Source of the DNA: Chloroflexota bacterium
GTDB lineage: Bacteria; Chloroflexota; Dehalococcoidia; Lucifugimonadales; UBA1127
NCBI GenBank assembly: GCA_026713825.1
Contig: JAPONS010000108.1
Location: 7,585-71,584 of the forward strand
Direction of reading: 5' to 3'
DNA: 64,000 nucleotides
Part shown: positions 1-64,000 of the stretch, one piece after another
How the letters are laid out: each line of letters opens with the position of its first letter
How positions within the stretch are numbered: the stretch's first letter is position 1
The notes under the pieces: generated by a model
What the model saw: the letters and a program-made list of their open reading frames with translations, nothing else
Databases searched by the model: none
Told to the model about the DNA's origin: nothing
Program-made: the position numbers and the translations under genes

Positions 1-476
1 CTCCCGTGTATCGCCGACATCAACGCCCGCAGCGCCGACAGCGGGTCGCCGCCCGGCCCCTCAAGCCCGTTCGACCGAGCGAAGTCCGCCAGCGCCGGCG
101 TCGACTGCGTCAGCGTCGTCGGGTGCGTGTAGTCCCAGTCGGCGAATGACTCCGAGGCCGCTCGGATCTCGTCCCACGCGCTGCTGTCCAGCGTCTCCGG
201 GGGCGTCTCGCCGGGCAGCGTCACTACGATGGAGTGCGCCGTGATGACGAGGCTCGTATGCTCGCGGTGGATGTGCAGCACGTGCTTTGTGTTGCCGAAC
301 GGGTCCAGCTCTGCGTTGTGCGGCGCAGCCGGGTCCGTGGTCAGATCGAACCGCAGCAGTTGTTGCCTCTCGTCGTTCTGCGGGTTCAGGCACACGGACA
401 TGATGCAGTTGCGCACCGGCCACTCGTACCGGTAGCGCGAGATGTGCTCAATCTCGTAGCGAACAGGCAGGCTCAT
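1..476 (-). CDS. transglutaminase-family protein, N-terminal part (gene runs off the window start)
   Basis: Absent from the ORF track because no stop is reached. Reverse-strand ATG at 476-474 opens a frame reading MSLPVRYEIEHISRYRYEWPVRNCIMSVCLNPQNDERQQLLRFDL..., a typical bacterial transglutaminase N-terminal-domain start. It lies 4 nt downstream of the alpha-E gene, as in the conserved ATP-grasp/alpha-E/transglutaminase operon. Confidence 0.6.
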   Translation of the reverse strand, partial: MSLPVRYEIEHISRYRYEWPVRNCIMSVCLNPQNDERQQLLRFDLTTDPAAPHNAELDPFGNTKHVLHIHREHTSLVITAHSIVVTLPGETPPETLDSSAWDEIRAASESFADWDYTHPTTLTQSTPALADFARSNGLEGPGGDPLSALRALMSAIHG

Positions 477-480
477 GGCA

Positions 481-1452
481 TCACCGTACCGGAGCGTCTT
501 GAATGCGGTAGTCGAAGTACGTCGCGGACACCAGGTCGTGCAAGTCGCGGCAGTGCTGGTATGCCTCGTTCAACAGCGGCTCCGGATTGTGATGCCCGTC
601 CCACTCGTACTTCACCAACGCCGAGACCCGTCCCGCCAGCCGCCTCAGGTCCTCGCTCGCGGCCGCGTTCGGCCCCGGCCCCAGCGATTCCAGCGCCTCC
701 TCCACGTGGCCCAGCATGCGGCTTAGCGAGTTCGGCAGATGGCTGTCCGTCGACAGCAGGTCCAGCACCTGTCCCGGTTCCACCTGCACGGCATACCGCA
801 CGACGTACGCGTCGAACGCGTGGTACAGCCGCAGCAGCGTCTCCCAGTCCCCGTCAAAGGAATCGTCTGCCAGCCGTGAAAGCTGCAGTTGCGTGAGGAA
901 CAGTGACGTCGTCAGCTGCGCCTTCTCGATGGCCCGGCCAAGGCGGATGAAGGACCAGTTCTCGTCGCGGTACATCGTGTCCGCGGCTGCCCCGCTAAAC
1001 GCCGAGATTGCGCCCGCCGTCTCGTTGTAGAACGTCTCCGGCGACGTCCGCCAGATGTCCCGTATGCCCATTCTCTGTAAACGCAAATACGGCAGGGTCA
1101 GTCCCAGCCACATCTCGCCGGTGATGCACTGCCGCATCTGCCGCGCGTTCTCCCGCCCCCCCGCGCAGCAGCTCCACACCGACTCCGGGTGCATCCGCTC
1201 GAACGTCAGGTCCTCCGCCAGTGTGTACGAGTCGAACAGCAGCCCCTCGTCCGACTCCAGCACGCCGATGTCGCCCCACGGCGGCGTCCGCTCCATCGTG
1301 CCGTAGATGCGGCTCCACCCGAAGTGCACCTCGCGGAATGGCCGGTCAACCATCGCCTCCATCTGCAGCGCCATCATGCGGCACAGGTGCTCCGCCCGCG
1401 CCAGGTAGCGGCTCATCCAGTACAGGCCCTGCGCGCTCCTCACCAGTATCAT
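481..1452 (-). CDS. alpha-E domain-containing protein (COG2307 type)
   Basis: 323 aa. The N-terminus RSAQGLYWMSRYLARAEHLCRMM matches the conserved alpha-E start (LYWMSRYLERAE). It directly follows the ATP-grasp gene with a 1-nt gap. Confidence 0.8.
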   Translation of the reverse strand: MILVRSAQGLYWMSRYLARAEHLCRMMALQMEAMVDRPFREVHFGWSRIYGTMERTPPWGDIGVLESDEGLLFDSYTLAEDLTFERMHPESVWSCCAGGRENARQMRQCITGEMWLGLTLPYLRLQRMGIRDIWRTSPETFYNETAGAISAFSGAAADTMYRDENWSFIRLGRAIEKAQLTTSLFLTQLQLSRLADDSFDGDWETLLRLYHAFDAYVVRYAVQVEPGQVLDLLSTDSHLPNSLSRMLGHVEEALESLGPGPNAAASEDLRRLAGRVSALVKYEWDGHHNPEPLLNEAYQHCRDLHDLVSATYFDYRIQDAPVR

Positions 1453-1453
1453 C

Positions 1454-2923
1454 TCAGTCCTCCAGCACCCACAGGTCCTTGCCCCCGCCGCCCTGACTGC
1501 TGTTCACGACAAGGCTGCCCTCACGCAGCGCGACGCGGCAGAACGCCCCCGGCACCGTCCGCGTCTCGCGCCCCGTCAGCATGAACGGCCGCAAGTCGAC
1601 GTGCCGCGGCTCGAAGCGCCCGTCGATCAGGCACGGCGCCCGCGACAGCGCCAGCGTCGGCTGCGAGATGAAGTCTGCCGGGTTGGCCCGCATCTCCTCC
1701 GCGTACGCCTCCCGCTCCGCCTTCGACGCGTGTGGCCCGACGAGCATCCCGTACCCACCCGACCCGCCGACGCGTTTCACCACCAGCTTGTCCAGGTTGT
1801 CCAGTGTGTACTCCAGCCCTTCGGGCCGTCGGCAGAGTGTCGTCTCGACGTTTTGCAGCAGCGGCTCCTCGCCCAGGTAGTAGCGCACCATGTCCGGCAC
1901 GTACGCATAGACGCTCTTGTCGTCCGCGACGCCCGTTCCCGGCGCGTTTGCCAGCGTCACGTTGCCCAGCCGGTACGCGTGCATCAGCCCCGGCACGCCC
2001 AGCAGCGAGTCCGGCCTGAACACAAGCGGGTCCAGGAAGTCGTCGTCCACGCGCCGGTAGATGACGTCGACACGCCGCAGCCCCGAAGTCGTCCGCGTGT
2101 ACACAAAGCCGTCGTTGACCACAAGGTCGCGCCCCTCGACAAGCTGCGCGCCCAGCTCGCCCGCAAGGAACATGTGCTCGTAGAACGCCGAGTTGTAGAT
2201 CCCCGGCGTCAGCAGCACCAGCGACGGGTCAGACTGCCCCCGCGGCGCAAGCTCCCGCAGCGTCTCCCGCAGGAGCCGTCCGTAGTGCTCAACATCCCGC
2301 ACCCGCGAGCTCCGGTACACCCGTCGAAGTCCCGCCTTCACCGCCTTCCGGTTCGCGATCATGTACGACACGCCGGAAGGCACCCGCAGGTTGTCCTCCA
2401 GCACGAAGAAGCCGTCGTTGGTGCGGACCATGTCGGTGCCGCAGACGGCCACCCACACGCCCAGCGGCGGCTCCATGCCCCGCATCTCGACGCGGTACTG
2501 CGGGCACCCGCGCACCACGTCGACGGGTATGACGCCGTCCCGCACGATGCGTCCTTCGCCGTACACGTCGCTCAGGAAGCGGTTCAGCGTCGTCACCCGT
2601 TGCACCAGCCCCCGCTCGAGAAACTCCCACTCGGCGGCGGCGATGATGCGAGGCACGCAGTCGACGGGGATGATGCGCTCCTCCGCCTCCTCGTCGCCGT
2701 AAACCGTGAAGGTTATCCCCTCCGTCGAGAATGAGTGCGTCACCCGCTCCTGTATCCCGCCCAGCTCCTCCTGCGAAAGCGCCGTCAGCGCCTCGTACAG
2801 CGGCCGGGAGCCCTCTCTCGGCTCGCCGGCGTGCAGGAACATCTCATCGAAGATGCCCGGGGCCAGGTTGTAGTTGGAGAAGTCCATGCCAGTCTCATTC
2901 TCTGTTCTGGCTGAGCCTGTCAA
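1454..2923 (-). CDS. circularly permuted type-2 ATP-grasp protein (COG2308 type)
   Basis: 489-aa ORF with coherent composition. The sequence is typical of this family (…YNSAFYEHMFLAGELG…DDFLDP…VTLANAPGTGVADDKS…) and it is operonic with the alpha-E gene. Confidence 0.8.
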   Translation of the reverse strand: MTGSARTENETGMDFSNYNLAPGIFDEMFLHAGEPREGSRPLYEALTALSQEELGGIQERVTHSFSTEGITFTVYGDEEAEERIIPVDCVPRIIAAAEWEFLERGLVQRVTTLNRFLSDVYGEGRIVRDGVIPVDVVRGCPQYRVEMRGMEPPLGVWVAVCGTDMVRTNDGFFVLEDNLRVPSGVSYMIANRKAVKAGLRRVYRSSRVRDVEHYGRLLRETLRELAPRGQSDPSLVLLTPGIYNSAFYEHMFLAGELGAQLVEGRDLVVNDGFVYTRTTSGLRRVDVIYRRVDDDFLDPLVFRPDSLLGVPGLMHAYRLGNVTLANAPGTGVADDKSVYAYVPDMVRYYLGEEPLLQNVETTLCRRPEGLEYTLDNLDKLVVKRVGGSGGYGMLVGPHASKAEREAYAEEMRANPADFISQPTLALSRAPCLIDGRFEPRHVDLRPFMLTGRETRTVPGAFCRVALREGSLVVNSSQGGGGKDLWVLED

Positions 2924-3046
2924 AGCCCGCGCCTTTGCCTTCTACTTAGCTGCACCAGTATACCGATTGTGCAATCCACCACGCCACGCTATGTATGGGC
3001 AAAGGCCGCCCACCCTTACCCCCCACTCCCTCTCCCCCGCCTACTC

Positions 3047-3172
3047 ATACCGGCGAATAGCTTGCCCCATACTCCGATACGGGGCAGGTATCCAGAGACC
3101 CTGCGGCCAACGGCATCCGTTATTCTCAGGCTTACTCACACCGCCATTCCGGCGAATGCCGGAATCCAGGGG
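3047..3172. repeat. cluster of short palindromic intergenic (REP-like) elements
   Basis: attccggcgaatgccggaatccagggg (3146-3172) and a partial copy at 3047-3097. The same hairpin unit (ccggc-gaa/aaa-gccgg + tatccag) recurs at 5088-5116 and 9871-9896. Confidence 0.6.
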
Positions 3173-3218
3173 CCAGGCAACGCGGCCCGCTTGTCCCCCC
3201 GCCGCACCTCCCCGTATC

Positions 3219-3917
3219 ATGGGCGATGCGCCCCGTCGCAAACCGGCAGTCGCATTGTGGGAGGACATCGTGGACTCGAAGGCCTTCGTCGCGGAGCTCG
3301 TCGGCATGGTGGAAGATTTCTGCCGCACCTTGGACGACGCTCCGCCCGCATACAGCTACATCCCCCTGTCGACCGACGACCAGCGCGTCCACGTCATGAA
3401 GAGCCGCCTCTTCAACGAGCAGCGCGCCGCCGACCTCTATGGCTCATGGCTCCGCACGACGCCCGAATTTGACGTGAAATTGCTGATGGCCGAGTCCGCC
3501 CACGAGGAGATGGAACACGCGGAAATCCTGTCTGGACGCATCCGGGACCTCGGCCACGACCCCTTCGACTACCGTCCGCTGCCCGCGCAGATGGCGATGT
3601 TCAACGCCATCGAGGGGCTGAGCGACACCTGCCAGCGCATCGCCGGGTTCGCCCTCGCGGGCGAGTCCGTGGCGACGTACCTCATCATGAAGTCCCTGGA
3701 CGCCGACTCCGTCCCGGACTGGATCAAAGCCCCCTACCGCCGCATCGCCGAGGATGAGGTGGGCCACGGCAGCGCCCCCCGGCAGGTCCTCATAGACCAC
3801 GCCACCACGCCCGAGCGGCAGGACGCCGCCCGCCGCGCCGTCGCCATGCGCCTCGTCCTCTTTCGCGAGTACCTCGCCAGCCTCGACCGGTGGGTGCTCG
3901 GCGACGGCCCGTGGTAA
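3219..3917 (+). CDS. ferritin-like (di-iron carboxylate type) domain protein
   Basis: The track ORF 2874..3917 is trimmed to the ATG at 3219, because the upstream part translates REP-like repeats. Contains ExxH-type pairs (ESAHEEMEHAEIL ; IAEDEVGHG) typical of ferritin-like four-helix bundles. Confidence 0.5.
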   Translation: MGDAPRRKPAVALWEDIVDSKAFVAELVGMVEDFCRTLDDAPPAYSYIPLSTDDQRVHVMKSRLFNEQRAADLYGSWLRTTPEFDVKLLMAESAHEEMEHAEILSGRIRDLGHDPFDYRPLPAQMAMFNAIEGLSDTCQRIAGFALAGESVATYLIMKSLDADSVPDWIKAPYRRIAEDEVGHGSAPRQVLIDHATTPERQDAARRAVAMRLVLFREYLASLDRWVLGDGPW

Positions 3918-3988
3918 TCCAATAATCCGTTCGCCCAGAGCTTGTCGGAGGGCGACTGAAACGACCGTCCACACTAAAGGAGGAAACC

Positions 3989-4957
3989 ATGCACGCAATC
4001 CAAATGGCGGAGGTCGGCGGCCCGGAGGTCATGAAGTACGTGGAGTTGCCGGACCCCGAGCCGGGCCCCGGTCAGGCCCTCGTCGAGATCAAGGCCGCCG
4101 GCGTCAACTACACCGACGTCTACTCCCGCTCCGGCTCCAACCACCCCGCGGCCCTGCCCGCCATCCCCGGTATCGAGGCCGCCGGCGTCGTCCTCAAGCT
4201 CGGTGAGGGCGTCAACCAGGTGGCCGTCGGCGACCGAGTTGCCTACTCCAGCGGCCCGGGCTCCTACGCCGAGATCAACGCCGTCCCGGCATGGCGCCTC
4301 ATGCCCATCCCGGACGAGCTGACCTTTGAGGAGGGCGCCGCCGCCATGCTGCAGGGCATGACCGCCCAATACCTCGTCTCCGACTGCTTCCCAATCAAGC
4401 CCGGCGACATAGCCCTCGTCCACTCCGGCGCGGGCGGCGTTGGCCGCCTCCTCATCCAGATGGCCAAGCTCAAGGGCGCCGAGGTCATCACTACCGTCTC
4501 CACCGGCGAGAAGGTGGAGATCGCCAAGGCATGCGGCGCAGACCACGTCGTCATGTACACGCAGGAGAGCTTCTCCGAGGCCGTCAAGCGCATCACGGAT
4601 GGGAAGGGCGTCCAGGTCGCCTACGACGCCGTCGGCGCCACAACCTTCGATGAGAGCATCGCGTCGTTGGCTGTCCGAGGGTACATGGTCGCCTACGGGC
4701 AGGCCTCCGGCCCCGTGCCGCCCGTCCCCCTCGCGACGCTGAACCCAAAGTCGCTCTTCCTGACGCGCCCAACCCTCGTCAGCTACACGCTCAACCGCGA
4801 CGAGATAGCCATGCGCTCAGGCCAGGTGTTCGAGTGGATCAGGTCGGGCGACCTCAAGCTCAGCATCTCGCAGACCTTCGCCCTCAGCGACGCCCCGGAG
4901 GCGCACCGCCAGTTGGAGGGCCGCCTGACCACGGGCAAGCTCCTGCTGAAGCCGTAG
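3989..4957 (+). CDS. NADPH:quinone oxidoreductase / zeta-crystallin-like medium-chain dehydrogenase
   Basis: 322 aa. MHAIQMAEVGGPEVMKYVELPDPEPGPGQALVEIKAAGVNYTDV… and the nucleotide-binding VHSGAGGVGRLLIQMAK motif. RBS aaggagg lies upstream. Confidence 0.8.
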   Translation: MHAIQMAEVGGPEVMKYVELPDPEPGPGQALVEIKAAGVNYTDVYSRSGSNHPAALPAIPGIEAAGVVLKLGEGVNQVAVGDRVAYSSGPGSYAEINAVPAWRLMPIPDELTFEEGAAAMLQGMTAQYLVSDCFPIKPGDIALVHSGAGGVGRLLIQMAKLKGAEVITTVSTGEKVEIAKACGADHVVMYTQESFSEAVKRITDGKGVQVAYDAVGATTFDESIASLAVRGYMVAYGQASGPVPPVPLATLNPKSLFLTRPTLVSYTLNRDEIAMRSGQVFEWIRSGDLKLSISQTFALSDAPEAHRQLEGRLTTGKLLLKP

Positions 4958-5019
4958 TGCCGTGAATCGCCCGTCCCCACGGTCGTTCGCCCTCATACAT
5001 CGAGGAAACCGTGGAGGTA

Positions 5020-5116
5020 GGGGCAACCCTCGTGGTTACCCTGACTGGGAGCGTGCTCTCCTCGCAGAGCTGTAGAGCGGGACCGTCTTACCGGCAAAAG
5101 CCGGTATCCAGAGGGG
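5020..5116. repeat. REP-like element cluster
   Basis: ggggcaaccctcgtggttaccc (5020-5041) also occurs at 9897-9920 and inverted at 47496-47518. ttaccggcaaaagccggtatccagagggg (5088-5116) also occurs at 3146-3172 and 9871-9896. Confidence 0.6.
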
Positions 5117-5161
5117 CGGAGTTCGGGGAGGGGCCGTTTGCCCTGAGGGAACGCATTGAAG

Positions 5162-5192
5162 GAAGGGGGCAGGCCCGTGGCCTGCCCCCTTC
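5162..5192. terminator. bidirectional terminator hairpin
   Basis: Perfect 14-bp stem gaagggggcaggcc/ggcctgcccccttc with a 3-nt loop, followed by tgtttgg. It lies 12 nt past the stop of the minus-strand Yip1 gene. Confidence 0.5.
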
Positions 5193-5204
5193 TGTTTGGT
5201 CAAT

Positions 5205-5753
5205 CTAGCTGCCTGTAGCTAGGAGTCCAGCGCCCGTAATTACTCCGTATACAATCCAGAACAAAATCCATGAGGGTATTACAGTAATCAGTGCTACAAA
5301 GAACGCCCGCATTGCGGAATTGTAGTCCAAAGTCTGGCGCGCGGAGATCACAACGCCTACAAATTGCCAGAGCCAGACGCCAACGAGGATGAATACCCCA
5401 ATATGTGAGACAAAAGTAAGTACATTCAACACTCCGGGAGTCTGGGCAAACGCCGTACCGCGCGCTACTTGGCCCCAGTTGGCATGGGTCTCTGACGTTC
5501 GGAGAATTGTCCCGCCAACCATGTAGATCAGGAGGGCCCAGATCGCCCAAAAGAGAATGCCCCGAACGACAGCGTAGATTAGAGCTTGTAGAACTTCACC
5601 CTTACCGCCGAAAAACTCGCCTACGCCACTCAACAAGGAGATAACCACTACCAGCAGCAGCGCCTGGGGCATTGCACCGCTGTCGGCTTCAACCTCCTCA
5701 TAGGTGTGGGGGTCCAACCGCGCAGCGCCCAACATCCGAGCCAGCATGTTCAT
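5205..5753 (-). CDS. Yip1-family integral membrane protein
   Basis: 182 aa. N-terminus …LDPHTYEEVEADSGAMPQALLLVVVISLLSGVG followed by several hydrophobic spans, the usual Yip1-domain layout. Confidence 0.6.
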   Translation of the reverse strand: MNMLARMLGAARLDPHTYEEVEADSGAMPQALLLVVVISLLSGVGEFFGGKGEVLQALIYAVVRGILFWAIWALLIYMVGGTILRTSETHANWGQVARGTAFAQTPGVLNVLTFVSHIGVFILVGVWLWQFVGVVISARQTLDYNSAMRAFFVALITVIPSWILFWIVYGVITGAGLLATGS

Positions 5754-5974
5754 CTACCTGCCTCCTCGTGCCCCGCGCTTGAACAGGGCAATGTATTCGC
5801 TGCGGCGCGAACGCCCGAACAACTCTCATGCTATCACGAATTGCCAATGTTCAGAGCCTGTCCAAATTGGAAACCGAAGCCAATTGCAGCGTATCGCCCG
5901 TTCCAGCGGACAGCGTTTGAGGCAGGGGCGCAAAAGTCTCGGGCAACTGATAAGCAGGGTGCGGCTCGCGGCAC

Positions 5975-6008
5975 GAAAATAAAGGGCGGGCCCTTTCAGG
6001 GCCCGCCC
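5975..6008 (-). terminator. rho-independent terminator of the GPP34-like gene
   Basis: The minus strand reads gggcgggccct-gaa-agggcccgccc followed by tttattttc. It lies 22 nt after the stop at 6030. Confidence 0.7.
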
Positions 6009-6029
6009 TTGACTGCGAGTTGTGGGAGC

Positions 6030-6692
6030 TTAGTACAAGTGCGGCTGCACCGCCGTCGCGATGGAGACCTCGATGTCGCGGATGGCCTGCGTCATCGCCT
6101 GCCCGATGAGGTCCAGCCTGCGCACCTGCTCAACCCGCTCGGACACGCGTTCCAACTCCTTGCCGGAGAGCATGTTCTTGAAGATGCCCGTCGCGTCGGC
6201 CAGCCCGATAATGACGATATCCCGAGGATCTGGAATGTCGTCACTCAGCAGTACATTCATAATGCGGCGCTGCACCGCTCGCTCTTGAGTGTCGTCCACA
6301 GTGGGGTACTGGGTCGACTTGAACACCCACAGGAAGCGGTTTTCCCGCTCTTCCAGGACCCCCGCCGCGATCAGGCGCTTTAGGCACTCGTCCCGTGTGG
6401 CGACGGCCCGCTCGGCCTCCCGCTCTACCCAGTAGCGCGCATCGCGCTCTCCGCCTGCCGCAGTGTCCGCGGCGATGTCCGCAAGTGCCGGGTCGAGCAG
6501 AGAGTCGCCTATCGGCGTCCCGTCGACGAGGATCAGCCGCTCCAGGTCCGTGTCGATGCGGTTCTCCAGCGCCAGGTCCATCAGCACCCCGCCGGCAAGG
6601 GCATAGTCCATCGACCAACTGGGTATGTGGGAGAAGTTCCCCGACTCGTCATCCAGCAGCAGCAGGACCATCTCTTCAGCGAATCGCAGCAT
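6030..6692 (-). CDS. GPP34 (GOLPH3-like) family protein
   Basis: 220 aa. MLRFAEEMVLLLLDDESGNF…YALAGGVLMDLALENRI is the hallmark opening of bacterial GPP34-family proteins. Confidence 0.7.
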   Translation of the reverse strand: MLRFAEEMVLLLLDDESGNFSHIPSWSMDYALAGGVLMDLALENRIDTDLERLILVDGTPIGDSLLDPALADIAADTAAGGERDARYWVEREAERAVATRDECLKRLIAAGVLEERENRFLWVFKSTQYPTVDDTQERAVQRRIMNVLLSDDIPDPRDIVIIGLADATGIFKNMLSGKELERVSERVEQVRRLDLIGQAMTQAIRDIEVSIATAVQPHLY

Positions 6693-6944
6693 GTTGCTAC
6701 CCTCTCTTGTGAATTGGGCCGCTCATCACGCCTGCCCGGCATCGGGCCCTTCTATCGGCTGGCCTCATTATAGCACCCCCTTGCGGGGCAAGGGGGCAAC
6801 AACAATGCCCGTTGGCGGAGATTACGGCTGCACGTACACGGATGCAACCCATGTGCCCGCAATTATGGCGTATAATTCATGGCAGGGCTTAGTCCCGCTG
6901 CAATCACGAGCGGGGCTGACGTCGCCTTCGAGGAGATACTCGAT

Positions 6945-7124
6945 ATGCCCACTGTCCTGAAGACCGCCGCACACCTCCTGCTGTTCATCGTGGCCGTCGC
7001 CGTCTTCTACGTTGGTCTGGGCGTCGGCCTCACCGCGAACCCCACTATCGGCACATTCCTCTGGCTCGCCGCCGCCTCGATAATCGCCGCCAACATCGTC
7101 TGGCTCGTGCGCTCCCGCCGCTGA
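6945..7124 (+). CDS. small two-span membrane protein (hypothetical)
   Basis: MPTVLKTAAHLLLFIVAVAVFYVGLGV…FLWLAAASIIAANIVWLVRSRR shows two clear hydrophobic helices. The start within ORF 6879..7124 is uncertain. Confidence 0.35.
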   Translation: MPTVLKTAAHLLLFIVAVAVFYVGLGVGLTANPTIGTFLWLAAASIIAANIVWLVRSRR

Positions 7125-7146
7125 CCCCGCCCCGGCTCGATGCCGT

Positions 7147-7175
7147 TTGACGCCCTGCCCCCCTCCCAATAGAAT
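7147..7175 (+). promoter_or_regulatory. sigma70-like promoter of the first ABM-like paralog
   Basis: TTGACG (7147-7152), 17 nt, TAGAAT (7170-7175), about 30 nt upstream of the ATG at 7206. Confidence 0.45.
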
Positions 7176-7205
7176 CAGCCCGAAACTCCTGTTGGGAGGC
7201 ATGCC

Positions 7206-7817
7206 ATGTACCTCGTCCAGGAAATCCTTCACTTTGGCAACGGCCGAAACGCTGAGGCCATAAAACGCCTCAACTGGATCCACTCGCTCATGCAGCCCCA
7301 GCCCGGCTTTGTCTGCGCTCAGGTCTGCGCCTACCTTGGCAATTCCTCCCGCCACCTCGTCCTGCGCATGTGGGAGGACAAAGACGCCTTCCTGGCCTTC
7401 CGCGCCACTCCCGACGGCTCGGGCTACTCCGCCAACCGGCCGCCCGGCATCTACGAAGGCCAGCCCTGCGGCCGCGAGTGGGATCTCGCCGCCGAGACCC
7501 TCGGCCCCGCCGCCGGCAACTGGCTCATGCGCGGCGAGTTCGACATCGCCGAGGGCCGCTGGGACGATTACTTCATCCTCCGCAAGATGCAGGACCAGAC
7601 GCACCTCGCGTCGGGCGGCCTTGTGGTTGCCCGCCAGTTCAAGCAGTTGGACGCTGAGAACGTCGCCCTCATGCTCATCCGCAAGACGGGCCGCGCAGAC
7701 CACCTCAAGTACATGGAAAACGAGAATCTGCCCGGCGCCAACTCGGACCGCCCCCGTGGAACCTTCACCGCCCGCGGCAACGAGTACTACGAGATCGTCG
7801 ACGAGACCCTGCCCTAG
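7206..7817 (+). CDS. two-domain dimeric alpha/beta-barrel (ABM/antibiotic-biosynthesis-monooxygenase-like) protein, paralog 1
   Basis: 203 aa. …PGFVCAQVCAYLGNSSRHLVLRMWEDKDAFLAFRATP… resembles ABM-domain signatures. A clear paralog lies at 7954..8571. Confidence 0.5.
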   Translation: MYLVQEILHFGNGRNAEAIKRLNWIHSLMQPQPGFVCAQVCAYLGNSSRHLVLRMWEDKDAFLAFRATPDGSGYSANRPPGIYEGQPCGREWDLAAETLGPAAGNWLMRGEFDIAEGRWDDYFILRKMQDQTHLASGGLVVARQFKQLDAENVALMLIRKTGRADHLKYMENENLPGANSDRPRGTFTARGNEYYEIVDETLP

Positions 7818-7879
7818 GCCGACCGCCGGCTCTGCGCTCACGTCCTGGCTGCGACAGCGTCTCAAGATGCGCCCTTCAA

Positions 7880-7908
7880 TTGACGCCGTATACGGCGCCA
7901 CATACAAT
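7880..7908 (+). promoter_or_regulatory. sigma70-like promoter of the second ABM-like paralog
   Basis: TTGACG (7880-7885), 17 nt, TACAAT (7903-7908). Same -35 hexamer and spacing as the promoter at 7147. Confidence 0.45.
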
Positions 7909-7953
7909 CGGCCTGCATGACGGCGGTTCTGGCGCGTAGTTGCGGAGGTAGAT

Positions 7954-8571
7954 ATGTACTTGATGCAAGAGATCCTGCAAGTTGCCAACGGTCGAAACAA
8001 AGAGGCGGTGAAGCGCCTCCAGTGGATCCATTCGCTGATGCAGCCCCAGCCCGGCTTTGTGCGCGCTCAGATTTGCCAGTACCTCGGCAATTCCATGCGC
8101 CACCTCATCCTGCGTATGTGGGACGACAGGGAATCCTTTGAAGCCTTCCGCGCTACCCCTGAGGGCGCCGGTTACCCCCAGAGCCGTCCCGCCGGCCTCT
8201 ACGAGGGCCAGCCCTGCGGACGCGACTGGCAGCTCCTCCAGGAGTCCAACGGCCTCGCCACCGGCAACTTCCTCATTCGCTCTGAATTCGACGTCGCCGG
8301 TGACCACTGGGACGACTACCTCACCATCCGCAAGGCCCAGGACCGCATCCACCGGCAGGCCGGCGGGTTCCAGTACGCCTGGAACTTCAAGGAGCTCGGT
8401 GAGGGCGACGGAGCGCTCCTCCTCGTCCGAAAGACCAGCCGCGAGGATCACATGGTCTACGTCGAGAGCCTGCTCAAGTCCCAGCTCCGAGACAGCAGCC
8501 CGCAGGGCATCTCCAAGCCCCGCGGTGACTACATGGAATACTACGATATCATCGACGAGGTCACGCCGTAG
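7954..8571 (+). CDS. two-domain ABM-like protein, paralog 2
   Basis: 205 aa, collinear with 7206..7817 (MYLMQEILQVANGRNKEAVKRLQWIHSLMQPQPGFVRAQICQYLGNS…). Confidence 0.5.
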   Translation: MYLMQEILQVANGRNKEAVKRLQWIHSLMQPQPGFVRAQICQYLGNSMRHLILRMWDDRESFEAFRATPEGAGYPQSRPAGLYEGQPCGRDWQLLQESNGLATGNFLIRSEFDVAGDHWDDYLTIRKAQDRIHRQAGGFQYAWNFKELGEGDGALLLVRKTSREDHMVYVESLLKSQLRDSSPQGISKPRGDYMEYYDIIDEVTP

Positions 8572-8647
8572 TCCCGGCTCGCCTCTCGAGATACTCATTT
8601 CCGGTTGACTGTTGCGGCGTCTGACTCTCGCGCACAAGGGGTAAGAA

Positions 8648-9697
8648 ATGGCAACTCGAATCGGCATCATGGGCGCGGGAGCCCTCGGCAGCTACGTCGG
8701 CGCCTTCCTCGCCCGCGCCGGTGAGGACGTCACCATGGTCGATATGTGGCCCGAGCACGTCGAGACCATGAAGCGGGACGGCCTCCGCGCCAGCGGCAGC
8801 CAGGGCGATTTCACCGTTCCCATCAACGCCCTGCACCTGACCGAGGCCCAGAACATCACCGACCAGTTCGACTACGCCTTCATCGCCCTCAAGTCCTACG
8901 ACACCGAGTGGGCGACCCACTTCATCAGGCGCTACGTCAAGCCCGATGGCTGCTTCATCTCCCTGCAGAACTGCTGGAATGACCCGACCGTCGGCGCCAT
9001 CGTCGGCCAGGAGCGCGCCATGGGCTGCATCGCCTCCCACATTGAGGTCGCCCTGTGGGAGCCCGGCCACGTCCAGCGCGGCGGCGCCGTCGGCCGCGAC
9101 TCCGGCCACGTCGTCTTCCGCGTCGGCGAGCAGACCCTGCAGGTCACCGAGCGCTCGGAGTACGTCGCCTCCCTGCTCGACAACATCGACGCCGCCTACG
9201 CCACCGACAACCTCTGGGGCGAGCGATGGGCCAAGCTCTGCCAGAACTCCATGGGCAACGCCATCTCCGCCATGACCGCCATGGGCACCAACGAGCTCGC
9301 CGTCGACCAGCGGTGCCGCACCATCTCCATCAACCTCGCCAGGGAGGCCGCCAGCGTCGGCCTCGCCCTCGGCTACAACGTCGTCGACATCAACGGCAAA
9401 CCGGCCCAGCTCTGGGCCGACGCGGAGCGCGGCGACGTCTATGAGGAGCTCGACAACTACTTCGCCAACCGCCGCACGCGCGTCAACTGGCTCGCCTCCA
9501 TGGCCCAGGACGTCCACAAAGGCCGACGCTCTGAGGTCGCCTTCATGAACGGCCTGGTCTGCGCCAAGGGCCGCGAGGTCAGCATCCCCACCCCCTACAA
9601 CGACGCCATAGTCTCCGCCATGCAGCTAATAGACGACCGCATCAAACCCGCCGGCCCGGAGCTCATCGACATCGTCCTGCAAGGCGTCGGCGCGTAG
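8648..9697 (+). CDS. 2-dehydropantoate 2-reductase (ketopantoate reductase, ApbA/PanE family)
   Basis: 349 aa. N-terminal Rossmann motif IGIMGAGALGSYVGAFLARAG and family-typical length. The physiological substrate cannot be inferred. Confidence 0.7.
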   Translation: MATRIGIMGAGALGSYVGAFLARAGEDVTMVDMWPEHVETMKRDGLRASGSQGDFTVPINALHLTEAQNITDQFDYAFIALKSYDTEWATHFIRRYVKPDGCFISLQNCWNDPTVGAIVGQERAMGCIASHIEVALWEPGHVQRGGAVGRDSGHVVFRVGEQTLQVTERSEYVASLLDNIDAAYATDNLWGERWAKLCQNSMGNAISAMTAMGTNELAVDQRCRTISINLAREAASVGLALGYNVVDINGKPAQLWADAERGDVYEELDNYFANRRTRVNWLASMAQDVHKGRRSEVAFMNGLVCAKGREVSIPTPYNDAIVSAMQLIDDRIKPAGPELIDIVLQGVGA

Positions 9698-9698
9698 T

Positions 9699-9920
9699 CC
9701 CTTCCCCTTGACGGGGGAAGGTTAGGATGGGGGTGCCCCACCCAAGTCCGCCGTAGGGACGATTCGCGAATCGCCCGTCCTGCGACAGCGGGAACCCCCG
9801 CCTGCCCATCCGCTCACCCTCATCCTGTCGAAGGGTTACCCGAACGGCCAAGCCGTTACCCCAACCCCCCATACCGGCGAATGCCGGTATCCAGAAAGGG
9901 GCAACCCTCGTGGTTCCCCT
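9699..9920. repeat. composite cluster of at least four REP-like element families
   Basis: Four units in series. cttccccttgacgggggaaggttaggatggggg (also at 12836 and 25838). cgtagggacgattcgcgaatcgcccgtcc…gggaacccc (also at 16512). ataccggcgaatgccggtatccag (also at 3146 and 5088). ggggcaaccctcgtggttcccc (also at 5020 and 47496). Confidence 0.7.
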
Positions 9921-10001
9921 CTCCCGCTATAGTCCTTTCCCTCTTGATGTCGGCAGTCGCAGCGTAACCCCCCGTTGGCCCTGAGCCCGTCGCTGCACCC
10001 T

Positions 10002-11360
10002 CTACCCCGCCAGCAACCCCCGCAGCGACCGAACGTCGTCCACCGACTCCAGCCCGCGCACCGCCGAGATCAGCCCGTCCGCCTTCTCCTCGCCGAGCGC
10101 CGGCACGAGCAGGTCCCGCGCCTTAGCCTCGACCTCTTCCGTCGTCATCGGGTTCTCCATCGTCCCCCGCACGGCCACCACGTGGTCGCGGTACGTCGCG
10201 CCGTCCGTCGTCGTCACCTCCACGATCGCCTGTCGAGGGCTCTCAGGCGTCACCAGCGCGTCGTCCCCTACCAGCTCCACCTTCTCCCGGATCGCCAGCA
10301 TCGCCGGGTCCATGAAGCGCTCGTAGTCGTGCGCCGCCGCGAACGAAATCCCGCCATCCACCAGGTACACCGCCATCATGTGCTGCAGGCAAATGTTCGG
10401 CATCTCGCGATTGTTCACCGTGCGAGCGCCGCCCACGCCCATCATCACCTTGATGTGCTCCACCTCGTCCGGCCGCAGCGGGTGCTCGTCCAGGATGTGC
10501 CCCAGCGCGTCCGCCGCCGCTTGGATCGGCGAGCCAACGCAGTGCTTCTTGATGTTCGTGCGCAAGACCTCGTACCGCTCGCCCAGCTCCGCCACCATCT
10601 CCCCCGGCTGCGGCGACGGCGAGAACGACCGGAAGAAGTTGCGCTCCCCCTCGAACACGTTCCACACGCCCGTGAACCCCATGTCGACCAATACCGCCGC
10701 GGTCACCCCGCTCCGCGCTGGCATCCCCGCGAAGTCAAACGCCTTCTCGATGTGGTCCGTATCCCGCGCCCACGTCGGAATCCCCGACGTCTGCTGGGCA
10801 GTGTACGAGATCAGGTAGCGCATCTGGTCCTCGCTCGTGTCCGTGCACGCACCCGCCGCCGTCGCGGCCCCGAACAGCCCGCCGAGGCTGTGGCTGCTGA
10901 ACCCGCGCTCCGCCTCCAGCGTGTACCGTTCGCCCAGCGAGTGCATGACTCGGGCGCACATGTCGTACCCCAGCACGACGGCGTTCAGCAGCCGCCGCCC
11001 GGACACCGCGTTCCGCTCGCCCATCGCCATCGCCGCCGGCACGATGCCGCACCCCGGGTGCGTCCCCGACGGCGCATGCGAGTCGTCCGTCTCGTCGGCG
11101 TGCGCCAGGAAGCCGTTGGCCATCGCCGCCGTCACCGCCGTCGTCAGGAAGGGTGTCGAGAGCACCTGCGCCTCCTCGGTCCCGCCCTGGCTGCGCGCAA
11201 ACTCGATCGCCATGCGCCCCGGCTCCAGCGCTGCTCCCGAGACCATCGCCGCGATGGTGTCGAGAATGTGGTGTTTGGCCTTTGCCGCCACCTCCGGCGG
11301 AAGCGCCGCATCCCGGGCCTGCACCATGTACCGCGCGAGGGTCTCCATCTCTCCGGCCAT
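10002..11360 (-). CDS. MmgE/PrpD family protein (2-methylcitrate dehydratase-like)
   Basis: 452 aa. …LARYMVQARDAALPPEVAAKAKHHILDTIAAMVSGA… is the typical MmgE/PrpD N-terminus. RBS aggagg lies upstream. Confidence 0.8.
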   Translation of the reverse strand: MAGEMETLARYMVQARDAALPPEVAAKAKHHILDTIAAMVSGAALEPGRMAIEFARSQGGTEEAQVLSTPFLTTAVTAAMANGFLAHADETDDSHAPSGTHPGCGIVPAAMAMGERNAVSGRRLLNAVVLGYDMCARVMHSLGERYTLEAERGFSSHSLGGLFGAATAAGACTDTSEDQMRYLISYTAQQTSGIPTWARDTDHIEKAFDFAGMPARSGVTAAVLVDMGFTGVWNVFEGERNFFRSFSPSPQPGEMVAELGERYEVLRTNIKKHCVGSPIQAAADALGHILDEHPLRPDEVEHIKVMMGVGGARTVNNREMPNICLQHMMAVYLVDGGISFAAAHDYERFMDPAMLAIREKVELVGDDALVTPESPRQAIVEVTTTDGATYRDHVVAVRGTMENPMTTEEVEAKARDLLVPALGEEKADGLISAVRGLESVDDVRSLRGLLAG

Positions 11361-11583
11361 AACTCCTCCTTGCCGGCCGATTCCGCTGCCGGGCCTCGCG
11401 CCGCAGTATCAGACGAGGGCCCCACAGCGTCAATGCGAGCCACCCTGACACAGACACATTGCCTGGACGCCGCGCCCATCGCTACCCTTCTCCCATGCAC
11501 TACTGCTTCATCACGCTCAAGCAGGCCGTCAGTCAAGAGAAGCGCCGCTGCCAGGTGGTAGCCAGCGATGTCTTCTACCCAGC

Positions 11584-11675
11584 GATGCGCGAATCAGCCA
11601 ACAGAATACTTGGTAGGCTGGCCAGGAGATTTTCTCATTCGTGTTGTAGCCAAAATGTGCCGCATCAGCTACAAA
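11584..11675 (+). repeat. hairpin-containing ~92-nt element, copy A
   Basis: gatgcgcgaatcagccaacagaatacttgg…gtgTTGTAGCcaaaatgtgccgcatcaGCTACAAa. A 7-bp stem (11644-11650 / 11668-11674) encloses a 17-nt loop. A direct copy lies 137 nt downstream. Confidence 0.6.
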
Positions 11676-11720
11676 GGGAACACCGAAACAAGGGGGTGCC
11701 GGTGTCCCCCCCTGCACAAG

Positions 11721-11813
11721 GATGCGCGGATTGGTCAACAGAATACTGGGTTGCTGGGCCAAGAGAGTTTTTCACTCGTGTTGTAGCTAATATGTGCCGC
11801 ATCAGCTACAAAA
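11721..11813 (+). repeat. hairpin-containing ~92-nt element, copy B
   Basis: gatgcgcggattggtcaacagaatactggg…gtgTTGTAGCtaatatgtgccgcatcaGCTACAAa. Collinear with copy A along its whole length. Confidence 0.6.
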
Positions 11814-12041
11814 CGTGTCAAATTCAACCTCCATGCGGCAAGGGCGCTTCCAGAATGGCTCGCAAGGGATGGAGGCGCCACTCGTGCCCGGAATCCAGCA
11901 GGCCCACGGTAGCCGCATGTGCCGAAGACAGTCCCTGCGTTTGGCAAAACTTGACCCCGCAGGTATCCTATCCGCACCCACAAGCGCGGATAGCGCAGGA
12001 TTCATGGTGTGCAACACGCACTGCCAGGAAGGGAGGTAACT

Positions 12042-12377
12042 GTGGCAGACTACTTGCTAGTGGAGTCCCGGGACCCGTTCGAGTACGCCGACACGTCCTA
12101 CTTCTATCAGATGGCGGAAGACCTCTGTAAGGCCGGCAACAACGTCACCTTCTTCCTGGTGCAGAACGGCGTCATCATGGCCCGCAAGGGCATCTCCAAC
12201 GACGCCATCGCCAGGCTCCGGAGCGCCGCGCCGTCCGTCAAGATCCTCGCCGACGAGTTCTCCCTGCGCGAGCGCGCCATCACTGCCGACAAGCTCGCCG
12301 ACGGCGTCGCCTCGTCCGGCGTGGACGCCCTCGTCGACATGCTCGCCGTTCCCGGCGTCAAGGCCGTCTGGCACTAG
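12042..12377 (+). CDS. DsrE/DsrF/TusB-like sulfur-relay family protein
   Basis: GTG at 12042 sits 6 nt after the gggagg RBS, in frame inside track ORF 12009..12377. VADYLLVESRDPFE…VTFFLVQNGV… has a DsrE-fold-like pattern. First of three adjacent related genes. Confidence 0.5.
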   Translation: MADYLLVESRDPFEYADTSYFYQMAEDLCKAGNNVTFFLVQNGVIMARKGISNDAIARLRSAAPSVKILADEFSLRERAITADKLADGVASSGVDALVDMLAVPGVKAVWH

Positions 12378-12410
12378 GCCGGACTCTCATCCCGAAGGAG
12401 GACTAGCACA

Positions 12411-12827
12411 ATGACTACATCAGGTGACAAGACAATCACCATCGCCCTCATGGACCCGCCGTACGAGTCCGGCACGACCACCACCGCCCTCCGCATCGTC
12501 GACGCCGCCCTGCGCAAGGGCATCAACGTCAACGTCTTTGCATATGAGGGCGCGGTCAACATGACCATGAAGGCCCAGGCCCCTCACCCAAACCCAGTCA
12601 AGGGCACCAGCATCGAAGAGCAGGACCACCCCAGCACGGCCCGGTTCATCGCCGGTCTGTTCGAGTTGTCGCAGTCCGGCCCCGCGCTCGACTGGATCAA
12701 CTGCGGCCTCTGCGTCGACGAGCGCGGCGCCGGTGACTGGATCGAGGGCCCGCGCCGCGGCGGCCCCGGCGACCTGTTCAAGATGTCTCAGGCAAGCACC
12801 AACACGCTGATTATCGGGACGCGCTAG
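12411..12827 (+). CDS. DsrE/TusD-like sulfur-relay family protein
   Basis: 138 aa with RBS gaaggagg. TITIALMDPPYESGTTTTALRIVDAAL…NCGLCVDERG shows the DsrE-like fold pattern with a conserved-looking Cys. Confidence 0.55.
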   Translation: MTTSGDKTITIALMDPPYESGTTTTALRIVDAALRKGINVNVFAYEGAVNMTMKAQAPHPNPVKGTSIEEQDHPSTARFIAGLFELSQSGPALDWINCGLCVDERGAGDWIEGPRRGGPGDLFKMSQASTNTLIIGTR

Positions 12828-12835
12828 CTGCCTTA

Positions 12836-12870
12836 CCCCCTTCCCCTCTGGGGGAAGGTTGGGATGGGGG
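12836..12870. repeat. REP-like element (ggggaaggttRggatggggg family)
   Basis: cccccttcccctctgggggaaggttgggatggggg. The same unit is at 9699-9735 and 25838-25870. Confidence 0.6.
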
Positions 12871-12905
12871 TAGACAGCGACTATACCAAAATCCAGGAGG
12901 CAATC

Positions 12906-13289
12906 ATGGCCGGAATTCTCTCCGTCGTGGAGCGCGCCTACCACGGCACCATTGAGGAGCAGGATGACACCATCCTGTGGGTCAGCCACATGCTCAAGAA
13001 CGCGGGCGCGGACCTCTCCGTGCTCCTGCGCAGCAACGCGGTCAACTACGCCGTCAAGGGCCAGGACGCCAGCGGCCTGAGCATCGGCGGCGTAGAGCTC
13101 AGCGTGCCCCCGCGCCTCGACGACGACGTCATCGCGCTGGCTAACTCCGGCGCGCCCGTCTACGTCGTCGCCGAGGACCTCGCCGACCGTGGCATCTCCG
13201 CCGGCGACCTCTGCGATGGCGTCCAGACCGTCTCCCGCGCGGACCTCGCCAAGCTCTTCGACGACCACGACGCCATCTGGCACTGGTAA
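12906..13289 (+). CDS. DsrE/DsrH-like family protein
   Basis: ATG at 12906 lies 5 nt after the aggagg RBS; the track ORF start at 12864 falls inside a REP element. MAGILSVVERAYHGTIEEQDDTILW…VYVVAEDLADRGI. Confidence 0.45.
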   Translation: MAGILSVVERAYHGTIEEQDDTILWVSHMLKNAGADLSVLLRSNAVNYAVKGQDASGLSIGGVELSVPPRLDDDVIALANSGAPVYVVAEDLADRGISAGDLCDGVQTVSRADLAKLFDDHDAIWHW

Positions 13290-13403
13290 GAAAGCTGGCA
13301 GCCCGGTTTGGGGATCGCGGAATTGTTGCTGGGGGGCATGGAAGCCTTTGGCGTGTACTGGTTTCCCCGTACCGAGAGATGACTTCACGGTGGGCGGGAG
13401 CGT

Positions 13404-13433
13404 TTGACAGTATCGAGAACGCCTACCTATAAT
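13404..13433 (+). promoter_or_regulatory. sigma70-like promoter of the rpsP operon
   Basis: Consensus TTGACA (13404-13409), 18 nt, consensus TATAAT (13428-13433). AAGGAG RBS at 13454-13459. Confidence 0.6.
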
Positions 13434-13471
13434 ACGTTTGACTATTTGCCCTTTAAGGAGTCTTTGCATCT

Positions 13472-13720
13472 ATGTTGCGAATCCGCCTGCGCCGAATGGG
13501 GAAGAAAAAGCAGCCCAGCTACCGGGTTGTTGTAATGGACGCTCGGTCTCCACGGGACGGCGGCTACATTGACCAGGTCGGGCTCTACAACCCCCGCACG
13601 GAACCCGCGACAGTGGAGATAGATACTGACAAGGCGCTGGCGTGGATGAAGAACGGCGCCCAACCTTCTCAGCCGGTGCAACGCCTGCTGCGGAACCTGG
13701 GAGTGCTGGAGAAGGCATAA
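13472..13720 (+). CDS. rpsP: 30S ribosomal protein S16
   Basis: MLRIRLRRMGKKKQPSYRVVVMDARSPRDGGYIDQVGLYNP… is the canonical bS16 sequence. Confidence 0.95.
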   Translation: MLRIRLRRMGKKKQPSYRVVVMDARSPRDGGYIDQVGLYNPRTEPATVEIDTDKALAWMKNGAQPSQPVQRLLRNLGVLEKA

Positions 13721-13723
13721 CCC

Positions 13724-13951
13724 ATGCGTGAGCTCATCGAGTACATTGCCAAGTCCCTCGCGCACAACCCCGATGCCGTCAAGGTGACGCAGGTCGAGGA
13801 GGAAGGCGTTTACGTCATCCAGCTCGATGTCGACCCCGACGACAAGGGGCGCATCATCGGCAAGCAGGGCCGTGTCGCTGAGGCCATGCGCGTTCTGCTG
13901 CGCGTGGTCGCCATCAAGCAGGGCGTCCGCGCGTCGCTCCAGATCCTGTAG
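13724..13951 (+). CDS. KH-domain RNA-binding protein (UPF0109/YlqC family)
   Basis: 75 aa with the KH GxxG loop IIGKQGRVAEAMR. Conserved position between rpsP and rimM. Confidence 0.85.
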   Translation: MRELIEYIAKSLAHNPDAVKVTQVEEEGVYVIQLDVDPDDKGRIIGKQGRVAEAMRVLLRVVAIKQGVRASLQIL

Positions 13952-13977
13952 CCCTAGCGACCGGCCCGGAACTGCCC

Positions 13978-14499
13978 ATGCCGTCTCCCTCCGAAGAACG
14001 CAAACCGCAGCCTGACCGCTTGGTTGCCGCCCGTATCCTCGGCCCTTGGGGCCGCCACGGCCACCTCCGTATCGCCTCCCTCAGTGACGTCCCCGACCGC
14101 TTTGCCCCCGGCGCCCGTTTCCTCATCGGTGACGACACCTACGTCAGCGAGGGCGCGTCTCAGCAGGGCAAGTCCCTCCTCATCAAGCTCCGCGGCGTAG
14201 ACACTCGCTGGGACGCCGACGACCTCCGCGGCGAGCTCCTTGAGACCCCCGTTGAGGAGGCCGCTGCCCTGCCCGAGGGCGCCTACTACCAGCACCAGGT
14301 CATTGGCCTCGCCGTGCGCACAACGGACGGCCGCGACCTCGGCACACTCTCGGACATCATTGAGACCGGCAGCAATGACGTCTACGTCGTGCGCGGCCCG
14401 GACGGTGAACACCTCATCCCGGCCATCCCCGATATCGTGCAGGACGTGGACATGGAGACCGGCGTGATCACCATCGAGACTGTGCCAGGACTACTTTGA
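13978..14499 (+). CDS. rimM: 16S rRNA processing protein RimM
   Basis: 173 aa. …LVAARILGPWGRHGHLRIASLSDVPDRF… and a C-terminal PRC-barrel pattern (LIPAIPDIVQDVDMETGVITIE). Conserved synteny after rpsP-KH. Confidence 0.85.
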   Translation: MPSPSEERKPQPDRLVAARILGPWGRHGHLRIASLSDVPDRFAPGARFLIGDDTYVSEGASQQGKSLLIKLRGVDTRWDADDLRGELLETPVEEAAALPEGAYYQHQVIGLAVRTTDGRDLGTLSDIIETGSNDVYVVRGPDGEHLIPAIPDIVQDVDMETGVITIETVPGLL

Positions 14500-14580
14500 C
14501 CTCACGTCAGCGACGCCTGTAGAATGCCCCTAGCAGGCCCGCCACGGTGGGCCAGCCCATGCACCGCAGAGGAGGTGGCC

Positions 14581-15339
14581 GTGAGCGGACACTCCAAATG
14601 GTCCACAATCAAACACCAGAAGGGCGCCGCTGACGCCAAGCGCGGCCAGCTCTTCACCCGCCTGACCAAGGAAATCGCCGTAGCCGCAAAGGCCGGCGGT
14701 GGTGACCCCGACATGAACCCCCGCCTGCGCCTTGCCGTCCAGCAGGCCAAGCAGAACAACATGCCCCTCGACAATATCGAGCGCGCCATCAAGCGGGCCA
14801 CCGGCCAGTTGGGCGAAGATGTTGTGCTGGAAGAGCTGGTCTATGAGGGGTTCAGTCCTGGCGGCGCTGCCATCATAGTTGTTGCCGTGACAGACAACCG
14901 AAACCGCGCATCCTCGGAGGTGCGCAACGTCTTTGACCGTAACAACGGCAAGATGGGGCAGGTCGGCTCAGTAGGCTGGATGTTTGAGCAGAAGGGCGTC
15001 ATCACCCTGCAGATCTCCGAAGAGCAGATGGAGGAGGCCGAACTCCTTGCCATCGAGCACGGCGCGGAGGACATCACTGACGACGACACCAGCATTGAGG
15101 TCCGCACCGCCCCTGAGAACTTTGAGGCCGTCCGCCGTGCCTTGGAGGAGGCCGGCCTGGCTCCCGTCTCCGCCGAGGTCACCCTCGTCCCGACCACCCA
15201 GGCCGGCCTCGACGAGCGCGCCGCCGAGCAGACCCTCAAGCTGCTGGACCGCCTCGAGGGTCTGGACGACGTCCAGAAGGTCGTAACCAACGCAGACTTC
15301 CCTGAAGCCGTCCTGGAAAAGTACGCGACGGCGGCCTAG
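14581..15339 (+). CDS. yebC: YebC/PmpR family DNA-binding transcriptional regulator
   Basis: GTG at 14581 gives the family-invariant start SGHSKWSTIKHQKGAADAKRGQLFTRL. The track ORF start at 14524 adds a non-conserved extension. Confidence 0.9.
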   Translation: MSGHSKWSTIKHQKGAADAKRGQLFTRLTKEIAVAAKAGGGDPDMNPRLRLAVQQAKQNNMPLDNIERAIKRATGQLGEDVVLEELVYEGFSPGGAAIIVVAVTDNRNRASSEVRNVFDRNNGKMGQVGSVGWMFEQKGVITLQISEEQMEEAELLAIEHGAEDITDDDTSIEVRTAPENFEAVRRALEEAGLAPVSAEVTLVPTTQAGLDERAAEQTLKLLDRLEGLDDVQKVVTNADFPEAVLEKYATAA

Positions 15340-15346
15340 GCGCGCC

Positions 15347-15868
15347 ATGGGCCAGCGCATCCTCGGCATAGACCCCGGCACCATCCAGTTCGGCTACGGC
15401 CTGCTGGAAGCCGAACGCGGCGATGCCACCTATCTCACGGCCGGGGTCATCAAGGCCCCACGCTCACAGGAGATTGGCGAGCGCCTCCATCGCATCCACG
15501 CCGAGCTCCTTGCGCTGCTGGAGACGTGGCGCCCAAACGTCATCGCCGTCGAGGAGCCCTTCGTCCCGCCGGAGGTCGCCAGCCGGGGCGGCCACCGCAC
15601 CAGCATCCGCTCCGCGATGGCCGTCGGGCAGGCCCAGGCCATCGCGCTGCTGGCGGCCGCTCACTACAGCCTGCCCGTCTTCCGCTACCCGCCGGCGCAG
15701 GTGAAGAACGCGGTATCGGGCTACGGTCAGGGCAGCAAGCAGCAGGTCGCCGCCATGGTCGGGATGCTCCTCGGTCTGCAAAAGCCGCCAGAGCCCGCGG
15801 ACGCCACCGACGCCCTGGCAGTGGCCCTATGCCACCTACAGCACGAACGGCTTAACACCTTGGTATAG
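15347..15868 (+). CDS. ruvC: crossover junction endodeoxyribonuclease RuvC
   Basis: MGQRILGIDPGTIQFGYGLLE… (catalytic D in GIDPG), 173 aa, yebC-ruvC-ruvA synteny. Confidence 0.9.
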   Translation: MGQRILGIDPGTIQFGYGLLEAERGDATYLTAGVIKAPRSQEIGERLHRIHAELLALLETWRPNVIAVEEPFVPPEVASRGGHRTSIRSAMAVGQAQAIALLAAAHYSLPVFRYPPAQVKNAVSGYGQGSKQQVAAMVGMLLGLQKPPEPADATDALAVALCHLQHERLNTLV

Positions 15869-15912
15869 CCCGTGACAGACAACCCACAAGTACGCGAGAG
15901 GACAAAGCATAG

Positions 15913-16494
15913 ATGATTTCAGGTGTGCGGGGAACACTGGAGGCCGTTGGCGCCGATTGGGTTAACGTGGGAGTCCGCGGGGTCACCTTCCGGGTCTCCG
16001 TGCCCTCCTCCGCCATCCCCACCCTCGGCGCCATAGGCGGCTCGGTCCACCTGCACACGCACCTCGTCGTCCGCGACGACGCCATGGAACTGCACGGCTT
16101 CCCGACAGACGACGCCCTCCAACTCTTCACCATGCTCATCGGCGTCTCCGGCATCGGCCCAAGGTTGGCCCACTCAATGCTCTCCGCCATGCCGGCCGAG
16201 ACCCTCGCCGCGGCCATCGCCGCCGGCGACACCAAGGCCCTTGCGCAGGCGCCCGGCCTCGGCCAGCGTACGGCGGCCCGCGTGGTAGTTGAGCTCAAGG
16301 ACAAGCTGGACATGGGCTTCACAAGCAGTGCTCCCGGCGTCCCCACCACAGGAGCGGCGAACGCCGTCACCGAGGCCCTCCAGGCGTTGGGCTACTCCCC
16401 CATTGAGGCCCGCCAGGCAGTCGCGGGCGGCGACACCACCCTCCCCGTCGAGGAGCAGGTCCGTCAGGCCCTCCAACGCATCGCCCAACGTTGA
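15913..16494 (+). CDS. ruvA: Holliday junction branch migration protein RuvA
   Basis: MISGVRGTLEAVGADWVNVGVRGVTFRVSVP…LIGVSGIGPRLA…APGLGQRTAARVVVELKDK (HhH motifs). Confidence 0.9.
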   Translation: MISGVRGTLEAVGADWVNVGVRGVTFRVSVPSSAIPTLGAIGGSVHLHTHLVVRDDAMELHGFPTDDALQLFTMLIGVSGIGPRLAHSMLSAMPAETLAAAIAAGDTKALAQAPGLGQRTAARVVVELKDKLDMGFTSSAPGVPTTGAANAVTEALQALGYSPIEARQAVAGGDTTLPVEEQVRQALQRIAQR

Positions 16495-16511
16495 GGGACG
16501 TGCTTCAACTT

Positions 16512-16560
16512 CGTAGGGGCGATTCGCGAATCGCCCGTCCCGTCCGCAGACGGGAACCCC
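16512..16560. repeat. REP-like element (gattcgcgaatc palindrome family)
   Basis: cgtaggggcgattcgcgaatcgcccgtcccgtccgcagacgggaacccc is nearly identical to 9751-9800. Confidence 0.7.
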
Positions 16561-16571
16561 ACCGCGAGCGC

Positions 16572-16898
16572 CTAGTTCAGCGGTGAAAAGTCCGTCGGGG
16601 CCAGCATCACGTTCTGGACGTCAGCCACGATGGGGCCGTCCTTCTCCGACTCCGCGAACACCCTCGCCCGCTCCGGGTCCTCCCGGAACGCCGCGAAGCA
16701 GCGGCTGCGTTCCTCGTAGCTCTCCCAGGCCAGCATGTAGATCAGCTCATGGCTGGACCCGCCAACCTGCGGCGTCCAGAACCCGATGATGCGGAAACCG
16801 TGCTCAGTGAACTTGGCCGCCGTGAAGTCTCGGAACCGCGCGACTACGTTAGGCAGCTTGCCGGGGCAGGCAGTGTAGGTCCGGAGCTCGTACAACAT
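16572..16898 (-). CDS. NIPSNAP family protein
   Basis: Start trimmed to MLYELRTYTACPGKL…, the family-typical opening. 108 aa. Confidence 0.7.
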   Translation of the reverse strand: MLYELRTYTACPGKLPNVVARFRDFTAAKFTEHGFRIIGFWTPQVGGSSHELIYMLAWESYEERSRCFAAFREDPERARVFAESEKDGPIVADVQNVMLAPTDFSPLN

Positions 16899-16968
16899 GG
16901 CCTCTCCTTGCGGTGCGGATTTCCACGCCATCATACACCAGCAAGGGCCTTCACACGGGGAGAGAGGG

Positions 16969-17559
16969 TCACTTGAAGGAATCCTCGTCGCTGTCCGGTG
17001 GCGCCTGGTTGAAGCGGTTCATAGCGGCCTCGACGCCCTCCGCCACGAAGCACGCCGCCGCCTCTGCCGCACGGGCCAGCAGCCGCTCGACGGACACCTC
17101 CTCTGAGTCCGTGAACCCTCCGAGCACGTGACGTATCGGGTCGTCCACCGGCGAGCGCCCCACGCCGATCCGAAGCCGCGGGATTTCCTGCTTCCCCAGC
17201 GTGTCAATGATGGAGCGCATCCCGTTGTGCCCGCCGTGGCCGCCTTCCGCACGCAGCCGAGTCACGCCTAGCGGCAGGTCCATGTCGTCATACACAATGA
17301 GCATGTCCTCCGGTTTCACCCTGAGGCGCGCTGTCAAGTACGCTACCGGCTCCCCGCTCAGGTTCATGAACGAGCGAGGCTTTGCCAGCGCGACCTGTGC
17401 GCCGTCAACCCACCCCTGACCGAGCAGCGCATAGCGGTTCTTGCGCTCCAGCGTGATGCCCCACTGCTTGCACAGCCGGTCCACCGTCATTGCGCCGATG
17501 TTGTGCCGCGTATTTGCGTACTTGGGCGTGGGGTTGCCCAAACCCACGATGACCTTCAT
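16969..17559 (-). CDS. pth: peptidyl-tRNA hydrolase
   Basis: MKVIVGLGNPTPKYANTRHNIGAMTVD…GGHGGHNGMRSI is the canonical Pth sequence. Confidence 0.95.
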   Translation of the reverse strand: MKVIVGLGNPTPKYANTRHNIGAMTVDRLCKQWGITLERKNRYALLGQGWVDGAQVALAKPRSFMNLSGEPVAYLTARLRVKPEDMLIVYDDMDLPLGVTRLRAEGGHGGHNGMRSIIDTLGKQEIPRLRIGVGRSPVDDPIRHVLGGFTDSEEVSVERLLARAAEAAACFVAEGVEAAMNRFNQAPPDSDEDSFK

Positions 17560-17630
17560 GCCGCCGCCTGCATCGCAATTGCGTTGAGTTTCCTGCCCAT
17601 GTTTCGAGGGGTCATATCAGTCGCGCCGCC

Positions 17631-21122
<3,492 letters not shown>

Positions 21123-21189
21123 TGATTAAACCTGACTCTACCCTCCCTGGAAATAGCTGATTCATCGGGGCATATAGCGCCCCGCAACT

Positions 21190-21218
21190 TTGACACGACC
21201 CAACCACCCCGCTACGAT
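21190..21218 (+). promoter_or_regulatory. sigma70-like promoter
   Basis: TTGACA (21190-21195), 17 nt, TACGAT (21213-21218), 30 nt upstream of the ATG at 21249. Confidence 0.5.
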
Positions 21219-21248
21219 GAACTAAAGGGCCGCTAGAAAGGCACAGCC

Positions 21249-21896
21249 ATGCTGAAATGGTTCACCACCATGCTCTCGGGCGGCTATGAGGCCGAATCTA
21301 CCGCCTCGGAGGTTGACCGCGCCATGCCGGAAGACGCCAATCTTCGCACCCCCGCTGGCCAGTACTTGACCGATAAGTTCCCCGTGCTGACCTTCGGCGG
21401 CACGCCCAGGATTGACATGGCCAAGTGGCGCTTCCGTGTCTTCGGTCTGGTCGAAGAGAAGCTTGAATGGACGTGGGACGACTTCACCGCCATGCCGCCC
21501 ACGACCCTAACCGCAGACTTCCACTGCGTCACAACTTGGAGCCGTCTCGACAACACATGGGAGGGCATCTCCATCCATGAGGTCATGAAGCGCATCAAGC
21601 CGCTGCCCAACGCCGGCTATGTCATGTTCCACTGCTACGGCGGATACACGGCCAACGTCGCTCTCGACGTACTCACGGACGATGACGTTCTCTTCGCCTA
21701 CAGGCACGACGATGCGCCGCTCCCCCCCGATCACGGCGGTCCGCTGCGCCTCGTAGTGCCCAAACGCTACGCGTGGAAGAGTCCCAAATGGGTCAACGGC
21801 ATGGAGTTCATGGAGCGCGACAAGCCCGGCTTCTGGGAACAGCGCGGCTACCACATGGAGGGTGATCCGTGGAAGGAGCAGCGCTTCAGCTGGTAG
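21249..21896 (+). CDS. molybdopterin-dependent oxidoreductase (sulfite-oxidase-fold, YedY/MsrP-like catalytic domain only)
   Basis: 215 aa. …LTADFHCVTTWSRLDNTWEGISIHEVM…GGPLRLVVPKRYAWKSPKWV… is the characteristic Oxidored_molyb pattern. Confidence 0.75.
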   Translation: MLKWFTTMLSGGYEAESTASEVDRAMPEDANLRTPAGQYLTDKFPVLTFGGTPRIDMAKWRFRVFGLVEEKLEWTWDDFTAMPPTTLTADFHCVTTWSRLDNTWEGISIHEVMKRIKPLPNAGYVMFHCYGGYTANVALDVLTDDDVLFAYRHDDAPLPPDHGGPLRLVVPKRYAWKSPKWVNGMEFMERDKPGFWEQRGYHMEGDPWKEQRFSW

Positions 21897-21900
21897 CGTC

Positions 21901-22350
21901 GTGACGCTTACTCGCCCCGAACAGGATGTCCTCTGGCTCGAACGCCTTCAGCGCGACGGCCCACCCGATGTCGACCACCGCGATCTCTCCCTCGCACTGC
22001 GCCCCAGCCTCGAGCTTCTGCGCGCGCGACGCTTCTGGGAGGCCCACGAGTCGCTGGAGGACCTTTGGCGTGATGCCCCGTACCCGCTCCGCCTCTTTCA
22101 TTACGCATTGATCAAGGTGGCTGTGGGCCTGCTGCACATGGAGCGCCGAAACCCGCTGCCCGCCGGTCGACAGCTTGCTCAAGCCGCTCTCTACCTCGAA
22201 CCATTCACGCCAACCTTCGCCGGCCTCGACACCGACGCAATACTCGCGCAGGTCCAAGTCTGCCACAGTGCTCTGGCGGCAACCGCGAGTTCGTCGGTAA
22301 ACTGGGACTCACTGCCAGAATTCCGGTTCCCGGACTCTGCGCCTGATTAA
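21901..22350 (+). CDS. DUF309 domain-containing protein
   Basis: …RARRFWEAHESLEDLWRD…YALIKVAVGLLHMERRN… GTG at 21901 is chosen to avoid overlap with the preceding gene. Confidence 0.65.
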   Translation: MTLTRPEQDVLWLERLQRDGPPDVDHRDLSLALRPSLELLRARRFWEAHESLEDLWRDAPYPLRLFHYALIKVAVGLLHMERRNPLPAGRQLAQAALYLEPFTPTFAGLDTDAILAQVQVCHSALAATASSSVNWDSLPEFRFPDSAPD

Positions 22351-22365
22351 CACCACCAATAGAGA

Positions 22366-22392
22366 AGGAGGCCCCGGTGACCGGGGCCTCCT
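22366..22392. terminator. bidirectional terminator hairpin between convergent genes
   Basis: Perfect 12-bp stem aggaggccccgg/ccggggcctcct with loop tga. No clear U-tract. Confidence 0.45.
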
Positions 22393-22436
22393 AGATTCGT
22401 CCTACAGGGGGCCTTGCGGCCTATCCAGCCGAAACG

Positions 22437-22598
22437 TCAGGCAGCCTTTGCTCGCCGCATCTCTCGGGCTTTCGCAAGCAGATGAGGAGCAACGGCGCGC
22501 TCGAACCCGCACTGCAAGCAGTGGAGGGCATCGCCGGTGCCATCGTTCTGTAGCTGAATGTCACCCCTGCACTTAGGACAGGCCTTGAAGTAGATCAT
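22437..22598 (-). CDS. 53-aa zinc-ribbon protein (hypothetical)
   Basis: Below the ORF-track size cutoff. My own translation is MIYFKACPKCRGDIQLQNDGTGDALHCLQCGFERAVAPHLLAKAREMRRAKAA, with two CxxC pairs. RBS ggggaggt lies 5 nt upstream. Divergent from hspR. Confidence 0.5.
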   Translation of the reverse strand: MIYFKACPKCRGDIQLQNDGTGDALHCLQCGFERAVAPHLLAKAREMRRAKAA

Positions 22599-22745
22599 GT
22601 TGACCTCCCCTTTCCCAGAGCGTCTAGTGCTCTATGCCTTTGTTTAACGCTCTGTACATGTATAACGTTCCATCCGCCCGGAAGGATGCATGTTTTCGTA
22701 GCGATTTTGTTCTGACGCCTCTTTGCTCCCGACAGCATAATAACA

Positions 22746-22775
22746 CTTGACACGGTGCGTATCAAGCATTATGAT
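22746..22775 (+). promoter_or_regulatory. promoter overlapped by a HAIR-like (HspR-type) inverted-repeat operator
   Basis: TTGACA (22747-22752), 17 nt, TATGAT (22770-22775). The inverted repeat CTTGACA-N7-TATCAAG (22746-22766) resembles the HAIR consensus CTTGAGT-N7-ACTCAAG. Confidence 0.55.
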
Positions 22776-22796
22776 TCGAAATGCAAGGAGACGCCG

Positions 22797-23306
22797 ATGG
22801 AGCGCCGTACGCGCCGTATTCAGCTCAGCACGGAAATAGTCTTCCCGCCGGCAACATCGGGCCGCGATGTGGAGGCTCGGCAGGCATCACAACTGCCCGT
22901 GCCGGCTGGTGCGCCAGCGCAAGAGCAACCGGTGGAGACCCTCGGCGTTTACGTTATCAGCGTTACAGCGCGCATCCTGCGCATGCATCCACAGACCCTT
23001 CGCAAGTACGAGAGGCTGGGCCTCGTCCATCCGTCTCGCAGCGAGGGTATGGTGCGCTATTACTCGGACCATGATCTCAACCGATTGCGGATGATCAAGT
23101 ATCTGGTGGAGGAGCGCGGCATGAATCTTGCCGGTGTGGAGATGGCGCTGGAGATGGTAGCGCGCTTGCAGGAAATGCAGCGTGCGCTTGAGGGCCAGCG
23201 AGAGACCGGGGCAGCTGTCGCGCTCGAGAGCCATGTGCAGTCCGTCTTGGAGATGCTCCACTACGTGGAGCGCGACCAGGGCGCCAGCGGCCAAGTACAA
23301 ACCTAG
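22797..23306 (+). CDS. hspR: MerR-family heat-shock regulator (HspR-like)
   Basis: MerR HTH …YVISVTARILRMHPQTLRKYERLGLVHPSRSEGMVRYYSDHDLNRLRMIKYL… First gene of the hspR-grpE-dnaK cluster. ATG at 22797 lies 6 nt after AAGGAG. Confidence 0.7.
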   Translation: MERRTRRIQLSTEIVFPPATSGRDVEARQASQLPVPAGAPAQEQPVETLGVYVISVTARILRMHPQTLRKYERLGLVHPSRSEGMVRYYSDHDLNRLRMIKYLVEERGMNLAGVEMALEMVARLQEMQRALEGQRETGAAVALESHVQSVLEMLHYVERDQGASGQVQT

Positions 23307-23326
23307 TCACTGCCAAAGGGGGACCG

Positions 23327-23938
23327 ATGCCAGACCGCAGTTACGGCGCCCACGACGGCGAGGATCCACCTGTCGAAGGTGTTCTCCCGCCCGCGCCGGA
23401 GGCAACCGAGGAGGAGCGGCTTCAAGCGCTCCTGGATGAGGCAGACCGAGAGAAGGCGCAGTTCAGGGCCCTTGCCCAGCGGGCGCAGGCGGACCTCATG
23501 AACTATCGCAAACGCGCCGAGGAGGAGCGACAGGAGATTGTGGGCAACGCGGGAGCCCAGCTCATCCTCCGTGTCCTGCCCGTCCTTGATGACGTGGAAC
23601 GTGCTCTCGCCCACGCAGCCAATGATGCACCGCAGTCCGAAACCGGCTGGCTCGAGGGGTTCCGGCTGATCGAGCGAAAGCTCCAGGGCATTCTCGCCGC
23701 CGAGGGGCTCCAGCGTATAGAGGCCGAGGACGCCGTCTTCAATCCCTTCGAGCACGAAGTCGTCGGTCAGTTCGACGTCGTCGGCCGCCGGGAAGGCGAG
23801 GTCCTGGAAGTGACGCGTCAGGGCTACAGAATGAACGGCAAGGTGCTCCGCCCTGCGCAGGTGATCGTGCAGGCCGGCCAGGGCAACAGTGAAGACACCA
23901 AGAATCCAAATGATCCAAACCAGCACAAGGAGGCGTAA
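23327..23938 (+). CDS. grpE: nucleotide exchange factor GrpE
   Basis: …RAQADLMNYRKRAEEERQ…LPVLDDVERAL…GYRMNGKVLRPAQVIV are canonical GrpE motifs. Confidence 0.9.
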   Translation: MPDRSYGAHDGEDPPVEGVLPPAPEATEEERLQALLDEADREKAQFRALAQRAQADLMNYRKRAEEERQEIVGNAGAQLILRVLPVLDDVERALAHAANDAPQSETGWLEGFRLIERKLQGILAAEGLQRIEAEDAVFNPFEHEVVGQFDVVGRREGEVLEVTRQGYRMNGKVLRPAQVIVQAGQGNSEDTKNPNDPNQHKEA

Positions 23939-23941
23939 CAC

Positions 23942-25825
<1,884 letters not shown>

Positions 25826-25837
25826 GCCACAAGGTTT

Positions 25838-25870
25838 CTCCCCCATAGTAGGGGAGGTTTAGGATGGAGG
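25838..25870. repeat. REP-like element (ggggaggtttaggatgg family)
   Basis: ctcccccatagtaggggaggtttaggatggagg is related to 9699-9735 and 12836-12870. Another common repeat motif follows (gctgagcttgtcgaagcac, compare 9815-9850). Confidence 0.55.
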
Positions 25871-26040
25871 CCCCGTCCCCCACCCGCGCTGGGCCTGCCC
25901 CGGCCGTTCGTGCTGAGCTTGTCGAAGCACAAGGCCTGTTCACCCTGAGGGAAATCGAAGGGCGAACGGGCTACTTGGCATGTTGCCGTCTGGGCAGGAA
26001 CGCAGAGGACGGAGTAGCCGCAAAACCCGAGAAATCGCCT

Positions 26041-27467
26041 GGATAGCTGCTTGCCCATACTGCGAGGAGCCTTTATCCTACATCATAGAATGAATGTGCT
26101 ATCCGTAGAGCGTGAATGAAGCAGCAGAAGGCCCAGATCATCCAATTGCAGCCGACCGAGGAGCAGCGCGTCTACTTTGCCCGCGCCTCCGGTATTGCCC
26201 GCCTTGCCTTCAACTGGGCACTGGACTGGTGGAACGAGCAATACAAACTCCACAAGGAGGAGGGAGCGCCCAGGCCAAACCGAGTCAACACCTGGAAAGC
26301 CTGGTGCGCCCACAAGCAGGCTTGTAAAGATGAGCGTCCCTGGCTGTACGAGGTCTCGTCGGATGTGCCCAAGTGGGTGATCTATGAGTCGCTGCCCAGA
26401 GCGTTCGCCAACTGGTGGAATCCCAAGACCCGGCAAGGACCGCCCAATTTCAAGAGCAAGCGCACCGCCCGCCGGGTTTTTGTGGGACAGGACTCCTGCA
26501 AGCCCGCCAACTTCCGCCATCGCGGCATCCGGCTGGCGAAGTTGGGGTGGGTGCGCTGCCGCTCCCAACTGCGCTGGCCGGCGAGCCAGGTCAGGCGCGT
26601 CACCGTCTTTGAGCAAGCCGGCAAGTGGTATGCCTCCATCCTGTTTGAGGACCCGGACTACACCCCGCCCGTCCACGAGAACCAAGCGGGCGCGGTGGGC
26701 GTGGACCTGGGTTCCCGCAAGCTGGCCGTGGCGTACGACGGGGAATCCTTCCAGCAGTGGGAGAACCCCAAGGCCCTGGATGGCGCGCTGCGCCGGTTGC
26801 GCCGCTGGCAGCGGAGGGCCGCCCGCCGCGGGGTGCGCGACAGCAAGCGGCGGGTGCTGGAGGTCACCCGCCGCCTTCGGAAGGCCAACAGCCGCATCGC
26901 CCGGCTCCACAAGCGGGTGGCGGACATCCGCCGTTGGCACGGGCACAACGTCTCCAACGCCTTGACGCGGGACTACGCCGTCGTCGGGACGGAGGACCTC
27001 AATGTCAAGGGCATGATGCGTTCGGCTAAGGGAACGGTGGAGAATCCAGGCAAAAACGTCAAGGCAAAGTCGGGTTTGAATAGAAGTGTGGCCGACGCCG
27101 GCATGGGGGAGTTGCTGCGCCAGATTGACTACAAGGCGCACTGGCGCGGCGGGGAGCGCCGCCAGGTGGGGCGCTTCTTCCCCTCCTCCAGGACGTGCAG
27201 CGACTGCGGGTACAAGCACGACGGGCTGCAGGCCCGCGAGCATTGGGCTTGCCCCTTCTGCGGCGTCGTCCACGACCGGGACGAGAACGCCGCCGTTAAC
27301 ATCTACAGAGAAACGGTAGGGGGAAGCACTCCCGAACCGGCGGACTTCGGGCCGCGAACGCCCGTGGAGTCCATGGCCTCTGCTCAAGGTCAGCTACGGC
27401 TGCTCGAGTAAGCTGGGACAGTGAAGCGGGAACCATAACCGCGCGTTAGGGCGCCTTTCGCGTTAGG
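26041..27467 (+). mobile_element. putative tnpB-only IS200/IS605-family (IS1341-like) element; ends not determinable
   Basis: Contains only a TnpB ORF, with no tnpA. The 3' tail (…gacagtgaagcgggaacc…) resembles the region where omega/reRNA scaffolds lie in such elements. The inverted pair ggatagc (26041) / gctatcc (26098) upstream could belong to a left-end structure. The boundaries given are guesses. Confidence 0.3.
26116..27411 (+). CDS. tnpB: TnpB-family RNA-guided RuvC endonuclease (OrfB_IS605 / IS200-IS605 accessory protein type)
   Basis: 431 aa. N-terminal IQLQPTEEQRVYFARASGIARLAFNWALDWW (OrfB N-terminal HTH-like). RuvC-I GVDLGSRKLAV, RuvC-II VVGTEDLNVKGM, Zn finger CSDCGYKHD…WACPFCG, RuvC-III HDRDENAAVNI. 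All catalytic acidic residues appear present. Confidence 0.9.
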   Translation: MKQQKAQIIQLQPTEEQRVYFARASGIARLAFNWALDWWNEQYKLHKEEGAPRPNRVNTWKAWCAHKQACKDERPWLYEVSSDVPKWVIYESLPRAFANWWNPKTRQGPPNFKSKRTARRVFVGQDSCKPANFRHRGIRLAKLGWVRCRSQLRWPASQVRRVTVFEQAGKWYASILFEDPDYTPPVHENQAGAVGVDLGSRKLAVAYDGESFQQWENPKALDGALRRLRRWQRRAARRGVRDSKRRVLEVTRRLRKANSRIARLHKRVADIRRWHGHNVSNALTRDYAVVGTEDLNVKGMMRSAKGTVENPGKNVKAKSGLNRSVADAGMGELLRQIDYKAHWRGGERRQVGRFFPSSRTCSDCGYKHDGLQAREHWACPFCGVVHDRDENAAVNIYRETVGGSTPEPADFGPRTPVESMASAQGQLRLLE

Positions 27468-27912
27468 GGTGTCCCCGTACGCGCGGGGGTGCTTGGAGCA
27501 GCCTCCATCCACTCCAATTCCTTCATCTGGTGTCCCCGTACGCGCGGGGGTGCTTGGGAGTACATGTGGCGGCATATGCGGATGCTGACGGTGTCCCCGT
27601 ACGCGCGGGGGTGCTTGGACCCGCACCCCCTTCCCCCAGAACATCAAGACGGTGTCCCCGTACGCGCGGGGGTGCTTGGTAGTAGCAGGTCAGGTCGCGG
27701 TAGTCGGACGAGGTGTCCCCGTACGCGCGGGGGTGCTTGACGACCTACACGGAGAAGGCAGGGCGCCGCGCCGGTGTCCCCGTACGCGCGGGGGTGCTTG
27801 GGGAGAGAGGCATGACCACACAGGAGCAGACCCGGTCGCGGGGGTGCTTGTCTTCCGCGCTTGGCGCCCGTCAGTGGCAAAGCGGTGTCCCCGTACGCGC
27901 GGGGGTGCTTGG
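27468..27912 (+). CRISPR. CRISPR array, 8 repeats / 7 spacers, type I-E-like repeat geometry
   Basis: Repeat GGTGTCCCCGTACGCGCGGGGGTGCTTGG (29 nt) starts at 27468, 27529, 27590, 27651, 27712, 27773, 27834 and 27884. The period is exactly 61 nt and spacers are 32 nt. Repeat 7 carries an 11-nt internal deletion (GGT^CGCGGGGGTGCTTG). Repeat 5 ends in A and repeat 7 in T. The fold is stem CCCCGT/GCGGGG, tetraloop ACGC and an 8-nt 3' tail, the same architecture as the E. coli I-E repeat. All spacers are unique. Confidence 0.92.
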
Positions 27913-27973
27913 TGTTCAGGGGCAATAGAGGTGGGGTCCTGTACAGTAGGTCTTATACGTTGGAGGTAACAGA

Positions 27974-28306
27974 ATGGCCGGGCCAACAAAGCAAAGAGCC
28001 ATAGAGCTACTGCAAATATCTCTTGACGCCATACCAGGATTGAAAGACGTAAAGCACAATACGCCTGAAGTTGATCCATGGCGTAGGAACACCCGTGTCA
28101 CTATTCAGAACGTGTTTGAAGGATCCCAATCTCATGTTCGGGAGTTTACAAGAATCTGGCTAGGGGAAAATTACTCCGAAAGCGACTCCTTTTACCAGGA
28201 TCGGCACATAAAGAGACTGGAAGCATCAGCTTCCATACTCCAATCAATGATCAGTGAAATTGAAAACTTCTGGCCGGAAGACATTCAAGAAACCAACTCT
28301 CAGTAA
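27974..28306 (+). CDS. hypothetical 110-aa protein (helical, no recognisable family)
   Basis: RBS ggaggt 7 nt upstream. AT-richer codon usage than the flanks. Ends 24 nt before the TIR-like gene, so probably co-transcribed. Confidence 0.55.
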   Translation: MAGPTKQRAIELLQISLDAIPGLKDVKHNTPEVDPWRRNTRVTIQNVFEGSQSHVREFTRIWLGENYSESDSFYQDRHIKRLEASASILQSMISEIENFWPEDIQETNSQ

Positions 28307-28330
28307 GTCGCCAAGACAACTGAACTCTCC

Positions 28331-28774
28331 ATGGGACGGAAAGTCTTCCTCATTCACGGCCGCAATCACGGTACCAGAGACACCGTGGCGCGGTTCTTGG
28401 AGAAGCTGCAAATAAAGGTAGTCATTATGATGGAGCAGCCCAACCAGGGTCGGACTTTGATTGAAAAGCTTGAAGGCAATGCCGACACCGACTTCGCCAT
28501 AGCGCTCTTGACGCCCGACGACGAAGGGGGGCTGAAAGGCGGGGTGCAGAAGGCTCGCAGCAGGCAAAACGTAATACTTGAGTTGGGCTACTTCATGGGG
28601 CGATTAGGGAGAAACAGAGTGTGTGCCTTGGTCCAAGGTGACGTTGAGATACCAACAGATTACTACGGTGTCGTATACATAGACTTTGACGACTCAAACG
28701 CTTGGCAACAACAGCTCATAGGAGAACTCAAGGCTGCACGGTTCAGCATCGACGCCAACCGTGCCTTCACATAG
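28331..28774 (+). CDS. stand-alone TIR-like nucleotide-binding domain protein (COG4271 / CAP12-PycTIR-type TIR-like family)
   Basis: 147 aa. KVFLIHGRNHGTRDTVARFLEKL…EQPNQGRTLIEKLE…DFAIALLTPDD…SRQNVILELGYFMGRLGRNRVCAL…PTDYYGVVYIDFD follows the family pattern known from CBASS/Pycsar-type effectors, including the ELGYF Glu. Confidence 0.75.
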   Translation: MGRKVFLIHGRNHGTRDTVARFLEKLQIKVVIMMEQPNQGRTLIEKLEGNADTDFAIALLTPDDEGGLKGGVQKARSRQNVILELGYFMGRLGRNRVCALVQGDVEIPTDYYGVVYIDFDDSNAWQQQLIGELKAARFSIDANRAFT

Positions 28775-28791
28775 GACAAGGCTAAGCCCCC

Positions 28792-29958
28792 TCACGCCCC
28801 CGCCGACAACCCTTGCAGTGGAAACCCCTCCCGCCGCAGATCCTCGACGCTTGCTCTTGCGTAGTCCTGCACCCGCGCCGACACCTCCGGCGGCAGTTGC
28901 GCCTGCTCCGGGTCGTCGAGGCGATCTACGCCGTGGGTATGCGCAAAGGCGGGCGGGGCTGTGTCCGGCCACTCTTGGCCGAGCATGACGCCGTAGGCGC
29001 GGGTCCAGGCGCGCATTACTGCGCCGATGTCGTAGCCTCCACCCCCGAGCGCAAGCCAGCGCCCGGGTGATAGCCCGGCCAGTTCCCGGACCACCTGCGT
29101 GTACCCCTGCACCGTCAGGCGGAGGTGGGTGATGGGGTCCAGGACGTGCGTGTCTATGCCGAGCTGGGTAACCAGGACGTCCGGCTTGAAGGCTTGCACC
29201 ATTGGGGGCACCACCTCACGGAAGGCCCACAGGTAGGTCTCATCGTTCGTGTAGGGGAAGAGGGGGACGTTCACGGCGTAGCCGCGGCCCGCCCCTGTGC
29301 CTATCTCGTTGGTGAAGCCGGTGCCCGGGAAGAGGAACTCGCCGGACTCGTGGAAGGAGATGGTGAGCACCTGGTCTGTGTCGAAGAAGCCCACCTGGAC
29401 GCCGTCGCCGTGGTGACAGTCTATGTCCACGTAGGCGACGCGCGCCCCCGCCGCGACCATGTGCCTGATGGCGATGACCGGGTCGTCGAAGATGCAGAAG
29501 CCTGACGCGTGGCCGGGCATGGCGTGGTGCAGGCCGCCGGAGAAGTTCACTGCCGCCGAGCACCGGCCGCTCAGGAGTTCCTCCGCCGCCGTGAGCGACG
29601 CCCCCGTCGTCCAGAGGGCGGCGTCGTACATGCCCTGGTAGACGGGGTTGTCTCCCATGCCGCCCGCGGCGAAGTTGAAGAGGGCCGCCTCCTCCAGCCG
29701 CTCTCCGCGGCTTAGGGCCGCCACAGCCTCCACATACGCGGGCGAGTGGTAGGTGTGCACCTCCTCGACGCGGGCCTGCCGCGGCTCCATGAGCGACGCA
29801 TTGGCCAGCGTGAACGCTCCGAGCGCCTCCAGGAGCTCGTAGGTGTGGCGGAGGCGGTAGGGGCGGAAGACGTGGGTCTCGCTGAGGACGTGGCGCGTCA
29901 GCCGGTCGTGGTAGACGAAGGCTGCGGTGCGCGCGTCGTCGGGCGGGGGCAGGCTCAT
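28792..29958 (-). CDS. histone deacetylase-family enzyme (AcuC/acetoin-utilisation-like deacetylase)
   Basis: …GGLHHAMPGHASGFCIFDDPVIAI…YVDIDCHHGDGVQ…SFHESG… are the Zn-site and active-site motifs. Start set to the ATG at 29958 (MSLPPPDD…). The track start at 30114 would overlap the tRNA gene. Confidence 0.85.
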   Translation of the reverse strand: MSLPPPDDARTAAFVYHDRLTRHVLSETHVFRPYRLRHTYELLEALGAFTLANASLMEPRQARVEEVHTYHSPAYVEAVAALSRGERLEEAALFNFAAGGMGDNPVYQGMYDAALWTTGASLTAAEELLSGRCSAAVNFSGGLHHAMPGHASGFCIFDDPVIAIRHMVAAGARVAYVDIDCHHGDGVQVGFFDTDQVLTISFHESGEFLFPGTGFTNEIGTGAGRGYAVNVPLFPYTNDETYLWAFREVVPPMVQAFKPDVLVTQLGIDTHVLDPITHLRLTVQGYTQVVRELAGLSPGRWLALGGGGYDIGAVMRAWTRAYGVMLGQEWPDTAPPAFAHTHGVDRLDDPEQAQLPPEVSARVQDYARASVEDLRREGFPLQGLSAGA

Positions 29959-30072
29959 GGCGCGGAGGATACGCGGCCCGCCGACGTACGCGCAAGGGCG
30001 CCGCGTCAGTGGACGGTTGGGGTCAGGAGGGTGTATAGTACATGTTGACCCCTCACCACTGAGGGCTACCGT

Positions 30073-30147
30073 CGCGGGGTGGAGCAGCGGCAGCTCGTTG
30101 GGCTCATAACCCAAAGGTCGGAGGTTCGAATCCTCCCCCCGCTACCA
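30073..30147 (+). tRNA. tRNA-Met (CAT), initiator type
   Basis: Manual cloverleaf: acceptor CGCGGGG/CCCCGCT, D arm GAGC-AGCGGCA-GCTC, anticodon arm TTGGG-CTCATAA-CCCAA, variable AGGTC, T arm GGAGG-TTCGAAT-CCTCC, then A and encoded CCA. Initiator hallmarks are three G:C pairs closing the anticodon stem, A11:U24 and an unpaired 1:72 (C1/U72). Confidence 0.9.
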
Positions 30148-30160
30148 ACAGGCCACCACA

Positions 30161-30196
30161 GGAAGCGCCCCTCGCACGAGGGGCGCTTCCTTTTTG
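30161..30196 (+). terminator. rho-independent terminator after the tRNA
   Basis: ggaagcgcccctcg-ca-cgaggggcgcttcc, a 14-bp perfect stem, followed by TTTTTG. Confidence 0.8.
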
Positions 30197-30217
30197 TCCA
30201 TGCTCGGACGCGGACTA

Positions 30218-31369
30218 CTAGCCCCAAAGCTCTGCGCTTGCGATGCGGGCGCCCTCTGACATTGCCCTGAACTTCTCCCAGCACACCTTTGCGTGGCCGA
30301 CCCGCGAACCGATGCCGCAGTCCGTGCCGGCCATGAGGCTCTCCTTGCCGACGACGTCCGCGTAGCGCAGCAGCCGCTGGGCTACGAGCTGCGGGTGCTC
30401 GATGAAGTCGCTGGCATGGCCGATGACGCCGGGGATGAGAACCTTGCCGTCGGGCAGCTTGATGTCGCGCCATACCGCCCACTCGTGCTCGTGCGCGGGG
30501 TTGGAGGCCTCGATGGAGTAGCCGACGGACTTCACTTTCAGGATCAGGTCCGCGATGTCGGCCAGCGGAATGTCGTACATGTGCGGCCCCTTGTAGCTCC
30601 CCCAGCACGTGTGAAAGCGGACCTTCTCCTCAGGGATGTCGCCGATGGCGTGGTTCAAGGCCTCAATGCGGAGGTTGGCGAACTTCCTGTATTCCTCGAC
30701 GCTCATGCCGGGGTTCATTTGCCAGCCGTCGGGCAGGTCCGGGTCGTCGATCTGCAGCAGGAAGCCGGCGTCGACGATGGCTTTGTACTCCTCATGCAGC
30801 GCGTCGGCAAGCGCGAAGAGGAATGCCTCGTCCGAGGGGTAGTACTCGTTGGCGAGCCAGTGCTCGACGGTCCCGGGTGTGACGGCGGGCAGAAAGGCTT
30901 CCTCCGGCGTGTGGCCCTGCAGCCCGGCGTTGAAATTGTCAATGTCCGCCTGAATTCCCGCCTGTCCCGTGTAGGTGATGGGCCCGACGACGAAGAAGGA
31001 TGGGTTGGAGCCAGCGCCTGTGAAGCCCCCTCGCTGTGCGAAGTAGCCCGAGAACTCCTGCATGTCCCGACCGTTTATGCCGGGAGGCGCCGGGCCGTCC
31101 TTCGGCGTGCGCCGCTCAATGCCGCCCATGCGCTCGCCGATGTAGCTGGTGAACGTGACCTTGCTCACCTCACCGTCGTTGACGCTGTCGATGCCCGTCT
31201 CAATCTGCAGACCCACGTTCTCCGCGATGACAGAGCGGATCGTATCGGTCATCGCCGGCTCGTTCACCGGTTCTCCGCGGCTCTTGGCCACGACCATGTC
31301 AAGGAGCTCGCGCGGCCTTGGCAGGGTACCGGCGTGCATCGTTCGGATGTGGTCTGTGCTACGGATCAT
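30218..31369 (-). CDS. cobalamin-independent methionine-synthase-like (MetE C-terminal/UROD-fold, COG0620) protein, paralog 1
   Basis: Start at MIRSTDHIRTMHAGTLPRP with RBS gaggagg. …RFHTCWGSYKGPH…GYSIEASNPAHEHEW…AGTDCGIG… carries Zn-ligand-like His/Cys. 383 aa. Confidence 0.7.
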   Translation of the reverse strand: MIRSTDHIRTMHAGTLPRPRELLDMVVAKSRGEPVNEPAMTDTIRSVIAENVGLQIETGIDSVNDGEVSKVTFTSYIGERMGGIERRTPKDGPAPPGINGRDMQEFSGYFAQRGGFTGAGSNPSFFVVGPITYTGQAGIQADIDNFNAGLQGHTPEEAFLPAVTPGTVEHWLANEYYPSDEAFLFALADALHEEYKAIVDAGFLLQIDDPDLPDGWQMNPGMSVEEYRKFANLRIEALNHAIGDIPEEKVRFHTCWGSYKGPHMYDIPLADIADLILKVKSVGYSIEASNPAHEHEWAVWRDIKLPDGKVLIPGVIGHASDFIEHPQLVAQRLLRYADVVGKESLMAGTDCGIGSRVGHAKVCWEKFRAMSEGARIASAELWG

Positions 31370-31442
31370 GGCTCCTCCTCTATGGCGCAAATCCAGCGTC
31401 TACGCGGCTGGAAATGCCTGGCTGCCCTGCAGTGGCCCGGTC

Positions 31443-32594
31443 CTAGCCCCAGAGCTCCGCGCTTGCGATGCGGGCGCCCTCAGACATTGCCTTGAACTTC
31501 TCCCAGCACACCTTGGCATGGCCCACGCGGGCGCCGATGCCGCAGTCCGTGCCGGCCATGATGTTCTCCTTGCCCACGACGTCGGCGTAGCGCAGCAGCC
31601 GCTGCGCCACGAGCTGCGGGTGCTCGATGAAGTCACAGGCGTGGCCGATGACGCCGGGGATGAGCACCTTGCCGTCGGGCAGCTTCACGTCGCGCCACAC
31701 CGTCCACTCGTGCTCGTGCGCGGGGTTGGAGGCCTCGATGGAGTAGCCGACTGCCTTCACCTTCAGGATGAGGTCAACGATGTCCACCAAGGGGATGTCG
31801 TGCTTGTGGGGCCCCTTGTAGCTGCCCCAGCAGGTGTGGAAGCGGACTTTCTCCTCCGGGATGTCGCCGATGGCGTGGTTCAGCGCGTCTATCCGCAACT
31901 CGGCGAACTTCTTGTATTCCGGGACGGTCATGTCCGGGAACATCTGCCAGGCGTCGGGCAGGTCGGGATCGTCGATCTGGAGCAGGAAGCCCGCGTCGAC
32001 GATGGCCTTGTACTCCTCATGCAGGACGTCGGCGAGGGCGTAGAGGTAGGCCTCGTCCGTGGGGTAGTACTCGTTGGCGAGCCAGTGCTCGACGGTGCCG
32101 GGAGTAACCGCCGGCAGGAAGGTCTCCTCCGGCGAGTAGCCCTCTAGCGCCGCATTGAAGTTGTCGATGTCCGTCTGAATGGCGGCCTGACCCGTGTACG
32201 TGAGCGGCCCAACCACGAAGACCGAGGGGTTGGAACCGGCCCCGGTGAAACCGGGCTTGCCATCGAAGTAACCAGGGAAATCGATTTCGTCGCGCCCATT
32301 GACACCTGGAGGCGCAGGGCCATCCGCAGGCTTTCGTTGCTCTATTCCGCCCAGGCGCTCTCCGATGTAGTGGGTGAAGCTGAACTTGTGCACCTCGCCG
32401 TCGTTGATGCTGTCGATGCCGGTCTCGATCTGCAGGCCCACGTTCTCGCGGATGACGTCCCTGACCAGGCTGGTCAGAGCAGCCTCGTCCACAGGTTGGC
32501 CTATCATCTTGGAGAAGGTCATGTTGAAGAGCTCCTGCGGCCTGGGCAGGGTGCCTGCGTGCATAACGCGAATGCGGTCTGTGCTTCTGATCAT
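31443..32594 (-). CDS. MetE-like (COG0620) protein, paralog 2
   Basis: Start at MIRSTDRIRVMHAGTLPRP with RBS ggagg. Collinear with 30218..31369 at about four-fifths amino-acid identity by eye, with long identical nucleotide runs near the 3' ends. Confidence 0.7.
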   Translation of the reverse strand: MIRSTDRIRVMHAGTLPRPQELFNMTFSKMIGQPVDEAALTSLVRDVIRENVGLQIETGIDSINDGEVHKFSFTHYIGERLGGIEQRKPADGPAPPGVNGRDEIDFPGYFDGKPGFTGAGSNPSVFVVGPLTYTGQAAIQTDIDNFNAALEGYSPEETFLPAVTPGTVEHWLANEYYPTDEAYLYALADVLHEEYKAIVDAGFLLQIDDPDLPDAWQMFPDMTVPEYKKFAELRIDALNHAIGDIPEEKVRFHTCWGSYKGPHKHDIPLVDIVDLILKVKAVGYSIEASNPAHEHEWTVWRDVKLPDGKVLIPGVIGHACDFIEHPQLVAQRLLRYADVVGKENIMAGTDCGIGARVGHAKVCWEKFKAMSEGARIASAELWG

Positions 32595-32735
32595 GTTGTC
32601 CTCCGCAGTGGGCACAGGCCCACCTTTGGTGTATTCCCTGTGCCCCATGAAAGTACATCGGCGTAACTGCCGCCGCAAGCCCACACTGGGAATAGTGAGT
32701 ATCCGTATCAGAGCAACGCAGGCCGTCGCCCGCCC

Positions 32736-33176
32736 TCACCATTCCCGGCCCACTCCGCTGTTCTCGTTGGCGATAATGCGGAGCTTGCTGACAAAGTTGT
32801 CGGCGCCCCAGTTGGGAAGCCGCCACAGCGTCTGCTCCGACTCAGGAATGCGCGGCGAGACGACCTGATGCCCCACGAGTTTGCCCTTCGCCCCCATCAC
32901 CAGCGCGGCCAGCCCAGCGATTATGGCAAGCCACGCGGTGAAGGGCGCCCAGGTCAGCGTCAGAATCGCGCCGCTCACCACCAAGACCACGCCGATCACC
33001 ATGATGCGGTGGTCGGTCACGTGGACACGCTCCACCGCCGTCATGCCGATGCGCGAGATCTCGCGGAAGACGCCGTCCGCATCGTCGTTGCGCAGCAGCC
33101 GATGGTTGGTCAGGTAGAACGGCGGGTGCTGCAACTCTATGCGCTCGCCGTCATGCAGATGTTCGTGGACGCTCAT
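32736..33176 (-). CDS. hypothetical membrane protein (N-terminal PH-like segment plus two TM helices)
   Basis: 146 aa. …FYLTNHRLLR… followed by IMVIGVVLVVSGAILTLTWAPFTAWLAIIAGLAALVMG. No confident family. Confidence 0.4.
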   Translation of the reverse strand: MSVHEHLHDGERIELQHPPFYLTNHRLLRNDDADGVFREISRIGMTAVERVHVTDHRIMVIGVVLVVSGAILTLTWAPFTAWLAIIAGLAALVMGAKGKLVGHQVVSPRIPESEQTLWRLPNWGADNFVSKLRIIANENSGVGREW

Positions 33177-33206
33177 TCTTGCCTCTCGCCAATTGCGGTC
33201 CTTCAG

Positions 33207-33593
33207 CTAGTCGGGAATGCAGGCGGTGACCATGATCTCCACCACCAGGTCGGCGCCCATCAGCGTGGACTGCACCGTTGCGCGGGCGGGCTTGTCCTGG
33301 GTGAAATACTCGTTGTAGACCTCGTTGAAGGCGGCGAAATCGCCGGCGTCCTTGAGCCAGCACGTCGCGGTGAGCACGTTGTCGAGCGACGTGCCCGCCT
33401 CCTCGAGGCAGATCTTGATGCGCTCCAGCACGTTGCGGGTCTGCTCCCGGACGTCGGCGCCGACCTCTCCCGTCGCAGGGTTGCGCCCGGTCTGCCCGGA
33501 CACGTACACCATGTTGCCGAACCGGGTGGCGGGGGACAGGCTGGGGTTTCCGCGCCCCAGGGCCTCTGGCGCGATGATCTCCTTCTGCGGCAT
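33207..33593 (-). CDS. ridA: RidA family protein (YjgF/YER057c/UK114)
   Basis: 128 aa. …GNMVYVSGQTGRNPATGEV…QTRNVLERIKICLEEAGTSLDNVL…ARATVQ… are typical RidA motifs. Confidence 0.85.
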   Translation of the reverse strand: MPQKEIIAPEALGRGNPSLSPATRFGNMVYVSGQTGRNPATGEVGADVREQTRNVLERIKICLEEAGTSLDNVLTATCWLKDAGDFAAFNEVYNEYFTQDKPARATVQSTLMGADLVVEIMVTACIPD

Positions 33594-33727
33594 TGCTCTC
33601 CTCCTTGCGCTGCTCCCGGAACCGTACCCGCTCTACGGGGAGGGCGCAAGTGGACTCGCTCGGAGGACGCGTCGAGATGGGGGCATTGGAATGGATTCGT
33701 CCTGGCGGCGGCAGATAGGGGAGAGGA

Positions 33728-33777
33728 GGTTGTTCCTGCTTCGTTTTGAAGGGAATGTGTCGCATTTCAGCTACAAG
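33728..33777 (+). repeat. partial or degenerate copy (D) of the hairpin element seen at 11584/11721
   Basis: aatgtgtcgcatttcaGCTACAAg (33754-33777) matches the loop plus 3' arm of copies A and B. The 5' arm is degenerate. Confidence 0.45.
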
Positions 33778-33912
33778 CCCATTGAAAAGGTTTTTTGGGG
33801 GCAGCATCCTCCCGACTTTGGGGGCCGCAGCAATGGCGGCAGTCGATGCGGATCTTGACGGCGCGGTCTCGTGCAGCCAGGAGTGGATGCGGCCCAAAAC
33901 AACCGTGCTCGC

Positions 33913-34008
33913 CTTGTAGCTAACTCGGCACATTTCAGCTACAACGCGAGTAATTTTCTTCAGCAGCACTTCCGGCGGAAGCGATGAAGTGGAGATACAC
34001 TGTTGGGG
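33913..34008 (-). repeat. copy C of the hairpin element, opposite orientation
   Basis: cTTGTAGCtaactcggcacatttcaGCTACAAcgcgagtaattttcttc…ctgttgg aligns with the reverse complement of copy A (tTTGTAGCtgatgcggcacattttgGCTACAAcacgaatgagaaaatctc…ctgttgg). Confidence 0.55.
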
Positions 34009-34116
34009 GAGCACGAGTCCGTCAAACATGAGGAAAGGGTATAGGCAGTTCATGGTTACGGGCAAAGGGTCTGTGTCATGGGTGACTCTTTGGCAGGCCC
34101 GGGGCGAAATGCCCGT

Positions 34117-34146
34117 TTGACAGCCCTTCTGAGAGGCCCCTACAAT
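34117..34146 (+). promoter_or_regulatory. sigma70-like promoter upstream of the DinB-family gene
   Basis: TTGACA (34117-34122), 18 nt, TACAAT (34141-34146). Confidence 0.5.
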
Positions 34147-34233
34147 CCCGATGCTTTCCCAAACCGCGAGCGCCAGGCCCAACTTGCGGCCTGAGGGCCG
34201 CGGGGCACAGACCATCGGCAACGGAGGCGATAC

Positions 34234-34761
34234 ATGGAAGCCACTGAACTCGTCAGCGATTCCCTGGGCAGGATTCAGAACGCCATCCGGCGGGTGCTGA
34301 ACGATCTCCCGGATGAGCACCTTTACTACCGGCCGACGGCGGACGCGAACCCCATCTGCTGGCTCATCTGGCACCTGACCCGGGTGCAGGACCACCACAT
34401 GTCCGACCTGCTGGGCAAGGAGCAGCTCTGGACGGCGGACGGTTGGCACGCCAAGTTCGGGCAGGCCGCGGACATCAGCAACACGGGCACGCGCCACACC
34501 ATCGAGCAGGTGGAGTCCATCCGCGCCGACGCCGAGACGCTGCAGGGCTACTACGACGCGGTCTACGAGCGCTCCAAGGAGGTCCTCGGGTCGCTGTCGG
34601 CGGAGGACCTGGAGAAGGAGATCAACGAGCCGCAGTACACGCCGCTGCCGACCATCGGCGTGCGGCTGGCGAGCATCATCAGCGACAACACGCAGCACGC
34701 GGGGCAGGCGATGTACGTCCGCGGGCTGATCCAGGGTCTCGGCTGGAGCGGGGGGCCGTAG
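34234..34761 (+). CDS. DinB-family (DinB_2) metal-dependent four-helix-bundle protein
   Basis: 175 aa. …LYYRPTADANPICWLIWHLTRVQDHHM…NTQHAGQAMYVRG has the conserved His triad pattern. Confidence 0.75.
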   Translation: MEATELVSDSLGRIQNAIRRVLNDLPDEHLYYRPTADANPICWLIWHLTRVQDHHMSDLLGKEQLWTADGWHAKFGQAADISNTGTRHTIEQVESIRADAETLQGYYDAVYERSKEVLGSLSAEDLEKEINEPQYTPLPTIGVRLASIISDNTQHAGQAMYVRGLIQGLGWSGGP

Positions 34762-34767
34762 GGCCGC

Positions 34768-35370
34768 ATGTTCCCGCTTGACGAAAAGTACTACGTGCTG
34801 GGGTTCGACCCCGGCGGGCCTGACGGCTTTGGGTGGAGCATCTGCGAGGTCTTCGGCGACATCGTGCTCCCCGCACGGGGCGGCGCCGGCCACCACGTGG
34901 CCGAGGTCATGGGCAAGGTCATCAACTACATCCACGACCAGGCGAACATCCTCGGCATAGGCATCGCGGCGCCGCTGTTCTGGGCGCCCACGGGCACGCG
35001 GCGCGTCGACGGCATCGTTCGCGACGCGCTGGCGTCGAGCGGGCACCCCGACCCGGCAGGGGCGGCGCCGGAGATCGGCGACGCGAGCGGCGAGCGGCTG
35101 GTGCAGGGGCACCTGCTGGCGGCCGACATCTGGCAGCACTACCAGATACCCATCACCGAGGTGAACCCCAAGGCGCTGCTATGGCTGCTCGACGCGGAGA
35201 CGAAGCGCGACCAGGAGATCAACGAGGGCTCGCCGGACGCGGTGGTAGCGGCGTTCGCGGGGTACTGCATGCACGAGCGGCTGCCGGGGTGGCGCAACAT
35301 CTACCTGGACGAGCCGAACCCGATCCTGCCGCTGGACACGCCGGTCAGCTACTGGATGCCTGTGCGGTAG
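34768..35370 (+). CDS. hypothetical protein, possibly RNase H-fold (DUF429-like)
   Basis: 200 aa. YVLGFDPGGPDGFGWSI… resembles the first strand and Asp of RuvC/RNase H-like folds. Assignment is tentative. Confidence 0.35.
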   Translation: MFPLDEKYYVLGFDPGGPDGFGWSICEVFGDIVLPARGGAGHHVAEVMGKVINYIHDQANILGIGIAAPLFWAPTGTRRVDGIVRDALASSGHPDPAGAAPEIGDASGERLVQGHLLAADIWQHYQIPITEVNPKALLWLLDAETKRDQEINEGSPDAVVAAFAGYCMHERLPGWRNIYLDEPNPILPLDTPVSYWMPVR

Positions 35371-35371
35371 G

Positions 35372-35815
35372 TTAGCCGCCGGGCCGCGCCGCCGTTCTGT
35401 CCGCCTGCCTCACGGTGAAGGAGATCTCGCCTTCCTGATGGTCGTAGACCATGCGCCACCGCTGCAGGATGTCCCGGCCAAGGACGGAGGGGAGGCCTTG
35501 CGTGTTGGATGGGTCGGGGATGAGTAGTCCCAAACGGTAAACATAGTAGGTCGGGCCGTCCACAAAAGCCAGGATCCCCTCAACCTAGTAGGCCTGCTGA
35601 CTTCCTCCGAATCCCCTTGTGGCTACACGAGGCGATGAGGACAGCGAACTCAAGTCGGCTTTGAGGTTGGTCAAGTCCCTATGCAGGACACAGGTAGAGT
35701 CTGCGCCGGTGTCCACTACAAACCTTACACGGCCCTGGACGGAAAATTCGGGAATGCTCAGAATGCCTTGGAGGCGCAACTCACCGGTTACCGGGTGAAT
35801 GCCTCCCGTCAGCAC
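35372..35815 (-). pseudogene. retropepsin-like (clan AA) aspartic protease interrupted by one in-frame TAG
   Basis: Track ORFs 35585..35815 (…RFVVDTGADSTCVL…, the DTGA active-site motif) and 35372..35563 (…LGRDILQRWRMVYD…) are in the same frame. They are separated only by the TAG at 35587-35585 plus 7 sense codons. Joined length is about 147 aa, a normal single-domain retropepsin size. Confidence 0.6.
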
Positions 35816-36117
35816 TACAGAGACCCAGCGGCCAGGATGAGAATCGGCGGGTCAGGATCCAAGTGCTCGTAGACAGCGTTGTTCCGGCGCAGCCCCTGCT
35901 GATCCATGCAGCGCAACAATTCCGCATGGCTATCCGCAAACACCCACACATCACCTTCCGCCAAGGCAACCCACTGGTTGGGCCGTTCCTTGATCAGCTC
36001 AATGATCCGGCTGTACAAAAGCATATGCCGACGGTCGAAGTCGTCGCCGTCCCGGAACATCTGCTCAATGCCGCCGAAGGCTTCTATTGCTTCGTCGAAG
36101 ATGTCTTTTTTCGCCAT
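35815..36117 (-). CDS. small hypothetical protein (DUF5678-like, tentative), translationally coupled to the protease gene
   Basis: 100 aa. …RPNQWVALAEGDVWVFADSHAELLRCM… Its TAG stop overlaps the GTG start of the protease ORF (TAGTG). Confidence 0.45.
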   Translation of the reverse strand: MAKKDIFDEAIEAFGGIEQMFRDGDDFDRRHMLLYSRIIELIKERPNQWVALAEGDVWVFADSHAELLRCMDQQGLRRNNAVYEHLDPDPPILILAAGSL

Positions 36118-36136
36118 GATTGCCTCCCTTAGGCAA

Positions 36137-36412
36137 CTATAGCACGCCGCCCGCGATGGAGGGGAGGTAGTGGACCTCGTCGTCCTCGCCGACGGGCTCG
36201 TGGAGGGCGTAGCCGACGGAGATGCCGTTGATGACGACGGTTACACCCGCTCGGATGCGGTCGCGTTCGTCGTCGACGAGGCGCTCCCAGAAGCCGGGGT
36301 GGGCAGCGTCGAGGTTGCGGGTCCCCTGCCGCACCGTGGCCCCGGGGACGACGACAGTCTGCGCGCCGCCCGCGAGGTCACGGTACGGACTGGGTATCCA
36401 TACTGTTGCCAC
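36137..36412 (-). CDS. MoaD/ThiS-family ubiquitin-like sulfur-carrier protein
   Basis: 91 aa, beta-grasp-like. The C-terminus is …YLPSIAGGVL, a GG followed by two extra residues. Lies immediately downstream of the molybdoenzyme operon. Confidence 0.6.
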   Translation of the reverse strand: MATVWIPSPYRDLAGGAQTVVVPGATVRQGTRNLDAAHPGFWERLVDDERDRIRAGVTVVINGISVGYALHEPVGEDDEVHYLPSIAGGVL

Positions 36413-36415
36413 TGA

Positions 36416-38719
36416 CTAGCCTGCTCCGTTGCTCTCCGATTCCTTGTCCCAGAGAGCCTTGACGATCTTGTGGGGCGCCATGGGCAGTTCCTGCATGCGG
36501 ACGCCCACGGCGGCCTCGATGGCGTTGGCCAGCGCGCCGAGGGGCGGGACGATGCTGATCTCGGCGACGCCGCGGACGCCGAAGGGGTGGTCGGGGTTGG
36601 GGACCTGCACGAGGATGGCGTCGATGTCCGGCAGGTCGAGGCTGGTGGGCATGCGGTAGTCGAGGTAGCTGGAGTTCACCATGCGGCCGTCACCGTCGTA
36701 GAAGTACTCCTCGTTGAGCGCCCAGCCGACGCCCTGGGCGGCTCCGCCCTGCACCTGGCCCTCGACGTAGGATGGGTGGATGGCGACGCCGACGTCCTGG
36801 GCGGCCGTGTACTTGAGGATGTCCACCTTGCCGGTCTCCGGGTCGACCTCGACGTCGACCATGTGGGTGCTGAAGGACGGGCCAGCGCCGCGCGGGGCGA
36901 CGGAGGCGGCGGTCGAGATGGGGCCGCCGGTCTCCATGAGCTTGCCGGCAAGCTCCTTGAACGTCAGCTTGAGCTCACTCTCGGCCTTGGAGAAGAAGAC
37001 GCCGTCGGCGAAATCGACGTTGTCGACGTCGGTCTCCCAGAGCCGGGCGGCGCGGGCGCGCATCAGGTCGACGGCCTGCTTGGCGACCTGCGCGATGGCG
37101 ACGCCGTTTCGGAGCGTGGTGCTGCTGCCGGCGGTGAGGCCGTTGTAGCCGATGGAGTCCGTGTCCTTGATGCTGGGAATGACGTCCTCGGCAGGGATGC
37201 CGAAGGACTCGGCAGTCATCATGGCGAGGGAGACGCGGGAGCCGCCGATGTCGGGCGAGCCCTCGGCGAGGCTGACGGTGCCGTCGGGGTTGATGCTGAC
37301 GGCGCAGCTCGCGGGCATGCCGGCGTTGCCCCAATAGCCGGAGGCGACGCCGCGGCCGCGGTTGGGGCCGCCGAGGCCGGACTTGTAGTGGTCGGTCGCC
37401 TTGAGGGCTTCCATGCACTCGATGTTGCCCATGACGGGGTGCTGGACGCCGTCTGCGCGGCGGTCGCCTTCCCTGGCGGCGTTCTTGATGCGGAACTCGA
37501 GCGGGTCGATGCCCAGCTTCTTCGCAAGCTCGTCCACGACGCTCTCGGCGGCGTAGCAGGTCTGCGGGGTGCCGGGCGAGCGGTAGGCCGCGGACTTGGG
37601 CTTGTTGACGACGACATCGTAGGCGTCAATGAGGACGTTCTCGATGTTGTAGGTGGTGAACATGCCCTGCGCGCCGGCGCCGACGGCGGAGCCGGGGAAT
37701 GCGCCGGCCTCGAAGACGAGCTCTGCGTAGGCGGCGGTGATCTTCCCGTCTCTGGTGGCGCGCATCTTGCAGACCATCAGCGAGCAGGAGGCGGGGCCGG
37801 TGCCCTCGAAGACCTCGGAGCGGCTCATCATCATCTTGACCGGGCGGCCCGAGCGCTTCGACAGGACGGCGGCGGGGACCTCGAGGTAGACGGGGATCTT
37901 GCCGCCGAAGCCGCCGCCGATCTCCTGGGGGGTGATGCGGATCTTGGAGACGGGGTGCTTCAGGATCTCGGCCATGAGCTGACGCTGGTTGAAGGTGCCC
38001 TGGCTGCTGTTCCAGACCTGGATGCTGTCGTCGTTGTTCCAGAGCACGGTGGCGTTCTGGGCCTCGATGTAGCCCTGGTGCACCCAGTTGGTGGTGAACT
38101 CACGCTCGACGATGACGTCGGCCTTCTTGAAGCCTGCCTCGACGTCGCCGAGGCGCATCTCGGTGCGGCCCGCGACGTTGCTCTTGGTGCCGGTGTCGGT
38201 GCCGGGGTCGAAGCGGTAGGCCATGGTCTTGGTGGTCTGCTCCGGGTGAAGCAGCGGGGCATCGGGCTTCATCGCATCGCGGCCGACAAGCACGGGGGGG
38301 AGGACCTCGTACTCCACCTCGATGAGGGCGAGGGCGTCCTCGGCGATGTGCTGGTTGTCTGCGGCGACGGCGGCTACTGCATGGCCGCGGTAGAGGGCCT
38401 TCTTGTGGGCCATGACATTGTTGGAGAGGTGCATGGTGTTGATGGAGGTCTCGCCGTCATCCAACTCCATGTCGGCGGCCACAGGCAGGTCTGCGCCGGT
38501 GATGACGGCGCGGACGCCGGGGAGGGCCTCGGCCTTGCTGGTGTCGATGCGGACGATGTTTGCGTGGGCGTGGGGGCTGCGGAGGATCTTGCCCCAGAGC
38601 TCGCCCGTCAGATGGAAGTCAATGCCGTAGATGGCGCGGCCGGTGACCTTGTCGGCGCCGTCGTGGCGGATGGGCCGCGTGCCGATGACCTTGTAGTTGC
38701 GCTCTTCTACCGTCGTCAT
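36416..38719 (-). CDS. xanthine dehydrogenase-family molybdopterin-binding large subunit (CoxL/aldehyde-oxidase-like)
   Basis: Start at the ATG at 38719 (MTTVEERNYKVIGTRPIRHDGADKVTGRAIYG…), overlapping the stop of the 2Fe-2S subunit gene. 767 aa. The active-site loop reads AAYRSPGTP, not the AYXCSFR of genuine form-I CO dehydrogenase. Confidence 0.85.
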   Translation of the reverse strand: MTTVEERNYKVIGTRPIRHDGADKVTGRAIYGIDFHLTGELWGKILRSPHAHANIVRIDTSKAEALPGVRAVITGADLPVAADMELDDGETSINTMHLSNNVMAHKKALYRGHAVAAVAADNQHIAEDALALIEVEYEVLPPVLVGRDAMKPDAPLLHPEQTTKTMAYRFDPGTDTGTKSNVAGRTEMRLGDVEAGFKKADVIVEREFTTNWVHQGYIEAQNATVLWNNDDSIQVWNSSQGTFNQRQLMAEILKHPVSKIRITPQEIGGGFGGKIPVYLEVPAAVLSKRSGRPVKMMMSRSEVFEGTGPASCSLMVCKMRATRDGKITAAYAELVFEAGAFPGSAVGAGAQGMFTTYNIENVLIDAYDVVVNKPKSAAYRSPGTPQTCYAAESVVDELAKKLGIDPLEFRIKNAAREGDRRADGVQHPVMGNIECMEALKATDHYKSGLGGPNRGRGVASGYWGNAGMPASCAVSINPDGTVSLAEGSPDIGGSRVSLAMMTAESFGIPAEDVIPSIKDTDSIGYNGLTAGSSTTLRNGVAIAQVAKQAVDLMRARAARLWETDVDNVDFADGVFFSKAESELKLTFKELAGKLMETGGPISTAASVAPRGAGPSFSTHMVDVEVDPETGKVDILKYTAAQDVGVAIHPSYVEGQVQGGAAQGVGWALNEEYFYDGDGRMVNSSYLDYRMPTSLDLPDIDAILVQVPNPDHPFGVRGVAEISIVPPLGALANAIEAAVGVRMQELPMAPHKIVKALWDKESESNGAG

Positions 38720-39204
38720 TAGCTCTTTCCTCCCATTTGCTCCGCCGCGTCCACGACGGCCCTGACGATCTTGTCGTAGCCCGTGCATCGGCAGAGGTTG
38801 CCGGCAAGCCAGTGGCGAATGCGGTACTCGGACGGGTTCGGCTCACGCTCGAGGAGCGCCTTGGAGGCGACGATGAAGCCCGGCGTGCAGATGCCGCACT
38901 GCAGCGCGGCGTTCTCCAGGAAGGCTTGCTGAATGGGGTGCAGGCCCTCGGGCGAGGCGACGCCCTCGATGGTCTCGACGGTGGCGCCGTCGGCCTCAAC
39001 GCCGAGGACGAGGCAGGAGTCCACGATACGGCCGTCGAGGTTGACGGTGCAGGCGCCGCAGTTGCCGTCGTTGCAGCCCTCCTTGGTGCCGGTCATGTAC
39101 AGAACGTCCCGGAGCACCTCAAGCAGGCTCTGGTTGGCCTCACAGAGGAAATCTGTAGCCTCACCGTTGACGGTGGTCCGGACGTGAATCTTCTCGGATG
39201 GCAT
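38719..39204 (-). CDS. (2Fe-2S)-binding small subunit (CoxS-like)
   Basis: Start at MPSEKIHVRTTVNGE… with RBS aaggagg. …GCNDGNCGACTV… and …CGICTPGF…CRCTGY… are the two [2Fe-2S] motifs. Confidence 0.9.
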   Translation of the reverse strand: MPSEKIHVRTTVNGEATDFLCEANQSLLEVLRDVLYMTGTKEGCNDGNCGACTVNLDGRIVDSCLVLGVEADGATVETIEGVASPEGLHPIQQAFLENAALQCGICTPGFIVASKALLEREPNPSEYRIRHWLAGNLCRCTGYDKIVRAVVDAAEQMGGKS

Positions 39205-39208
39205 CTTC

Positions 39209-40078
39209 TTAGGCCTCCTTCGCGCGCTGAATGGCGTTGCGCAACGCCCGGGTGGTGAGCACGCCCACAAGGTGCGTGCGATATTCGGCTGTGCCCCGCA
39301 TGTCGGAGATGGGCTTGGCGGCGGCCCGTGCGGCCTGCGCGGCCTCGGCGATAGCCTCGTCCGAGGGCGCCTTGCCGACGAGGGCAGCGCCCGCTTCCTC
39401 GGCGAACACGGGCGTCGGCGCGACGGAGGCGAGGGCGACGCGGCATTCGGTCACCGTGTCGCCGTCCATGACGACGGATGCGCCCGCGCCCGCGACGGCG
39501 ATGTCCATCTCATTCCGCGGGATGAAGCGGAGGTAGCTGGCCCCGAAGTTGGCCGGCGGGGCCGGCATGCGCATTGCGACGAGGAACTCGCCGGGCCCGA
39601 GGACGGTGCGACCGGGGGCGGTGCAAAAGTCCTCGACCGGCACGTCCCGGCGGCCGCCGGGGCCCGCGACCTCGGCGACGGCATTGTGGGCGATGAGAGC
39701 CGGGATGCTGTCGCCGCTGGGGGCCGCGTTGCAGAGATTGCCGCCGAGCGATGCCCGCCCCTGGATCTGGATGCCGCCGATAAGGGTGACGGCGTCCATG
39801 AGGCCGGGGTAGGCCTCGGCGATGGCGTCATCCTCGTAGATGCGGTGGCATGGCACGGCTGCGCCAATGCGGAGGCCGGCCTGGGGGTCGTAGGAGAGCT
39901 CGTTCAGCTCCGGGATCTTCTTGACGTCGACGATCCGGTCGACGGCCCTCCGGCCGCCTCGGAGTTGGACGATGATGTCTGTGCCTCCCGCCAGGGGCCG
40001 CGCGGCCTCACCCTTTTCCGCAAGGGCCGCGACCGCCTCCTCAACGGTAGTCGGGGCTACGTATTCAATGGGGCGCAA
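39209..40078 (-). CDS. FAD-binding medium subunit (CoxM-like)
   Basis: TTG at 40078 lies 7 nt after the gggagga RBS. …RPLAGGTDIIVQLR… is the FAD-binding domain 5 pattern. 289 aa. Confidence 0.8.
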   Translation of the reverse strand: MRPIEYVAPTTVEEAVAALAEKGEAARPLAGGTDIIVQLRGGRRAVDRIVDVKKIPELNELSYDPQAGLRIGAAVPCHRIYEDDAIAEAYPGLMDAVTLIGGIQIQGRASLGGNLCNAAPSGDSIPALIAHNAVAEVAGPGGRRDVPVEDFCTAPGRTVLGPGEFLVAMRMPAPPANFGASYLRFIPRNEMDIAVAGAGASVVMDGDTVTECRVALASVAPTPVFAEEAGAALVGKAPSDEAIAEAAQAARAAAKPISDMRGTAEYRTHLVGVLTTRALRNAIQRAKEA

Positions 40079-40217
40079 TCGTTTCCTCCCTCGTTTGATG
40101 GAGTAAGCCGGACAGACGCAAGTGGCCTGCGGAGGCATAGGTCATGGGCCGGAAAACTCTGTGGGCATGGTACCTATGCCAGATTGGCAATGTCAACCAA
40201 CGGGAGGGCAGGCAAAG

Positions 40218-40266
40218 TTCACCGATGATTAACAATTTTGTAACACGAATGAAATGCGCGTGAAAC
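40218..40266 (+). promoter_or_regulatory. phased pentamer array upstream of amt-glnB (candidate nitrogen-regulator binding sites)
   Basis: TTCAC(40218)-n6-TTAAC(40229)-n6-GTAAC(40240)-n6-GAAAT(40251)-n6-GAAAC(40262), an exact 11-bp phasing in an AT-rich patch. A possible -10 TATAAG lies at 40280-40285. Confidence 0.4.
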
Positions 40267-40335
40267 ACCTGCGCGCGATTATAAGTGTCGACCTAAATTT
40301 GGCCGGAGACAAGCCGGTCGCAAGTGGAGGGGTTC

Positions 40336-41526
40336 ATGGATAGCGGGAACACTGCGTGGATGCTAACGGCGTGTGCCTTGGTGTTGTTCATGACACCGGG
40401 GCTCGCCTTCTTCTACGGAGGGCTTGTTCGCAACCGGAACGTACTCAGCACCATCATGTTCAGTTTCATGGCCATGGCGGTGGTGAGCATTGTCTGGGTG
40501 CTATGGGGCTACAGCCTGGCATTCGGAGACGGGAACGAATTGATCGGGGACTTCTCCGTGCTTGGGCTGGAGGGGTTGACGGGAGATGACCTGCTCTTCG
40601 CGACGTTCCAGATGATGTTTGCCATCATCACCCCCGCCCTAATCACGGGCGCGATCGTAGAGCGGTTCAAGTTCACGACATACCTCATCTTCCTGGTACT
40701 GTGGGTCACGCTTGTGTACGCGCCGATCTGCCACTGGGTATGGGCAGAAAACGGCTGGATCTTCGGCATGGGCGCACTGGACTTCGCGGGCGGCACGGTG
40801 GTCCACATCAACGCGGGTGTTGCAGCCATCGCGGCGGCGTACCTGGTGGGCAAGCGGCGCAACCCGGCGCCTGAGCCCCACAACGTCCCGTACGTGGTCC
40901 TGGGCGCAGCCATCCTGTGGTTCGGCTGGTTCGGATTCAACGCCGGCTCAGGCCTGGCGGCCAACGAGACCGCGGTAAGCGCATTCATCGTGACCAACAT
41001 TGCGGCGGCGACGGCGGCCCTGACGTGGGGCGTTATCTCCCACATACAGACGGGCAGGATGAGCGCAATCGGCGTTGCGACAGGCGCGGTTGCTGGCCTT
41101 GTGGCCATCACGCCGGCATCCGGTTTCGTGGGAGTCATGGGGGCGCTGGGCATCGGCTTCGGCGCGGGAATCTTCTGCTACTTCGCGGTGCTGCTGCGCG
41201 CGAAGACCAACCTTGACGACGCCCTGGAAGTGGCGGCAGTCCACGGAGTCGGCGGACTCTGGGGCGCGCTGGCCACCGGCATCTTCGCGGTCGAGGCCAT
41301 CGGCGGCACGGCGGGGCTCATCGAGGGCAACGCCGAGATCATGGGCACGCAGGCAATAGCGGTCCTCGCCACCATCGGCTACTCGCTGGTTGTCACGTTG
41401 ATTATCCTGAAGGTGCTGGACCTGATTCCAGGACTGGGCCTGCGGGCGCCGGAGACAGTCGAAGACCAGGGACTCGACCTGGCGATGCACGGCGAGCGCG
41501 GATATGTCAGCGACGGCGCTGACTAG
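40336..41526 (+). CDS. amt: ammonium transporter (Amt family)
   Basis: MDSGNTAWMLTACALVLFMTPGLAFFYGGLVR…DFAGGTVVHINAG…VHGVGGLWG are canonical Amt motifs. ATG at 40336 follows RBS ggagggg. Confidence 0.93.
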   Translation: MDSGNTAWMLTACALVLFMTPGLAFFYGGLVRNRNVLSTIMFSFMAMAVVSIVWVLWGYSLAFGDGNELIGDFSVLGLEGLTGDDLLFATFQMMFAIITPALITGAIVERFKFTTYLIFLVLWVTLVYAPICHWVWAENGWIFGMGALDFAGGTVVHINAGVAAIAAAYLVGKRRNPAPEPHNVPYVVLGAAILWFGWFGFNAGSGLAANETAVSAFIVTNIAAATAALTWGVISHIQTGRMSAIGVATGAVAGLVAITPASGFVGVMGALGIGFGAGIFCYFAVLLRAKTNLDDALEVAAVHGVGGLWGALATGIFAVEAIGGTAGLIEGNAEIMGTQAIAVLATIGYSLVVTLIILKVLDLIPGLGLRAPETVEDQGLDLAMHGERGYVSDGAD

Positions 41527-41577
41527 GCGAGCGGGCTGTCGAATCAAGCTCGAAACCAGCAAAGAGGGAAAGAAGCA

Positions 41578-41931
41578 ATGATAAGTATTGAAGCATTGGT
41601 CAGGCCGGAGCGGATTGGACAGGTCACCCACGCGCTAGAGGAGGCCGGAGTCCCAGGGTTCTACTACTACAACGTAACCGGCCAGGGACGCCAGCGCGGC
41701 GTGGAAGTGTTCGTTGGCAGGGCGGGGCAGATCGCAACCCGGTCCGCCGTGCAGAAGACGTGCATCCGCACCGTGGTGAGCGACGACATGAAGGAAGCCG
41801 TCATCACCGCCATCACAGAGGCGGCCAAGAGCCCCGGCGAGGGCGAGATTGGCGACGGCAAGATCTTCGTGACGCAGATCGCGGACCTGGCGCGGGTGCG
41901 CACAGGCGAGCGGGGTGACGCCGCCCTGTAA
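41578..41931 (+). CDS. glnB: P-II family nitrogen regulator (GlnB/GlnK-like, divergent T-loop)
   Basis: 117 aa. MISIEALVRPERIGQVTHALEEAGV…GQGRQRG…GDGKIFV… In my manual alignment the canonical uridylylated Tyr51 position is Gln. Confidence 0.8.
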   Translation: MISIEALVRPERIGQVTHALEEAGVPGFYYYNVTGQGRQRGVEVFVGRAGQIATRSAVQKTCIRTVVSDDMKEAVITAITEAAKSPGEGEIGDGKIFVTQIADLARVRTGERGDAAL

Positions 41932-41956
41932 CGGCAGACCCTGGAAACGTCGAAAC

Positions 41957-41990
41957 GCGGGGCCCGTCCCAATTGTGGGGCGGGCCCCGC
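41957..41990 (+). terminator. terminator hairpin after glnB
   Basis: gcggggcccgtccc-aattgt-ggggcgggccccgc, a 14-bp stem with one G.U pair. No strong U-tract. Confidence 0.45.
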
Positions 41991-42078
41991 TGCGTTACTT
42001 GACTGATTGCCGCTCCCTGCCTAGCCTACTTGTGACGTTGCCACCCCGCATGCCAATCAACCCAGAGGAGCCAAACCT

Positions 42079-43263
42079 ATGAAGGTCTTTGCCTTTGACC
42101 TGCTGCCATACGGCGAGCACCTGTCCCACCTTCGCGTCGGGTCGGAGCTGCCGTGGCCGCTGCCCAAGGAGCACTTCGACCCGGAGGTCGCCGCCCGCAC
42201 CTACGCCGAGCACCTGGAGGCGTGGGCGCTCATGGACGAACTGGGCTACGACGGCATCGGCTTCAACGAGCACCATACGTCGCCCTACGGGCTGATGAAC
42301 TCGCCGAACATCATGGCCGCGGCGGCGGCGCAACGGACCAGCAACCTGAAGCTGCTGATCTACGGGAACCTGCTGCCCATACACGACCCGCTGCGGCTGG
42401 CCGAGGAGCTCTCGATGGTCGACTGCCTCTCCGGCGGGCGGCTCATCTCCGGCTTCGCGCGGGGCATCCCCCGCGAGCACAACGTCTACCAGGTGCCGAT
42501 GCGGGAATCGCGCCCCCGGTTTGAGGAGGCGTGGCAGATCATCAAGCGTGCGTGGACGGAGGAGGTCTTCTCCTTCGAGGGCGACTTCTGGACGTACCGG
42601 GACGTCGCCATCTGGCCGAGGCCGTACCAGCAGCCACACCCGCCGGTCTGGACGCCGGTCACGGGCAGCAAGGAGACCATCGAGTGGGCGGCGCGCGAGA
42701 ACATCCCCATCACGCCGGGGCTCTCGCCGCACATGGGCGTTCGCCGCGACATCGTCAAGTACTACGCGGGGAAGCTGAGCGAGAGCGGCTTCAGCGTCAC
42801 GCCGGAGCACCTCATCATGCCGGCCAACGCCTTCGTGGCGGACAGCCGCGAGCAGGCGCTGGAGATGGCGGGGCCGTACACGCTCTACTTCAACCAGACG
42901 CTGTTCAGCCACGGCAACATCACTGAGGCATCATTGCAGACGGAGCAGGGCTACCTGAACTCGGGCGCCTACGACTACGTGCAGCCGGAGAACCGGCCCT
43001 TCATGTCCGGCAACCGCGAGGTCTACCGGAACATGACGATGGAGAACCTCGCCGGCAACCGTGACCTCGCGTGGGGGCCCGCCGACGAGGTCCGCGACAA
43101 GCTGATCGCGGCGGCGGACGCCGTCGGCGCGAACACGCTGCTGGTCAGCTTCAACCGGGGCGCGATGCCCAACGAGATGTTCATGGAGCAGCTCCGCCGC
43201 TTCGGCAAAGATGTCCTGCCGGCGCTGCAGGCGCACCAGGTGACCGAGGTGCCGCTGGACTAG
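42079..43263 (+). CDS. LLM-class (luciferase-like) flavin-dependent oxidoreductase
   Basis: 394 aa. …GYDGIGFNEHHTSPYGLMNSPNIMAAAAA…LAEELSMVDCLSGGRLISGFARG… is the typical bacterial luciferase-like pattern. Confidence 0.85.
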   Translation: MKVFAFDLLPYGEHLSHLRVGSELPWPLPKEHFDPEVAARTYAEHLEAWALMDELGYDGIGFNEHHTSPYGLMNSPNIMAAAAAQRTSNLKLLIYGNLLPIHDPLRLAEELSMVDCLSGGRLISGFARGIPREHNVYQVPMRESRPRFEEAWQIIKRAWTEEVFSFEGDFWTYRDVAIWPRPYQQPHPPVWTPVTGSKETIEWAARENIPITPGLSPHMGVRRDIVKYYAGKLSESGFSVTPEHLIMPANAFVADSREQALEMAGPYTLYFNQTLFSHGNITEASLQTEQGYLNSGAYDYVQPENRPFMSGNREVYRNMTMENLAGNRDLAWGPADEVRDKLIAAADAVGANTLLVSFNRGAMPNEMFMEQLRRFGKDVLPALQAHQVTEVPLD

Positions 43264-43290
43264 GGGCAGGGGTCAATGCTGGGCAAAAGA

Positions 43291-43321
43291 AGAAGCGGCT
43301 GCCGATACGGCAGCCGCTTCT
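43291..43321. terminator. bidirectional terminator between convergent genes
   Basis: Perfect 14-bp stem agaagcggctgccg/cggcagccgcttct with loop ata. The A-run upstream gives a U-tract for the minus strand. Confidence 0.6.
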
Positions 43322-43340
43322 ATCTCAGATACGCTCGGGT

Positions 43341-43634
43341 CTAGCGCCGCCCGCCAATCTGGCTAAAGCAGTCGCTGCAGTAGACGGGGCGATCGCCACG
43401 GGGCAGGAACGGGACCATGGTGTCCTGGCCGCACTGCGCGCAGACCGCCGGGTACATCTGCCGGGGACCGCGGTCGTAGCCGCCGCTGGCGGCTCGCCGG
43501 GCTGAACGACAAGTCGGGCAACGCCGCGGCTCGTTCGTAAACCCCTTCATGGCAAAGTACTCTTGCTCGCCGGCTTCAAAGGTGAAGTCGGCGCCGCACT
43601 CTACGCAGGTGAGCGTCTTGTCCTCAAATGCCAT
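43341..43634 (-). CDS. zinc-ribbon domain-containing protein (double CxxC…CxxC)
   Basis: Start at MAFEDKTLTCVECGADFTFEAGEQEYFAMKGFTNEPRRCPTCR…CAQCG…CSDCF with RBS aaggagg. 97 aa. Confidence 0.7.
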   Translation of the reverse strand: MAFEDKTLTCVECGADFTFEAGEQEYFAMKGFTNEPRRCPTCRSARRAASGGYDRGPRQMYPAVCAQCGQDTMVPFLPRGDRPVYCSDCFSQIGGRR

Positions 43635-43843
43635 CGGTAACCTCCTTTCTTCCAGGATAGGAACGGGACCGGTCACCGATGCATTGAGGGCCGTTTGTGA
43701 CTTTGACACTTTGCATCATTGGATCGGACCACCACCCTTGCACCATACCACAACCAGGAAAGCTGCGCCAGTGGCTTTCTTGCTTTTCAACCCCTTGACC
43801 GTTACGGAAAGCTCAATTTCCGGCGGGCATCAGCATTCCGGCA

Positions 43844-44494
43844 TCACCGCGCCGCGGCGTTGGCGAGCAGCTCCGCAAAGGCGTTGCGCCATCCCTGCGA
43901 GAGCGCGGGCAGATCCGCAGCCCTGCGGAAGCCCTCCACGTTGCCGCGGTCGAAGTAGCGCAGGTGCGAGACGGCGCGGACAGTGAACGCCTCCGGGTCC
44001 GACTTCACCCGCTCGACCGCGTCGCCCGCCTTGATGACGCCCTCGCGCACGACGCGCAGGTAGAAGCCGATGCGCCCGCTGGCGAGGAACTGCTTGGGGA
44101 ACTCCAGCAGTCCCATCTTGTGCGCCAGCTTGTAACACGGCGTCCGCGGCTGCGACACCATCACGACAGCGCCGCCGATGGCGAACTCGTCACCAATGCG
44201 CACCTCGTCCTCAGACAGGCCCGCGATGGTGAGGTTCTCACCGAACTGGCCCGGCGGCCACTGGGGCTGGCCGAGCTCCTTAGACCAGTAGGCGTAGTGC
44301 TCCCAGGGGTAGACGTACGCGGCCTGGTCAGGCCCGCCGTGCGCGATGGGGTCGCCCTGCGCGTCGCCGTCGAAGTCGAGGGTGCGCAGCATGACGGGGC
44401 CGTCGACGGGGGTCTTGAAGATGGCGGTGGCAACCTCCACCCCGTCGATGGTCTCAATCCGCGGCAAGGACACGTTGACGGAGATGACCTGCAT
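43844..44494 (-). CDS. MOSC domain-containing protein (YiiM-like)
   Basis: Start at MQVISVNVSLPR…FDGDAQGDPIAHGGPDQAAY…GENLTIAGL…TPCYKL… 216 aa. Confidence 0.8.
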   Translation of the reverse strand: MQVISVNVSLPRIETIDGVEVATAIFKTPVDGPVMLRTLDFDGDAQGDPIAHGGPDQAAYVYPWEHYAYWSKELGQPQWPPGQFGENLTIAGLSEDEVRIGDEFAIGGAVVMVSQPRTPCYKLAHKMGLLEFPKQFLASGRIGFYLRVVREGVIKAGDAVERVKSDPEAFTVRAVSHLRYFDRGNVEGFRRAADLPALSQGWRNAFAELLANAAAR

Positions 44495-44535
44495 GGGGCG
44501 CTCCCAGAGTCGAGATGGCACAGGGCCGGCCGTCA

Positions 44536-46158
44536 TCAATCATACACCGTGCGAGCATAGGAGTCCGGGTCGATGTAGGCCTCGATGACGGACGGGCCGT
44601 CCAGCGACATTCCCCAGTCGAGCGCCTCACCCAGCCCGGCTTCGTCATGGACGGTGCGGGTGGGGACGCCGAAATACTCCGGGGGCGTCGGCGGCGGCTC
44701 GCCGAGGAATGAGCCGCCCACGCCGTAGCTCTTGCCCTGCTGCTTCAGCTTGATGAGCGCGAGCCAGCCATCGTTGAGCACGACGATTGGCAGCGGCAGG
44801 TCCAGGCGGCGCATGACGGCCAGCTCGCCCGCGGTCATCTGGAAGCAGCCGTCGCCGACAACGCCGACGACGCGGCGGTCAGGGTGCGCCAGCTTCGCGG
44901 CGATGGCGCCCGGGATGCCGTAGCCCATGGACGACCAGCCGTTGGTGGAGACGCAGGTGTTGGGCAGGTCCGTGCGCCACTGCGTCGCGATCTGGTGCGT
45001 GTGCGCGCCCACGTCGTAGACAAGGATCCCATCGGCAGGGAGCTTCTCTCGGAGGTTGTCGAGCACGCGGTGGGCACTCATGGTTGCCGTCTCCGGGCGC
45101 AGGTCGGCGTCGAGCTGCGCGCGGTGCACGGCCCACTCCTCGACCGACCAGTCGTTGGCGGCGGGCGCAAGGCCGGCGATGCCGCGGAGGGCCTCGTCCA
45201 TGTAGGTGGCCTCGTTGAAGCGCACGTCGACGCTGCCGTCGACGTCGGCGGCCTGATTGGCGACGTGCACCACGGGAATCGAGCCAGCCCACTCCTCGTA
45301 GTTGATCTCGATGGGGTCGTAGCCGACCGCGATGACGAGGTCCGCGCCGTTGATGAAGCGCTGCACGTTGGTGCGCCGCGCGCGGCCGAGAACGCCCGCC
45401 CAGTTGGGGTGGCTCTCAGGGAGCCAGCCCTTGCCGTGCATGGTGGAGATGAACGGGATGCCCTGCCGCTCGACGAAGGCCTGGAGCGCGTCGGCGGCGC
45501 GGGTGCGCGTGAAGCCGAGGCCCGTCATGACGACGGGGCGACGGCTCGCGGCGAGGGCGTCGGCAACTGCGGCAACGGCATTGCCGGCGGCTACGGCTGC
45601 GGATGCGTCCGCGGCGGCTGTCTCGACGGTGGCCCCGTTTGGCACGGCGGCTGCGTCCGCGGGGGCCTCGGCGGCGCCTACGTCCTCGGGCAGGTCAAGG
45701 TGAACGGGGCCCGGCGGCTCCGCCGTCGCGATGGCCAGCGCCTCCGTGACCCGCGCGGCGACGTCTGTGTGGCGCAGGGGGAGTGAGGCTTTCGTGATGG
45801 GCGCGAAGAGTGCGTGGTGGTCGATGCGCATCTGGATACGGCGCTCGAGCCACGGCGTGGGCACGTTGCACGTGATGGCGACGAGGGGAGCGCAGTCGAG
45901 CCAGGCGCAGCCGACGCCCGTCGACATGTTGGTCGCGCCGGGGCCCAGCGTCGAGAGGCAGACGCCCGGCGTGCCGGTGAGGCTGCCGACGGCGCTGGCC
46001 ATGAAGCCGGCAGAGGTCTCGCTGGCGGTGAGCACGTACCTGACGGACGTGCGCTCCAGGGCGTCGATGAGCGGCAGGACGGGCCCGCTGGGCACGCCAA
46101 ATACCCACTTGACCCCCGCCGCCTCCAGCGTTTGGGCAATGAGGTCAACGTTCTTCAT
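44536..46158 (-). CDS. thiamine-pyrophosphate-dependent enzyme (acetolactate-synthase-large-subunit-like)
   Basis: Start at MKNVDLIAQTLEAAGVKWVFGVPSG… C-terminal TPP motif …GDGCFQMTAGELA…NDG… 540 aa. Confidence 0.8.
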   Translation of the reverse strand: MKNVDLIAQTLEAAGVKWVFGVPSGPVLPLIDALERTSVRYVLTASETSAGFMASAVGSLTGTPGVCLSTLGPGATNMSTGVGCAWLDCAPLVAITCNVPTPWLERRIQMRIDHHALFAPITKASLPLRHTDVAARVTEALAIATAEPPGPVHLDLPEDVGAAEAPADAAAVPNGATVETAAADASAAVAAGNAVAAVADALAASRRPVVMTGLGFTRTRAADALQAFVERQGIPFISTMHGKGWLPESHPNWAGVLGRARRTNVQRFINGADLVIAVGYDPIEINYEEWAGSIPVVHVANQAADVDGSVDVRFNEATYMDEALRGIAGLAPAANDWSVEEWAVHRAQLDADLRPETATMSAHRVLDNLREKLPADGILVYDVGAHTHQIATQWRTDLPNTCVSTNGWSSMGYGIPGAIAAKLAHPDRRVVGVVGDGCFQMTAGELAVMRRLDLPLPIVVLNDGWLALIKLKQQGKSYGVGGSFLGEPPPTPPEYFGVPTRTVHDEAGLGEALDWGMSLDGPSVIEAYIDPDSYARTVYD

Positions 46159-46166
46159 CGCCGGGG

Positions 46167-46976
46167 CTACTCCCCGTTGCCGAGGCCGCAGTCCTTGAGG
46201 AAGCGGTGCACGAGGAAGTTGAAGACGTCCGGCAGCTCGAAGTACATGGAGTGCCCGCACTGCGGGACCTTGATGAGCGAGGCGTTGGGGAAGAGCGCGC
46301 AGGCCATCTCCAGCACGTCCGGAGGCTGCAGCACGTCGTCCTCACCGCCGATGAAGCGCGTGGGCATCGTGACGCGGGCGAGGTCGTCCTCGGTAATATC
46401 GGCGACGCTGGGGCCGGAGATCTGGGACATGGTGGCGCCGAGGAGACGCGCCTGCGTTGACGGGTTGAAGCCGCTGATCTTGAGGTAGAGCTCCGTCGAG
46501 ACAGGGTCGCGCTCCCGGAAGCTGGGGGAGAGCACGCGCTCGGCCTGCGCCATCGCGTCGGTGGCCTTGCGGACCTCCTCCTGCCGCGCGGCGAGGGCGC
46601 CGGTCGACTCGAAGAAGCCGGTGGTCGCGGCCATCACCAGCGCCTGCACGCGCTCGGGGCGCTTGACGGCGAAGCCGAGGCATGTGCGCCCGCCCATGGA
46701 CTGCGCGACGAGCGAGGCCTTCTCGATCTCCAGGTGGTCCAGCAGCGCCTCAAGGTCGTCCACGAAGGCTGCGCGGCCGGGGCCGCCCTCGACGTCGCGG
46801 GATATGCCGAAGCCGCGGTGGTCGAAGTTGATCACGCGGTACCACTGCGAGAAGTACTTAACCTGTTTCCACCAGATGGCGTGATTCCCACCAACTCCGT
46901 GGGCAAGGACGACGGCAGGGCCCGTTCCTGTGGACTCATAGAAGAGGTCTATTCCGTTGATCTTCGCGAAAGGCAT
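46167..46976 (-). CDS. alpha/beta-fold hydrolase
   Basis: 269 aa. …VVLAHGVGGNHAIW… and the nucleophile elbow AQSMGG. Confidence 0.8.
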   Translation of the reverse strand: MPFAKINGIDLFYESTGTGPAVVLAHGVGGNHAIWWKQVKYFSQWYRVINFDHRGFGISRDVEGGPGRAAFVDDLEALLDHLEIEKASLVAQSMGGRTCLGFAVKRPERVQALVMAATTGFFESTGALAARQEEVRKATDAMAQAERVLSPSFRERDPVSTELYLKISGFNPSTQARLLGATMSQISGPSVADITEDDLARVTMPTRFIGGEDDVLQPPDVLEMACALFPNASLIKVPQCGHSMYFELPDVFNFLVHRFLKDCGLGNGE

Positions 46977-47069
46977 GGTGGCCTCCTTCGACCCCGTTTG
47001 GGGCGATTGAACATCAGCCGCAAGGGGGTGTCAAGGAGAGCAGGGTTATTGAGGGAGGCGGGAAGACGG

Positions 47070-47453
47070 CTACGGCGATGAATCCGCGGCGGGCCTGCCC
47101 GTCGTGAGGAGGTATGCAGTGTAGAGGAGACCAAGGAGGGGGACGACGGCCAGTATGGCCGGAATTTCCCAGTCGCCCTTCGTTGATCCCGTTGCAATAG
47201 ACAGCGCATAGTAGCCGTCGGCCAGCGCAGTCGCCAGCAGCAACGTAGCGGCGGCGGCGAGGGCGGGCTTGCCAAGCGACGGCATGAACACGACCGCCAA
47301 CAGGCCGACAGCGCTCAGTGGGTGCAGGAGAGTCAGGAGCAATCGGGCAAATGTGTCATCGCCGTCGGCAAAGGAGCCGACCAGGGCCAGAAACGCCGCA
47401 AACAGGCCGTAGAGAACGGCGACGACCTGCATGGGGACAAGGAGCTTCTTCAT
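47070..47453 (-). CDS. hypothetical multi-span membrane protein
   Basis: Start at MKKLLVPMQVVAVLYGLFAAFLALVG… Four hydrophobic segments and no recognisable family. Confidence 0.4.
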   Translation of the reverse strand: MKKLLVPMQVVAVLYGLFAAFLALVGSFADGDDTFARLLLTLLHPLSAVGLLAVVFMPSLGKPALAAAATLLLATALADGYYALSIATGSTKGDWEIPAILAVVPLLGLLYTAYLLTTGRPAADSSP

Positions 47454-47495
47454 GGGGTGAGGATAGGCCCGCCGCGGCGCGAGGGTCAAGCTGCG

Positions 47496-47518
47496 GGGGC
47501 AACCACGAGGATTGCCCC
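47496..47518. repeat. REP-like hairpin (ggggcaacc…ttgcccc family, inverted copy)
   Basis: ggggcaaccacgaggattgcccc approximates the reverse complement of the unit at 5020 and 9897. Confidence 0.5.
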
Positions 47519-47539
47519 TACAATGGGTCCCGGGCCCCG

Positions 47540-48790
47540 CTACGGGTCAAAGCGGTAGACCACGGGCATGTCCGTGGCTTCCGTGACCGCTCCGCCCGGA
47601 TGCCGCCGCACCACCAGACGGCCCGTCCCGCAATCGCCGAACCCGTCGCAGGAGATCTCGCCGATGATGCCCCGGAAGCCGCTCACGCCCGTCAGCGCCT
47701 CCCGCAACGCGGCCCGGTCAATGTAGAGGTCGCCTTCAATGGTGACCGCGACGTTGTCAATGGCCCGCAGCAGCATCGTCGTGGCGTCGTAGGCGTGGGA
47801 GATAAAGACGTAGGTGGCGGCCTCGCCGTGCCTGGCCTGGTACGCGGCCTTGAGCTGCGCGCCGCTGACACCGGTGGCCTCGTTCACGTTGTCGTCGAAG
47901 TCCAGGTCGGGGCTGGAGAAGTAGACGCCCGCGGCCTCCGGCAGGGAGAGCAGCTGGGTGGTCAGCAGCGCCTCGCCGCCGATGACGGTCACGCCCTGCA
48001 GGCCGGGGACGTCCGCCAACTGCGTAAGGACCGTCGCGCCATCCTCCCCGTGGACGGGCAGGAAGAGGCCGTCCGGCCCAGCCTCAGCCAGCTCCGTCAG
48101 CGCGCCCGTCATGTCGGGGGCCCCTCGGGTGATCTTCATAACGACCGTCGCGCCGCCGCTCTCGGCAAAGGCCGCGGCGAAGGCTTCGGCCAGGCCGCGG
48201 GTGTAGGGGTCGCCGTCGTGCAGGACGCCGACGTTGCGGAGTCCCAGCTCCTCCCAGGCGAACCGGGCCACGGCCAAGCCCTGGTACAGATCGTTGCTGG
48301 CGGTGCGGTAGTAGCCCGGCATGTTGCTGTCGGAGGCGTTGCCCTGCAGGTCCGACGTCAGCGACGGCGCGGTGTTGGACGGCGACAGCATGACGAGGTT
48401 GCCCCGGCTGATGACCGGCAGCGCGGCGACTGCGGCGAACGAGCACGAGGTGCCGATGACGCCCACCACCTTGGGGTCGGCGGCGACGGACTCTGCGGCG
48501 TGGATGGCGGCGTCGGTCTCGCACGCCGAGTCCAACCCCTCGCCCATCGCGACCGCATGGCCGCGGATGGGGCCGTAGTCGGCGATGGCCATCTCGACGG
48601 TGCGCTCCACGTGGGCGCCGGAGCCGAGGGTGACGGCGGTGATGGTGCGGATGTGGATATCGTCGCCGGCCTCCACCTTCACCGCGCCCAGGAGGCCCTC
48701 GTCGAAGGGGCTGCCCCCGCAGGCCGCGCTCAGCGCCAGCAGCGCGGCGGCCAGCGCGAGGGCCAGGGTCCGGCGGAGGTGACGCTTCAT
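47540..48790 (-). CDS. ABC transporter substrate-binding lipoprotein (Leu/Ile/Val-binding, LivJ-like family)
   Basis: Start at MKRHLRRTLALALAAALLALSAAC (lipobox). …PKVVGVIGTSCSFAAVAALPVISRGNLVMLSPSNTAP… No permease or ATPase genes are adjacent. Confidence 0.75.
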   Translation of the reverse strand: MKRHLRRTLALALAAALLALSAACGGSPFDEGLLGAVKVEAGDDIHIRTITAVTLGSGAHVERTVEMAIADYGPIRGHAVAMGEGLDSACETDAAIHAAESVAADPKVVGVIGTSCSFAAVAALPVISRGNLVMLSPSNTAPSLTSDLQGNASDSNMPGYYRTASNDLYQGLAVARFAWEELGLRNVGVLHDGDPYTRGLAEAFAAAFAESGGATVVMKITRGAPDMTGALTELAEAGPDGLFLPVHGEDGATVLTQLADVPGLQGVTVIGGEALLTTQLLSLPEAAGVYFSSPDLDFDDNVNEATGVSGAQLKAAYQARHGEAATYVFISHAYDATTMLLRAIDNVAVTIEGDLYIDRAALREALTGVSGFRGIIGEISCDGFGDCGTGRLVVRRHPGGAVTEATDMPVVYRFDP

Positions 48791-48871
48791 CGGGAGTGCG
48801 GTCTGCATGCTGTCCGTCCTTCTTTCCTCAGTATAGCGCGCCATTGGGGGCCGCCGGCGGTCTGGTTCGCC

Positions 48872-50056
48872 CTACATCGCCTCCAGCAGCGCACCGGCAG
48901 CGGCGGCGAGGACCACCACGAGCCACGGGGGCGTCTTCCAGAAGGCCAGCAACACGAACGCGGCAGCCCCAAGCGCAAAGTCCTCGGGCGCATCAATGGC
49001 GCTGGTCCAGACGGGGTCGTACAGGGCCGCCAGGAGGATGCCCACAACTGCGGCGTTGACGCCCATAAGGCCTCGCCGCACCGGCGTGAAGCCGCGCAGC
49101 CGCTCCCAGAAGGGCAGCACACCCCAGACCAGCAGGAACGACGGCAGGAAGATGGCGGCCAATGCCAGCAACCCGCCCAGCCACCAGGGGTCGAGGACGC
49201 CCATGACCGTCCCCAAGTACGCAGAGAAGGTGAACAGCGGCCCCGGCACAGCCTGCGCGGCGCCATAGCCCGCGAGGAACTCATCCTTGGTGACCAAGCC
49301 GGAAGGGACAACCTCCGCCTCCAACAGCGGCAGCACCACATGCCCGCCGCCGAACACCAGCGAGCCCGAGCGGTAGAAGCTGTCGGCAACGGCAAGCGGC
49401 TGGTTGTCGACAGCCCGTGCGACGAAAGGAAGCGCCACGAGCGCGACGATGAACAACGCCAGCAACAGCGCCCCGATCCCGGCGCCGGTGCGCCGTCCTG
49501 CGTCGCCGGCAGACTGCAATTCGGCGGGCCGCAGCAGGATGAGGCCGAGCGCGGCTCCGCCCGCGATGACGAGCACCTGCACGGCAACGCCGCCGGTCAG
49601 CAGCAGCGCAGCCGCCGCAACCACGGCGATGGTGATGCGCGTCCGGTCCGGCGTCAGGGTCCGGCCCATGCCCCACAGCGCGAAGGCCACGACGGCCACC
49701 GCAGCGATCTTGAGGCCGTCGAGCCAGCCGCCGGCGTCGCCGCCGAACTCGTGCACACCGTAGGCGAAGGCCGCCAGGGCCGCGGCGGACGGCAGCGTGA
49801 ACCCCAGCCACGCGAGGAATCCGCCAAGATACCCCGCGCGCCCCGTCCCGATCGCGATGCCGAGCTGGCTGCTGGCCGGGCCGGGGAGGAACTGGCAGAG
49901 CGCGACGAGCTCGGCAAAGCGCTCCTCTGAGAGCCACTTTCGACGCTCAACGTACTCGTCATGGAAGTAGCCGATGTGCGCCACCGGCCCGCCAAAAGAC
50001 GTGAGCCCAAGGCGCAGCGCGACAAGCAGGACTTCGAGCAATCGGGAGATTCCCAT
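48872..50056 (-). CDS. chrA: chromate transporter (CHR family)
   Basis: 394 aa. …LGLTSFGGPVAHIGYFHDEYVERRKWLSEERFAELVALCQFLPGPASSQ… with an internal duplication (…LVFGGGHVVLPLL…). Confidence 0.88.
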   Translation of the reverse strand: MGISRLLEVLLVALRLGLTSFGGPVAHIGYFHDEYVERRKWLSEERFAELVALCQFLPGPASSQLGIAIGTGRAGYLGGFLAWLGFTLPSAAALAAFAYGVHEFGGDAGGWLDGLKIAAVAVVAFALWGMGRTLTPDRTRITIAVVAAAALLLTGGVAVQVLVIAGGAALGLILLRPAELQSAGDAGRRTGAGIGALLLALFIVALVALPFVARAVDNQPLAVADSFYRSGSLVFGGGHVVLPLLEAEVVPSGLVTKDEFLAGYGAAQAVPGPLFTFSAYLGTVMGVLDPWWLGGLLALAAIFLPSFLLVWGVLPFWERLRGFTPVRRGLMGVNAAVVGILLAALYDPVWTSAIDAPEDFALGAAAFVLLAFWKTPPWLVVVLAAAAGALLEAM

Positions 50057-50151
50057 TACGGGCCTATTGTCGCTGACGGAATGAGCGGTGTCAGCAGTGA
50101 GTGGTGGGGTATAATAGCGCGTTGCGGTGGTGGGGAGGCGAAGGGAGACGC

Positions 50152-52620
50152 ATGGGAAGCAGACTGACCGGCGAAGGGCCGGCGAAGGTGTACGCGGCGG
50201 CGGAAAAGTGGGTGGACGCCGCCCTGCGCACCGACGACTCGCTGTTCACGCCAGGAAAGCCGGTGTGGACACTGGACGTGCTGGGGGAGGTGCGGGAGAA
50301 CTTCTTAGATCGACCGAATGAAGGTAGTGGGAGCTTCATGAATAGGCTGCAGGCGCAGCTTGACGGCTGCTCGCCTAAGGCTTATCAGCTTGTGGGTGAA
50401 GTGATGTACGTCCATTTCCTCATCACCGACAAGGGCATGAACCGAAACACCAAGGTGAACTACATTAACCAAGTGCTTGGCTGGGCTTCTCCTCCCTTCA
50501 CCATGCCCCAAGAGGCTGCTGATGGATTCGGCATCGGCCTTATGGGTACTGGACAGAGCTTTCACAATCACCGCCCGTACCACATCGGCTTCATTCTGGA
50601 ATTTGTAGAACACTGGAAGCAACAGCCAGCAAATGAGCAGCAATCGTTGCTGGATAACCCGTGGGCGTTTAAGGACTTCCTTTGGCAGACACCGCTCACC
50701 AGCGAATTGCTGAAGAATGACAAGAACAAGCCCACATTACAGAGACTAGCACTGTTGCATCTCATATTCCCGGACACATTCGAGGCAATCGTATCTACAG
50801 CGCACAGGCAGAAGATATTCTCTGCGTTCGCCGGACTGGCTGACGAACCCGACCAGGACATCGACCGGCGGTTACAGCAGCTTCGCCGACACTTTGAGGC
50901 TAAGTATGGATCGCCCAATCACCTTTTTTATCGCGAGGCGATTAAGAGCCAGTGGGACGGGACCGAACCACATAACCCCGACCCTAGCCCTTGGGACGTA
51001 ATTGTCAAGCGGGCAAAGGCATACGTAACCACTGGCAATTTAGAGAAGGATGAGATCAATTACAAATTAGATATCGCGCGGAAACTAGCGGAAGCACGGG
51101 AGGCAGTCCTCACCGATGGGGGTGACTGGGCAGGGCTAGTTAAAAGAGGAATTGTTGGCAACCTTGTCTTCAATATCCAACTATCCAGGTTCCGCACTTG
51201 GGTTGACAGCTTACCGCAGCAAGCCCTCAATGCGCTGAAGACACTCTGGCGGCAAGATGATTCGCCCATTGAGGAACGCATTCGTAAATTCAGTGCTTTA
51301 CTTCCCAAAGCAAATGTACCTGACGCCGAACATCCCATTGGCATCACTGGCTCTGGCACCCGTGCAAACGTGATCTCAGTCCTTCTTATGGCGTTAGGCG
51401 CAGAAGACCACCCGCCCTTCCGCATGGGCGTCTTTGACAAAGCCTATGAATTGACGGGGTTCGCGAAGCCTGGAACTTCCAGCGATGAGGTCGAACTATA
51501 CACCCATGCCATGAAGTTCCTGAACAAGTTTATTGAAGAAGCTGGTGAGCGCGGTCTCCCGATACACAACCTCCTTGAAGCACAGTCGATTCTTTGGATG
51601 ATTGGAGATTGGGAAGAAGATGAAGACAACGGCAAAGGTGGTGGGCTTGAGAATAGCCCCACCCTCGCAAGTCTCGCCACTGATCTCTACTTACACCCTG
51701 ACTTCCTGAGGGACATCGTGCTGCTCCTAGAAGAGAAGAAACAGATCATCTTCCAGGGCCCGCCAGGGACAGGAAAGACCTTTCTTGCGCGTGAGCTTGC
51801 CAAGCATCTGGCTGACGGTGATGACGGGCGGGTGACGCTAGTGCAATTTCACCCGTCGTATGCGTATGAGGACTTCGTGCAGGGTTTCCGTCCCGACCCC
51901 GACGGCAGGGGTGGGTTCGCGCTGCGGGATGGGCCGCTGCTGCGGGCGGCTCGCGCTGCCCAACAGGACTTGGACGCAGCTAGAGCAGCAGGGCAGGACC
52001 CCGATAGCGCCAGCCGCCACTACCTCATCATTGATGAGATCAACCGAGGTAACCTCGGCAAGGTGTTCGGGGAACTGTACTTCCTGTTGGAGTACAGAGA
52101 CGAGGCCATGCGGCTCCAATACGCCGACACCGACTTCTCTCTGCCGCCCAACCTCTACATCATCGGCACCATGAACACTGCCGACCGTTCAATCGCGCTG
52201 GTGGATCTGGCGCTCCGGCGGCGGTTCTACTTCATGGACTTTCACCCGGATGAGGAGCCCATCAAGGGTGTCCTGCGCCGCTGGCTAGCGGCGAACGCGC
52301 CGGAGATGGAGTGGGCAGCGGACGTGGTCAACGCGGCGAACGAGAAGCTGAAGGACGACCGCCACGCGGCCATCGGGCCAAGCTACTTCATGCGGCCTGG
52401 CCTGGACGACGCGGCTGTGGAACGCATCTGGAAGCACAGCGTCCTGCCGTATCTGACCGAACGCCTCTATGAGAACGCCGAACGGCTCGCCGAGTTTGAC
52501 CTGAACAAGCTGCGGGCTGAGGTCGAGATCAGCAACGGCAACGCAGGCGGGAGCGGCCCGGCGGAAGCTGAGGAAGGCCCTGGTGATGCAGATGATGACG
52601 GTGGCGAGTCCAGTGCGTGA
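50152..52620 (+). CDS. mcrB: McrB-like AAA+ (GTPase-type) restriction subunit with a long N-terminal region
   Basis: ATG at 50152 follows RBS aagggag. The C-terminal module has FQGPPGTGKTFLA (Walker A), YLIIDEINRGNLGKVFGELYFLLEYR (Walker B and McrB signature), IIGTMNTADRS and LRRRF. The first roughly 500 aa are unassigned and partly AT-richer. Confidence 0.8.
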   Translation: MGSRLTGEGPAKVYAAAEKWVDAALRTDDSLFTPGKPVWTLDVLGEVRENFLDRPNEGSGSFMNRLQAQLDGCSPKAYQLVGEVMYVHFLITDKGMNRNTKVNYINQVLGWASPPFTMPQEAADGFGIGLMGTGQSFHNHRPYHIGFILEFVEHWKQQPANEQQSLLDNPWAFKDFLWQTPLTSELLKNDKNKPTLQRLALLHLIFPDTFEAIVSTAHRQKIFSAFAGLADEPDQDIDRRLQQLRRHFEAKYGSPNHLFYREAIKSQWDGTEPHNPDPSPWDVIVKRAKAYVTTGNLEKDEINYKLDIARKLAEAREAVLTDGGDWAGLVKRGIVGNLVFNIQLSRFRTWVDSLPQQALNALKTLWRQDDSPIEERIRKFSALLPKANVPDAEHPIGITGSGTRANVISVLLMALGAEDHPPFRMGVFDKAYELTGFAKPGTSSDEVELYTHAMKFLNKFIEEAGERGLPIHNLLEAQSILWMIGDWEEDEDNGKGGGLENSPTLASLATDLYLHPDFLRDIVLLLEEKKQIIFQGPPGTGKTFLARELAKHLADGDDGRVTLVQFHPSYAYEDFVQGFRPDPDGRGGFALRDGPLLRAARAAQQDLDAARAAGQDPDSASRHYLIIDEINRGNLGKVFGELYFLLEYRDEAMRLQYADTDFSLPPNLYIIGTMNTADRSIALVDLALRRRFYFMDFHPDEEPIKGVLRRWLAANAPEMEWAADVVNAANEKLKDDRHAAIGPSYFMRPGLDDAAVERIWKHSVLPYLTERLYENAERLAEFDLNKLRAEVEISNGNAGGSGPAEAEEGPGDADDDGGESSA

Positions 52621-53845
52621 GCTTAACCTGACCGAGTACAAGCCAAGCGAGGCAACGCCACTGACCGCGCCAGAGCTTGCATCGCTCTTGTCGGCCCGCA
52701 AGCAGCTCGGTGTGTCTGTAGAGCCTGCGCAGAATCATCTGGGTGCGTATGTCGTCACGCCCGCCTCCACCGTCGGCGCCGTCGAAATCGACGGCCTCTC
52801 CGTCGTCATCAAGCCCAAGATCACCATGCAACAGGTGCTGTCTCTCGCCCTCTATGCCATGGATGCGGACAGTCGCTTTCATCTGCACCCCTTTGACTTT
52901 GCGGAGGAGGACGCGCTGCCGGACCTGCTGGCGCATGCGCTGGCACAGGCGGCGCAGCGGGCCTTCGCGCAGGGACTGCTGCACGGCTACCGGGCGGAAG
53001 AGGAATCGCTGTACGGCGTGCGGGGCCGCATCCGGTTTGACGACCAAGTGCGCCGCCGGTTCGGCCGCGCCCTGCCGATAGAGGCACGGTACGACGACTT
53101 CACAGATGACATCCTGGAGAACCGGCTGGTGAAGGCGGCGGCGGGCCAGCTGGCTATGATGCGGCTGCGCTCCCCGGCAGCGCGGCGAGGACTGGGATGG
53201 ATTGCCGGAACGCTCGCCAATGTCTCGCCCGTGGAGTATCCGCTCAACAACGTGCCGGAGGTGCGGTTCGACCGGCTGAACGAGCACTACCGGCAGGTGG
53301 TGACGCTGGCACGGCTGGTGCTGCGGCACACCGCCTACCAGTCGAGCCGGGGCGCGGTTCGGGCTATTGGCTTCTTGTTTGACATGAACGATGTCTTTCA
53401 GCGATTCGTGACGCGCGCGCTGAGAGGGAAGCTCCAGTTGTCCGAGCGTGCCTTCCCATCCGATAAGAAACTGCCCCAAAAGGTGACGCTGGACACGAGT
53501 GGACAACTGAACCTCTTGCCAGATCTGTCATGGTGGCAGGACGGTAAGTGCGTCTTTGTCGGAGACGCCAAGTACAAGCGCATCCTTGACGAGCGCGTTC
53601 CTAACGCTGATCTCTATCAACTTCTGGCCTACGCTACTGCCCTGAATCTTCCAAACGGGTTGCTCATCTATGCGGAGAGTGAAGCAAATGTTGCCTCTCA
53701 TACCGTCCGCTACGCCAACAAACAACTGGAGGTCACAGCGCTAGATCTCAATGGCAACCTAGACGATGTTCTAGAGCGAGTTGGGTATCTTGCTAACAGG
53801 GTATGCACACTTTCCATTTCAGGAAGCGTATCAGTCAGCATGTGA
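52583..53845 (+). CDS. mcrC: McrC-like PD-(D/E)xK nuclease subunit
   Basis: …VGAVEIDGLSVVIKPKI… (McrC N-terminal pattern) and …LLPDLSWWQDGKCVFVGDAKYK…LYQLLAYA… (D…D/E-x-K nuclease core). Overlaps the mcrB 3' end. The start is ambiguous among GTG 52583, ATG 52586 and ATG 52595. Confidence 0.8.
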   Translation: MMQMMTVASPVRELNLTEYKPSEATPLTAPELASLLSARKQLGVSVEPAQNHLGAYVVTPASTVGAVEIDGLSVVIKPKITMQQVLSLALYAMDADSRFHLHPFDFAEEDALPDLLAHALAQAAQRAFAQGLLHGYRAEEESLYGVRGRIRFDDQVRRRFGRALPIEARYDDFTDDILENRLVKAAAGQLAMMRLRSPAARRGLGWIAGTLANVSPVEYPLNNVPEVRFDRLNEHYRQVVTLARLVLRHTAYQSSRGAVRAIGFLFDMNDVFQRFVTRALRGKLQLSERAFPSDKKLPQKVTLDTSGQLNLLPDLSWWQDGKCVFVGDAKYKRILDERVPNADLYQLLAYATALNLPNGLLIYAESEANVASHTVRYANKQLEVTALDLNGNLDDVLERVGYLANRVCTLSISGSVSVSM

Positions 53846-53929
53846 ATTGACGCCCACCGCGCCCTATGCTTCCATTGCCGCAGCAAGGCCCGCCGCCTTG
53901 TGGAATATCCTGGGATGGGGGGAACCCAT

Positions 53930-54334
53930 ATGGAAATGCTTCGGAAACCTGTTGCGGTCTACCTCGCTCTCTCAGCCCTCGCTGTGCTGGTCCACTTCTG
54001 GTTCAGCCCGTTCTACCCGGAGTCGTGGGACGTGGGCGTGATCTGGGAGGTGGTGGACGTGTTCATGGCCGTGGGCATCGTGGTCACGCTGGCGTACACG
54101 TTCTCGTACAAGAGCAGCGTGGGCTCGGACGACAGCTCGCTCGCCCACATTTGCGCGTACACCGCCTTCTACGCCTCCGTGGTGCTGGCCGTCCTCTTCT
54201 TCTGGAACTGGTTCGATGATCTGACCGTGGCATCGGGAGAACAGAGCGTAACCAACTACAACTACTGGGTAATCATCAACACGATGTACATCGTGCTCAT
54301 GGGCACGGTCGGCTGGCACCTGTGGCGGAAGTAG
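53930..54334 (+). CDS. hypothetical four-span membrane protein
   Basis: Start at MEMLRKPVAVYLALSALAVLVHFWF… No recognisable family. Confidence 0.4.
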   Translation: MEMLRKPVAVYLALSALAVLVHFWFSPFYPESWDVGVIWEVVDVFMAVGIVVTLAYTFSYKSSVGSDDSSLAHICAYTAFYASVVLAVLFFWNWFDDLTVASGEQSVTNYNYWVIINTMYIVLMGTVGWHLWRK

Positions 54335-54368
54335 GCGGGGAGCTTTAAGGCCCCACGGCGGAGTTGCC

Positions 54369-55727
54369 ATGACCAACGGCCTGCCTCTGCTCAACAAGCT
54401 GCTCTACACCTCCGACATGATCGGCGGGCAGGCGGTGGCGCAGACGCGCAACCTGTGGCTGCTGTTCTTCCTCGCGCCGCCGCGGGGCGAGGGCGATGCC
54501 GCCGTCACAGGCCTGTCGCTTGGCCCGATCGACATCGACGCGCGCGTACTGGTCGGGGCGGTGCTGACGGCGGGCCGGCTCATCGAGGCGTTCGACGACC
54601 CCATCATCGGCTGGTGGAGCGACCGCACCAGGAGCCGTTGGGGCCGGCGCCTGCCCTTCGTGGTGTTCTCGACGCCGTTCTGGGCCATCTTCTTCATGCT
54701 GCTCTGGTTCTCGCCCGTGGAGGGCGCGAGCTTCGTCAACGCCCTCTGGGTCTTCGTCATTTTGGAGCTGTTCTTCCTCAGCAACACCATGTCCATTGGC
54801 CCGTACGAGTCGCTGCTGCCGGAGGTGGCGAGGAGCCACCGGGACCGGATGAGCATCGTTGCGATGCAGTTCTACTTCGGCGTGCTGGGCGCGGTGCTGG
54901 GGCTGGTGCTGAGCGGCGTTGTGCAGGACACGTGGGGGTTCCAGGTCATGGGCGTATTGGTGGGCGCGCTGGGGCTTGGCTTTCGCTTCCTCGGCGTCGG
55001 CGGCGTCTGGCGGCACGCTCCGCGCGACACGCCGCCCGCGCAGATGCCGCTCAAGGGCGCCTTCCTCGCGACGCTGGCCAACAAGCAGTTCCTGTACTTC
55101 CTGCCCACCTTCGTGCTGTACCAGCTCTCGACGACGATGACGCTGGGGTGGATGCCATTCTTCGTCTCGGCCATCCTCGGCGCGGAGAATGAGGGCACGA
55201 TGACGTCGGCGCTGACGGGCACGGCGCTGGTGGGGATGATGGTGGCGGTGTTCGCCATGTGGAAGCTGAGCCATACGAAGGGCAAGCAGTGGGTCTACTC
55301 GTTATGCCTGCTGGGCACCGCCGTCATCCTGCCCTTCATGTTCTTCGTGGGGTTCGTGCCGGGGGTGCCGATACTGGCGCAGGGGATCGTCGTCGCCTTC
55401 CTCGTCGGGCTGCCGATGGGCGGCGTGAACCTCATGCCGCGGGCCATCACCGCCGACATCACCGACTACGACGAGATCCGCACCGGCATGCGCCGGGAGG
55501 CGATGTTCTTCACGACGCAGAACCTCTTCGAGAAGGTGGGTTCGTCGTTCTCCGCGCTGTTGCTCGCGCTCATCCTGCTGCTGGGCGAGACGGCGGACGA
55601 CCCGCTGGGCATCCGCCTGCTGGGGCCGGTGGCGGGCGCCATCGCGTTCATCGGCTACTGGGTGTTCCGGGGATACCGGCTGCCGAGCACCGTCACGCCG
55701 GAGAGCGTGCGGGAGGCGGGGTTGTAG
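54369..55727 (+). CDS. MFS transporter (GPH glycoside/pentoside/hexuronide:cation symporter-like)
   Basis: 452 aa with about 12 hydrophobic spans. …AFDDPIIGWWSDRTRSRWGRRLPF… is the GPH-family signature loop. Confidence 0.75.
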   Translation: MTNGLPLLNKLLYTSDMIGGQAVAQTRNLWLLFFLAPPRGEGDAAVTGLSLGPIDIDARVLVGAVLTAGRLIEAFDDPIIGWWSDRTRSRWGRRLPFVVFSTPFWAIFFMLLWFSPVEGASFVNALWVFVILELFFLSNTMSIGPYESLLPEVARSHRDRMSIVAMQFYFGVLGAVLGLVLSGVVQDTWGFQVMGVLVGALGLGFRFLGVGGVWRHAPRDTPPAQMPLKGAFLATLANKQFLYFLPTFVLYQLSTTMTLGWMPFFVSAILGAENEGTMTSALTGTALVGMMVAVFAMWKLSHTKGKQWVYSLCLLGTAVILPFMFFVGFVPGVPILAQGIVVAFLVGLPMGGVNLMPRAITADITDYDEIRTGMRREAMFFTTQNLFEKVGSSFSALLLALILLLGETADDPLGIRLLGPVAGAIAFIGYWVFRGYRLPSTVTPESVREAGL

Positions 55728-55738
55728 GGGTTAACGTC

Positions 55739-56410
55739 TCAACAATTCTTGTTCCTGTCGGAGTCCCAAGCCTTGTACATAGCAACAAGCTCCCCTAGCT
55801 CTTCATTTACGACATTATGCATCTCCGACAAGAAGGCCCTTGGTACTAGGATCCAACCATAACCGTTGGCCAGTTTTTCCATACGCAAGACTTGTCTCTG
55901 CTTCTCGGAGGCCATCTCAAAACGCCCATTGTTGTGAGCGATGACATTTCGCACGTTTCTGAGCACCTCCAATCTCTTCAAGTTTTCCTCATTTCGTGAG
56001 AGTTCCATCCCAAGGACATCTCTGTAATGTGCAATCGCCTTTGTCAAGAAGTCGCTGTTGCCTCCCCTGGTGTTGAGGCCCACAGTTAGTCCCTTTTCAC
56101 GCCCAATGAGTTCAGCGATCTCCTTGACCGATGTTTCATATACAGCGAATAGCCCAACAATGAATGGGCTACGATAAACACGAGGTAGGAAGGACTCGGT
56201 AAAGTAGCCGTATTCGAAGTTGAGCATATCCGACTCATATTCATAATCCGAGTCAGAAGTAAGACTTCGAAGTCCATCGTCGCGTTTCTTCATTGCCTCC
56301 TCCGTGGCGTGTGAAATATGTTCTTCAATTAATGTGATATGCTCTTTGAGAGTTGTAATCTCCAATGCAATTTCTACGAGTCGAAAGTCAATTGTGAGTT
56401 CTTGGCTCAT
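55739..56410 (-). CDS. HEPN-motif protein (predicted RNase of Abi/toxin type), family unassigned
   Basis: Clearly AT-richer than the neighbours. Rx4H motif in …LEVLRNVRNVIAHNNG… preceded by long helices. Start probably the ATG at 56410 (MSQELTIDF…, RBS aagga); the track start is 56470. Confidence 0.55.
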   Translation of the reverse strand: MSQELTIDFRLVEIALEITTLKEHITLIEEHISHATEEAMKKRDDGLRSLTSDSDYEYESDMLNFEYGYFTESFLPRVYRSPFIVGLFAVYETSVKEIAELIGREKGLTVGLNTRGGNSDFLTKAIAHYRDVLGMELSRNEENLKRLEVLRNVRNVIAHNNGRFEMASEKQRQVLRMEKLANGYGWILVPRAFLSEMHNVVNEELGELVAMYKAWDSDRNKNC

Positions 56411-56510
56411 CCGCAGTTTCCTTCTTTTCGAGACCTGCAGGACACCTTTTACTCGCCGGTCATTAGCCAAAGCAAGGCCTCAAGCCTGAGCTGCCAAATC
56501 AACTCCCATT

Positions 56511-56540
56511 AGAAAAAGGGAGGGGCACAAGGCCCCTCCT
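56511..56540 (-). terminator. rho-independent terminator between the two island genes
   Basis: The minus strand reads ggaggggc-cttgt-gcccctcc followed by cttttt. Confidence 0.65.
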
Positions 56541-56641
56541 AATAGAGTGTGCTTCGTTAGCTATCTGCCCCCGAGGCTGCCTGCTGCCAATGGGTGACGC
56601 TAAAGAGCGTGCAGGAGGCGGGCTGTAAGGGTGTTCATTCT

Positions 56642-57337
56642 TCAAAGTCTCAAGGACTTAACGTTCTGCTCTGCGCTTTCACTCAGCATGTTGATCGAGT
56701 AATACAGGGCCGTAGCTGCCTCTTGTCCAATGTTATCTTCAATATTCAAACGACGGCTGGTTTTGGTGAATAGACCTCTCAAGAGGAGTTCGTTCTTCTC
56801 GTACAAATCGGCGTTTAGCCTATTGGCCGACCGTGCAATACACTGGCCAAGTAGCTTTTCGTCATCCGTGAGATTGGATGGGTCACTGATCAACTTGGGC
56901 GCCCACTTCTCGAAGAATTCCATCCTCCTAACGTTTCCCATTGCCTTTGCCCTTTCGTCAGTCCGGCCATTGGCATCCAACCCGGTTGATTGAGAAATAG
57001 TTCGATTGTATTCGCCCATGGTCTCCCATACCGAGAGTTTGTGCCTAGCTTTCAAGTATTGGACGGTAAAGGCACTTTGCTGTATGACTTGCTCATCTTT
57101 CTTGAATCGCTTCTGCCATGCGAGCCCATACAGTTCCAAACGCAGCGCCGTCAGTTCATGGTGAAGTGACTCTTGGGGGATACTTTCCATTTGGGGGTTT
57201 TTGTCTATCAATTGCTTCTTGATGACATCCAAGAGAACTGTAGGTTTTGCTACAATTTGTCCTATTTCGACGCCATCGAAGACGATCTCGTCGTAGAAAC
57301 GCCCGCAATGCTGTGCGATCCCTCCCTGAATCTCCAT
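56642..57337 (-). CDS. hypothetical 231-aa protein (no recognisable family)
   Basis: AT-rich codon usage. The ATG at 57337 lies 5 nt after the gaggag RBS. Helical, Lys/Glu-rich. Confidence 0.5.
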   Translation of the reverse strand: MEIQGGIAQHCGRFYDEIVFDGVEIGQIVAKPTVLLDVIKKQLIDKNPQMESIPQESLHHELTALRLELYGLAWQKRFKKDEQVIQQSAFTVQYLKARHKLSVWETMGEYNRTISQSTGLDANGRTDERAKAMGNVRRMEFFEKWAPKLISDPSNLTDDEKLLGQCIARSANRLNADLYEKNELLLRGLFTKTSRRLNIEDNIGQEAATALYYSINMLSESAEQNVKSLRL

Positions 57338-57414
57338 TCCCACTCCTCAGCGTATTGAGCAGAATGCACCCCTCCAACACGAGGCACATTCCGCTCAACT
57401 AGTCAGTCACCCCC

Positions 57415-58731
57415 CTACTCGAAGAACGGCACGAACGCCACCGGCTCCCCGCCGTCTACGTTTCGGACTACCTTGGTGGCTTCCTGCCAGTCGACGGTCT
57501 CGTTGAGGATCATGCCGACGGGGCGGACGCGGACGAGCTTGGTGTCGTCGACGCTCGCGGGAATGGAGCCGTCCTCCTGCAGCGCGCGGGCGCCGGCCAG
57601 CAGTTGCTTGCGCACCTGGATGATCATGCGGTCGCTGGTGCCGAGGTGCTCACGGCGGCGGTCGTAGATGGCCCCCATGGTCTCGGTCATCGCGCGGTCC
57701 TGAAGGTTCACGAGGAAGGGGACGCCGGACATCATGTACTTACTCTGTACGTCGTAGTCGATGCAGTAGTCGTTGGCCTTTCGCGCATAGGACATGTAGC
57801 GGGTGCGCGGGTCGGGCGTTTCAGGGAGGTAGCCGCCGGCGGACTTGAACGGGTCCAGCAGGAACGCCTCAAGATCAGAGGACGCCCCCGTGTCCGCCCT
57901 GCCGCTCATCATGAACAGCATGTGGTAGTCGTCGTCGATGGGCACCCATGCGCGGAGGTTCACCGTCGCGTCGATGGTGATCATGCTGAAGAAGGGGTAG
58001 AGGTACTGGTTGACGCGGTGGTGGATGTCGCCCTGGTCGTTTATGTGACGGAGGGCGGTGTAGTAGACGCCGTAAGGCGTGGGCACCACGTCGAGCGCGG
58101 GCGCGCGGTCGTTAGTCCAGACGCCGCGGAGCTGGCCCGGCGCGGCGGGGGCGTCCTCGTAGAGACGGCCGTGGATGAAGTAGACGTGGGAGGAGTCGAG
58201 GTCGCCCTCCAACCCCTGCATCCAGTTGCACTCCTCCGTCATTACGTGGGGCTCGTACGACTGATCGTAGGGAAGTGTCGTAACCTCAAACGGCGGGAAG
58301 GGTGGAGGCGTCTCGCGGGGCCCCATGTAGGTCCACAGGGCCTTGTTCACTTCCACGACGGGGTACGTGATGGCGCGGACCTTGTCCTTGAAGTTGGACT
58401 TGGTCGGCTCGTTGGGCATTTCGAGGCAGGCGCCGGTGACGTCGAACTTCCAGCCATGGTAGTTGCAGGCGAGGCCGGCGTTCTCGTTGCGGCCGAAGAA
58501 GAGCGACGCGCCGCGGTGCGGGCAGTTCTCGGCGATGAGGCCGACATCGCCGTTGGAGTCGCGGAAGGCGACGAGGTCCTCGCCGAGCAGGCGGACGCGC
58601 TTCATGGGGCCGTCACGCTCCGGCAGGTCGCGGGACGGCAGGAACGGGATCCAGAACTCGCGGATGAAAGAGCCCATCGGCGTTCCGGGCCCGACTCGCG
58701 TCAGCATCTCATTGTCGTAGGTCGTCAGCAT
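57415..58731 (-). CDS. Rieske [2Fe-2S] aromatic-ring-hydroxylating oxygenase, alpha subunit-like
   Basis: Start at MLTTYDNEMLTRVGPGTPMG… Rieske motif CPHRGASL…CNYHGWKF. 438 aa. Confidence 0.85.
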   Translation of the reverse strand: MLTTYDNEMLTRVGPGTPMGSFIREFWIPFLPSRDLPERDGPMKRVRLLGEDLVAFRDSNGDVGLIAENCPHRGASLFFGRNENAGLACNYHGWKFDVTGACLEMPNEPTKSNFKDKVRAITYPVVEVNKALWTYMGPRETPPPFPPFEVTTLPYDQSYEPHVMTEECNWMQGLEGDLDSSHVYFIHGRLYEDAPAAPGQLRGVWTNDRAPALDVVPTPYGVYYTALRHINDQGDIHHRVNQYLYPFFSMITIDATVNLRAWVPIDDDYHMLFMMSGRADTGASSDLEAFLLDPFKSAGGYLPETPDPRTRYMSYARKANDYCIDYDVQSKYMMSGVPFLVNLQDRAMTETMGAIYDRRREHLGTSDRMIIQVRKQLLAGARALQEDGSIPASVDDTKLVRVRPVGMILNETVDWQEATKVVRNVDGGEPVAFVPFFE

Positions 58732-58882
58732 GCGTTTCCCCCTGATATGAATTATCCGGTTTCCCGATGCCGTAGGGTATGCAAACAGCCTTGGCGTCGT
58801 CAAGCGGAGACTCGGCGGAATTCGGCGCACGTACACGACCGGCCGTGCGACGACTGGGCACATCGACCCGCGGCGCCGGGAA

Positions 58883-60571
58883 TCAGGACGCGATCATGCC
58901 TTGCTGCGGCTGCGTCCAGGCCACCCTGGGCAGGTGCGTCATGAACTTGGACCGCGGCAGGTCCAAGTGCCCCACCGGCACGTCGATGACGACCGGCGCA
59001 TTGAGCGCCAGGGCTTCGGGCAGCAGCGTGGCGAGGTCCGAGGGGTCTTCCGTGCGCAGTCCCACCACACCGAAGGACTCGGCGAACTTGACCAGGTCCG
59101 GGTTGTGCAGATCCGTGCCATACGAGCCGCCAAAGAAGTCCTCGAGGTCGCGTGCGACGTTGCCGTAGGCGTCGTCCCTGAACACGACGGTGACGGTGTT
59201 GATGCCGTACTTGACCGCCGTCGAGAGTTCGGAGGCGTTGAACATGAAGCCGCCGTCGCCGGTGAAGCAGACCACGGGCGTGCCAGGCTTGCCGACCTTG
59301 GCGCCGAGAGCGGTGGGAAATGCGTGACCGAGGTTGAACGAGAAGCCGGAGTCTATGTACGTGCCGGGCAGGTTCACCTGGTAGTGGGTGCGGGAGTAGT
59401 AGCCAAACTGCGTGACGTCCCAGACCGTTATGGTCTCCTCAGGGATGCTCTGCTTGATGGTCTCGAGGACGGCGTACTGCGGCTCCTGCTGCCTGATGTC
59501 GTAGTAGGCAATGAGGCGACGGGCCGCCTCGACAGCCTCTGCTGGTGATGGGCGGTTGTCTGCGCCCGCCTCCCTGAGGAAGGGGAGCAACGCCTCAAGC
59601 GTCGCCTTGACGTCGCCGTGCAGGGGCAGGGTGTTGGCCTGTATTCTCGTGAGGTCCCTGTCGTCGATGTTTATGTTAATCAGCGTGCATGCCTCTCCCG
59701 CGGGATTGCCGATCGAAAAGCGCGCTCCGACGCCGATCATGACATCGGCCGACTGCATGACGTCGAGGAGCTGGTTCAACTCGAGCGTTTCCGCCGCCGG
59801 GCTGAGGCAGGACCCGTAGGTCAGGGGATGGTTGTCGGGGATCGCCCCCTTGCCGCCGCTCGACGTGATGACGGGGATGTTGGTCGTTTCCACAAGTTCC
59901 CGGAGAACACCCTCCGCGCCCGACTGCATGACGCCGCCGCCGGCGTATATGAGGGGGAGCCTGGAATTGGCGATCACGTCCGCCGCACGGCGAAGGTCGT
60001 CCGGGCTGGGCACGATGCGCGAGACGGGGGCAGAGTCACGCAACTGCACTTCCTCGCGCTCGACGGCCACTTCCGGCGGCATCTCAAGGTAGACGGGGCG
60101 AGGGCGTCCTGTGCGCATCTGCCGGAAGGCCTCGGAGACTGCGGCCGGGATTTCACGGGGACGCATGGCCTGCCGCCGCCACTTGGTCACGGGAGCGAGG
60201 GTTTCCATCTGGTTGAACACCTCATGGATGGCGCCCAGGTCCTTGCCCATCTGCGGCCGCGAGATCTGCCCGGCAATGAGCAACACCGGCGTTGAGCGCG
60301 CGAAGGCGGTCGCCATTCCGGAAGCGGCGTTGTAGACGCCCGCGCCGGGGACGACCAACGCCACGCCGGGCTTACCCGAAGCCCGGGCGTAGCCGTAGGC
60401 CATGTTTGTCGCGCCGCCCTCATGCCGCGTGGTGATGTGCTCGATTGCCGCATCGTCGCGCATGGCGACGACGCTGCCGGACATGTGAATGCCGGGTATC
60501 CCGAAGACTACCTCGACTCCCTCTCGAATCAAGGACTGGGTCAAGGCTTCGCCGCCACTCATATTGGCCAT
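58883..60571 (-). CDS. thiamine-pyrophosphate-dependent enzyme (acetolactate-synthase-like)
   Basis: Start at MANMSGGEALTQSLIREGVEVVFGIPG… TPP motif …GDGGFMFNASELSTAV…N… 562 aa. Confidence 0.8.
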   Translation of the reverse strand: MANMSGGEALTQSLIREGVEVVFGIPGIHMSGSVVAMRDDAAIEHITTRHEGGATNMAYGYARASGKPGVALVVPGAGVYNAASGMATAFARSTPVLLIAGQISRPQMGKDLGAIHEVFNQMETLAPVTKWRRQAMRPREIPAAVSEAFRQMRTGRPRPVYLEMPPEVAVEREEVQLRDSAPVSRIVPSPDDLRRAADVIANSRLPLIYAGGGVMQSGAEGVLRELVETTNIPVITSSGGKGAIPDNHPLTYGSCLSPAAETLELNQLLDVMQSADVMIGVGARFSIGNPAGEACTLININIDDRDLTRIQANTLPLHGDVKATLEALLPFLREAGADNRPSPAEAVEAARRLIAYYDIRQQEPQYAVLETIKQSIPEETITVWDVTQFGYYSRTHYQVNLPGTYIDSGFSFNLGHAFPTALGAKVGKPGTPVVCFTGDGGFMFNASELSTAVKYGINTVTVVFRDDAYGNVARDLEDFFGGSYGTDLHNPDLVKFAESFGVVGLRTEDPSDLATLLPEALALNAPVVIDVPVGHLDLPRSKFMTHLPRVAWTQPQQGMIAS

Positions 60572-60811
60572 TAGTCTGGTCCCTTCACTCAGCGACTGGG
60601 CAGCATGCCGGTGCGGGAGCTTGCTGCTGCCCATCAATGAGTCGAAGCTGGGCCGGCCCTGTGGTATCGCGAGTATATCACTATGGTGTGGCAGAAATGC
60701 CCGTGTGCAAGGTGGGAAACACCAATGTCTGCTGGCCGCCAAGTATGGTGCGATAGTACCAACACCGGGTACTAAGCGTGGCGAATCCATCGACGAACGT
60801 ACGTTGCGGCG

Positions 60812-61903
60812 TTACGCGCCATGCCCGGACGCCGAGGCAGTCCCATCCGGGTCCAGCCCTGCACGCACCGCCGGCATCACATCCGAAATGAAGAGTTCCA
60901 GTGACCGCTCAGAACGCTCAGGCGGCAGGTCCCCAAATGAGAACACGAGTATGCAGTAGTTGATTCCCGAGACCTCTATGGACTCAATCAACCGCTCGGC
61001 CACTGTCTCCGGCGACCCGGCGATGACCACGCGCGTACTTCGGTCGGGCTGCGGCGCGGCCGTGAGCGAGGCGCTGTGCTTCCGGGAGAGGTGGCTGATG
61101 TGCGCGGCCCACTCGGCCATTGCCGGGCCGGCGATGGCCTCCGCCTCGGCGTCGGTCTCGGCGACGAAGATGTGCTGGTTGCGGCCGAGCCGCGGCGCGG
61201 CGACGTGTGCGTTGTGACGGCCCTCGTCGTCCTGGTGCTCCAACCAGGTCTCGCGGTACTGCTCCAGCATGGGTCGGACGTTCTCAGGCGCGCCGGGGAT
61301 GGCGGTGTTGTACCCGTGCCGCGCGACGAAGTCGATGATGTCCGGGCTGCTGCTGGGGAACCAGAGAGGCGGGTACGGCTTCTGGTACGGCGCCGTGTGC
61401 AGCTCGACGTCGTGGTAGTTGAAGTAGTTGCCCTCGTGCTCCAGCGTGTCCTTCCCGCAGGCGTTGAAGAAAATGTCGAGCGTCTCACGGTAGCGGCCCC
61501 GCGATTCCTCCACGTCGTCGATGCCGTAGACCGAGGACTCGAGGAGCGAGATGCCGCGGCCGACGCCGAGCTCCACGCGCCCGCGGCTCATCTGGTCCAG
61601 CATGCAGACCTCGTTGTAGAAGCGGTACGGGTCGTACCAGGGCAGGCAAAAGGTGAGCGCACCCACATGCAGGTTTTGCGTGCGCTGGATGGCGGCGGCG
61701 AGCAGGATGGACGGCGAGATGTTGAGGGAGAGGGGCGTCGCCTGGTGCTGCGCCGTGTGCCAGGCGTAGAAGCCCGCGCGGTCGGCCATCTCCACCAGAC
61801 GCATCTTGTGCTCGACGATGTCAGCGACGGGGCGGCCGGAGTTCTCGATCCAGTCGAACATCGCGAACTCGAACGGCGCTTCAGGGAACGTTGTGACTGC
61901 CAT
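60812..61903 (-). CDS. LLM-class flavin-dependent oxidoreductase
   Basis: Start at MAVTTFPEAPFEFAMFDW… with RBS aaggag. …AGFYAWHTAQHQATPLS…MLDQMSRGRVELGVGRG…. Confidence 0.8.
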   Translation of the reverse strand: MAVTTFPEAPFEFAMFDWIENSGRPVADIVEHKMRLVEMADRAGFYAWHTAQHQATPLSLNISPSILLAAAIQRTQNLHVGALTFCLPWYDPYRFYNEVCMLDQMSRGRVELGVGRGISLLESSVYGIDDVEESRGRYRETLDIFFNACGKDTLEHEGNYFNYHDVELHTAPYQKPYPPLWFPSSSPDIIDFVARHGYNTAIPGAPENVRPMLEQYRETWLEHQDDEGRHNAHVAAPRLGRNQHIFVAETDAEAEAIAGPAMAEWAAHISHLSRKHSASLTAAPQPDRSTRVVIAGSPETVAERLIESIEVSGINYCILVFSFGDLPPERSERSLELFISDVMPAVRAGLDPDGTASASGHGA

Positions 61904-62063
61904 GGCGTAGAGCTCCTTCGATGGGGTCTCGGTTTCGGGCTGTTGCCGGAGGGCAATCCGAATCCGCGCCAGTATACACCACGCCGTCGCGGCCCTTGCC
62001 GCCCCGAAGCCGTGCGGATATGATGCGGCAAACCCGCGACCCGACCCTGAACAAGGGGGCGTT

Positions 62064-63110
62064 ATGAGATTCGGTTCCTTCGTGGAGTTCTCCATGGCGG
62101 AAGGGGGCGACCCGGCGGAGGCCTACGCCAAGGCGTTCTCACACGTGGACATGGCGGAGGACCTCGGCCTCGACACCATCTGCCTTGCGGAGTTCCATTT
62201 CACGCCAAACCGGGTCATCTCGTCGCCGCTCATGGTGGGGGCGGCAATCGCGGGGCGCACCAAGCGCATCACGATCGGCACGTCGGTCCTCGTGCTGCCG
62301 CTGTCGAACCCTCTGCGCGTCGCCGAGGAAGGGGCCACGCTGGACCACGTCAGCGGCGGGCGCTTCGAGTTCGGCGTCGGGCGCAGCGGGTTTCAGGCGG
62401 CGTACCAGGGATACGGTATCCCCTACTCGGAGAGCCGCGACCGCTTTCGTGAAGCTCTCGACGTCATCACGATGGCGTGGACAAACGAGCGGTTCAGCTA
62501 CAGCGGTGAGTACTACAGCTACGAGAACGTCTGCGTGGTGCCAAAGCCGGTGCAGTCGCCGCACCCACCCATCCGGATCGCCGCGACGACGAATGAGACG
62601 TTCCCCGTCAACGGACAAATGGGCTACCCCCTCCTCGTCGGTCTGAGGACGGTGCCGCTGGAGGGGGTGACCGAGCAGGTCGCAAGCTACAAGAAAGCGT
62701 ACAAGGAGGCCGGCCACGAGGCGCCGATGGACGTTTCGCTGCGCATCCCCGTGTACATCGCCGAGGACCGGGAAGCCGCCCTGACCGAGCCGGAGGAGAG
62801 CTTTATGCGGCAGTTTCGCAGGCTGCAGCGGCGGCTGGTGGAGGACGAACAGGCCGGCGCGGGAACCGCCGCGGAGATGCGGTCCGAGCGCGCTGCCAGC
62901 ATCGCCTCGATGACGTGGGAGGACGTGCAGCGAGAGAAGGTAGCCGTCGGCACGCCGGAGATGGTCGTCGAGCAGCTGAGCAAGCTCAGGGAAGCGTTGC
63001 ACCTCACGGAGGTCGTCGCGGAGTTCAACGCGGGCGAGTTGATCCCATCTGAGCATATCGAACGCTCCCTGCAGCTCTTCTGCGAGAAGGTCGCCCCAGA
63101 ACTGCGTTAG
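62064..63110 (+). CDS. LLM-class flavin/F420-dependent oxidoreductase
   Basis: 348 aa. MRFGSFVEFSM…LGLDTICLAEFHFTP…LDHVSGGRFEFGVGRSG…. Confidence 0.85.
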   Translation: MRFGSFVEFSMAEGGDPAEAYAKAFSHVDMAEDLGLDTICLAEFHFTPNRVISSPLMVGAAIAGRTKRITIGTSVLVLPLSNPLRVAEEGATLDHVSGGRFEFGVGRSGFQAAYQGYGIPYSESRDRFREALDVITMAWTNERFSYSGEYYSYENVCVVPKPVQSPHPPIRIAATTNETFPVNGQMGYPLLVGLRTVPLEGVTEQVASYKKAYKEAGHEAPMDVSLRIPVYIAEDREAALTEPEESFMRQFRRLQRRLVEDEQAGAGTAAEMRSERAASIASMTWEDVQREKVAVGTPEMVVEQLSKLREALHLTEVVAEFNAGELIPSEHIERSLQLFCEKVAPELR

Positions 63111-63126
63111 CGACAAGGAGGTTGTC

Positions 63127-63618
63127 ATGCCGGTCAAGCTTGAACGGATTGGCCACTGCCTCATCAAGGTGCGTGACGTGGAGCGCTCCAAGAAGTTCTA
63201 CACGCAGGTGCTGGGTTTCCAGATGATGGAGCAGGACCCGGACCACGGCGGCGTCTTCCTGAGCTTGCCCGGCGACGGCCACACCATTGACCTCTCGCAG
63301 GTCGGTGACCCCAAGAGCGCGACGCCGCCCGTCGGCCAGCAGGACGGCGTCGGCGTGCTGCACATCGCCTTCAAGGTCGGCAGCTATGAGGCGCTGCGCG
63401 AGTCGTACGACAGCCTCATCGCCGACGGCGTCGAGGTGCAGCGCATGATGGACCACGTCAGCCAGCGCAGCCTCTACTTCCACGATCCCGACGGCAACAC
63501 GCTTGAGGTCTACTACGAGTACCCCAATGCCCGGGAGCTCTTCCTGGCGGGCCGCGGGGATGAGGATGTCCCGTTTACATGGGACGACCCCCTTCCGGAG
63601 CACGCCGCCACAGCCTAA
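63127..63618 (+). CDS. VOC-family (glyoxalase/bleomycin-resistance/extradiol dioxygenase) protein
   Basis: 163 aa. …RIGHCLIKVRDVERSKKFYTQVLGFQ…HIAFKV…SLYFHDPDGNTLEVY. RBS aaggagg. Confidence 0.85.
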   Translation: MPVKLERIGHCLIKVRDVERSKKFYTQVLGFQMMEQDPDHGGVFLSLPGDGHTIDLSQVGDPKSATPPVGQQDGVGVLHIAFKVGSYEALRESYDSLIADGVEVQRMMDHVSQRSLYFHDPDGNTLEVYYEYPNARELFLAGRGDEDVPFTWDDPLPEHAATA

Positions 63619-63638
63619 TAGCGCCACAGGAGGCCCCA

Positions 63639-64000
63639 ATGACGACCGATCCCCGCCAAAATGGCTTTGCACCCACCGAGTACGGCTCGGACGTCATCGT
63701 GGACACGCTGCGCGCCCTGGGCATCGAGTACGTCTCGATGAACCCGGGCGCCACGTTCCGCGGCATCCACGACTCGGTAGTCAACCACCTGGGCAACGAG
63801 CGACCGGAGTTCATCCTCTGCAACCATGAGGAGATCGCGGTCGCGCTCGCGCAGGGGTACGGGCGCGCGGCAGGCAAGCCGATGGCGGCCTTCGTGCATG
63901 ACATCGTCGGGCTGCTGCACGCGTCGATGGCGATGTTCAACGCGTGGATGGGCCGCTCCGGCGTGCTGGTGCTCGGCGCAACGGGCCCGCTCGACGCCAA
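63639..64000 (+). CDS. thiamine-pyrophosphate-dependent enzyme, N-terminal part (runs off the window end)
   Basis: Absent from the ORF track because no stop is reached. ATG at 63639 follows RBS caggagg. My own translation is MTTDPRQNGFAPTEYGSDVIVDTLRALGIEYVSMNPGATFRGIHDS…, a TPP_enzyme_N pattern. Confidence 0.65.
   Translation, partial: MTTDPRQNGFAPTEYGSDVIVDTLRALGIEYVSMNPGATFRGIHDSVVNHLGNERPEFILCNHEEIAVALAQGYGRAAGKPMAAFVHDIVGLLHASMAMFNAWMGRSGVLVLGATGPLDA

Follow-up and report, generated by a model that had tools for sequence, protein, structure and literature searches.

The 64-kb stretch of DNA analysed here (the window) carries three adjoining features on its + strand, the strand to which all coordinates below refer. 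A gene at 26116-27411 encodes a predicted RNA-guided nuclease of TnpB fold (431 aa), a structured RNA appears to start within the 3' end of this gene, and a CRISPR array occupies positions 27468-27911. The stop codon of the gene (27409-27411) is separated by 56 nt from the first repeat, which begins at 27468 on the same strand; these coordinates are as a preceding reading, made from the sequence alone (the sequence-only reading), had given them. Upstream lie dnaK and grpE and downstream a gene for a TIR-domain protein, and a PADLOC scan identifies the neighbours of the locus as defence genes. That reading had also noted that no Y1 or serine transposase gene adjoins tnpB and that no cas gene can be recognised. 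Both points hold for the window: a Y1 or serine transposase is absent from its 64 kb, and Pfam finds no Cas family among its approximately 45 ORFs. The search for other copies that it had proposed, run within the 64-kb window, finds the effector gene in single copy, and no conserved IS ends are recognisable around it.

A candidate promoter region, tentatively placed at 26051-26091, contains the sequences TTGCCC ... TATCCT / TAGAAT 5' of the effector gene. A consensus promoter scan of the window locus detected no promoter. The block is conserved in one relative (L003) whose genomic context is unrelated, and other loci of the clade described below have TTGACA/TAGAAT-like boxes of their own 5' of the gene.

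The effector protein

The domain order of the effector (WED/REC, RuvC, zinc-finger TNB) is assigned from its ORF, Pfam and an AlphaFold2 model. Pfam matches are to HTH_OrfB_IS605, OrfB_IS605 and Cas12f1-like_TNB (residues 331-396), and NCBIfam, through a 264-bit match to guided_TnpB, names the protein TnpB. In an alignment of 64 sequences, the RuvC-I catalytic aspartate (D197, in GVDLG; codon 26704-26706) and the RuvC-II catalytic glutamate (E293, in GTEDL; codon 26992-26994) occupy invariant columns, the former aligning with the catalytic region of TnpB and Cas12n, while the RuvC-III aspartate (D389, in HDRDEN; codon 27280-27282) occupies a nearly invariant one. This third motif is of the DRDxN type, the class that PMC10691335 gives for 'typical' TnpBs. 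The CxxC...CxxC zinc finger of the TNB domain (C361, C364, C379 and C382; 27196-27261) is seen by Pfam, and its cysteines are invariant in the alignment. Thus, the earlier description of a 431-aa TnpB ORF with all of the RuvC acidic motifs and the zinc finger is confirmed.

The AlphaFold2 model has a pLDDT of 87.9. Its best structural match by Foldseek is ISDra2 TnpB (8H1J), with a TM score of 0.83 normalised to the target, versus 0.48 for the expanded REC/WED lobe of Cas12n (9J09). The C-terminal tail (aa 404-431, 27325-27408) is modelled as disordered, with pLDDT < 50, and its codons share sequence with the 5' portion of the RNA scaffold. Comparisons with relatives yield dN/dS values of 0.10-0.36. 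As modelled, the effector has an intact TnpB fold, and it is under purifying selection. Within the clade to which it belongs, effectors range from 390 to 457 aa.

The array and its association with the gene

The array is oriented like the gene and consists of 28-nt I-E-like repeats and 33-nt spacers with a period of 61. It had been described as an array of eight repeats. Eight repeat units are indeed present, but only seven are full copies of the repeat, GGTGTCCCCGTACGCGCGGGGGTGCTTG. The seventh in order (GGT-CGCGGGGGTGCTTG, 27834-27850) has an internal deletion of 11 nt, by which the segment that pairs with the anti-repeat (see below) is lost. Degenerate repeats are also found at the gene-distal end of the array in two relatives (L001 and L003), a position consistent with a gene-proximal leader. 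The gene of another relative, L135, looks frameshifted; together with the damaged repeat of the window, this suggests that individual copies may be decaying.

Each of the eight relatives that were fetched (L001-L006, L135 and L136; 37-97% identity) has an array directly 3' of the gene. These arrays have a 61-nt period, lie on the same strand as the gene, and start 2 to 156 nt after the stop codon or overlap it. Seven of the relatives have contexts unrelated to that of the window, and one is syntenic, so that the pairing of gene and array is seen at 9/9 loci in eight different gene neighbourhoods; across these loci the repeats change along with the protein. Ordinary TnpB relatives (identity of 39% or less; ~87 loci) present the contrasting picture, with arrays at 0/80 relatives on viral contigs, at 0/5 metagenome relatives, and at neither P0011 nor P0093. 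The metagenome scan returned only those five loci, all of them distant and array-less. In a neighbour-joining tree the core clade is recovered in 100/100 bootstrap replicates, and the outgroup closest to it is an IS607 element. Gene and array are passed on jointly, by descent as well as by transfer.

This result bears on the first of two explanations that the sequence-only reading had put forward, that of a tnpB-only IS at the leader. In its general form, an ordinary tnpB-only IS200/IS605 element would have landed where leader and first repeat meet in an orphan I-E array, by chance or by target preference, and the gene and the array would be unrelated. The plain TnpB fold and the NCBIfam name agree with such an insertion, as do the I-E-like repeat and the mobile IS607-type relatives present in the same communities. 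However, the pairing at nine of nine loci in eight contexts, with repeats that change with the protein, argues against it. So do the lack of a transposase, of a second copy in the window and of IS ends, the identical position of the gene in a syntenic relative of 95% identity, and the covariation of the scaffold with the repeat, which is described below. In addition, the relatives without arrays exemplify the mobile form. An insertion of this kind is therefore contradicted by the data and most improbable. The I-E geometry of the repeats had been thought to favour either this insertion or the capture of a foreign array. As an argument against an effector that uses the array, geometry fails, since I-E-like arrays of the same kind accompany characterised Cas12n genes; capture is plausible, but would have taken place long ago, at the origin of the clade.

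A type I-E system has palindromic repeats of 29 nt and spacers of 32 nt, with a cse1-cse2-cas7-cas5-cas6e-cas1-cas2 operon beside them. The array described here agrees with this in repeat geometry: in stem-loop, length and orientation its repeat is of type I-E style, and the core stem-loop, CCCCG-ACGCGC-GGGG, is common to more than 100 ordinary I-E arrays among the matches listed in a scan of a genome collection. At locus L075, in a Dehalococcoidia MAG, a full I-E operon accompanies such repeats. Type I-E arrays of this kind thus resemble that of the window in repeat length, stem-loop, orientation and 61-nt period, but differ from it in the 3' handle, in the presence of cse1-cas2 nearby, and in what occupies the 'leader' position, which here is taken by the effector gene and the scaffold. 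The handle is GTGCTTG in the window repeat versus ATAGACC in I-E repeats of the same bacterial class. The repeat of L005 matches Dehalococcoidia I-E repeats at 19/21 of its first bases, and the window's own repeat has only the stem-loop core in common with them.

A scaffold probably completed by the repeat

A scaffold that resembles a tracrRNA or omega-RNA is predicted at 27315-27467 (153 nt), from within the ORF to the first repeat, by RNAalifold and pair counts over the nine loci. It spans the last 31 codons of the gene and the 56-nt gap. In the RNAalifold structure, 90.5% of its cells are paired, versus 36-49% in slid controls, and 22 pairs have changed on both sides, versus 4-12 in these controls; none of 500 shuffles reached the observed values. 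The stop codons of the clade fall at differing points in the tail stretch, and nucleotide conservation continues past them. When 27315-27438 is made into a covariance model, about 33-35 TnpB genes without arrays are hit at their 3' ends, the best with an E-value of 5e-13. This region is therefore predicted to encode a structured RNA that is homologous to the omega-RNA of TnpB. The suggestion that the ORF tail and the bases following it form an omega-like scaffold is borne out by these matches and by the covariation at nine loci. An Rfam search gave no family at gathering score and, at a permissive threshold, only a chance-level hit to Transposase-2 RNA (14.5 bits, E = 3.9).

Two parts of the scaffold are tied to the repeat. 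Helices 1 and 2 of the nine-locus structure form a hairpin, stem 1 (27315-27338), whose loop AAGCA (27324-27328) is the 5' strand of a predicted pseudoknot. The 3' strand is TGCTT at the 3' end of the repeat (27490-27494 in repeat 1). Of the five loop-to-repeat pairs, four have two-sided changes (GAUA with UAUC in L136; U with G in L005 and L135), although the sample is nine sequences and the compensation in the pseudoknot comes mostly from the one divergent locus, L136. The second part is an anti-repeat, CCGCGCGT (27439-27446), whose complement within the repeat is the central ACGCGCGG. In the resulting helix 7, 89.7% of cells are paired, with compensatory changes of C-G to U-A and of G-C to A-U, and in L002, L004 and L005 the anti-repeat site is the best partner of the repeat by RNAduplex. 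Thus, the stem-1 loop covaries with the 3' end of the repeat, and the anti-repeat with its middle. Taken with the homology to omega-RNA, this indicates that the repeat would supply the guide-proximal end of a split omega-RNA. When 27315-27495 is folded as a single sequence, it does no better than shuffles (z = -0.84), so the argument for the structure relies on covariation. An extended duplex of GAAGCACTCCCG with the 3' end of the repeat was considered and dropped, because both RNAalifold and the RdCas12n structure favour the stem-1 hairpin with its loop in the pseudoknot.

The same pairings bear on a further alternative, in which the array works chiefly for a type I-E Cascade whose genes lie elsewhere, and the TnpB-like gene hitch-hikes or uses only the transcript of the first repeat and spacer, in the manner of an omega-RNA. 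The repeat does retain the I-E hairpin that is recognised by Cas6e, and the anti-repeat lies just 5' of repeat 1, where a single guide could fold in cis. However, the handle is GTGCTTG rather than ATAGACC, it complements the scaffold loop, and the change in L136 is compensated. Moreover, I-E genes are not found within 10 kb of any of the nine loci, and arrays of up to 29 repeats are kept beside the gene in this clade. Service to a distant Cascade is accordingly an improbable main role for the array.

Mode of action and relation to known systems

Between the window and its relative L001, dS is 0.04, and the two have zero spacers in common. Indeed, no spacer is shared among any of the loci, and none matches the window itself. 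The I-E-like repeats, together with this complete turnover of spacers at so low a dS, suggest that spacers may be acquired in trans. Adaptation by I-E or type I machinery has been proposed for Cas12n/C2c9 and Cas12r (for Cas12r, bioRxiv 10.64898/2026.04.20.719267). Protospacers were not found for 67 spacers in INPHARED, a collection of cultured phages, nor in IMG/VR for the 24-nt prefixes of six spacers. The lack of viral protospacers, together with known exapted TnpBs that have non-nuclease roles, speaks for a protein that is no nuclease of defence but binds DNA or acts as a regulator under the direction of a guide, as TldR and Cas12m do, or serves as a homing factor. Against this, both the RuvC triad and the zinc finger are intact, and the clade as a whole conserves them, the spacers are diverse, turn over fast and do not match the host locus, and the neighbours are defence genes. 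A binding or regulatory role is thus decidedly improbable.

We consider it probable that the locus is a minimal type V-like CRISPR module that lacks cas1 and cas2 and consists of a domesticated TnpB nuclease and an array with a split omega-RNA. This corresponds to the second explanation of the sequence-only reading, an effector of TnpB size that is supplied with guides by the array, which the co-occurrence of gene and array and the covariation of scaffold and repeat support. In such a module, a transcript would begin 5' of the gene, traverse the scaffold and continue along the array. The scaffold would serve as a tracrRNA, its anti-repeat pairing with the middle of the repeat and its stem-1 loop with the last bases before the spacer. 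Scaffold and repeat would in this way rebuild a complete omega-RNA for each spacer, with the spacer as the guide. The effector, as a monomer, would bind PAM-flanked DNA that matches the spacer and cut it with RuvC residues D197, E293 and D389, and the outcome could be defence against phages or plasmids. New spacers would be inserted at the gene-proximal side by a type I-E Cas1-Cas2 whose genes lie at another genomic site. As to its origin, a TnpB lineage of IS605/IS607 type would have taken over an I-E-type array, and the 3' handle of the repeat would have been remodelled (GCTTG) to complement the stem-1 loop of the omega-RNA.

The sequence-only reading held that the junction is unexplained by standard annotation. 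This stands insofar as the gene is called a transposase; in general, annotation pipelines call such genes 'transposase' and such arrays 'orphan'. It does not stand for the type of system, since minimal type V CRISPR systems have been published (Cas12n/V-U4, V-U variants, TranC and Cas12r), and the window clade appears to be a small new branch among them. It is best described as a lineage of CRISPR-associated TnpBs (type V-U / TranC-like) that occurs in Dehalococcoidia-type genomes. TranC (Jin et al., Cell 2025) and V-U6 to V-U45 (Altae-Tran et al. 2023, PMC10691335) are likewise proteins of ~300-600 aa nested among TnpBs, with a downstream array, no adaptation genes, and an omega-RNA split into tracrRNA and crRNA. 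Here, a TnpB-sized protein nested among TnpBs has arrays, without adaptation genes, at every locus of its clade and at none of the ~87 outgroup loci, and a split of the omega-RNA is predicted. LaTranC, the only solved TranC, is distant from the window protein (E = 3.5e-11). The TnpBs of ISDra2 and ISFba1 (PDB 8H1J, 8EXA, 8IAZ) resemble the effector in fold, domain order, size and DRDxN motif, and in an omega-RNA that overlaps the 3' end of the gene, the scaffold being homologous to that of array-less TnpBs. Unlike these elements, the locus lacks a transposase, IS ends and signs of mobility, an array replaces the single fixed guide, and the repeat would provide the guide-proximal strand of the scaffold.

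A close parallel in layout is Cas12n. In Rothia dentocariosa (RdCas12n, PDB 9J09) an effector gene is followed, after a gap, by a same-strand array without cas1/cas2, with I-E-like repeats of 28-29 nt and a 61-nt period, and Streptomyces Cas12n loci have the same layout of gene and I-E-like array. In the solved sgRNA of RdCas12n, the stem-1 loop pairs with guide-adjacent bases -4 to -2, and a stem forms between repeat and anti-repeat (PMC12216341). Stem 1, the guide-adjacent pseudoknot, the repeat:anti-repeat stem and an intact RuvC are thus common to both, as judged here from sequence. The tracrRNA of Cas12n is also reported to overlap the 3' end of an ORF coding for a disordered tail, and the same is predicted here. 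Cas12n is further characterised by a 5'-AAN PAM and by cleavage of dsDNA as a monomer. The locus might therefore be a short Cas12n ortholog (type V-N, formerly V-U4 / C2c9) and no separate lineage. This accords with a phmmer match of 5e-50 to RdCas12n 9J09, with Cas12u4 as the best PADLOC model, and with a size range of 400-700 aa given for Cas12n in the literature.

The differences are considerable, however. Cas12n proteins of ~500-540 aa exceed the 431 aa of the window protein (390-457 aa in its clade), which lacks their REC/WED expansions and N-terminal insertions and is ~36% identical to them only over the C-terminal 270 residues. The Cas12n handle is GGTTCC versus GCTTG here, and the hosts are Actinomycetota versus Dehalococcoidia-type MAGs. 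The fold is closer to TnpB than to the Cas12n lobe by the TM scores given above, and the scaffold covariance model has no match in the Rothia locus and only one of E = 0.009 in Streptomyces. On the Cas12u4 profile, the clade scores 219-285 bits (the window protein 285), whereas array-less TnpBs, at 282-365, equal or exceed it and RdCas12n itself reaches 576; the PADLOC assignment was therefore rejected as proof of Cas12n membership. The phylogenetic comparison with Cas12 groups that had been proposed was run by neighbour-joining, and it places the clade within TnpBs, joined to Cas12n in 0/100 replicates. Membership in Cas12n is thus unlikely.

A real possibility, which we put forward tentatively, is that the Dehalococcoidia-type clade (390-457 aa) is an exaptation independent of Cas12n. 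An unexpanded TnpB of IS605/IS607 type would have taken a pre-existing I-E array, rewritten the 3' handle of the repeat so that it stands in for the guide-proximal strand in the pseudoknot of the omega-RNA, and outsourced the supply of spacers to I-E Cas1-Cas2. If so, these proteins would be among the smallest natural CRISPR effectors and a second, convergent example of a class 2 effector that depends on class 1 adaptation, and capture of an array, not duplication of omega-RNA, would be a route to type V. The locus sets side by side the pieces of the passage from TnpB to Cas12: a fold that cannot be told apart from that of a transposon TnpB, an omega-RNA scaffold inside the 3' end of the gene, and a repeat that would act as the last strand of the scaffold. 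Because its repeats are of type I-E origin, it bears on whether type V arrays arose by duplication of an omega-RNA segment or by capture of an array, and it is equally relevant to how systems that lack Cas1-Cas2 go on gaining spacers. An effector of 390-431 aa with a scaffold of ~180 nt may in addition be a candidate for a compact genome editor.

Cas12r-CRISPR of Thermus Lalka phages (bioRxiv 10.64898/2026.04.20.719267) is similar in that spacers enter next to the gene and host I-E adaptation is proposed. It is dissimilar in its 564-aa, phage-encoded effector and, reportedly, in having no tracrRNA, whereas the window clade is chromosomal with a conserved tracr-like scaffold. Finally, a 16-aa insertion (core AKGTVENPGKNVKAKS, within RSAKGTVENPGKNVKAKSGLNR) was considered as a Cas12n signature and rejected; it is scattered over many TnpBs and is missing in half of the clade.

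A TnpB gene paired with a CRISPR array

The effector gene is an ORF of 431 aa (26116-27411, + strand; ORF call and Pfam) with three TnpB domains, HTH_OrfB_IS605, OrfB_IS605, and Cas12f1-like_TNB. In alignments of up to 63 relatives, the columns of the RuvC residues D197, E293, and D389 and of the four zinc-finger cysteines are invariant or nearly so. grpE and dnaK lie upstream of the gene and a TIR-domain gene lies downstream. No transposase or Cas family is present among the ~45 ORFs across the 64-kb window, which also holds no second copy of the effector gene; ORF calls and Pfam thus agree with the sequence-only reading of a TnpB ORF beside an array, with neither a transposase nor a cas gene as neighbor. 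A promoter scan found no consensus promoter, although the window and the related locus L003 share a conserved block upstream of the gene.

The array begins on the same strand, 56 nt past the stop codon (first repeat at 27468), and has 33-nt spacers and a 28-nt repeat, GGTGTCCCCGTACGCGCGGGGGTGCTTG. Its position and strand are as first read; of the eight repeats counted then, seven are full and the eighth (27834-27850) has an internal 11-nt deletion. The repeat is like those of type I-E in length, orientation, and stem-loop, and a scan for the core stem-loop at 61-nt spacing returned >100 ordinary I-E arrays among the matches listed (Streptomyces, Dehalococcoidia, and others), bearing out the I-E-like geometry noticed at the outset.

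One explanation for this arrangement was that an IS had inserted by chance at a CRISPR leader. All close homologs whose loci could be located were compared (n = 8, protein identity 37-97%; L001-L006, L135, and L136), and 8/8 have an array of 61-nt period and the same repeat family directly 3' of the gene and on the same strand; its start ranges from a slight overlap with the stop codon to 156 nt beyond it. L001 alone is syntenic with the window. For the remaining seven the neighborhoods are unrelated, with genes that include aspartate decarboxylase/IleRS, ribosomal protein L21, DNA polymerase III alpha, and TGT next to the effector. The repeats vary among loci, with a 3' end, GCTTG, that is constant except in L136 (TATCG). 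The eight closest proteins form one clade (bootstrap 100/100), whose genes are under purifying selection (dN/dS 0.10-0.36). Arrays are absent from more distant relatives: 0/80 viral-contig and 0/5 metagenome loci (all ≤39% identity), a Massilia TnpB (P0011), and the nearest neighbor in the tree (P0093), which follows a serine recombinase as part of an IS607-type element. The juxtaposition of gene and array is not accidental, and chance insertion is rejected. Instead, the conserved pairing, together with the covariation between scaffold and repeat described below, upholds the other explanation, a TnpB-sized effector that draws its guides from the array. The locus is probably a real and conserved CRISPR module, minimal and type V-like; as annotated, a "transposase" beside an orphan array, it is mis-annotated.

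The RNA scaffold and its pairing with the repeat

From ~27315 on, nucleotide conservation is independent of the reading frame. The ORFs of L003, L004, and L006 end 30-40 codons earlier, and the bases downstream can still be aligned. The AlphaFold2 model of the effector (pLDDT 87.9 overall) is disordered from residue 404 to the C-terminus, a tail that coincides exactly with the stretch encoded by the conserved scaffold DNA. When nine loci are aligned as RNA from 27315 through repeat 1, the consensus fold has several stems. With one pseudoknot added before pairs were counted, the share of paired cells is 90.5%, vs. 36-49% with the partners slid, and 22 pairs have changed on both sides, vs. 4-12; both figures exceed those of all 500 shuffles.

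Two predicted helices connect scaffold and repeat. In the first, an anti-repeat, which the sequence-only reading had proposed looking for, lies at 27439-27446 (CCGCGCGT) and pairs with ACGCGCGG in the repeat, with compensatory changes of C-G to U-A and G-C to A-U. The second joins the first hairpin's loop (AAGCA, 27324-27328) to UGCUU, the bases that immediately precede each spacer; L136 has GAUAA in the loop and a repeat ending in UAUCG. The layout predicted for the clade is that of the solved guide RNA of Rothia dentocariosa Cas12n (RdCas12n; PMC12216341), where a pseudoknot with positions -4 to -2 lengthens stem 1 and repeat and anti-repeat form the duplex of stem 5.

A covariance model built on 27315-27438 and the homologous stretches, with anti-repeat and repeat excluded, aligns over its full length with the 3' ends of ~33 array-less tnpB genes on viral contigs (E-values down to 5e-13); the tnpB 3' ends of Massilia P0011 and of the IS607 element match as well. 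No Rfam family matches the scaffold. These matches agree with the early suspicion of an omega/reRNA-like scaffold at the tnpB 3' end, and identify the scaffold as a homolog of TnpB omega-RNA; the clade retains the ancestral body, and the repeat probably provides its guide-proximal end. The locus would then show omega-RNA splitting cleanly in a natural system, with a repeat of I-E origin.

Protein class and spacer supply

Foldseek ranks ISDra2 TnpB (8H1J, TM 0.83) and ISFba1 TnpB first, and the REC/WED lobe of RdCas12n is a poor structural match (TM 0.48). By sequence, RdCas12n matches at 5e-50 over residues 132-400 only, and ISDra2 TnpB at 1e-46 over the whole length. The top PADLOC match, the Cas12u4 profile (285 bits), does not denote Cas12n membership, since ordinary TnpBs score 282-365 bits with it and a real Cas12n 576 bits. 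A 16-aa insertion shared with Cas12n is no signature either, being scattered over many TnpBs, and in a neighbor-joining tree, the phylogenetic check suggested earlier, the clade and Cas12n do not group together. For these reasons the effector is not classed as Cas12n and instead fits a wider group already in the literature, CRISPR-associated TnpB-like effectors, which includes the V-U branches (PMC10691335) and, as described in papers citing Jin et al. 2025, the TranC intermediates. The kind of system is thus already known, and the locus adds a member rather than a new principle; the clade is possibly an independent lineage, and the effector is a very small candidate editor.

Several observations suggest active spacer acquisition at the gene-proximal end. 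The L005 repeat, on a Dehalococcoidia chromosome, is identical to Dehalococcoidia I-E repeats at 19 of its first 21 nt, with an entirely different 3' handle, and L075, a Dehalococcoidia locus with such repeats, has a full cse1-cse2-cas7-cas5-cas6e-cas1-cas2 operon. No spacer is common to the window and L001, despite 95% identity over 18 kb (effector gene dS 0.04), and degenerate repeats are at the array end farther from the gene. Most simply, I-E Cas1-Cas2 acting in trans would insert spacers at the gene-proximal end; the same I-E-dependent adaptation has been proposed in the literature for C2c9/Cas12n and for Cas12r. No protospacers were found for 67 spacers in INPHARED or for 24-nt prefixes of six spacers in IMG/VR.

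Other features of the window and related loci

Cumulative GC skew has its minimum at the dnaK/effector boundary (~25000-26000) and rises thereafter, which could be a replication-related switch or a coincidence. Between the same two genes, L001 has a run of ~20 C (9715-9733) where the window has CTCCCCCATAG; the difference could reflect a homopolymer of variable length or an assembly artefact in a contig of 5x coverage. In L135 (5400-6906) the effector gene is apparently frameshifted in its N-terminal third (called ORF 301 aa, upstream part in another frame). Its array and scaffold are intact, and either decay or an error in the contig (4x coverage) could account for the shift. L218 (1-4290), a contig from the same sample as the L005-bearing chromosome, holds a tnpB fragment and two IS607-type elements (serine recombinase and tnpB), one running off the locus end; among array-less relatives in the tree the complete copy is nearest to the clade, and the omega-RNA model matches it.

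Next to the array, a homolog of the PADLOC candidate defense system PDC-S35 (27974-28306 and 28331-28774, + strand) has a C-terminal TIR domain of CAP12/Pycsar type. It is a single 266-aa ORF in L001 and is split in the window by an in-frame TAA (28304-28306). The DNA of its N-terminal ~120 codons cannot be aligned between the two, with flanks 94-95% identical, and GC falls to 0.54 at this gene. A second defense locus, a McrBC-type restriction pair in a lower-GC stretch (50101-53845, + strand), consists of an 839-aa AAA_5 (McrB-like) ORF (50101-52620) and an overlapping McrC ORF (PF10117, 52583-53845). A tRNA-Met (CAT) at 30073-30147 (+ strand) runs into the 5' end of a histone-deacetylase-family gene as given by its longest ORF call (28792-30114, - strand), so the true start of that gene lies further in; the L001 homolog has 388 aa. 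Finally, Meth_synt_2-like tandem paralogs number two in the window (30218-31390 and 31443-32684, - strand) and three in L001 (13934-17539), with cross-matches ~82% identical at the DNA level.

Follow-up and report, generated by a model that had tools for sequence, protein, structure and literature searches.

The closest described counterpart of the locus analysed here is PDC-S35, one of the 145 candidates that their authors list as PDC systems (Payne et al., bioRxiv 10.1101/2024.01.29.577857; PADLOC-DB v2). The grounds for nominating PDC-S35 were 'guilt by embedding', the host systems being BREX, DISARM, type I restriction-modification (R-M) and Hachiman (10.1101/2024.01.29.577857). As a system it comprises just one gene, for a polypeptide of about 230-280 aa, and the copy described below departs from this definition. 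Literature searches on PDC-S35, COG4271, PF10137 and TIR domains in type III R-M systems returned no characterisation of the PDC-S35 family and no paper text that names PDC-S35, and its sequence context makes it a candidate for an anti-phage role.

Three better-studied systems provide points of comparison. Cap12 (TIR-STING) of CBASS (7un8, 9lmq) and PycTIR of Pycsar (8jsj) have the TIR subfamily PF10137 in common with the locus described here. They and PDC-S35 probably follow a common logic, in which sensor-driven oligomerisation switches on a NADase, but the putative PDC-S35 sensor is an N-terminal four-helix bundle, unlike the sensors of Cap12 and PycTIR. SpbK of Bacillus subtilis, a single-gene abortive-infection system, is likewise one protein composed of a non-TIR part and a TIR NADase, and the phage portal protein YonE switches this NADase on by bringing the TIR domains together (PMC12847820). 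Searches of the PDB by sequence and by fold matched no SpbK chain, and no sequence relationship between SpbK and PDC-S35 was detected beyond the TIR fold. By analogy, SpbK may be taken as the best working model for the action of a head-linker-TIR protein. PrrC, an ABC-ATPase anticodon nuclease of abortive infection, is encoded inside the type Ic R-M locus EcoprrI. The R-M proteins hold PrrC inactive, and phage T4 Stp inhibits them, which leads to the release of PrrC (10.1101/2024.01.29.577857). PDC-S35, in contrast, has a TIR effector and is found inside type III R-M systems, in 22 of 80 loci.

The window, i.e., the whole stretch of 64,000 nucleotides that was analysed, comes from a Chloroflexota bacterium. 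Its strain is a sponge symbiont, and the TAA allele described below is found in sponge metagenomes. A preliminary description of the window reported an AT-richer cassette of two genes, and its coordinates and composition are confirmed: ORF1 (27974-28306, plus strand, 110 aa) and ORF2 (28331-28774, plus strand, 147 aa) are co-oriented and lie 24 nt apart. The GC content of positions 27913-28790 is 0.499 versus 0.644 for the whole window, a value as low as this being reached in just 1.4% of windows of equal size, and the fall begins directly past the end of the last CRISPR repeat at 27912.

The two ORFs are not independent genes. They have a common reading frame, in which one TAA (28304-28306) and eight sense codons lie between them, and together they are collinear with single proteins of 262-290 aa. 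Read-through of 27974..28774 would yield 266 aa, with a four-helix N-domain, a linker and a TIR domain. The plus-strand stretch 27974..28774 is thus one gene with the order head-linker-TIR, cut by one in-frame stop, and corresponds to the whole ancestral gene of the PDC-S35 family. ORF1 and ORF2 match, in order and near end to end, opposite halves of a single PADLOC model, PDLC05005 (PDC-S35): model positions 3-100 of 264 match ORF1 (E 6.6e-7) and positions 119-262 match ORF2 (E 1.4e-63), so that the matches are collinear, in the same frame, and span the whole model. Judged by these matches, the window locus is best regarded as a disrupted member of PDC-S35, a known single-gene defence candidate, because the in-frame TAA splits the frame into 110 + 147 codons. 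The domain order is that of PDC-S35, which is a single protein, whereas the frame in the window is cut.

The relatives support this assignment. The 1519 homologues have the same domain order and length as the read-through, and the best 120 of them are all single proteins covering 94-100% of it, and almost all of them 97-100%, except for the window's own half. Relatives of the read-through encode 262-290 aa in one ORF, and head and TIR domain share one ORF in 48 of the 49 GTDB species loci with a detectable head. A stand-alone 147-aa TIR protein was found in no locus of the GTDB species genomes surveyed. The two closest relatives, L003 (265 aa) and L084 (266 aa), carry the gene intact at the same dnaK-tnpB-CRISPR-X-HDAC locus. 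The preliminary description had raised the possibility of an N-terminal sensor separated into a gene of its own. This comes close, in that ORF1 is the N-domain that is fused to this TIR in essentially all homologues, but the split is one nonsense codon private to the strain. The alternative suggestion of a two-component abortive-infection module is unsupported because the split is a strain-private in-frame nonsense codon and not a conserved two-gene architecture; a gene pair conserved across lineages, as expected of a toxin-antitoxin or other two-component system, is not seen, since the two nearest relatives and 48 of 49 species loci carry a single ORF.

ORF2 encodes a complete TIR domain of the Cap12/Pycsar type. 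It matches PF10137 (CAP12-PCTIR_TIR) over profile positions 1-118 of 119 with an E value of 1.9e-37 and 128.3 bits, far above the cut-off of 24.7, in agreement with the initial view of the seemingly stand-alone 147-aa ORF as TIR-like. Five PDC-S35 models all match ORF2 (E 1e-63 to 3e-36). The closest fold is the TIR domain of TIR-STING (9lmq, 7un8; E 3e-6), and the closest solved chains by sequence are Cap12 and PycTIR (E 2e-10 with the family profile). The conserved TIR glutamate, which was correctly described as retained within ELGYF, is encoded by GAG at 28580..28582 (plus strand; E84 of ORF2, E203 of the read-through), aligns with the FEFG glutamate of Cap12 and PycTIR, and is presumed to be catalytic. 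It is part of an RxNVxxExG motif common to ORF2, Cap12 and PycTIR, is invariant in one family alignment, and is at least 90% conserved in another. By analogy with these proteins, the TIR domain of the family presumably hydrolyses NAD+. ORF2 shares 96% identity with the TIR half of the intact protein P0140, and the start methionine of ORF2 is also present in intact relatives.

ORF1 comprises an N-terminal up-down four-helix bundle and the first part of the linker, as predicted by AF2 (pLDDT 90.6, pTM 0.82), with helices at residues 6-18/20-24, 33-47, 52-60 and 71-99. It keeps the family-invariant residues L23, W36 and E95 and the near-invariant residues K6, R38, F48, F58, S91, M92 and W100. ORF1 has no match in Pfam or NCBIfam; fold searches with the head returned only generic four-helix bundles (FAT/GIT domains) from the PDB, with a best E value of 0.13, and nothing specific from viral structures (BFVD; best E 0.26).

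The head is also the variable part of the protein. The L084 genome is otherwise 93-94% identical to the window genome, but blastn and a further alignment detect no nucleotide similarity to it at 28010..28342 (plus strand), a segment that covers the N-domain and the linker. Compared with P0140, identity is 40% in the N-domain versus 96% in the TIR domain. The segment 28010..28342 marks a module exchange between close relatives, the genomes that differ in the head being 93% identical. Elsewhere, the head is fused to TIR_2, PNP_UDP_1 or AbiJ_NTD4 domains. Because it is swapped between close genomes and fused to other domains, the four-helix head behaves as expected of an exchangeable specificity module.

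The premature stop TAA (28304..28306, plus strand) aligns with a CAA codon (Gln) in L003. A single C-to-T change turned this linker codon into TAA, and the change is private to this strain. The eight sense codons that follow, VAKTTELS (28307..28330, plus strand), are the remainder of the inter-domain linker and now appear 'intergenic'; it is because TAA cuts the linker that gene callers and the preliminary description saw ORFs of 110 aa and 147 aa. The linker is disordered and about 15-20 residues long. The AF2 model of an intact homologue shows two confident domains connected by linker residues 105-118 with pLDDT <50, a segment that covers the position of the stop. In the same model, pLDDT is high for each domain, but with a pTM of 0.55 there is no confident packing of head and TIR domain, and therefore no evident interface that would join the pieces.

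TAA at 28304-28306 is unchanged in contigs from four sponge metagenome runs, although contigs hide minority variants, and it also occurs in one NCBI and one ENA assembly contig, which match the window at 99.95-100% identity. It is the sole allele seen across four runs and three assemblies, while a low-frequency CAA allele may exist in the sponge samples. The stop is the only lesion in the gene, and all family-invariant residues are retained. The dN/dS ratio versus L003 is 0.22, and the window lineage shows no acceleration of rate (11 versus 8 unique changes). Under rough assumptions, the nonsense mutation would have arisen within about the last tenth of the branch that leads from the split with L003. 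Stop-codon recoding or read-through as a design was considered separately and rejected: TAA also terminates tnpB, the other broken copies are frameshifts, and no recoding signal was seen.

The two halves differ in their translation signals. ORF1 has a Shine-Dalgarno sequence, GGAGG (27962..27966, plus strand), read from the sequence 7 nt 5' of its ATG and of the same kind as those of clear genes in the window, including dnaK. Inspection of the sequence upstream of the ORF2 start at ATG 28331 revealed no Shine-Dalgarno-like motif, which is weak evidence only because a survey of Shine-Dalgarno sequences in host genes gave a mixed picture. A promoter and terminator scan of the locus yielded nothing informative, and the one candidate RNA-seq run found had no coverage of the locus.

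The gene lies between a CRISPR array and an HDAC gene. The array (27468..27912, plus strand) contains seven full 29-nt repeats and one truncated repeat (about 27835-27850), and its trailer end faces the PDC-S35 gene. Directly upstream of it, and syntenic in L003 and L084, is a gene for a TnpB/Cas12u4-like protein of 431 aa (26116..27411, plus strand) with Pfam OrfB_IS605 and TNB domains and a PADLOC Cas12u4 match (E 2.5e-85). The HDAC gene (28792-30114, minus strand) adjoins the PDC-S35 gene, and a tRNA-Met gene (30073-30147) is located 1.3 kb from the cassette, both as originally described. The defence-island context proposed for the locus is weak: the array, the TnpB/Cas12u4-like gene and McrBC, the only further defence genes found near the cassette and 21 kb away, are consistent with it, but the other neighbours in the window (GrpE, DnaK, HDAC, MetE-like) are housekeeping genes.

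A different context recurs within the family, whose gene is inserted between the type III mod and res genes (mod - gene - [mntA hepT] - res) at 22 of the 80 species loci. In these type III R-M loci, the mod stop codon often overlaps the start of the family gene, and a MntA/HepT pair is often present. Type III R-M is thus the recurrent host in this survey, in contrast to the BREX, DISARM, type I R-M and Hachiman hosts from which PDC-S35 was nominated. Most family members are not adjacent to an R-M system, and the copies in the window, L003 and L084 lie between the CRISPR array and the HDAC gene and are embedded in no R-M system. The embedding in type III R-M loci supports a putative defence role of the family, and for the R-M-embedded genes a PrrC-like guard function can be hypothesised by analogy.

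Taken together, a recent nonsense mutation has probably inactivated a single-gene, sensor-TIR gene of the abortive-infection type that would be a one-protein device when intact. By analogy with the characterised systems, the intact protein would act alone in abortive infection. Its variable helical head would serve to detect infection, either through a protein of the phage or through the state of a restriction enzyme with which the system is associated. Detection would bring the tethered TIR domains into a cluster, with a composite active site forming around the conserved glutamate, and the assembled TIR domains would hydrolyse NAD+ as in TIR-STING, PycTIR and SpbK. The nonsense mutation would uncouple the head from the effector: the head would still be made from its good ribosome-binding site, while the TIR half, which has no Shine-Dalgarno sequence, would be made only through re-initiation 24 nt downstream. 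Sensing could no longer drive TIR assembly in the absence of the tether, and the allele in the window is therefore most likely a recent loss of function. The position of the stop in a tolerant linker, the native ATG eight codons on, the lack of a second lesion and the presence of a sole allele count against loss of function, as they fit a tolerated or functional split equally well.

The most serious alternative, though an unlikely one, is that the fission is functional and that the head and a re-initiated free TIR domain act in trans, either as sensor or inhibitor and effector or in a toxin-antitoxin-like manner. The stop falls within the disordered linker, and the native methionine 24 nt downstream opens a complete TIR domain; the conservation of residues, the even rate, the lack of further lesions and the observation of TAA as the only allele in four runs and three assemblies point in the same direction. 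However, the lack of further lesions is evidence only of a young mutation. The split is private to one strain-level lineage, the two nearest relatives and 48 of 49 species loci having fused genes, ORF2 has no Shine-Dalgarno sequence, and AF2 gives no confident packing of the two parts that would hold them together. The other 'split' copies, L059, L085 and L086, are frameshifts that lack a complete TIR ORF and therefore reflect decay or errors of assembly rather than a design that recurs. Slightly more doubtful still is the specific claim that the present allele is functional, i.e., a fission caught soon after it occurred, with the two polypeptides still cooperating in trans. If true, a point mutation in a disordered linker can turn a single-gene system into a two-gene sensor/effector or toxin-antitoxin-like system.

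Selection on the head alone, which might for example serve as a decoy or regulate a restriction enzyme whose gene lies elsewhere, with a silent TIR half, is improbable. ORF1 keeps its Shine-Dalgarno sequence, its start and all conserved residues, and the link between the family and type III R-M suggests a protein partner for the head. Nevertheless, no conserved stand-alone head gene was found, and the downstream TIR half is as well preserved as the head. Short head-only proteins in the databases were considered as independent two-gene cases, and the two that were examined proved to be frameshifted full-length genes on long-read contigs.

The preliminary description framed the TIR protein as a CBASS/Pycsar effector lacking its cyclase. 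In this reading, ORF2 would be an orphan effector awaiting the signal of a cyclase encoded elsewhere, and the 110-aa protein would be its separated ligand sensor, which is very improbable. The TIR domain does fall within PF10137, whose Pfam name derives from the Cap12 and Pycsar effectors, and PADLOC reports weak matches to CBASS and PycTIR effectors, restricted to the TIR part. The head, however, is a plain four-helix bundle and shows no similarity to STING, SAVED or cNMP-binding domains in Pfam and fold searches. The NCBIfam equivalog models of Cap12 reach 49.8 and 42.1 bits with the TIR part only, against cut-offs of 450, which places the locus outside CBASS. The PADLOC PycTIR match covers positions 177-267 of 288 (E 1.5e-12), and ORF1 has no cNMP-binding Pfam match, which places it outside Pycsar. 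No cyclase family occurs among the conserved neighbours of the 80 loci, where type III mod/res and MntA/HepT recur as partners, and the neighbours in the window are the TnpB gene, the CRISPR array and the HDAC gene. PADLOC itself files the family as a single-gene candidate. Assignment to Thoeris (ThsB), which has a TIR domain of the PF08937 or PF13676 type, fails as well: the TIR_2 match has 17.1 bits, below the cut-off of 28, PF08937 and the PADLOC Thoeris models give no match, and a ThsA-type effector is absent next to ORF2.

A sequencing or assembly error in a gene that is intact in the organism is scarcely credible: a single base does decide the case and the long-read-derived L085 and L086 prove that frame errors occur in such data, but a substitution is an atypical assembly error, and TAA recurs in the contigs of all four sponge runs and in the near-identical NCBI and ENA contigs.

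What appeared to be a novel two-gene TIR cassette is thus corrected to a catalogued single-gene PDC-S35 candidate with a premature stop, which should therefore carry the annotation of a disrupted gene rather than be counted as a new system. The family-level facts, i.e., the embedding in R-M loci, the exchangeable head and the set of alleles, should help in testing PDC-S35. Intact and broken natural alleles at one locus in close sponge symbionts constitute a ready comparison set for this. Across many phyla, the embedding of the family gene between type III mod and res suggests that the family may serve as a PrrC-like backup or guard.

The region at 27913-28790 contains two ORFs on the plus strand, ORF1 (27974-28306, 110 aa) and ORF2 (28331-28774, 147 aa), separated by 24 nt. 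Its GC content is 49.9% versus 64.4% for the window, and only 1.4% of same-size windows are equally low. Third-position GC is 0.46 in ORF1 and 0.65 in ORF2, far from the 0.89 of dnaK, which marks the gene as compositionally foreign to its host, a Chloroflexota bacterium from sponge metagenomes. Upstream lie grpE, dnaK (23942-25825), a TnpB-like gene (26116-27411) and a CRISPR array (27468-27912) with 29-nt repeats at a 61-nt period, in seven full copies and one truncated copy; downstream are an HDAC-family gene on the minus strand (28792-30114) and a tRNA-Met gene (30073-30147). ORF2 encodes a Cap12/Pycsar-type TIR domain that covers the PF10137 profile in full (E 1.9e-37), while Pfam and NCBIfam scans gave no match for ORF1. 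The ORF coordinates, the GC content and the PF10137 match thus bear out the preliminary description of two closely spaced, co-oriented ORFs with a drop in GC, a TIR-like second product and an array, an HDAC gene and a tRNA gene as neighbors.

ORF1 and ORF2 share one reading frame, interrupted by a single TAA (28304-28306) that is followed by eight sense codons; in this frame, the translation of 27914-28780 runs through EDIQETNSQ, the stop and VAKTTELSMGRKVFLIHG. The PADLOC model of PDC-S35 (264 positions) is matched by ORF1 at positions 3-100 and by ORF2 at positions 119-262. With the read-through sequence as query, 1519 homologues were retrieved, and the best 120, apart from the window's own ORF2, are all single proteins that cover 94-100% of the query; their lengths span 258-364 aa, and almost all fall within 262-290 aa. 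In the alignment with the closest homologue, P0001 (80% identical), ETNSQQTAKTTELPMGRKVF stands opposite ETNSQ-stop-VAKTTELSMGRKVF of the window, and the stop-aligned codon is CAA in L003, the contig encoding P0001, and TAA in the window. The locus is one gene, a disrupted member of the catalogued single-gene defence candidate family PDC-S35, and not the pair of separate genes, two-component module or orphan CBASS/Pycsar effector that had been proposed.

The family was surveyed at 80 loci from GTDB species genomes, many of them sponge-associated MAGs of Dehalococcoidia, Binatia, Caldilineaceae, Nitrospira, Gammaproteobacteria, Spirochaetia, Acidobacteriota and others. The N-terminal domain, hereafter the head, and the TIR domain lie in one ORF at 48 of the 49 loci where P0001 detects a head; the sole exception, L059 (6001-6785), is frameshifted. 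In the rest of the 80 loci the frame that contains the TIR domain stays open for 258 codons or more, and none of the 80 has the head in a gene of its own ahead of a complete TIR gene. When 1.84 billion representatives were searched with a profile, short head-only entries turned up. Two were checked (L085, 2501-3303; L086, 2501-3315), both from long-read contigs (depth 33x and 4x). Each is a full-length gene whose frame shifts within the linker, and each lacks a start codon for the TIR frame ahead of its first strand; their splits do not represent a recurrent two-gene design. The disruptions in L059, L085 and L086 may be real pseudogenes or assembly errors. A new two-component system is rejected, because head and TIR are fused in 48 of these 49 species loci and in both nearest relatives, and the other separated copies that were checked are frameshifts.

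The TAA is not an assembly error: L001 and L002, two short contigs from other assemblies that match the window at 99.95-100% identity, carry the same split, and contigs of four sponge metagenome runs, each separate, span the stop without any difference. As judged from contigs, it appears to be fixed in the strain-level population, to which it is private. The metagenome contig L003 shares the window's order of dnaK, tnpB, a few CRISPR repeats, the family gene and the HDAC start, at 81-89% DNA identity; a second genome, L084, is closer, with flanks that are 93-94% identical, the same gene order and an intact product of 266 aa (P0140). Between the window and L003 the whole gene shows a dN/dS of 0.22 (head 0.35, TIR half 0.14), with 0.08 for dnaK and 0.19 for tnpB as comparison genes. 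A relative-rate count with two outgroups gave 11 window-specific and 8 P0001-specific replacements, and the gene has no second stop or frameshift. Under neutral decay in which about 15% of changes across 800 nt would be disabling, the lack of any further lesion translates into a rough estimate of less than ~0.025 substitutions per site since the nonsense mutation, a small part of the L003 branch (dS ~0.5). Either the nonsense mutation is young or both halves are still under selection.

The AF2 model of an intact homologue (pLDDT 87) shows a helical N-terminal domain (residues 6-99), a linker with pLDDT below 50 (residues 105-118) and a Rossmann-like TIR domain (residues 121-265). The nonsense codon falls at residue 111, within this disordered linker. 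Despite two confident domains the pTM is only 0.55, so no fixed packing of head and TIR is predicted. ORF1 modelled alone forms an up-down four-helix bundle (pLDDT 90.6, pTM 0.82); its best fold matches, generic FAT/GIT bundles in the PDB (E 0.13) and one at E 0.26 among viral models, are not significant. The nearest folds of the TIR half are the TIR domain of TIR-STING (9lmq, 7un8; E 3e-6), followed by those of SARM1 and SPARTA, and its nearest sequences are Cap12 and PycTIR. The active-site motif is intact, with the ELGYF glutamate aligned with the FEFG glutamate of both proteins.

The head behaves as a module. Nucleotide identity between the window and L084, 93-94% on either side, is lost over ~28010-28342 (~8040-8369 in L084), which covers head and linker, and returns precisely where the TIR domain begins, at HGRNHG; protein identity is 40% between the heads and 96% between the TIR halves. 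As the more distant L003 carries the window-type head, the exchange probably took place in the L084 lineage. Across the family, heads diverge at about twice the TIR rate. A head-only profile matched 1436 proteins at E up to 0.001, and almost all of the 150 best matches have the head at the N-terminus, with a variable C-terminal partner: a PF13676/PF01582-type TIR (P0174, P0266), a PNP_UDP_1 phosphorylase domain (P0270) or an AbiJ_NTD4 domain (P0187). In P0150, P0191 and P0223 the PF10137 TIR is set ~125 residues farther from the N-terminus, and two matches to the head profile suggest a duplicated head. Swapping of heads and variety of partners would be expected of a recognition or regulatory module placed on interchangeable effectors.

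PDC-S35 belongs to a set of 145 'phage defence candidates' nominated for their embedding in known defence systems (Payne et al., bioRxiv 10.1101/2024.01.29.577857). Literature searches found no text naming PDC-S35 or characterizing the head-TIR architecture, and stand-alone TIR proteins were expressly left out of one recent survey of TIR signalling systems. At 22 of the 80 loci a type III methyltransferase of up to ~1000 aa (PF01555; PADLOC MTase_III, E 5.9e-147) lies directly upstream of the family gene in the same orientation, and at 18 a type III restriction subunit of ~1000 aa (PF04851, PADLOC REase_III) follows it, and an MntA/HepT toxin-antitoxin pair frequently separates the two; examples of the mod-gene-res order are L006 (3359-9697) and L022 (4280-10297). 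At ~15 loci the final base of the mod ORF is the first base of the family gene's start codon, which suggests a single, translationally coupled operon. This clustering of gene neighbourhoods across the 80 loci provides independent support for a role in defence. The copies in the window, in both relatives and in most family members are solo.

In the intact protein the head may respond to a cue of infection, which could be a phage protein or the state of the restriction enzyme associated with it. Recognition of the cue would cluster the tethered TIR domains, which would then hydrolyse NAD+ and stop the infected cell. This mechanism is proposed on the basis of precedents. TIR-STING and PycTIR, which share the TIR subfamily of the intact family protein, are activated by oligomerisation. 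SpbK, according to PMC12847820, is a single-gene TIR NADase whose TIR domains are clustered into an active state by a phage portal protein. PrrC, in the summary of Payne et al. (bioRxiv 10.1101/2024.01.29.577857), is an effector within an R-M locus that is freed by the phage anti-restriction peptide Stp.

In the window allele GGAGG lies 7 nt ahead of the ORF1 ATG, so the head is probably still made. No Shine-Dalgarno site precedes ORF2, and its product would be obtainable only through re-initiation. The split allele could encode a working two-piece system, as the stop occupies the one tolerant position, a native Met opens the complete TIR domain and nothing else in the gene is broken; this is considered unlikely. 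With the tether lost, recognition would no longer drive TIR assembly, and recent loss of function is for this reason the most likely reading, held with reasonable confidence.

The TnpB-like gene encodes 431 aa with Pfam OrfB_IS605 and matches nearly the whole PADLOC Cas12u4 model (E 2.5e-85). It ends 56 nt ahead of the first repeat; the intervening 55 nt are almost 100% conserved and hold 13 nt with 85% complementarity to the repeat core. The tnpB-array pair is syntenic in three genomes of 86-93% identity (window 26116-27912; L003 2273-3770; L084 6198-7900). The pair may represent either an IS605-type TnpB that has become fixed next to a type I-E-like array, or a miniature effector of V-U4-like type that makes use of the array. 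The 29-nt repeat is common to the window (8 copies, the truncated one at about 27835-27850), L084 (about 7; 7550-7900) and L003 (3; 3625-3770). No spacer is shared, indicating spacer turnover since these genomes diverged, although no cas genes were seen near the array, and metagenome run X2 has the same repeat with other flanking spacers. The repeat adjoining the TIR gene, at the trailer end, is degenerate in L084 and L003. The longest HDAC ORF (440 aa, TTG start) overlaps the tRNA-Met gene. Since the orthologous gene call in L084 is 388 aa long, translation probably begins at an internal Met near MSLPPPDD. Two tandem paralogues on the minus strand (30218-31390 and 31443-32684, ~82% identical DNA) correspond to three tandem genes of similar size in L084, where a faint Meth_synt_2 (MetE-like) match was found. 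A McrBC-type restriction system (50101-53845) comprises a McrB-like AAA_5 protein of 839 aa and McrC (PF10117, E 7.7e-55). No Pfam or PADLOC match was obtained for the 870-aa ORF ahead of this system (47318-49930). The same holds for the minus-strand ORFs 55739-56470 and 56642-57343 in the lowest-GC stretch of the window (~55700-57350, about 48% GC).

In this sponge-associated Chloroflexota genome the gene occupies a small hotspot of variation next to a CRISPR array. Although the observation was real, the cassette itself is an ordinary object; the more useful output lies at the level of the family, in its embedding in type III R-M systems, the swapping of its heads and its alternative effectors.

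Follow-up and report, generated by a model that had tools for sequence, protein, structure and literature searches.

Two adjacent low-GC genes, one for a probable stand-alone HEPN protein, in a recombination hotspot of sponge-symbiotic Dehalococcoidia

The window analysed here is a stretch of 64,000 nucleotides of DNA from a Chloroflexota bacterium. It carries two adjacent genes of low GC content, which are called gene A and gene B in the following. We consider it moderately likely that these are two solo cassettes, gene A coding for a stand-alone effector of the HEPN superfamily and gene B being separate from it, and not the two halves of a two-component system. Both lie in the interval between a Rieske oxygenase gene and an MFS transporter gene, and within one genus of sponge-symbiotic Dehalococcoidia this interval acts as a recombination hotspot. 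The locus offers a clean natural example of the turnover of small defence-type cassettes in the space between two convergent genes that are themselves conserved.

Composition and genomic setting of the two genes

The GC content between positions 55700 and 57350 is 0.44-0.51 when measured over 300 nt at a time, compared to 0.62-0.71 on either side. The GC content at third codon positions (GC3) shows the same difference, with 0.52 for gene A and 0.57 for gene B against 0.91 for the Rieske gene and 0.95 for the MFS gene. The first-pass annotation had described an AT-rich island of two genes between neighbours of high GC content, and this description holds. One flank is the MFS_2 transporter gene (54369..55727, plus strand; Pfam 9.1e-49), which is convergent with gene A. 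The other is the Rieske/LigXa_C oxygenase gene (57415..58731, minus strand; assigned by Pfam), whose product has 438 aa as in its orthologues. Both flanks of the hotspot are conserved among congeners, at 87-93% identity for MFS_2 and 85-95% for Rieske/LigXa_C. Among 41 related genomes, gene B was found in 4 and gene A in 3, with a broken copy of A in addition. Our data support that both are foreign-looking accessory genes. An assembly artefact is excluded, since identical pieces of the sequence occur, at low depth, in contigs from at least three other sponge-metagenome runs. None of the RNA-seq runs that were searched contained the gene.

Upstream of the MFS gene, a McrB-like AAA_5 GTPase and McrC are encoded (50101..53845, plus strand; Pfam AAA_5 1.7e-22, McrBC 7.7e-55), which are considered as context only. 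McrC ends at 53845, 1.9 kb from gene A, in agreement with the distance of about 2 kb given earlier. On the far side of the MFS gene, the McrBC genes fill another variable slot. In congeners this slot holds an NYN protein (L005), an AbiJ_NTD4 protein (L007) or only conserved genes of 133/134 aa (L004). With McrBC close by and NYN and AbiJ_NTD4 proteins in the neighbouring slot of congeners, the proposed defence-rich neighbourhood is borne out. Gene A is thus a sporadic accessory gene among known defence genes, which is context and not proof of function.

Gene A and its relationship to HEPN proteins

The open reading frame of gene A (55739-56470) gives 243 aa from a TTG codon. Relatives do not share this TTG at 56470 as a start codon, and the conserved ATG at 56410 gives a protein of 223 aa (55739..56410, minus strand). 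Its description as a stand-alone HEPN-like protein is based on the reading frame, family alignments and profile matches. The Rx4H motif pointed out in the earlier annotation proved to be genuine and invariant in the family. The predicted catalytic arginine is the second R in 'RNVRNVIAH' (motif VRNVIAH), and the alignments place the codons of R154-N-V-I-A-H159 at 55934..55951 (minus strand). Across 67 A-family sequences with identities down to 23%, E92, R154, H159 and R163 are invariant, and N155, A156, A158, N161 and G162 are conserved to at least 90%, giving the family signature RNA(I/F/V)AHxNGR. The Rx4H motif was one of two seed patterns in the metagenome scan that yielded A relatives; it is also invariant in 10 relatives that were found without motif seeding. 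HEPN motifs have the form Rx4-6H, usually with a polar residue after the arginine, and in A this position is taken by N155.

In profile searches, the PADLOC model RTasHEPN (PDLC03820) matched all 10 of the close relatives tested (best 1.5e-8) and was the top-scoring model for each. The match covers the helix that carries the motif (profile positions 57-108 of 148). Pfam RiboL-PSP-HEPN (PF18735) matched 22 of the 67 relatives at E<=1e-3, with a best value of 2.1e-6, and a precomputed PF18735 match exists for the relative P0016. The same stretch of the family is also matched by the HEPN-clan models Cthe2314, Swt1, HepT-like_2, MAE_28990 and pEK499_p136. The window protein itself stays under every Pfam gathering score, with 18.1 bits for HEPN_Swt1 (cut-off 27.5) and 12.3 bits for RiboL-PSP (28.4). 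Because the window protein is sub-threshold and its relatives score better, the assignment relies on evidence at the level of the family and not of the single sequence.

The AF2 model of A has high confidence (pLDDT 86.5, pTM 0.82) and is all helical save one short hairpin. A long N-terminal helical hairpin of ~100 residues is followed by the probable HEPN core at the C-terminus. Foldseek searches of the PDB with this model returned no significant match, the HEPN prototype HI0074 (1jog) appearing at rank 8 with an E value of 0.9. In BFVD, an uncharacterised phage protein was matched with 5e-3 and a MAE_28990-like HEPN protein appeared at rank 27. The structural comparison thus did not speak for the lack of an HEPN fold, nor did it provide a positive confirmation of one. 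Searches of PDB sequences with three family profiles gave nothing meaningful, and a match of a further profile to domain II of T. maritima NusG (E 6.6e-4) was treated as chance, as the NusG protein does not have the histidine. The dN/dS ratio of gene A is 0.20, which corresponds to purifying selection; a value of about 0.2 implies that A has a selected function. Judged from alignments and profiles, A very probably belongs to the HEPN proteins, in a subfamily that lacks annotation and whose nearest described relatives are PF18735 and PADLOC RTasHEPN.

By analogy with characterised HEPN enzymes, A would be a dimeric, metal-independent RNase. R154, N155 and H159, together with E92 and R163, would form its active site, and the long N-terminal hairpin may serve dimerisation and/or autoinhibition. 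Such a protein could act as a single-gene effector of the abortive-infection or stress type, in which RNA cutting would lead to growth arrest.

AbiJ and ApeA types are single-gene HEPN defence proteins. A resembles these and Ymh in being encoded by a single, sporadic gene in a defence-island setting and in having a non-catalytic N-terminal region before a C-terminal HEPN domain. On the other hand, no sequence kinship to the N-terminal domains of these proteins was detectable. Ymh (PF09509) is among the solo HEPN families surveyed by Anantharaman et al. 2013 (PMC3710099). With the RiboL-PSP-HEPN (PF18735), Cthe_2314-, Swt1- and MAE_28990-like and pEK499_p136 proteins, A shares an RNxxAH motif that ends a long helix, an all-helical make-up and a similar size. 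It differs from this group by its own signature and by the N-terminal hairpin. In addition, the window protein and most relatives score below the gathering scores, and a conserved partner, L-PSP or other, is lacking.

The best match of A in a defence database is an RT-associated HEPN, and it was therefore considered whether A and B serve as accessory genes in a defence system built on a reverse transcriptase (DRT/UG22 type). UG22 reverse transcriptases are reported to be associated with a neighbour cluster of remote HEPN proteins (Mestre et al. 2022, PMC9226505), to which the RTasHEPN model probably corresponds. The matches of all 10 close relatives to this model fit such a system, as does one weak match of B to RT_UG32 (0.009). 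However, the RT_UG32 match is present in only 1 of 33 B-family members and is thus regarded as chance. No RVT_1 match was found in the window, the whole genome contains a single sub-threshold RVT_1 fragment, located on a different contig (C34, 26.6 bits), and no RT-like family recurs among the neighbours at 81 A-family loci. A is also longer than the model (223 aa against 148 positions), and no reverse transcriptase is present here or near its relatives. The absence of a reverse transcriptase effectively refutes this explanation, and we regard it as highly improbable. PADLOC detects A solely through a model for RT-associated HEPN proteins, with no RT in this locus, and does not detect B.

A first word-index search had suggested a tiny family of 12 proteins, which was overturned by the pattern-based scan of metagenomes, where 104 relatives of A were found. 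In 81 A-family loci from other organisms, 54 of which have at least 800 nt of upstream and 47 at least 800 nt of downstream sequence, no B-family neighbour was observed (0/81). No neighbouring family recurs in more than 7 of these loci, and many of them are surrounded by housekeeping genes, MutS2/Smr being an example. IMG/VR contains one relative, on a contig where it lies beside another HEPN gene, and tblastn searches of plasmid collections gave no matches. A appears to represent an unannotated, environmentally widespread subfamily of stand-alone HEPN proteins with at least 100 metagenomic relatives.

Assuming that A is HEPN-like and has no defence or toxin role, it could be an RNA-binding or processing factor or a catalytically silent scaffold, and the island could be DNA of foreign origin that is neutral and lies at a terminator prone to recombination. 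The sub-threshold scores of the window protein for all curated HEPN models, the lack of a significant HEPN structure in Foldseek and the many loci among housekeeping genes are in line with this. Conversely, R, N and H of the motif as well as E92 and R163 are invariant or nearly so at such low identities, and the dN/dS ratio indicates a selected function. The sporadic occurrence of A, its absence from the closest congeners, its allele turnover and its deep lineages are typical of conflict genes, and the neighbourhood is rich in defence genes. A role outside defence and toxicity therefore seems improbable to us, and we retain the reading of A as a stand-alone effector.

Insertion scars and turnover at the Rieske/MFS interval

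A rho-independent terminator was found by a terminator scan between B and A (56510..56539, minus strand), consisting of GGAGGGGCC-TTGT-GCCCCTCC and a T-run. The hairpin itself (56519-56539) has 8 pairs, 7 of which are G-C, and is followed by CTTTTTCT. A strong hairpin thus separates the two genes, as stated in the first-pass annotation, within a spacer of 231 nt. Owing to this terminator, B should not be co-transcribed with A in the window. In the closest congeners (G005, G007 and G009) the site is empty, and a GGAGGGGCC-N4-GGCCCCTCC hairpin alone separates the Rieske and MFS genes. Compared at the sequence level, the B-A terminator is a copy of this ancestral intergenic hairpin. Further copies, sought in the window as signs of a genome-wide repeat, were not found.

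Just past the stop codon of B, the final 38 nt of the MFS gene are present a second time in decayed form (56594..56631, plus strand; direct repeat D1), with 76% identity to 55692-55729. This scar is also present in L001 and L004, and in these two loci as in the window, the copy of the MFS 3′ end occurs together with the ancestral hairpin between B and A. In L005 and L008, the Rieske 3′ end is duplicated between B and A, and L007 has a duplicated MFS 3′ end between A and B. These duplicated scraps of flanking genes indicate that A and B arrived separately. In G001, the ancestral hairpin is repeated after each cassette, which prompted us to consider an integron-like, site-specific cassette model. 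We rejected this as the main explanation, given that the scars copy the 3′ ends of the flanking genes and no recombinase is encoded nearby. One-sided homologous recombination accounts for the scar pattern better than a dedicated mobile element does.

The content of the interval varies among congeners. Besides the empty sites, G004 and G006 carry a MetE-like gene only. An intact A without B is found in L009, G010 has a pseudogene of A without B, and L029 has B without A. B precedes A in the window, G001, L001, L005, L006 and L008, and A precedes B in G002 and L007. In G002, the stop codon of A overlaps the start codon of B by 4 nt (GTGA), which suggests co-transcription of A and B there. One B allele (72-81% identical) is paired with three A alleles, which share 27-40% identity with each other. 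The combinations B1+A1, B1+A2, B1+A3, A4+B2 and A3'+B3 represent at least four separate pairings. The dS values of B (0.8-1.3) are higher than those of the flanking genes (0.4-0.6), and dS is saturated between alleles of A; the A and B alleles are older than the flanks.

Gene B and the question of a two-gene module

Gene B has a reading frame of 233 aa from a GTG (56642-57343). With the ATG at 57337 as start, it encodes a predicted all-helical protein of 231 aa (56642..57337, minus strand; reading frame and family alignment). Its AF2 model (pLDDT 48), built on six close sequences, is unusable. The family, about 290 representative clusters at 50% identity (E<=1e-3), shares the motifs CGRFYD, E-(L/M)TALR-ELY/F-LAW, QS-FT--YL, (G/S)EYN and ANR--AD. 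In Pfam, NCBIfam, PHROG, PADLOC and the PDB, B had no match and no nucleotidyltransferase signature. The earlier statement that the neighbour of A shows no signature of a minimal nucleotidyltransferase (MNT) is therefore correct, and the Rieske-MFS interval contains no gene of this kind. Like HEPN-MNT systems (HepT-MntA), the locus has a gene for a small Rx4H HEPN protein adjoining a second small gene. It differs from them since B is not a nucleotidyltransferase, a terminator separates the genes, and A and B do not co-occur outside the genus. In an hhalign comparison, the A and B families proved to be unrelated, and B is therefore not another HEPN protein of the A kind. The dN/dS ratio of B is 0.12-0.21, indicating purifying selection.

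A genome search with a 10-sequence B alignment gave 3 loci. Eight B-family loci outside the genus are without A. In G016, L024, L027, L028, L031 and G145, B stands alone or has unrelated neighbours. In L023 a B-family gene adjoins a different HEPN (Ymh, 1.6e-17), so that 1 of 8 loci outside the genus has a HEPN neighbour. No matches were obtained with tblastn in phage and plasmid collections, and IMG/VR contains no B relative. The B family is sparse but widespread, unannotated, and usually present as a lone low-GC insert. It adds a second unannotated helical family to that of A, both being under threshold in Pfam and NCBIfam.

The two genes had initially been taken for a candidate single toxin or abortive-infection module. 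This is not supported by our data, as A is found elsewhere without B, B elsewhere without A, and the scars point to separate insertions. The suggested analysis of co-occurrence showed that in the 81 A-family and eight B-family loci from outside the genus the homologues never co-occur, and even congeners have A alone or B alone. Co-occurrence together with co-transcription across lineages was not observed, the overlapping genes in G002 being the exception. Two adjacent genes of odd composition in one genome should thus not be read as evidence of a two-component system.

A less likely alternative is that in this genus A and B work together as a two-gene system, in which B would be an antitoxin or immunity factor against A, or its sensor or regulator. 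Such a system would be maintained as a polymorphic locus under diversifying selection, and recombination would shuffle its alleles. A and B are adjacent at 8 of the 11 occupied sites, in both orders, and deeply divergent alleles of the two have been brought together at least four times. The only cargo seen in the hotspot is A, B and the MetE-like gene, and G010, the sole complete-genome congener with A and no B, has a pseudogenised A. The stop/start overlap in G002 and the B-family gene beside a Ymh-type HEPN in L023 would also fit. The B family might be a new stand-alone conflict gene of defence or counter-defence that in this genus is repeatedly recruited beside A at one hotspot because it acts jointly with A, for example by gating or neutralising it, which we consider rather doubtful. 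If this were true, the locus would be a modular HEPN system peculiar to the genus, with alleles that can be interchanged and that persist as a trans-species polymorphism. However, all co-occurrences come from one locus in one genus and are thus not independent of shared ancestry. Elsewhere, none of the 81 A-family loci has B and B is mostly solo, and within the genus an intact A exists without B (L009) and B without A (L029). The strong terminator and the 231-nt spacer in the window likewise argue against such a system. Finally, one B allele tolerates A partners of as little as 27-40% identity, unlike the specificity of cognate toxin-antitoxin pairs.

Layout, composition and selection of the gene pair

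Gene A, the HEPN-like gene, lies on the minus strand at 55739-56470 when its 243 aa are counted from a TTG; the ATG at 56410 is the start in all relatives and gives a protein of 223 aa. Its neighbour, gene B, occupies an ORF on the same strand (56642-57343); its product, begun at the ATG at 57337, has 231 aa. An MFS_2 transporter gene (54369-55727, plus strand) flanks the pair on one side and a Rieske/LigXa_C oxygenase gene (57415-58731, minus strand) on the other. Between A and B stands a hairpin of 8 pairs (7 G-C) with a T-run (56519-56539). GC is 0.44-0.51 over both genes versus 0.62-0.71 in the flanks, and third-codon-position GC is 0.52 in A and 0.57 in B versus 0.91 and 0.95. The McrB-like and McrC genes reach to within 1.9 kb of the region. 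The first-pass annotation had described a two-gene low-GC island here, and every particular was borne out, from ORFs, flanks and GC drop to the hairpin and nearby McrBC. Contigs of several sponge-metagenome runs contain identical pieces of the region.

Comparison of the window with syntenic loci of congeners gave dN/dS values of 0.12-0.21 for B, 0.20 for A (window versus L001) and 0.09-0.16 for flanking genes; both A and B are real genes under selection. B alleles diverge more at synonymous sites (dS 0.8-1.3) than the flanks do (0.4-0.6), and A is saturated between allele groups; these allelic lineages are thus older than the split between the host genomes that carry them. Judged by eye, the leader of about 110 nt from the hairpin to the A start (window 56411-56518, L001 7890-8000) seems far better kept than the synonymous sites of A (dS 0.55). 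Its conservation between the two loci points to a promoter or 5′ UTR that is functional.

Turnover at the Rieske/MFS site

In congeners the flanking orthologues are 85-95% (Rieske) and 87-93% (MFS) identical, and the contents between them are very different. The site is empty in G005, G007 and G009, with about 65 nt and one GGAGGGGCC-N4-GGCCCCTCC hairpin; no other congener compared has a Rieske gene as close as theirs (93-95% identical). A and B are foreign-looking accessory genes. G004 and G006 carry only a MetE-like gene. The order is B then A in the window, G001/L004, L001, L005, L006 and L008, and A then B in L007, with a 527-nt gap, and in G002. B stands alone in L029. The site is a hotspot, and A and B are separable.

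These arrangements bear on whether A and B work together in this genus. Divergent A and B alleles have been brought together at least four times, in both orders; in G002 the two genes overlap by stop and start (GTGA); apart from the MetE-like gene, only the A and B families were seen as cargo; and in G010, the sole complete congener with A but without B, A is a pseudogene. However, A is alone and intact in L009, a terminator separates A from B, and B is promiscuous: one B allele group (72-81% identical) is paired with three A allele groups that are mutually only 27-40% identical. The MetE-like (Meth_synt_2) gene, 87-95% identical between genomes (L001 8750-9883, L009 6851-7846, L029 5829-6413, L048, L049), is present or absent independently of A and B.

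Past the B stop, the window, L001 and L004 carry first a decayed MFS 3′-end copy and then a copy of the ancestral Rieske/MFS hairpin. This hairpin copy is the terminator noted earlier between the genes. L005 and L008 have, after the B stop, a duplicate of some 170 nt from the Rieske 3′ end, and in L007 some 150 nt copied from the MFS 3′ end stand between A and B. A gene-caller ORF of 54 aa between B and A (L005 8754-8918, L008 5701-5865), encoding ...VRVRPVGMILNESVDWQEATKVVRDVDGGEPVAYVPFFE, was rejected as a gene; it is the duplicated Rieske 3′ end, a recombination scar. The intergenic DNA records separate insertions of A and B. Duplicated flank ends are the expected trace of one-sided homologous recombination with an illegitimate second joint, and no recombinase was found near the site.

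A second variable slot lies beyond the MFS gene, between it and one or more small genes of 133-144 aa (window 50101-54334, L005 11232-11864, L007 9415-10311, L045 4395-5606), so that cargo slots lie on both sides of the MFS gene. McrBC fills this second slot in the window and G007 (McrC 68% identical); L005 has a NYN-domain protein there, L007 an AbiJ_NTD4 protein, and G001 and G005 no extra cargo. Another variable spot of the same catabolic cluster, seen in some congeners and not in the window, carries a DUF6978 and DUF1828 gene pair between two luciferase-like monooxygenase genes (L007 1209-2491, L008 1-554).

Gene A as a probable HEPN protein

Gene A very probably encodes a HEPN protein. 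On its own, that protein gave sub-threshold matches to HEPN_Swt1, RiboL-PSP-HEPN, Cthe_2314-HEPN and the PADLOC model RTasHEPN, all around the motif (residues 126-181, or 146-201 of the 243-aa TTG ORF). RTasHEPN was matched by all ten close relatives (best 1.5e-8), the RiboL-PSP and Cthe_2314 models by six of them, and HepT-like_2, MAE_28990 and pEK499_p136 by others. In a 67-member alignment, 22 sequences matched PF18735 at E<=1e-3 (best 2.1e-6), and the signal is consistent at family level. E92, R154, H159 and R163 are invariant, and N155, A156, A158, N161 and G162 keep at least 90% conservation even as identity falls to 23%. The motif was one of two seed patterns of the metagenome scan and its conservation there is partly by construction; it is equally invariant in 10 sequences obtained by word index. 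The HEPN motif claimed for this protein is upheld.

Of the checks proposed earlier, profile searches succeeded at family level, and structure comparison gave no significant match. The AF2 model (pLDDT 86.5) is helical, with a long N-terminal hairpin (helices 9-48, 56-79, 81-105) followed by helices 121-132, 141-160 (motif at its end), 169-177 and 191-222. In Foldseek the HEPN prototype HI0074 (1jog) came no higher than rank 8, at E 0.9; weak results of this kind are common for helical bundles. RTasHEPN probably corresponds to the remote-HEPN cluster neighbouring UG22 reverse transcriptases (PMC9226505); no reverse transcriptase gene was found in the window, and elsewhere in the genome only one sub-threshold fragment. 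The A-family profile (residues 131-201, window about 55808-56020) also matches the domain II insertion of Thermotoga maritima NusG (2xhc, E 6.6e-4), taking in an 'R--A-xxGR' stretch that in NusG is without the His; this is probably chance. Gene A represents a new, unannotated subfamily of the well-known HEPN superfamily.

Judged by analogy to HEPN enzymes that have been characterised (general background and PMC3710099), A would be a dimeric, metal-independent RNase, and its N-terminal helical region may serve dimerisation or control. A role in abortive infection or as a stress toxin is suggested by how sporadically A occurs, by its foreign composition and deep allelic lineages, and by its defence-rich neighbourhood.

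A and B outside the genus

A pattern scan of JGI metagenomes yielded 104 full-length A-family relatives (25-38% identity), and an IMG/VR contig supplied one further relative. The B-family HMM matched none of 81 A-family loci outside the genus, with 800 nt or more of upstream sequence in 54 and of downstream sequence in 47. No neighbouring family recurred in more than seven loci, the largest being a MutS2/Smr-like housekeeping gene. Conversely, B occurs as a lone low-GC insert (G016), between housekeeping genes (L027), beside a 23S-rRNA-IVP protein (L024), beside MazE and HicAB (L028), fused to other domains (L031, G145) and once beside a protein of the HEPN family Ymh (L023, Pfam 1.6e-17; PMC3710099); no A-family gene was found in these loci. 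The co-occurrence analysis of homologues, which we regard as decisive, thus does not support the proposal that A and B form one Abi or toxin module; joint function within the genus, the main rival reading, seems rather unlikely. Best supported, and rather probable, is that A and B are solo cassettes independent of each other within a recombination hotspot, A being a stand-alone HEPN gene. Specialists would expect such genes in variable islets; the clean scars of cassette turnover and two unannotated families are useful rather than surprising.

A single metagenome contig bears two tandem A-family HEPN paralogues (L120 4007-4639 and 4836-5453). The IMG/VR contig (L050 1059-7804), labelled viral, combines in a cluster of mosaic GC its A-family gene and those for a DUF6680 protein (6.5e-42), a classical HEPN (PF05168) protein, a zinc-ribbon membrane protein and a 320-aa protein bearing an Rx4H-like motif of its own (IRNLCDH). 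As a whole this cluster looks like a defence island.

Gene B had no match in Pfam, NCBIfam, PHROGs, PADLOC or PDB, and profile-profile comparison showed no relationship to A. It belongs to an uncharacterised, unannotated family, for which an exhaustive profile search gave 290 representative clusters at E<=1e-3 and 165 at E<=1e-10. Members are mostly 220-250 aa, many starting with MG(L/I/F)F. E61, T91, L95 and Y110 are invariant, followed in conservation by C11, Y15, A64, E68, A73, Y94, N111, N172, R173 and R196. A few are fused to zinc ribbons, an Ada-type zinc domain or an uncharacterised C-terminal domain. B is rare (2/401 genomes sampled across the phylum, 4/41 relatives). L026 (G145:C2, 486-3280) carries a fusion of a B-family domain to an uncharacterised C-terminal region of about 150 aa (400 aa in total), preceded by a 332-aa protein with a PD-(D/E)xK-like D...D-x-K motif (GADADLIIDNKLIDIKT) and followed by an uncharacterised 180-aa protein. 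The three proteins had no Pfam matches, and L026 may be a three-gene conflict locus.
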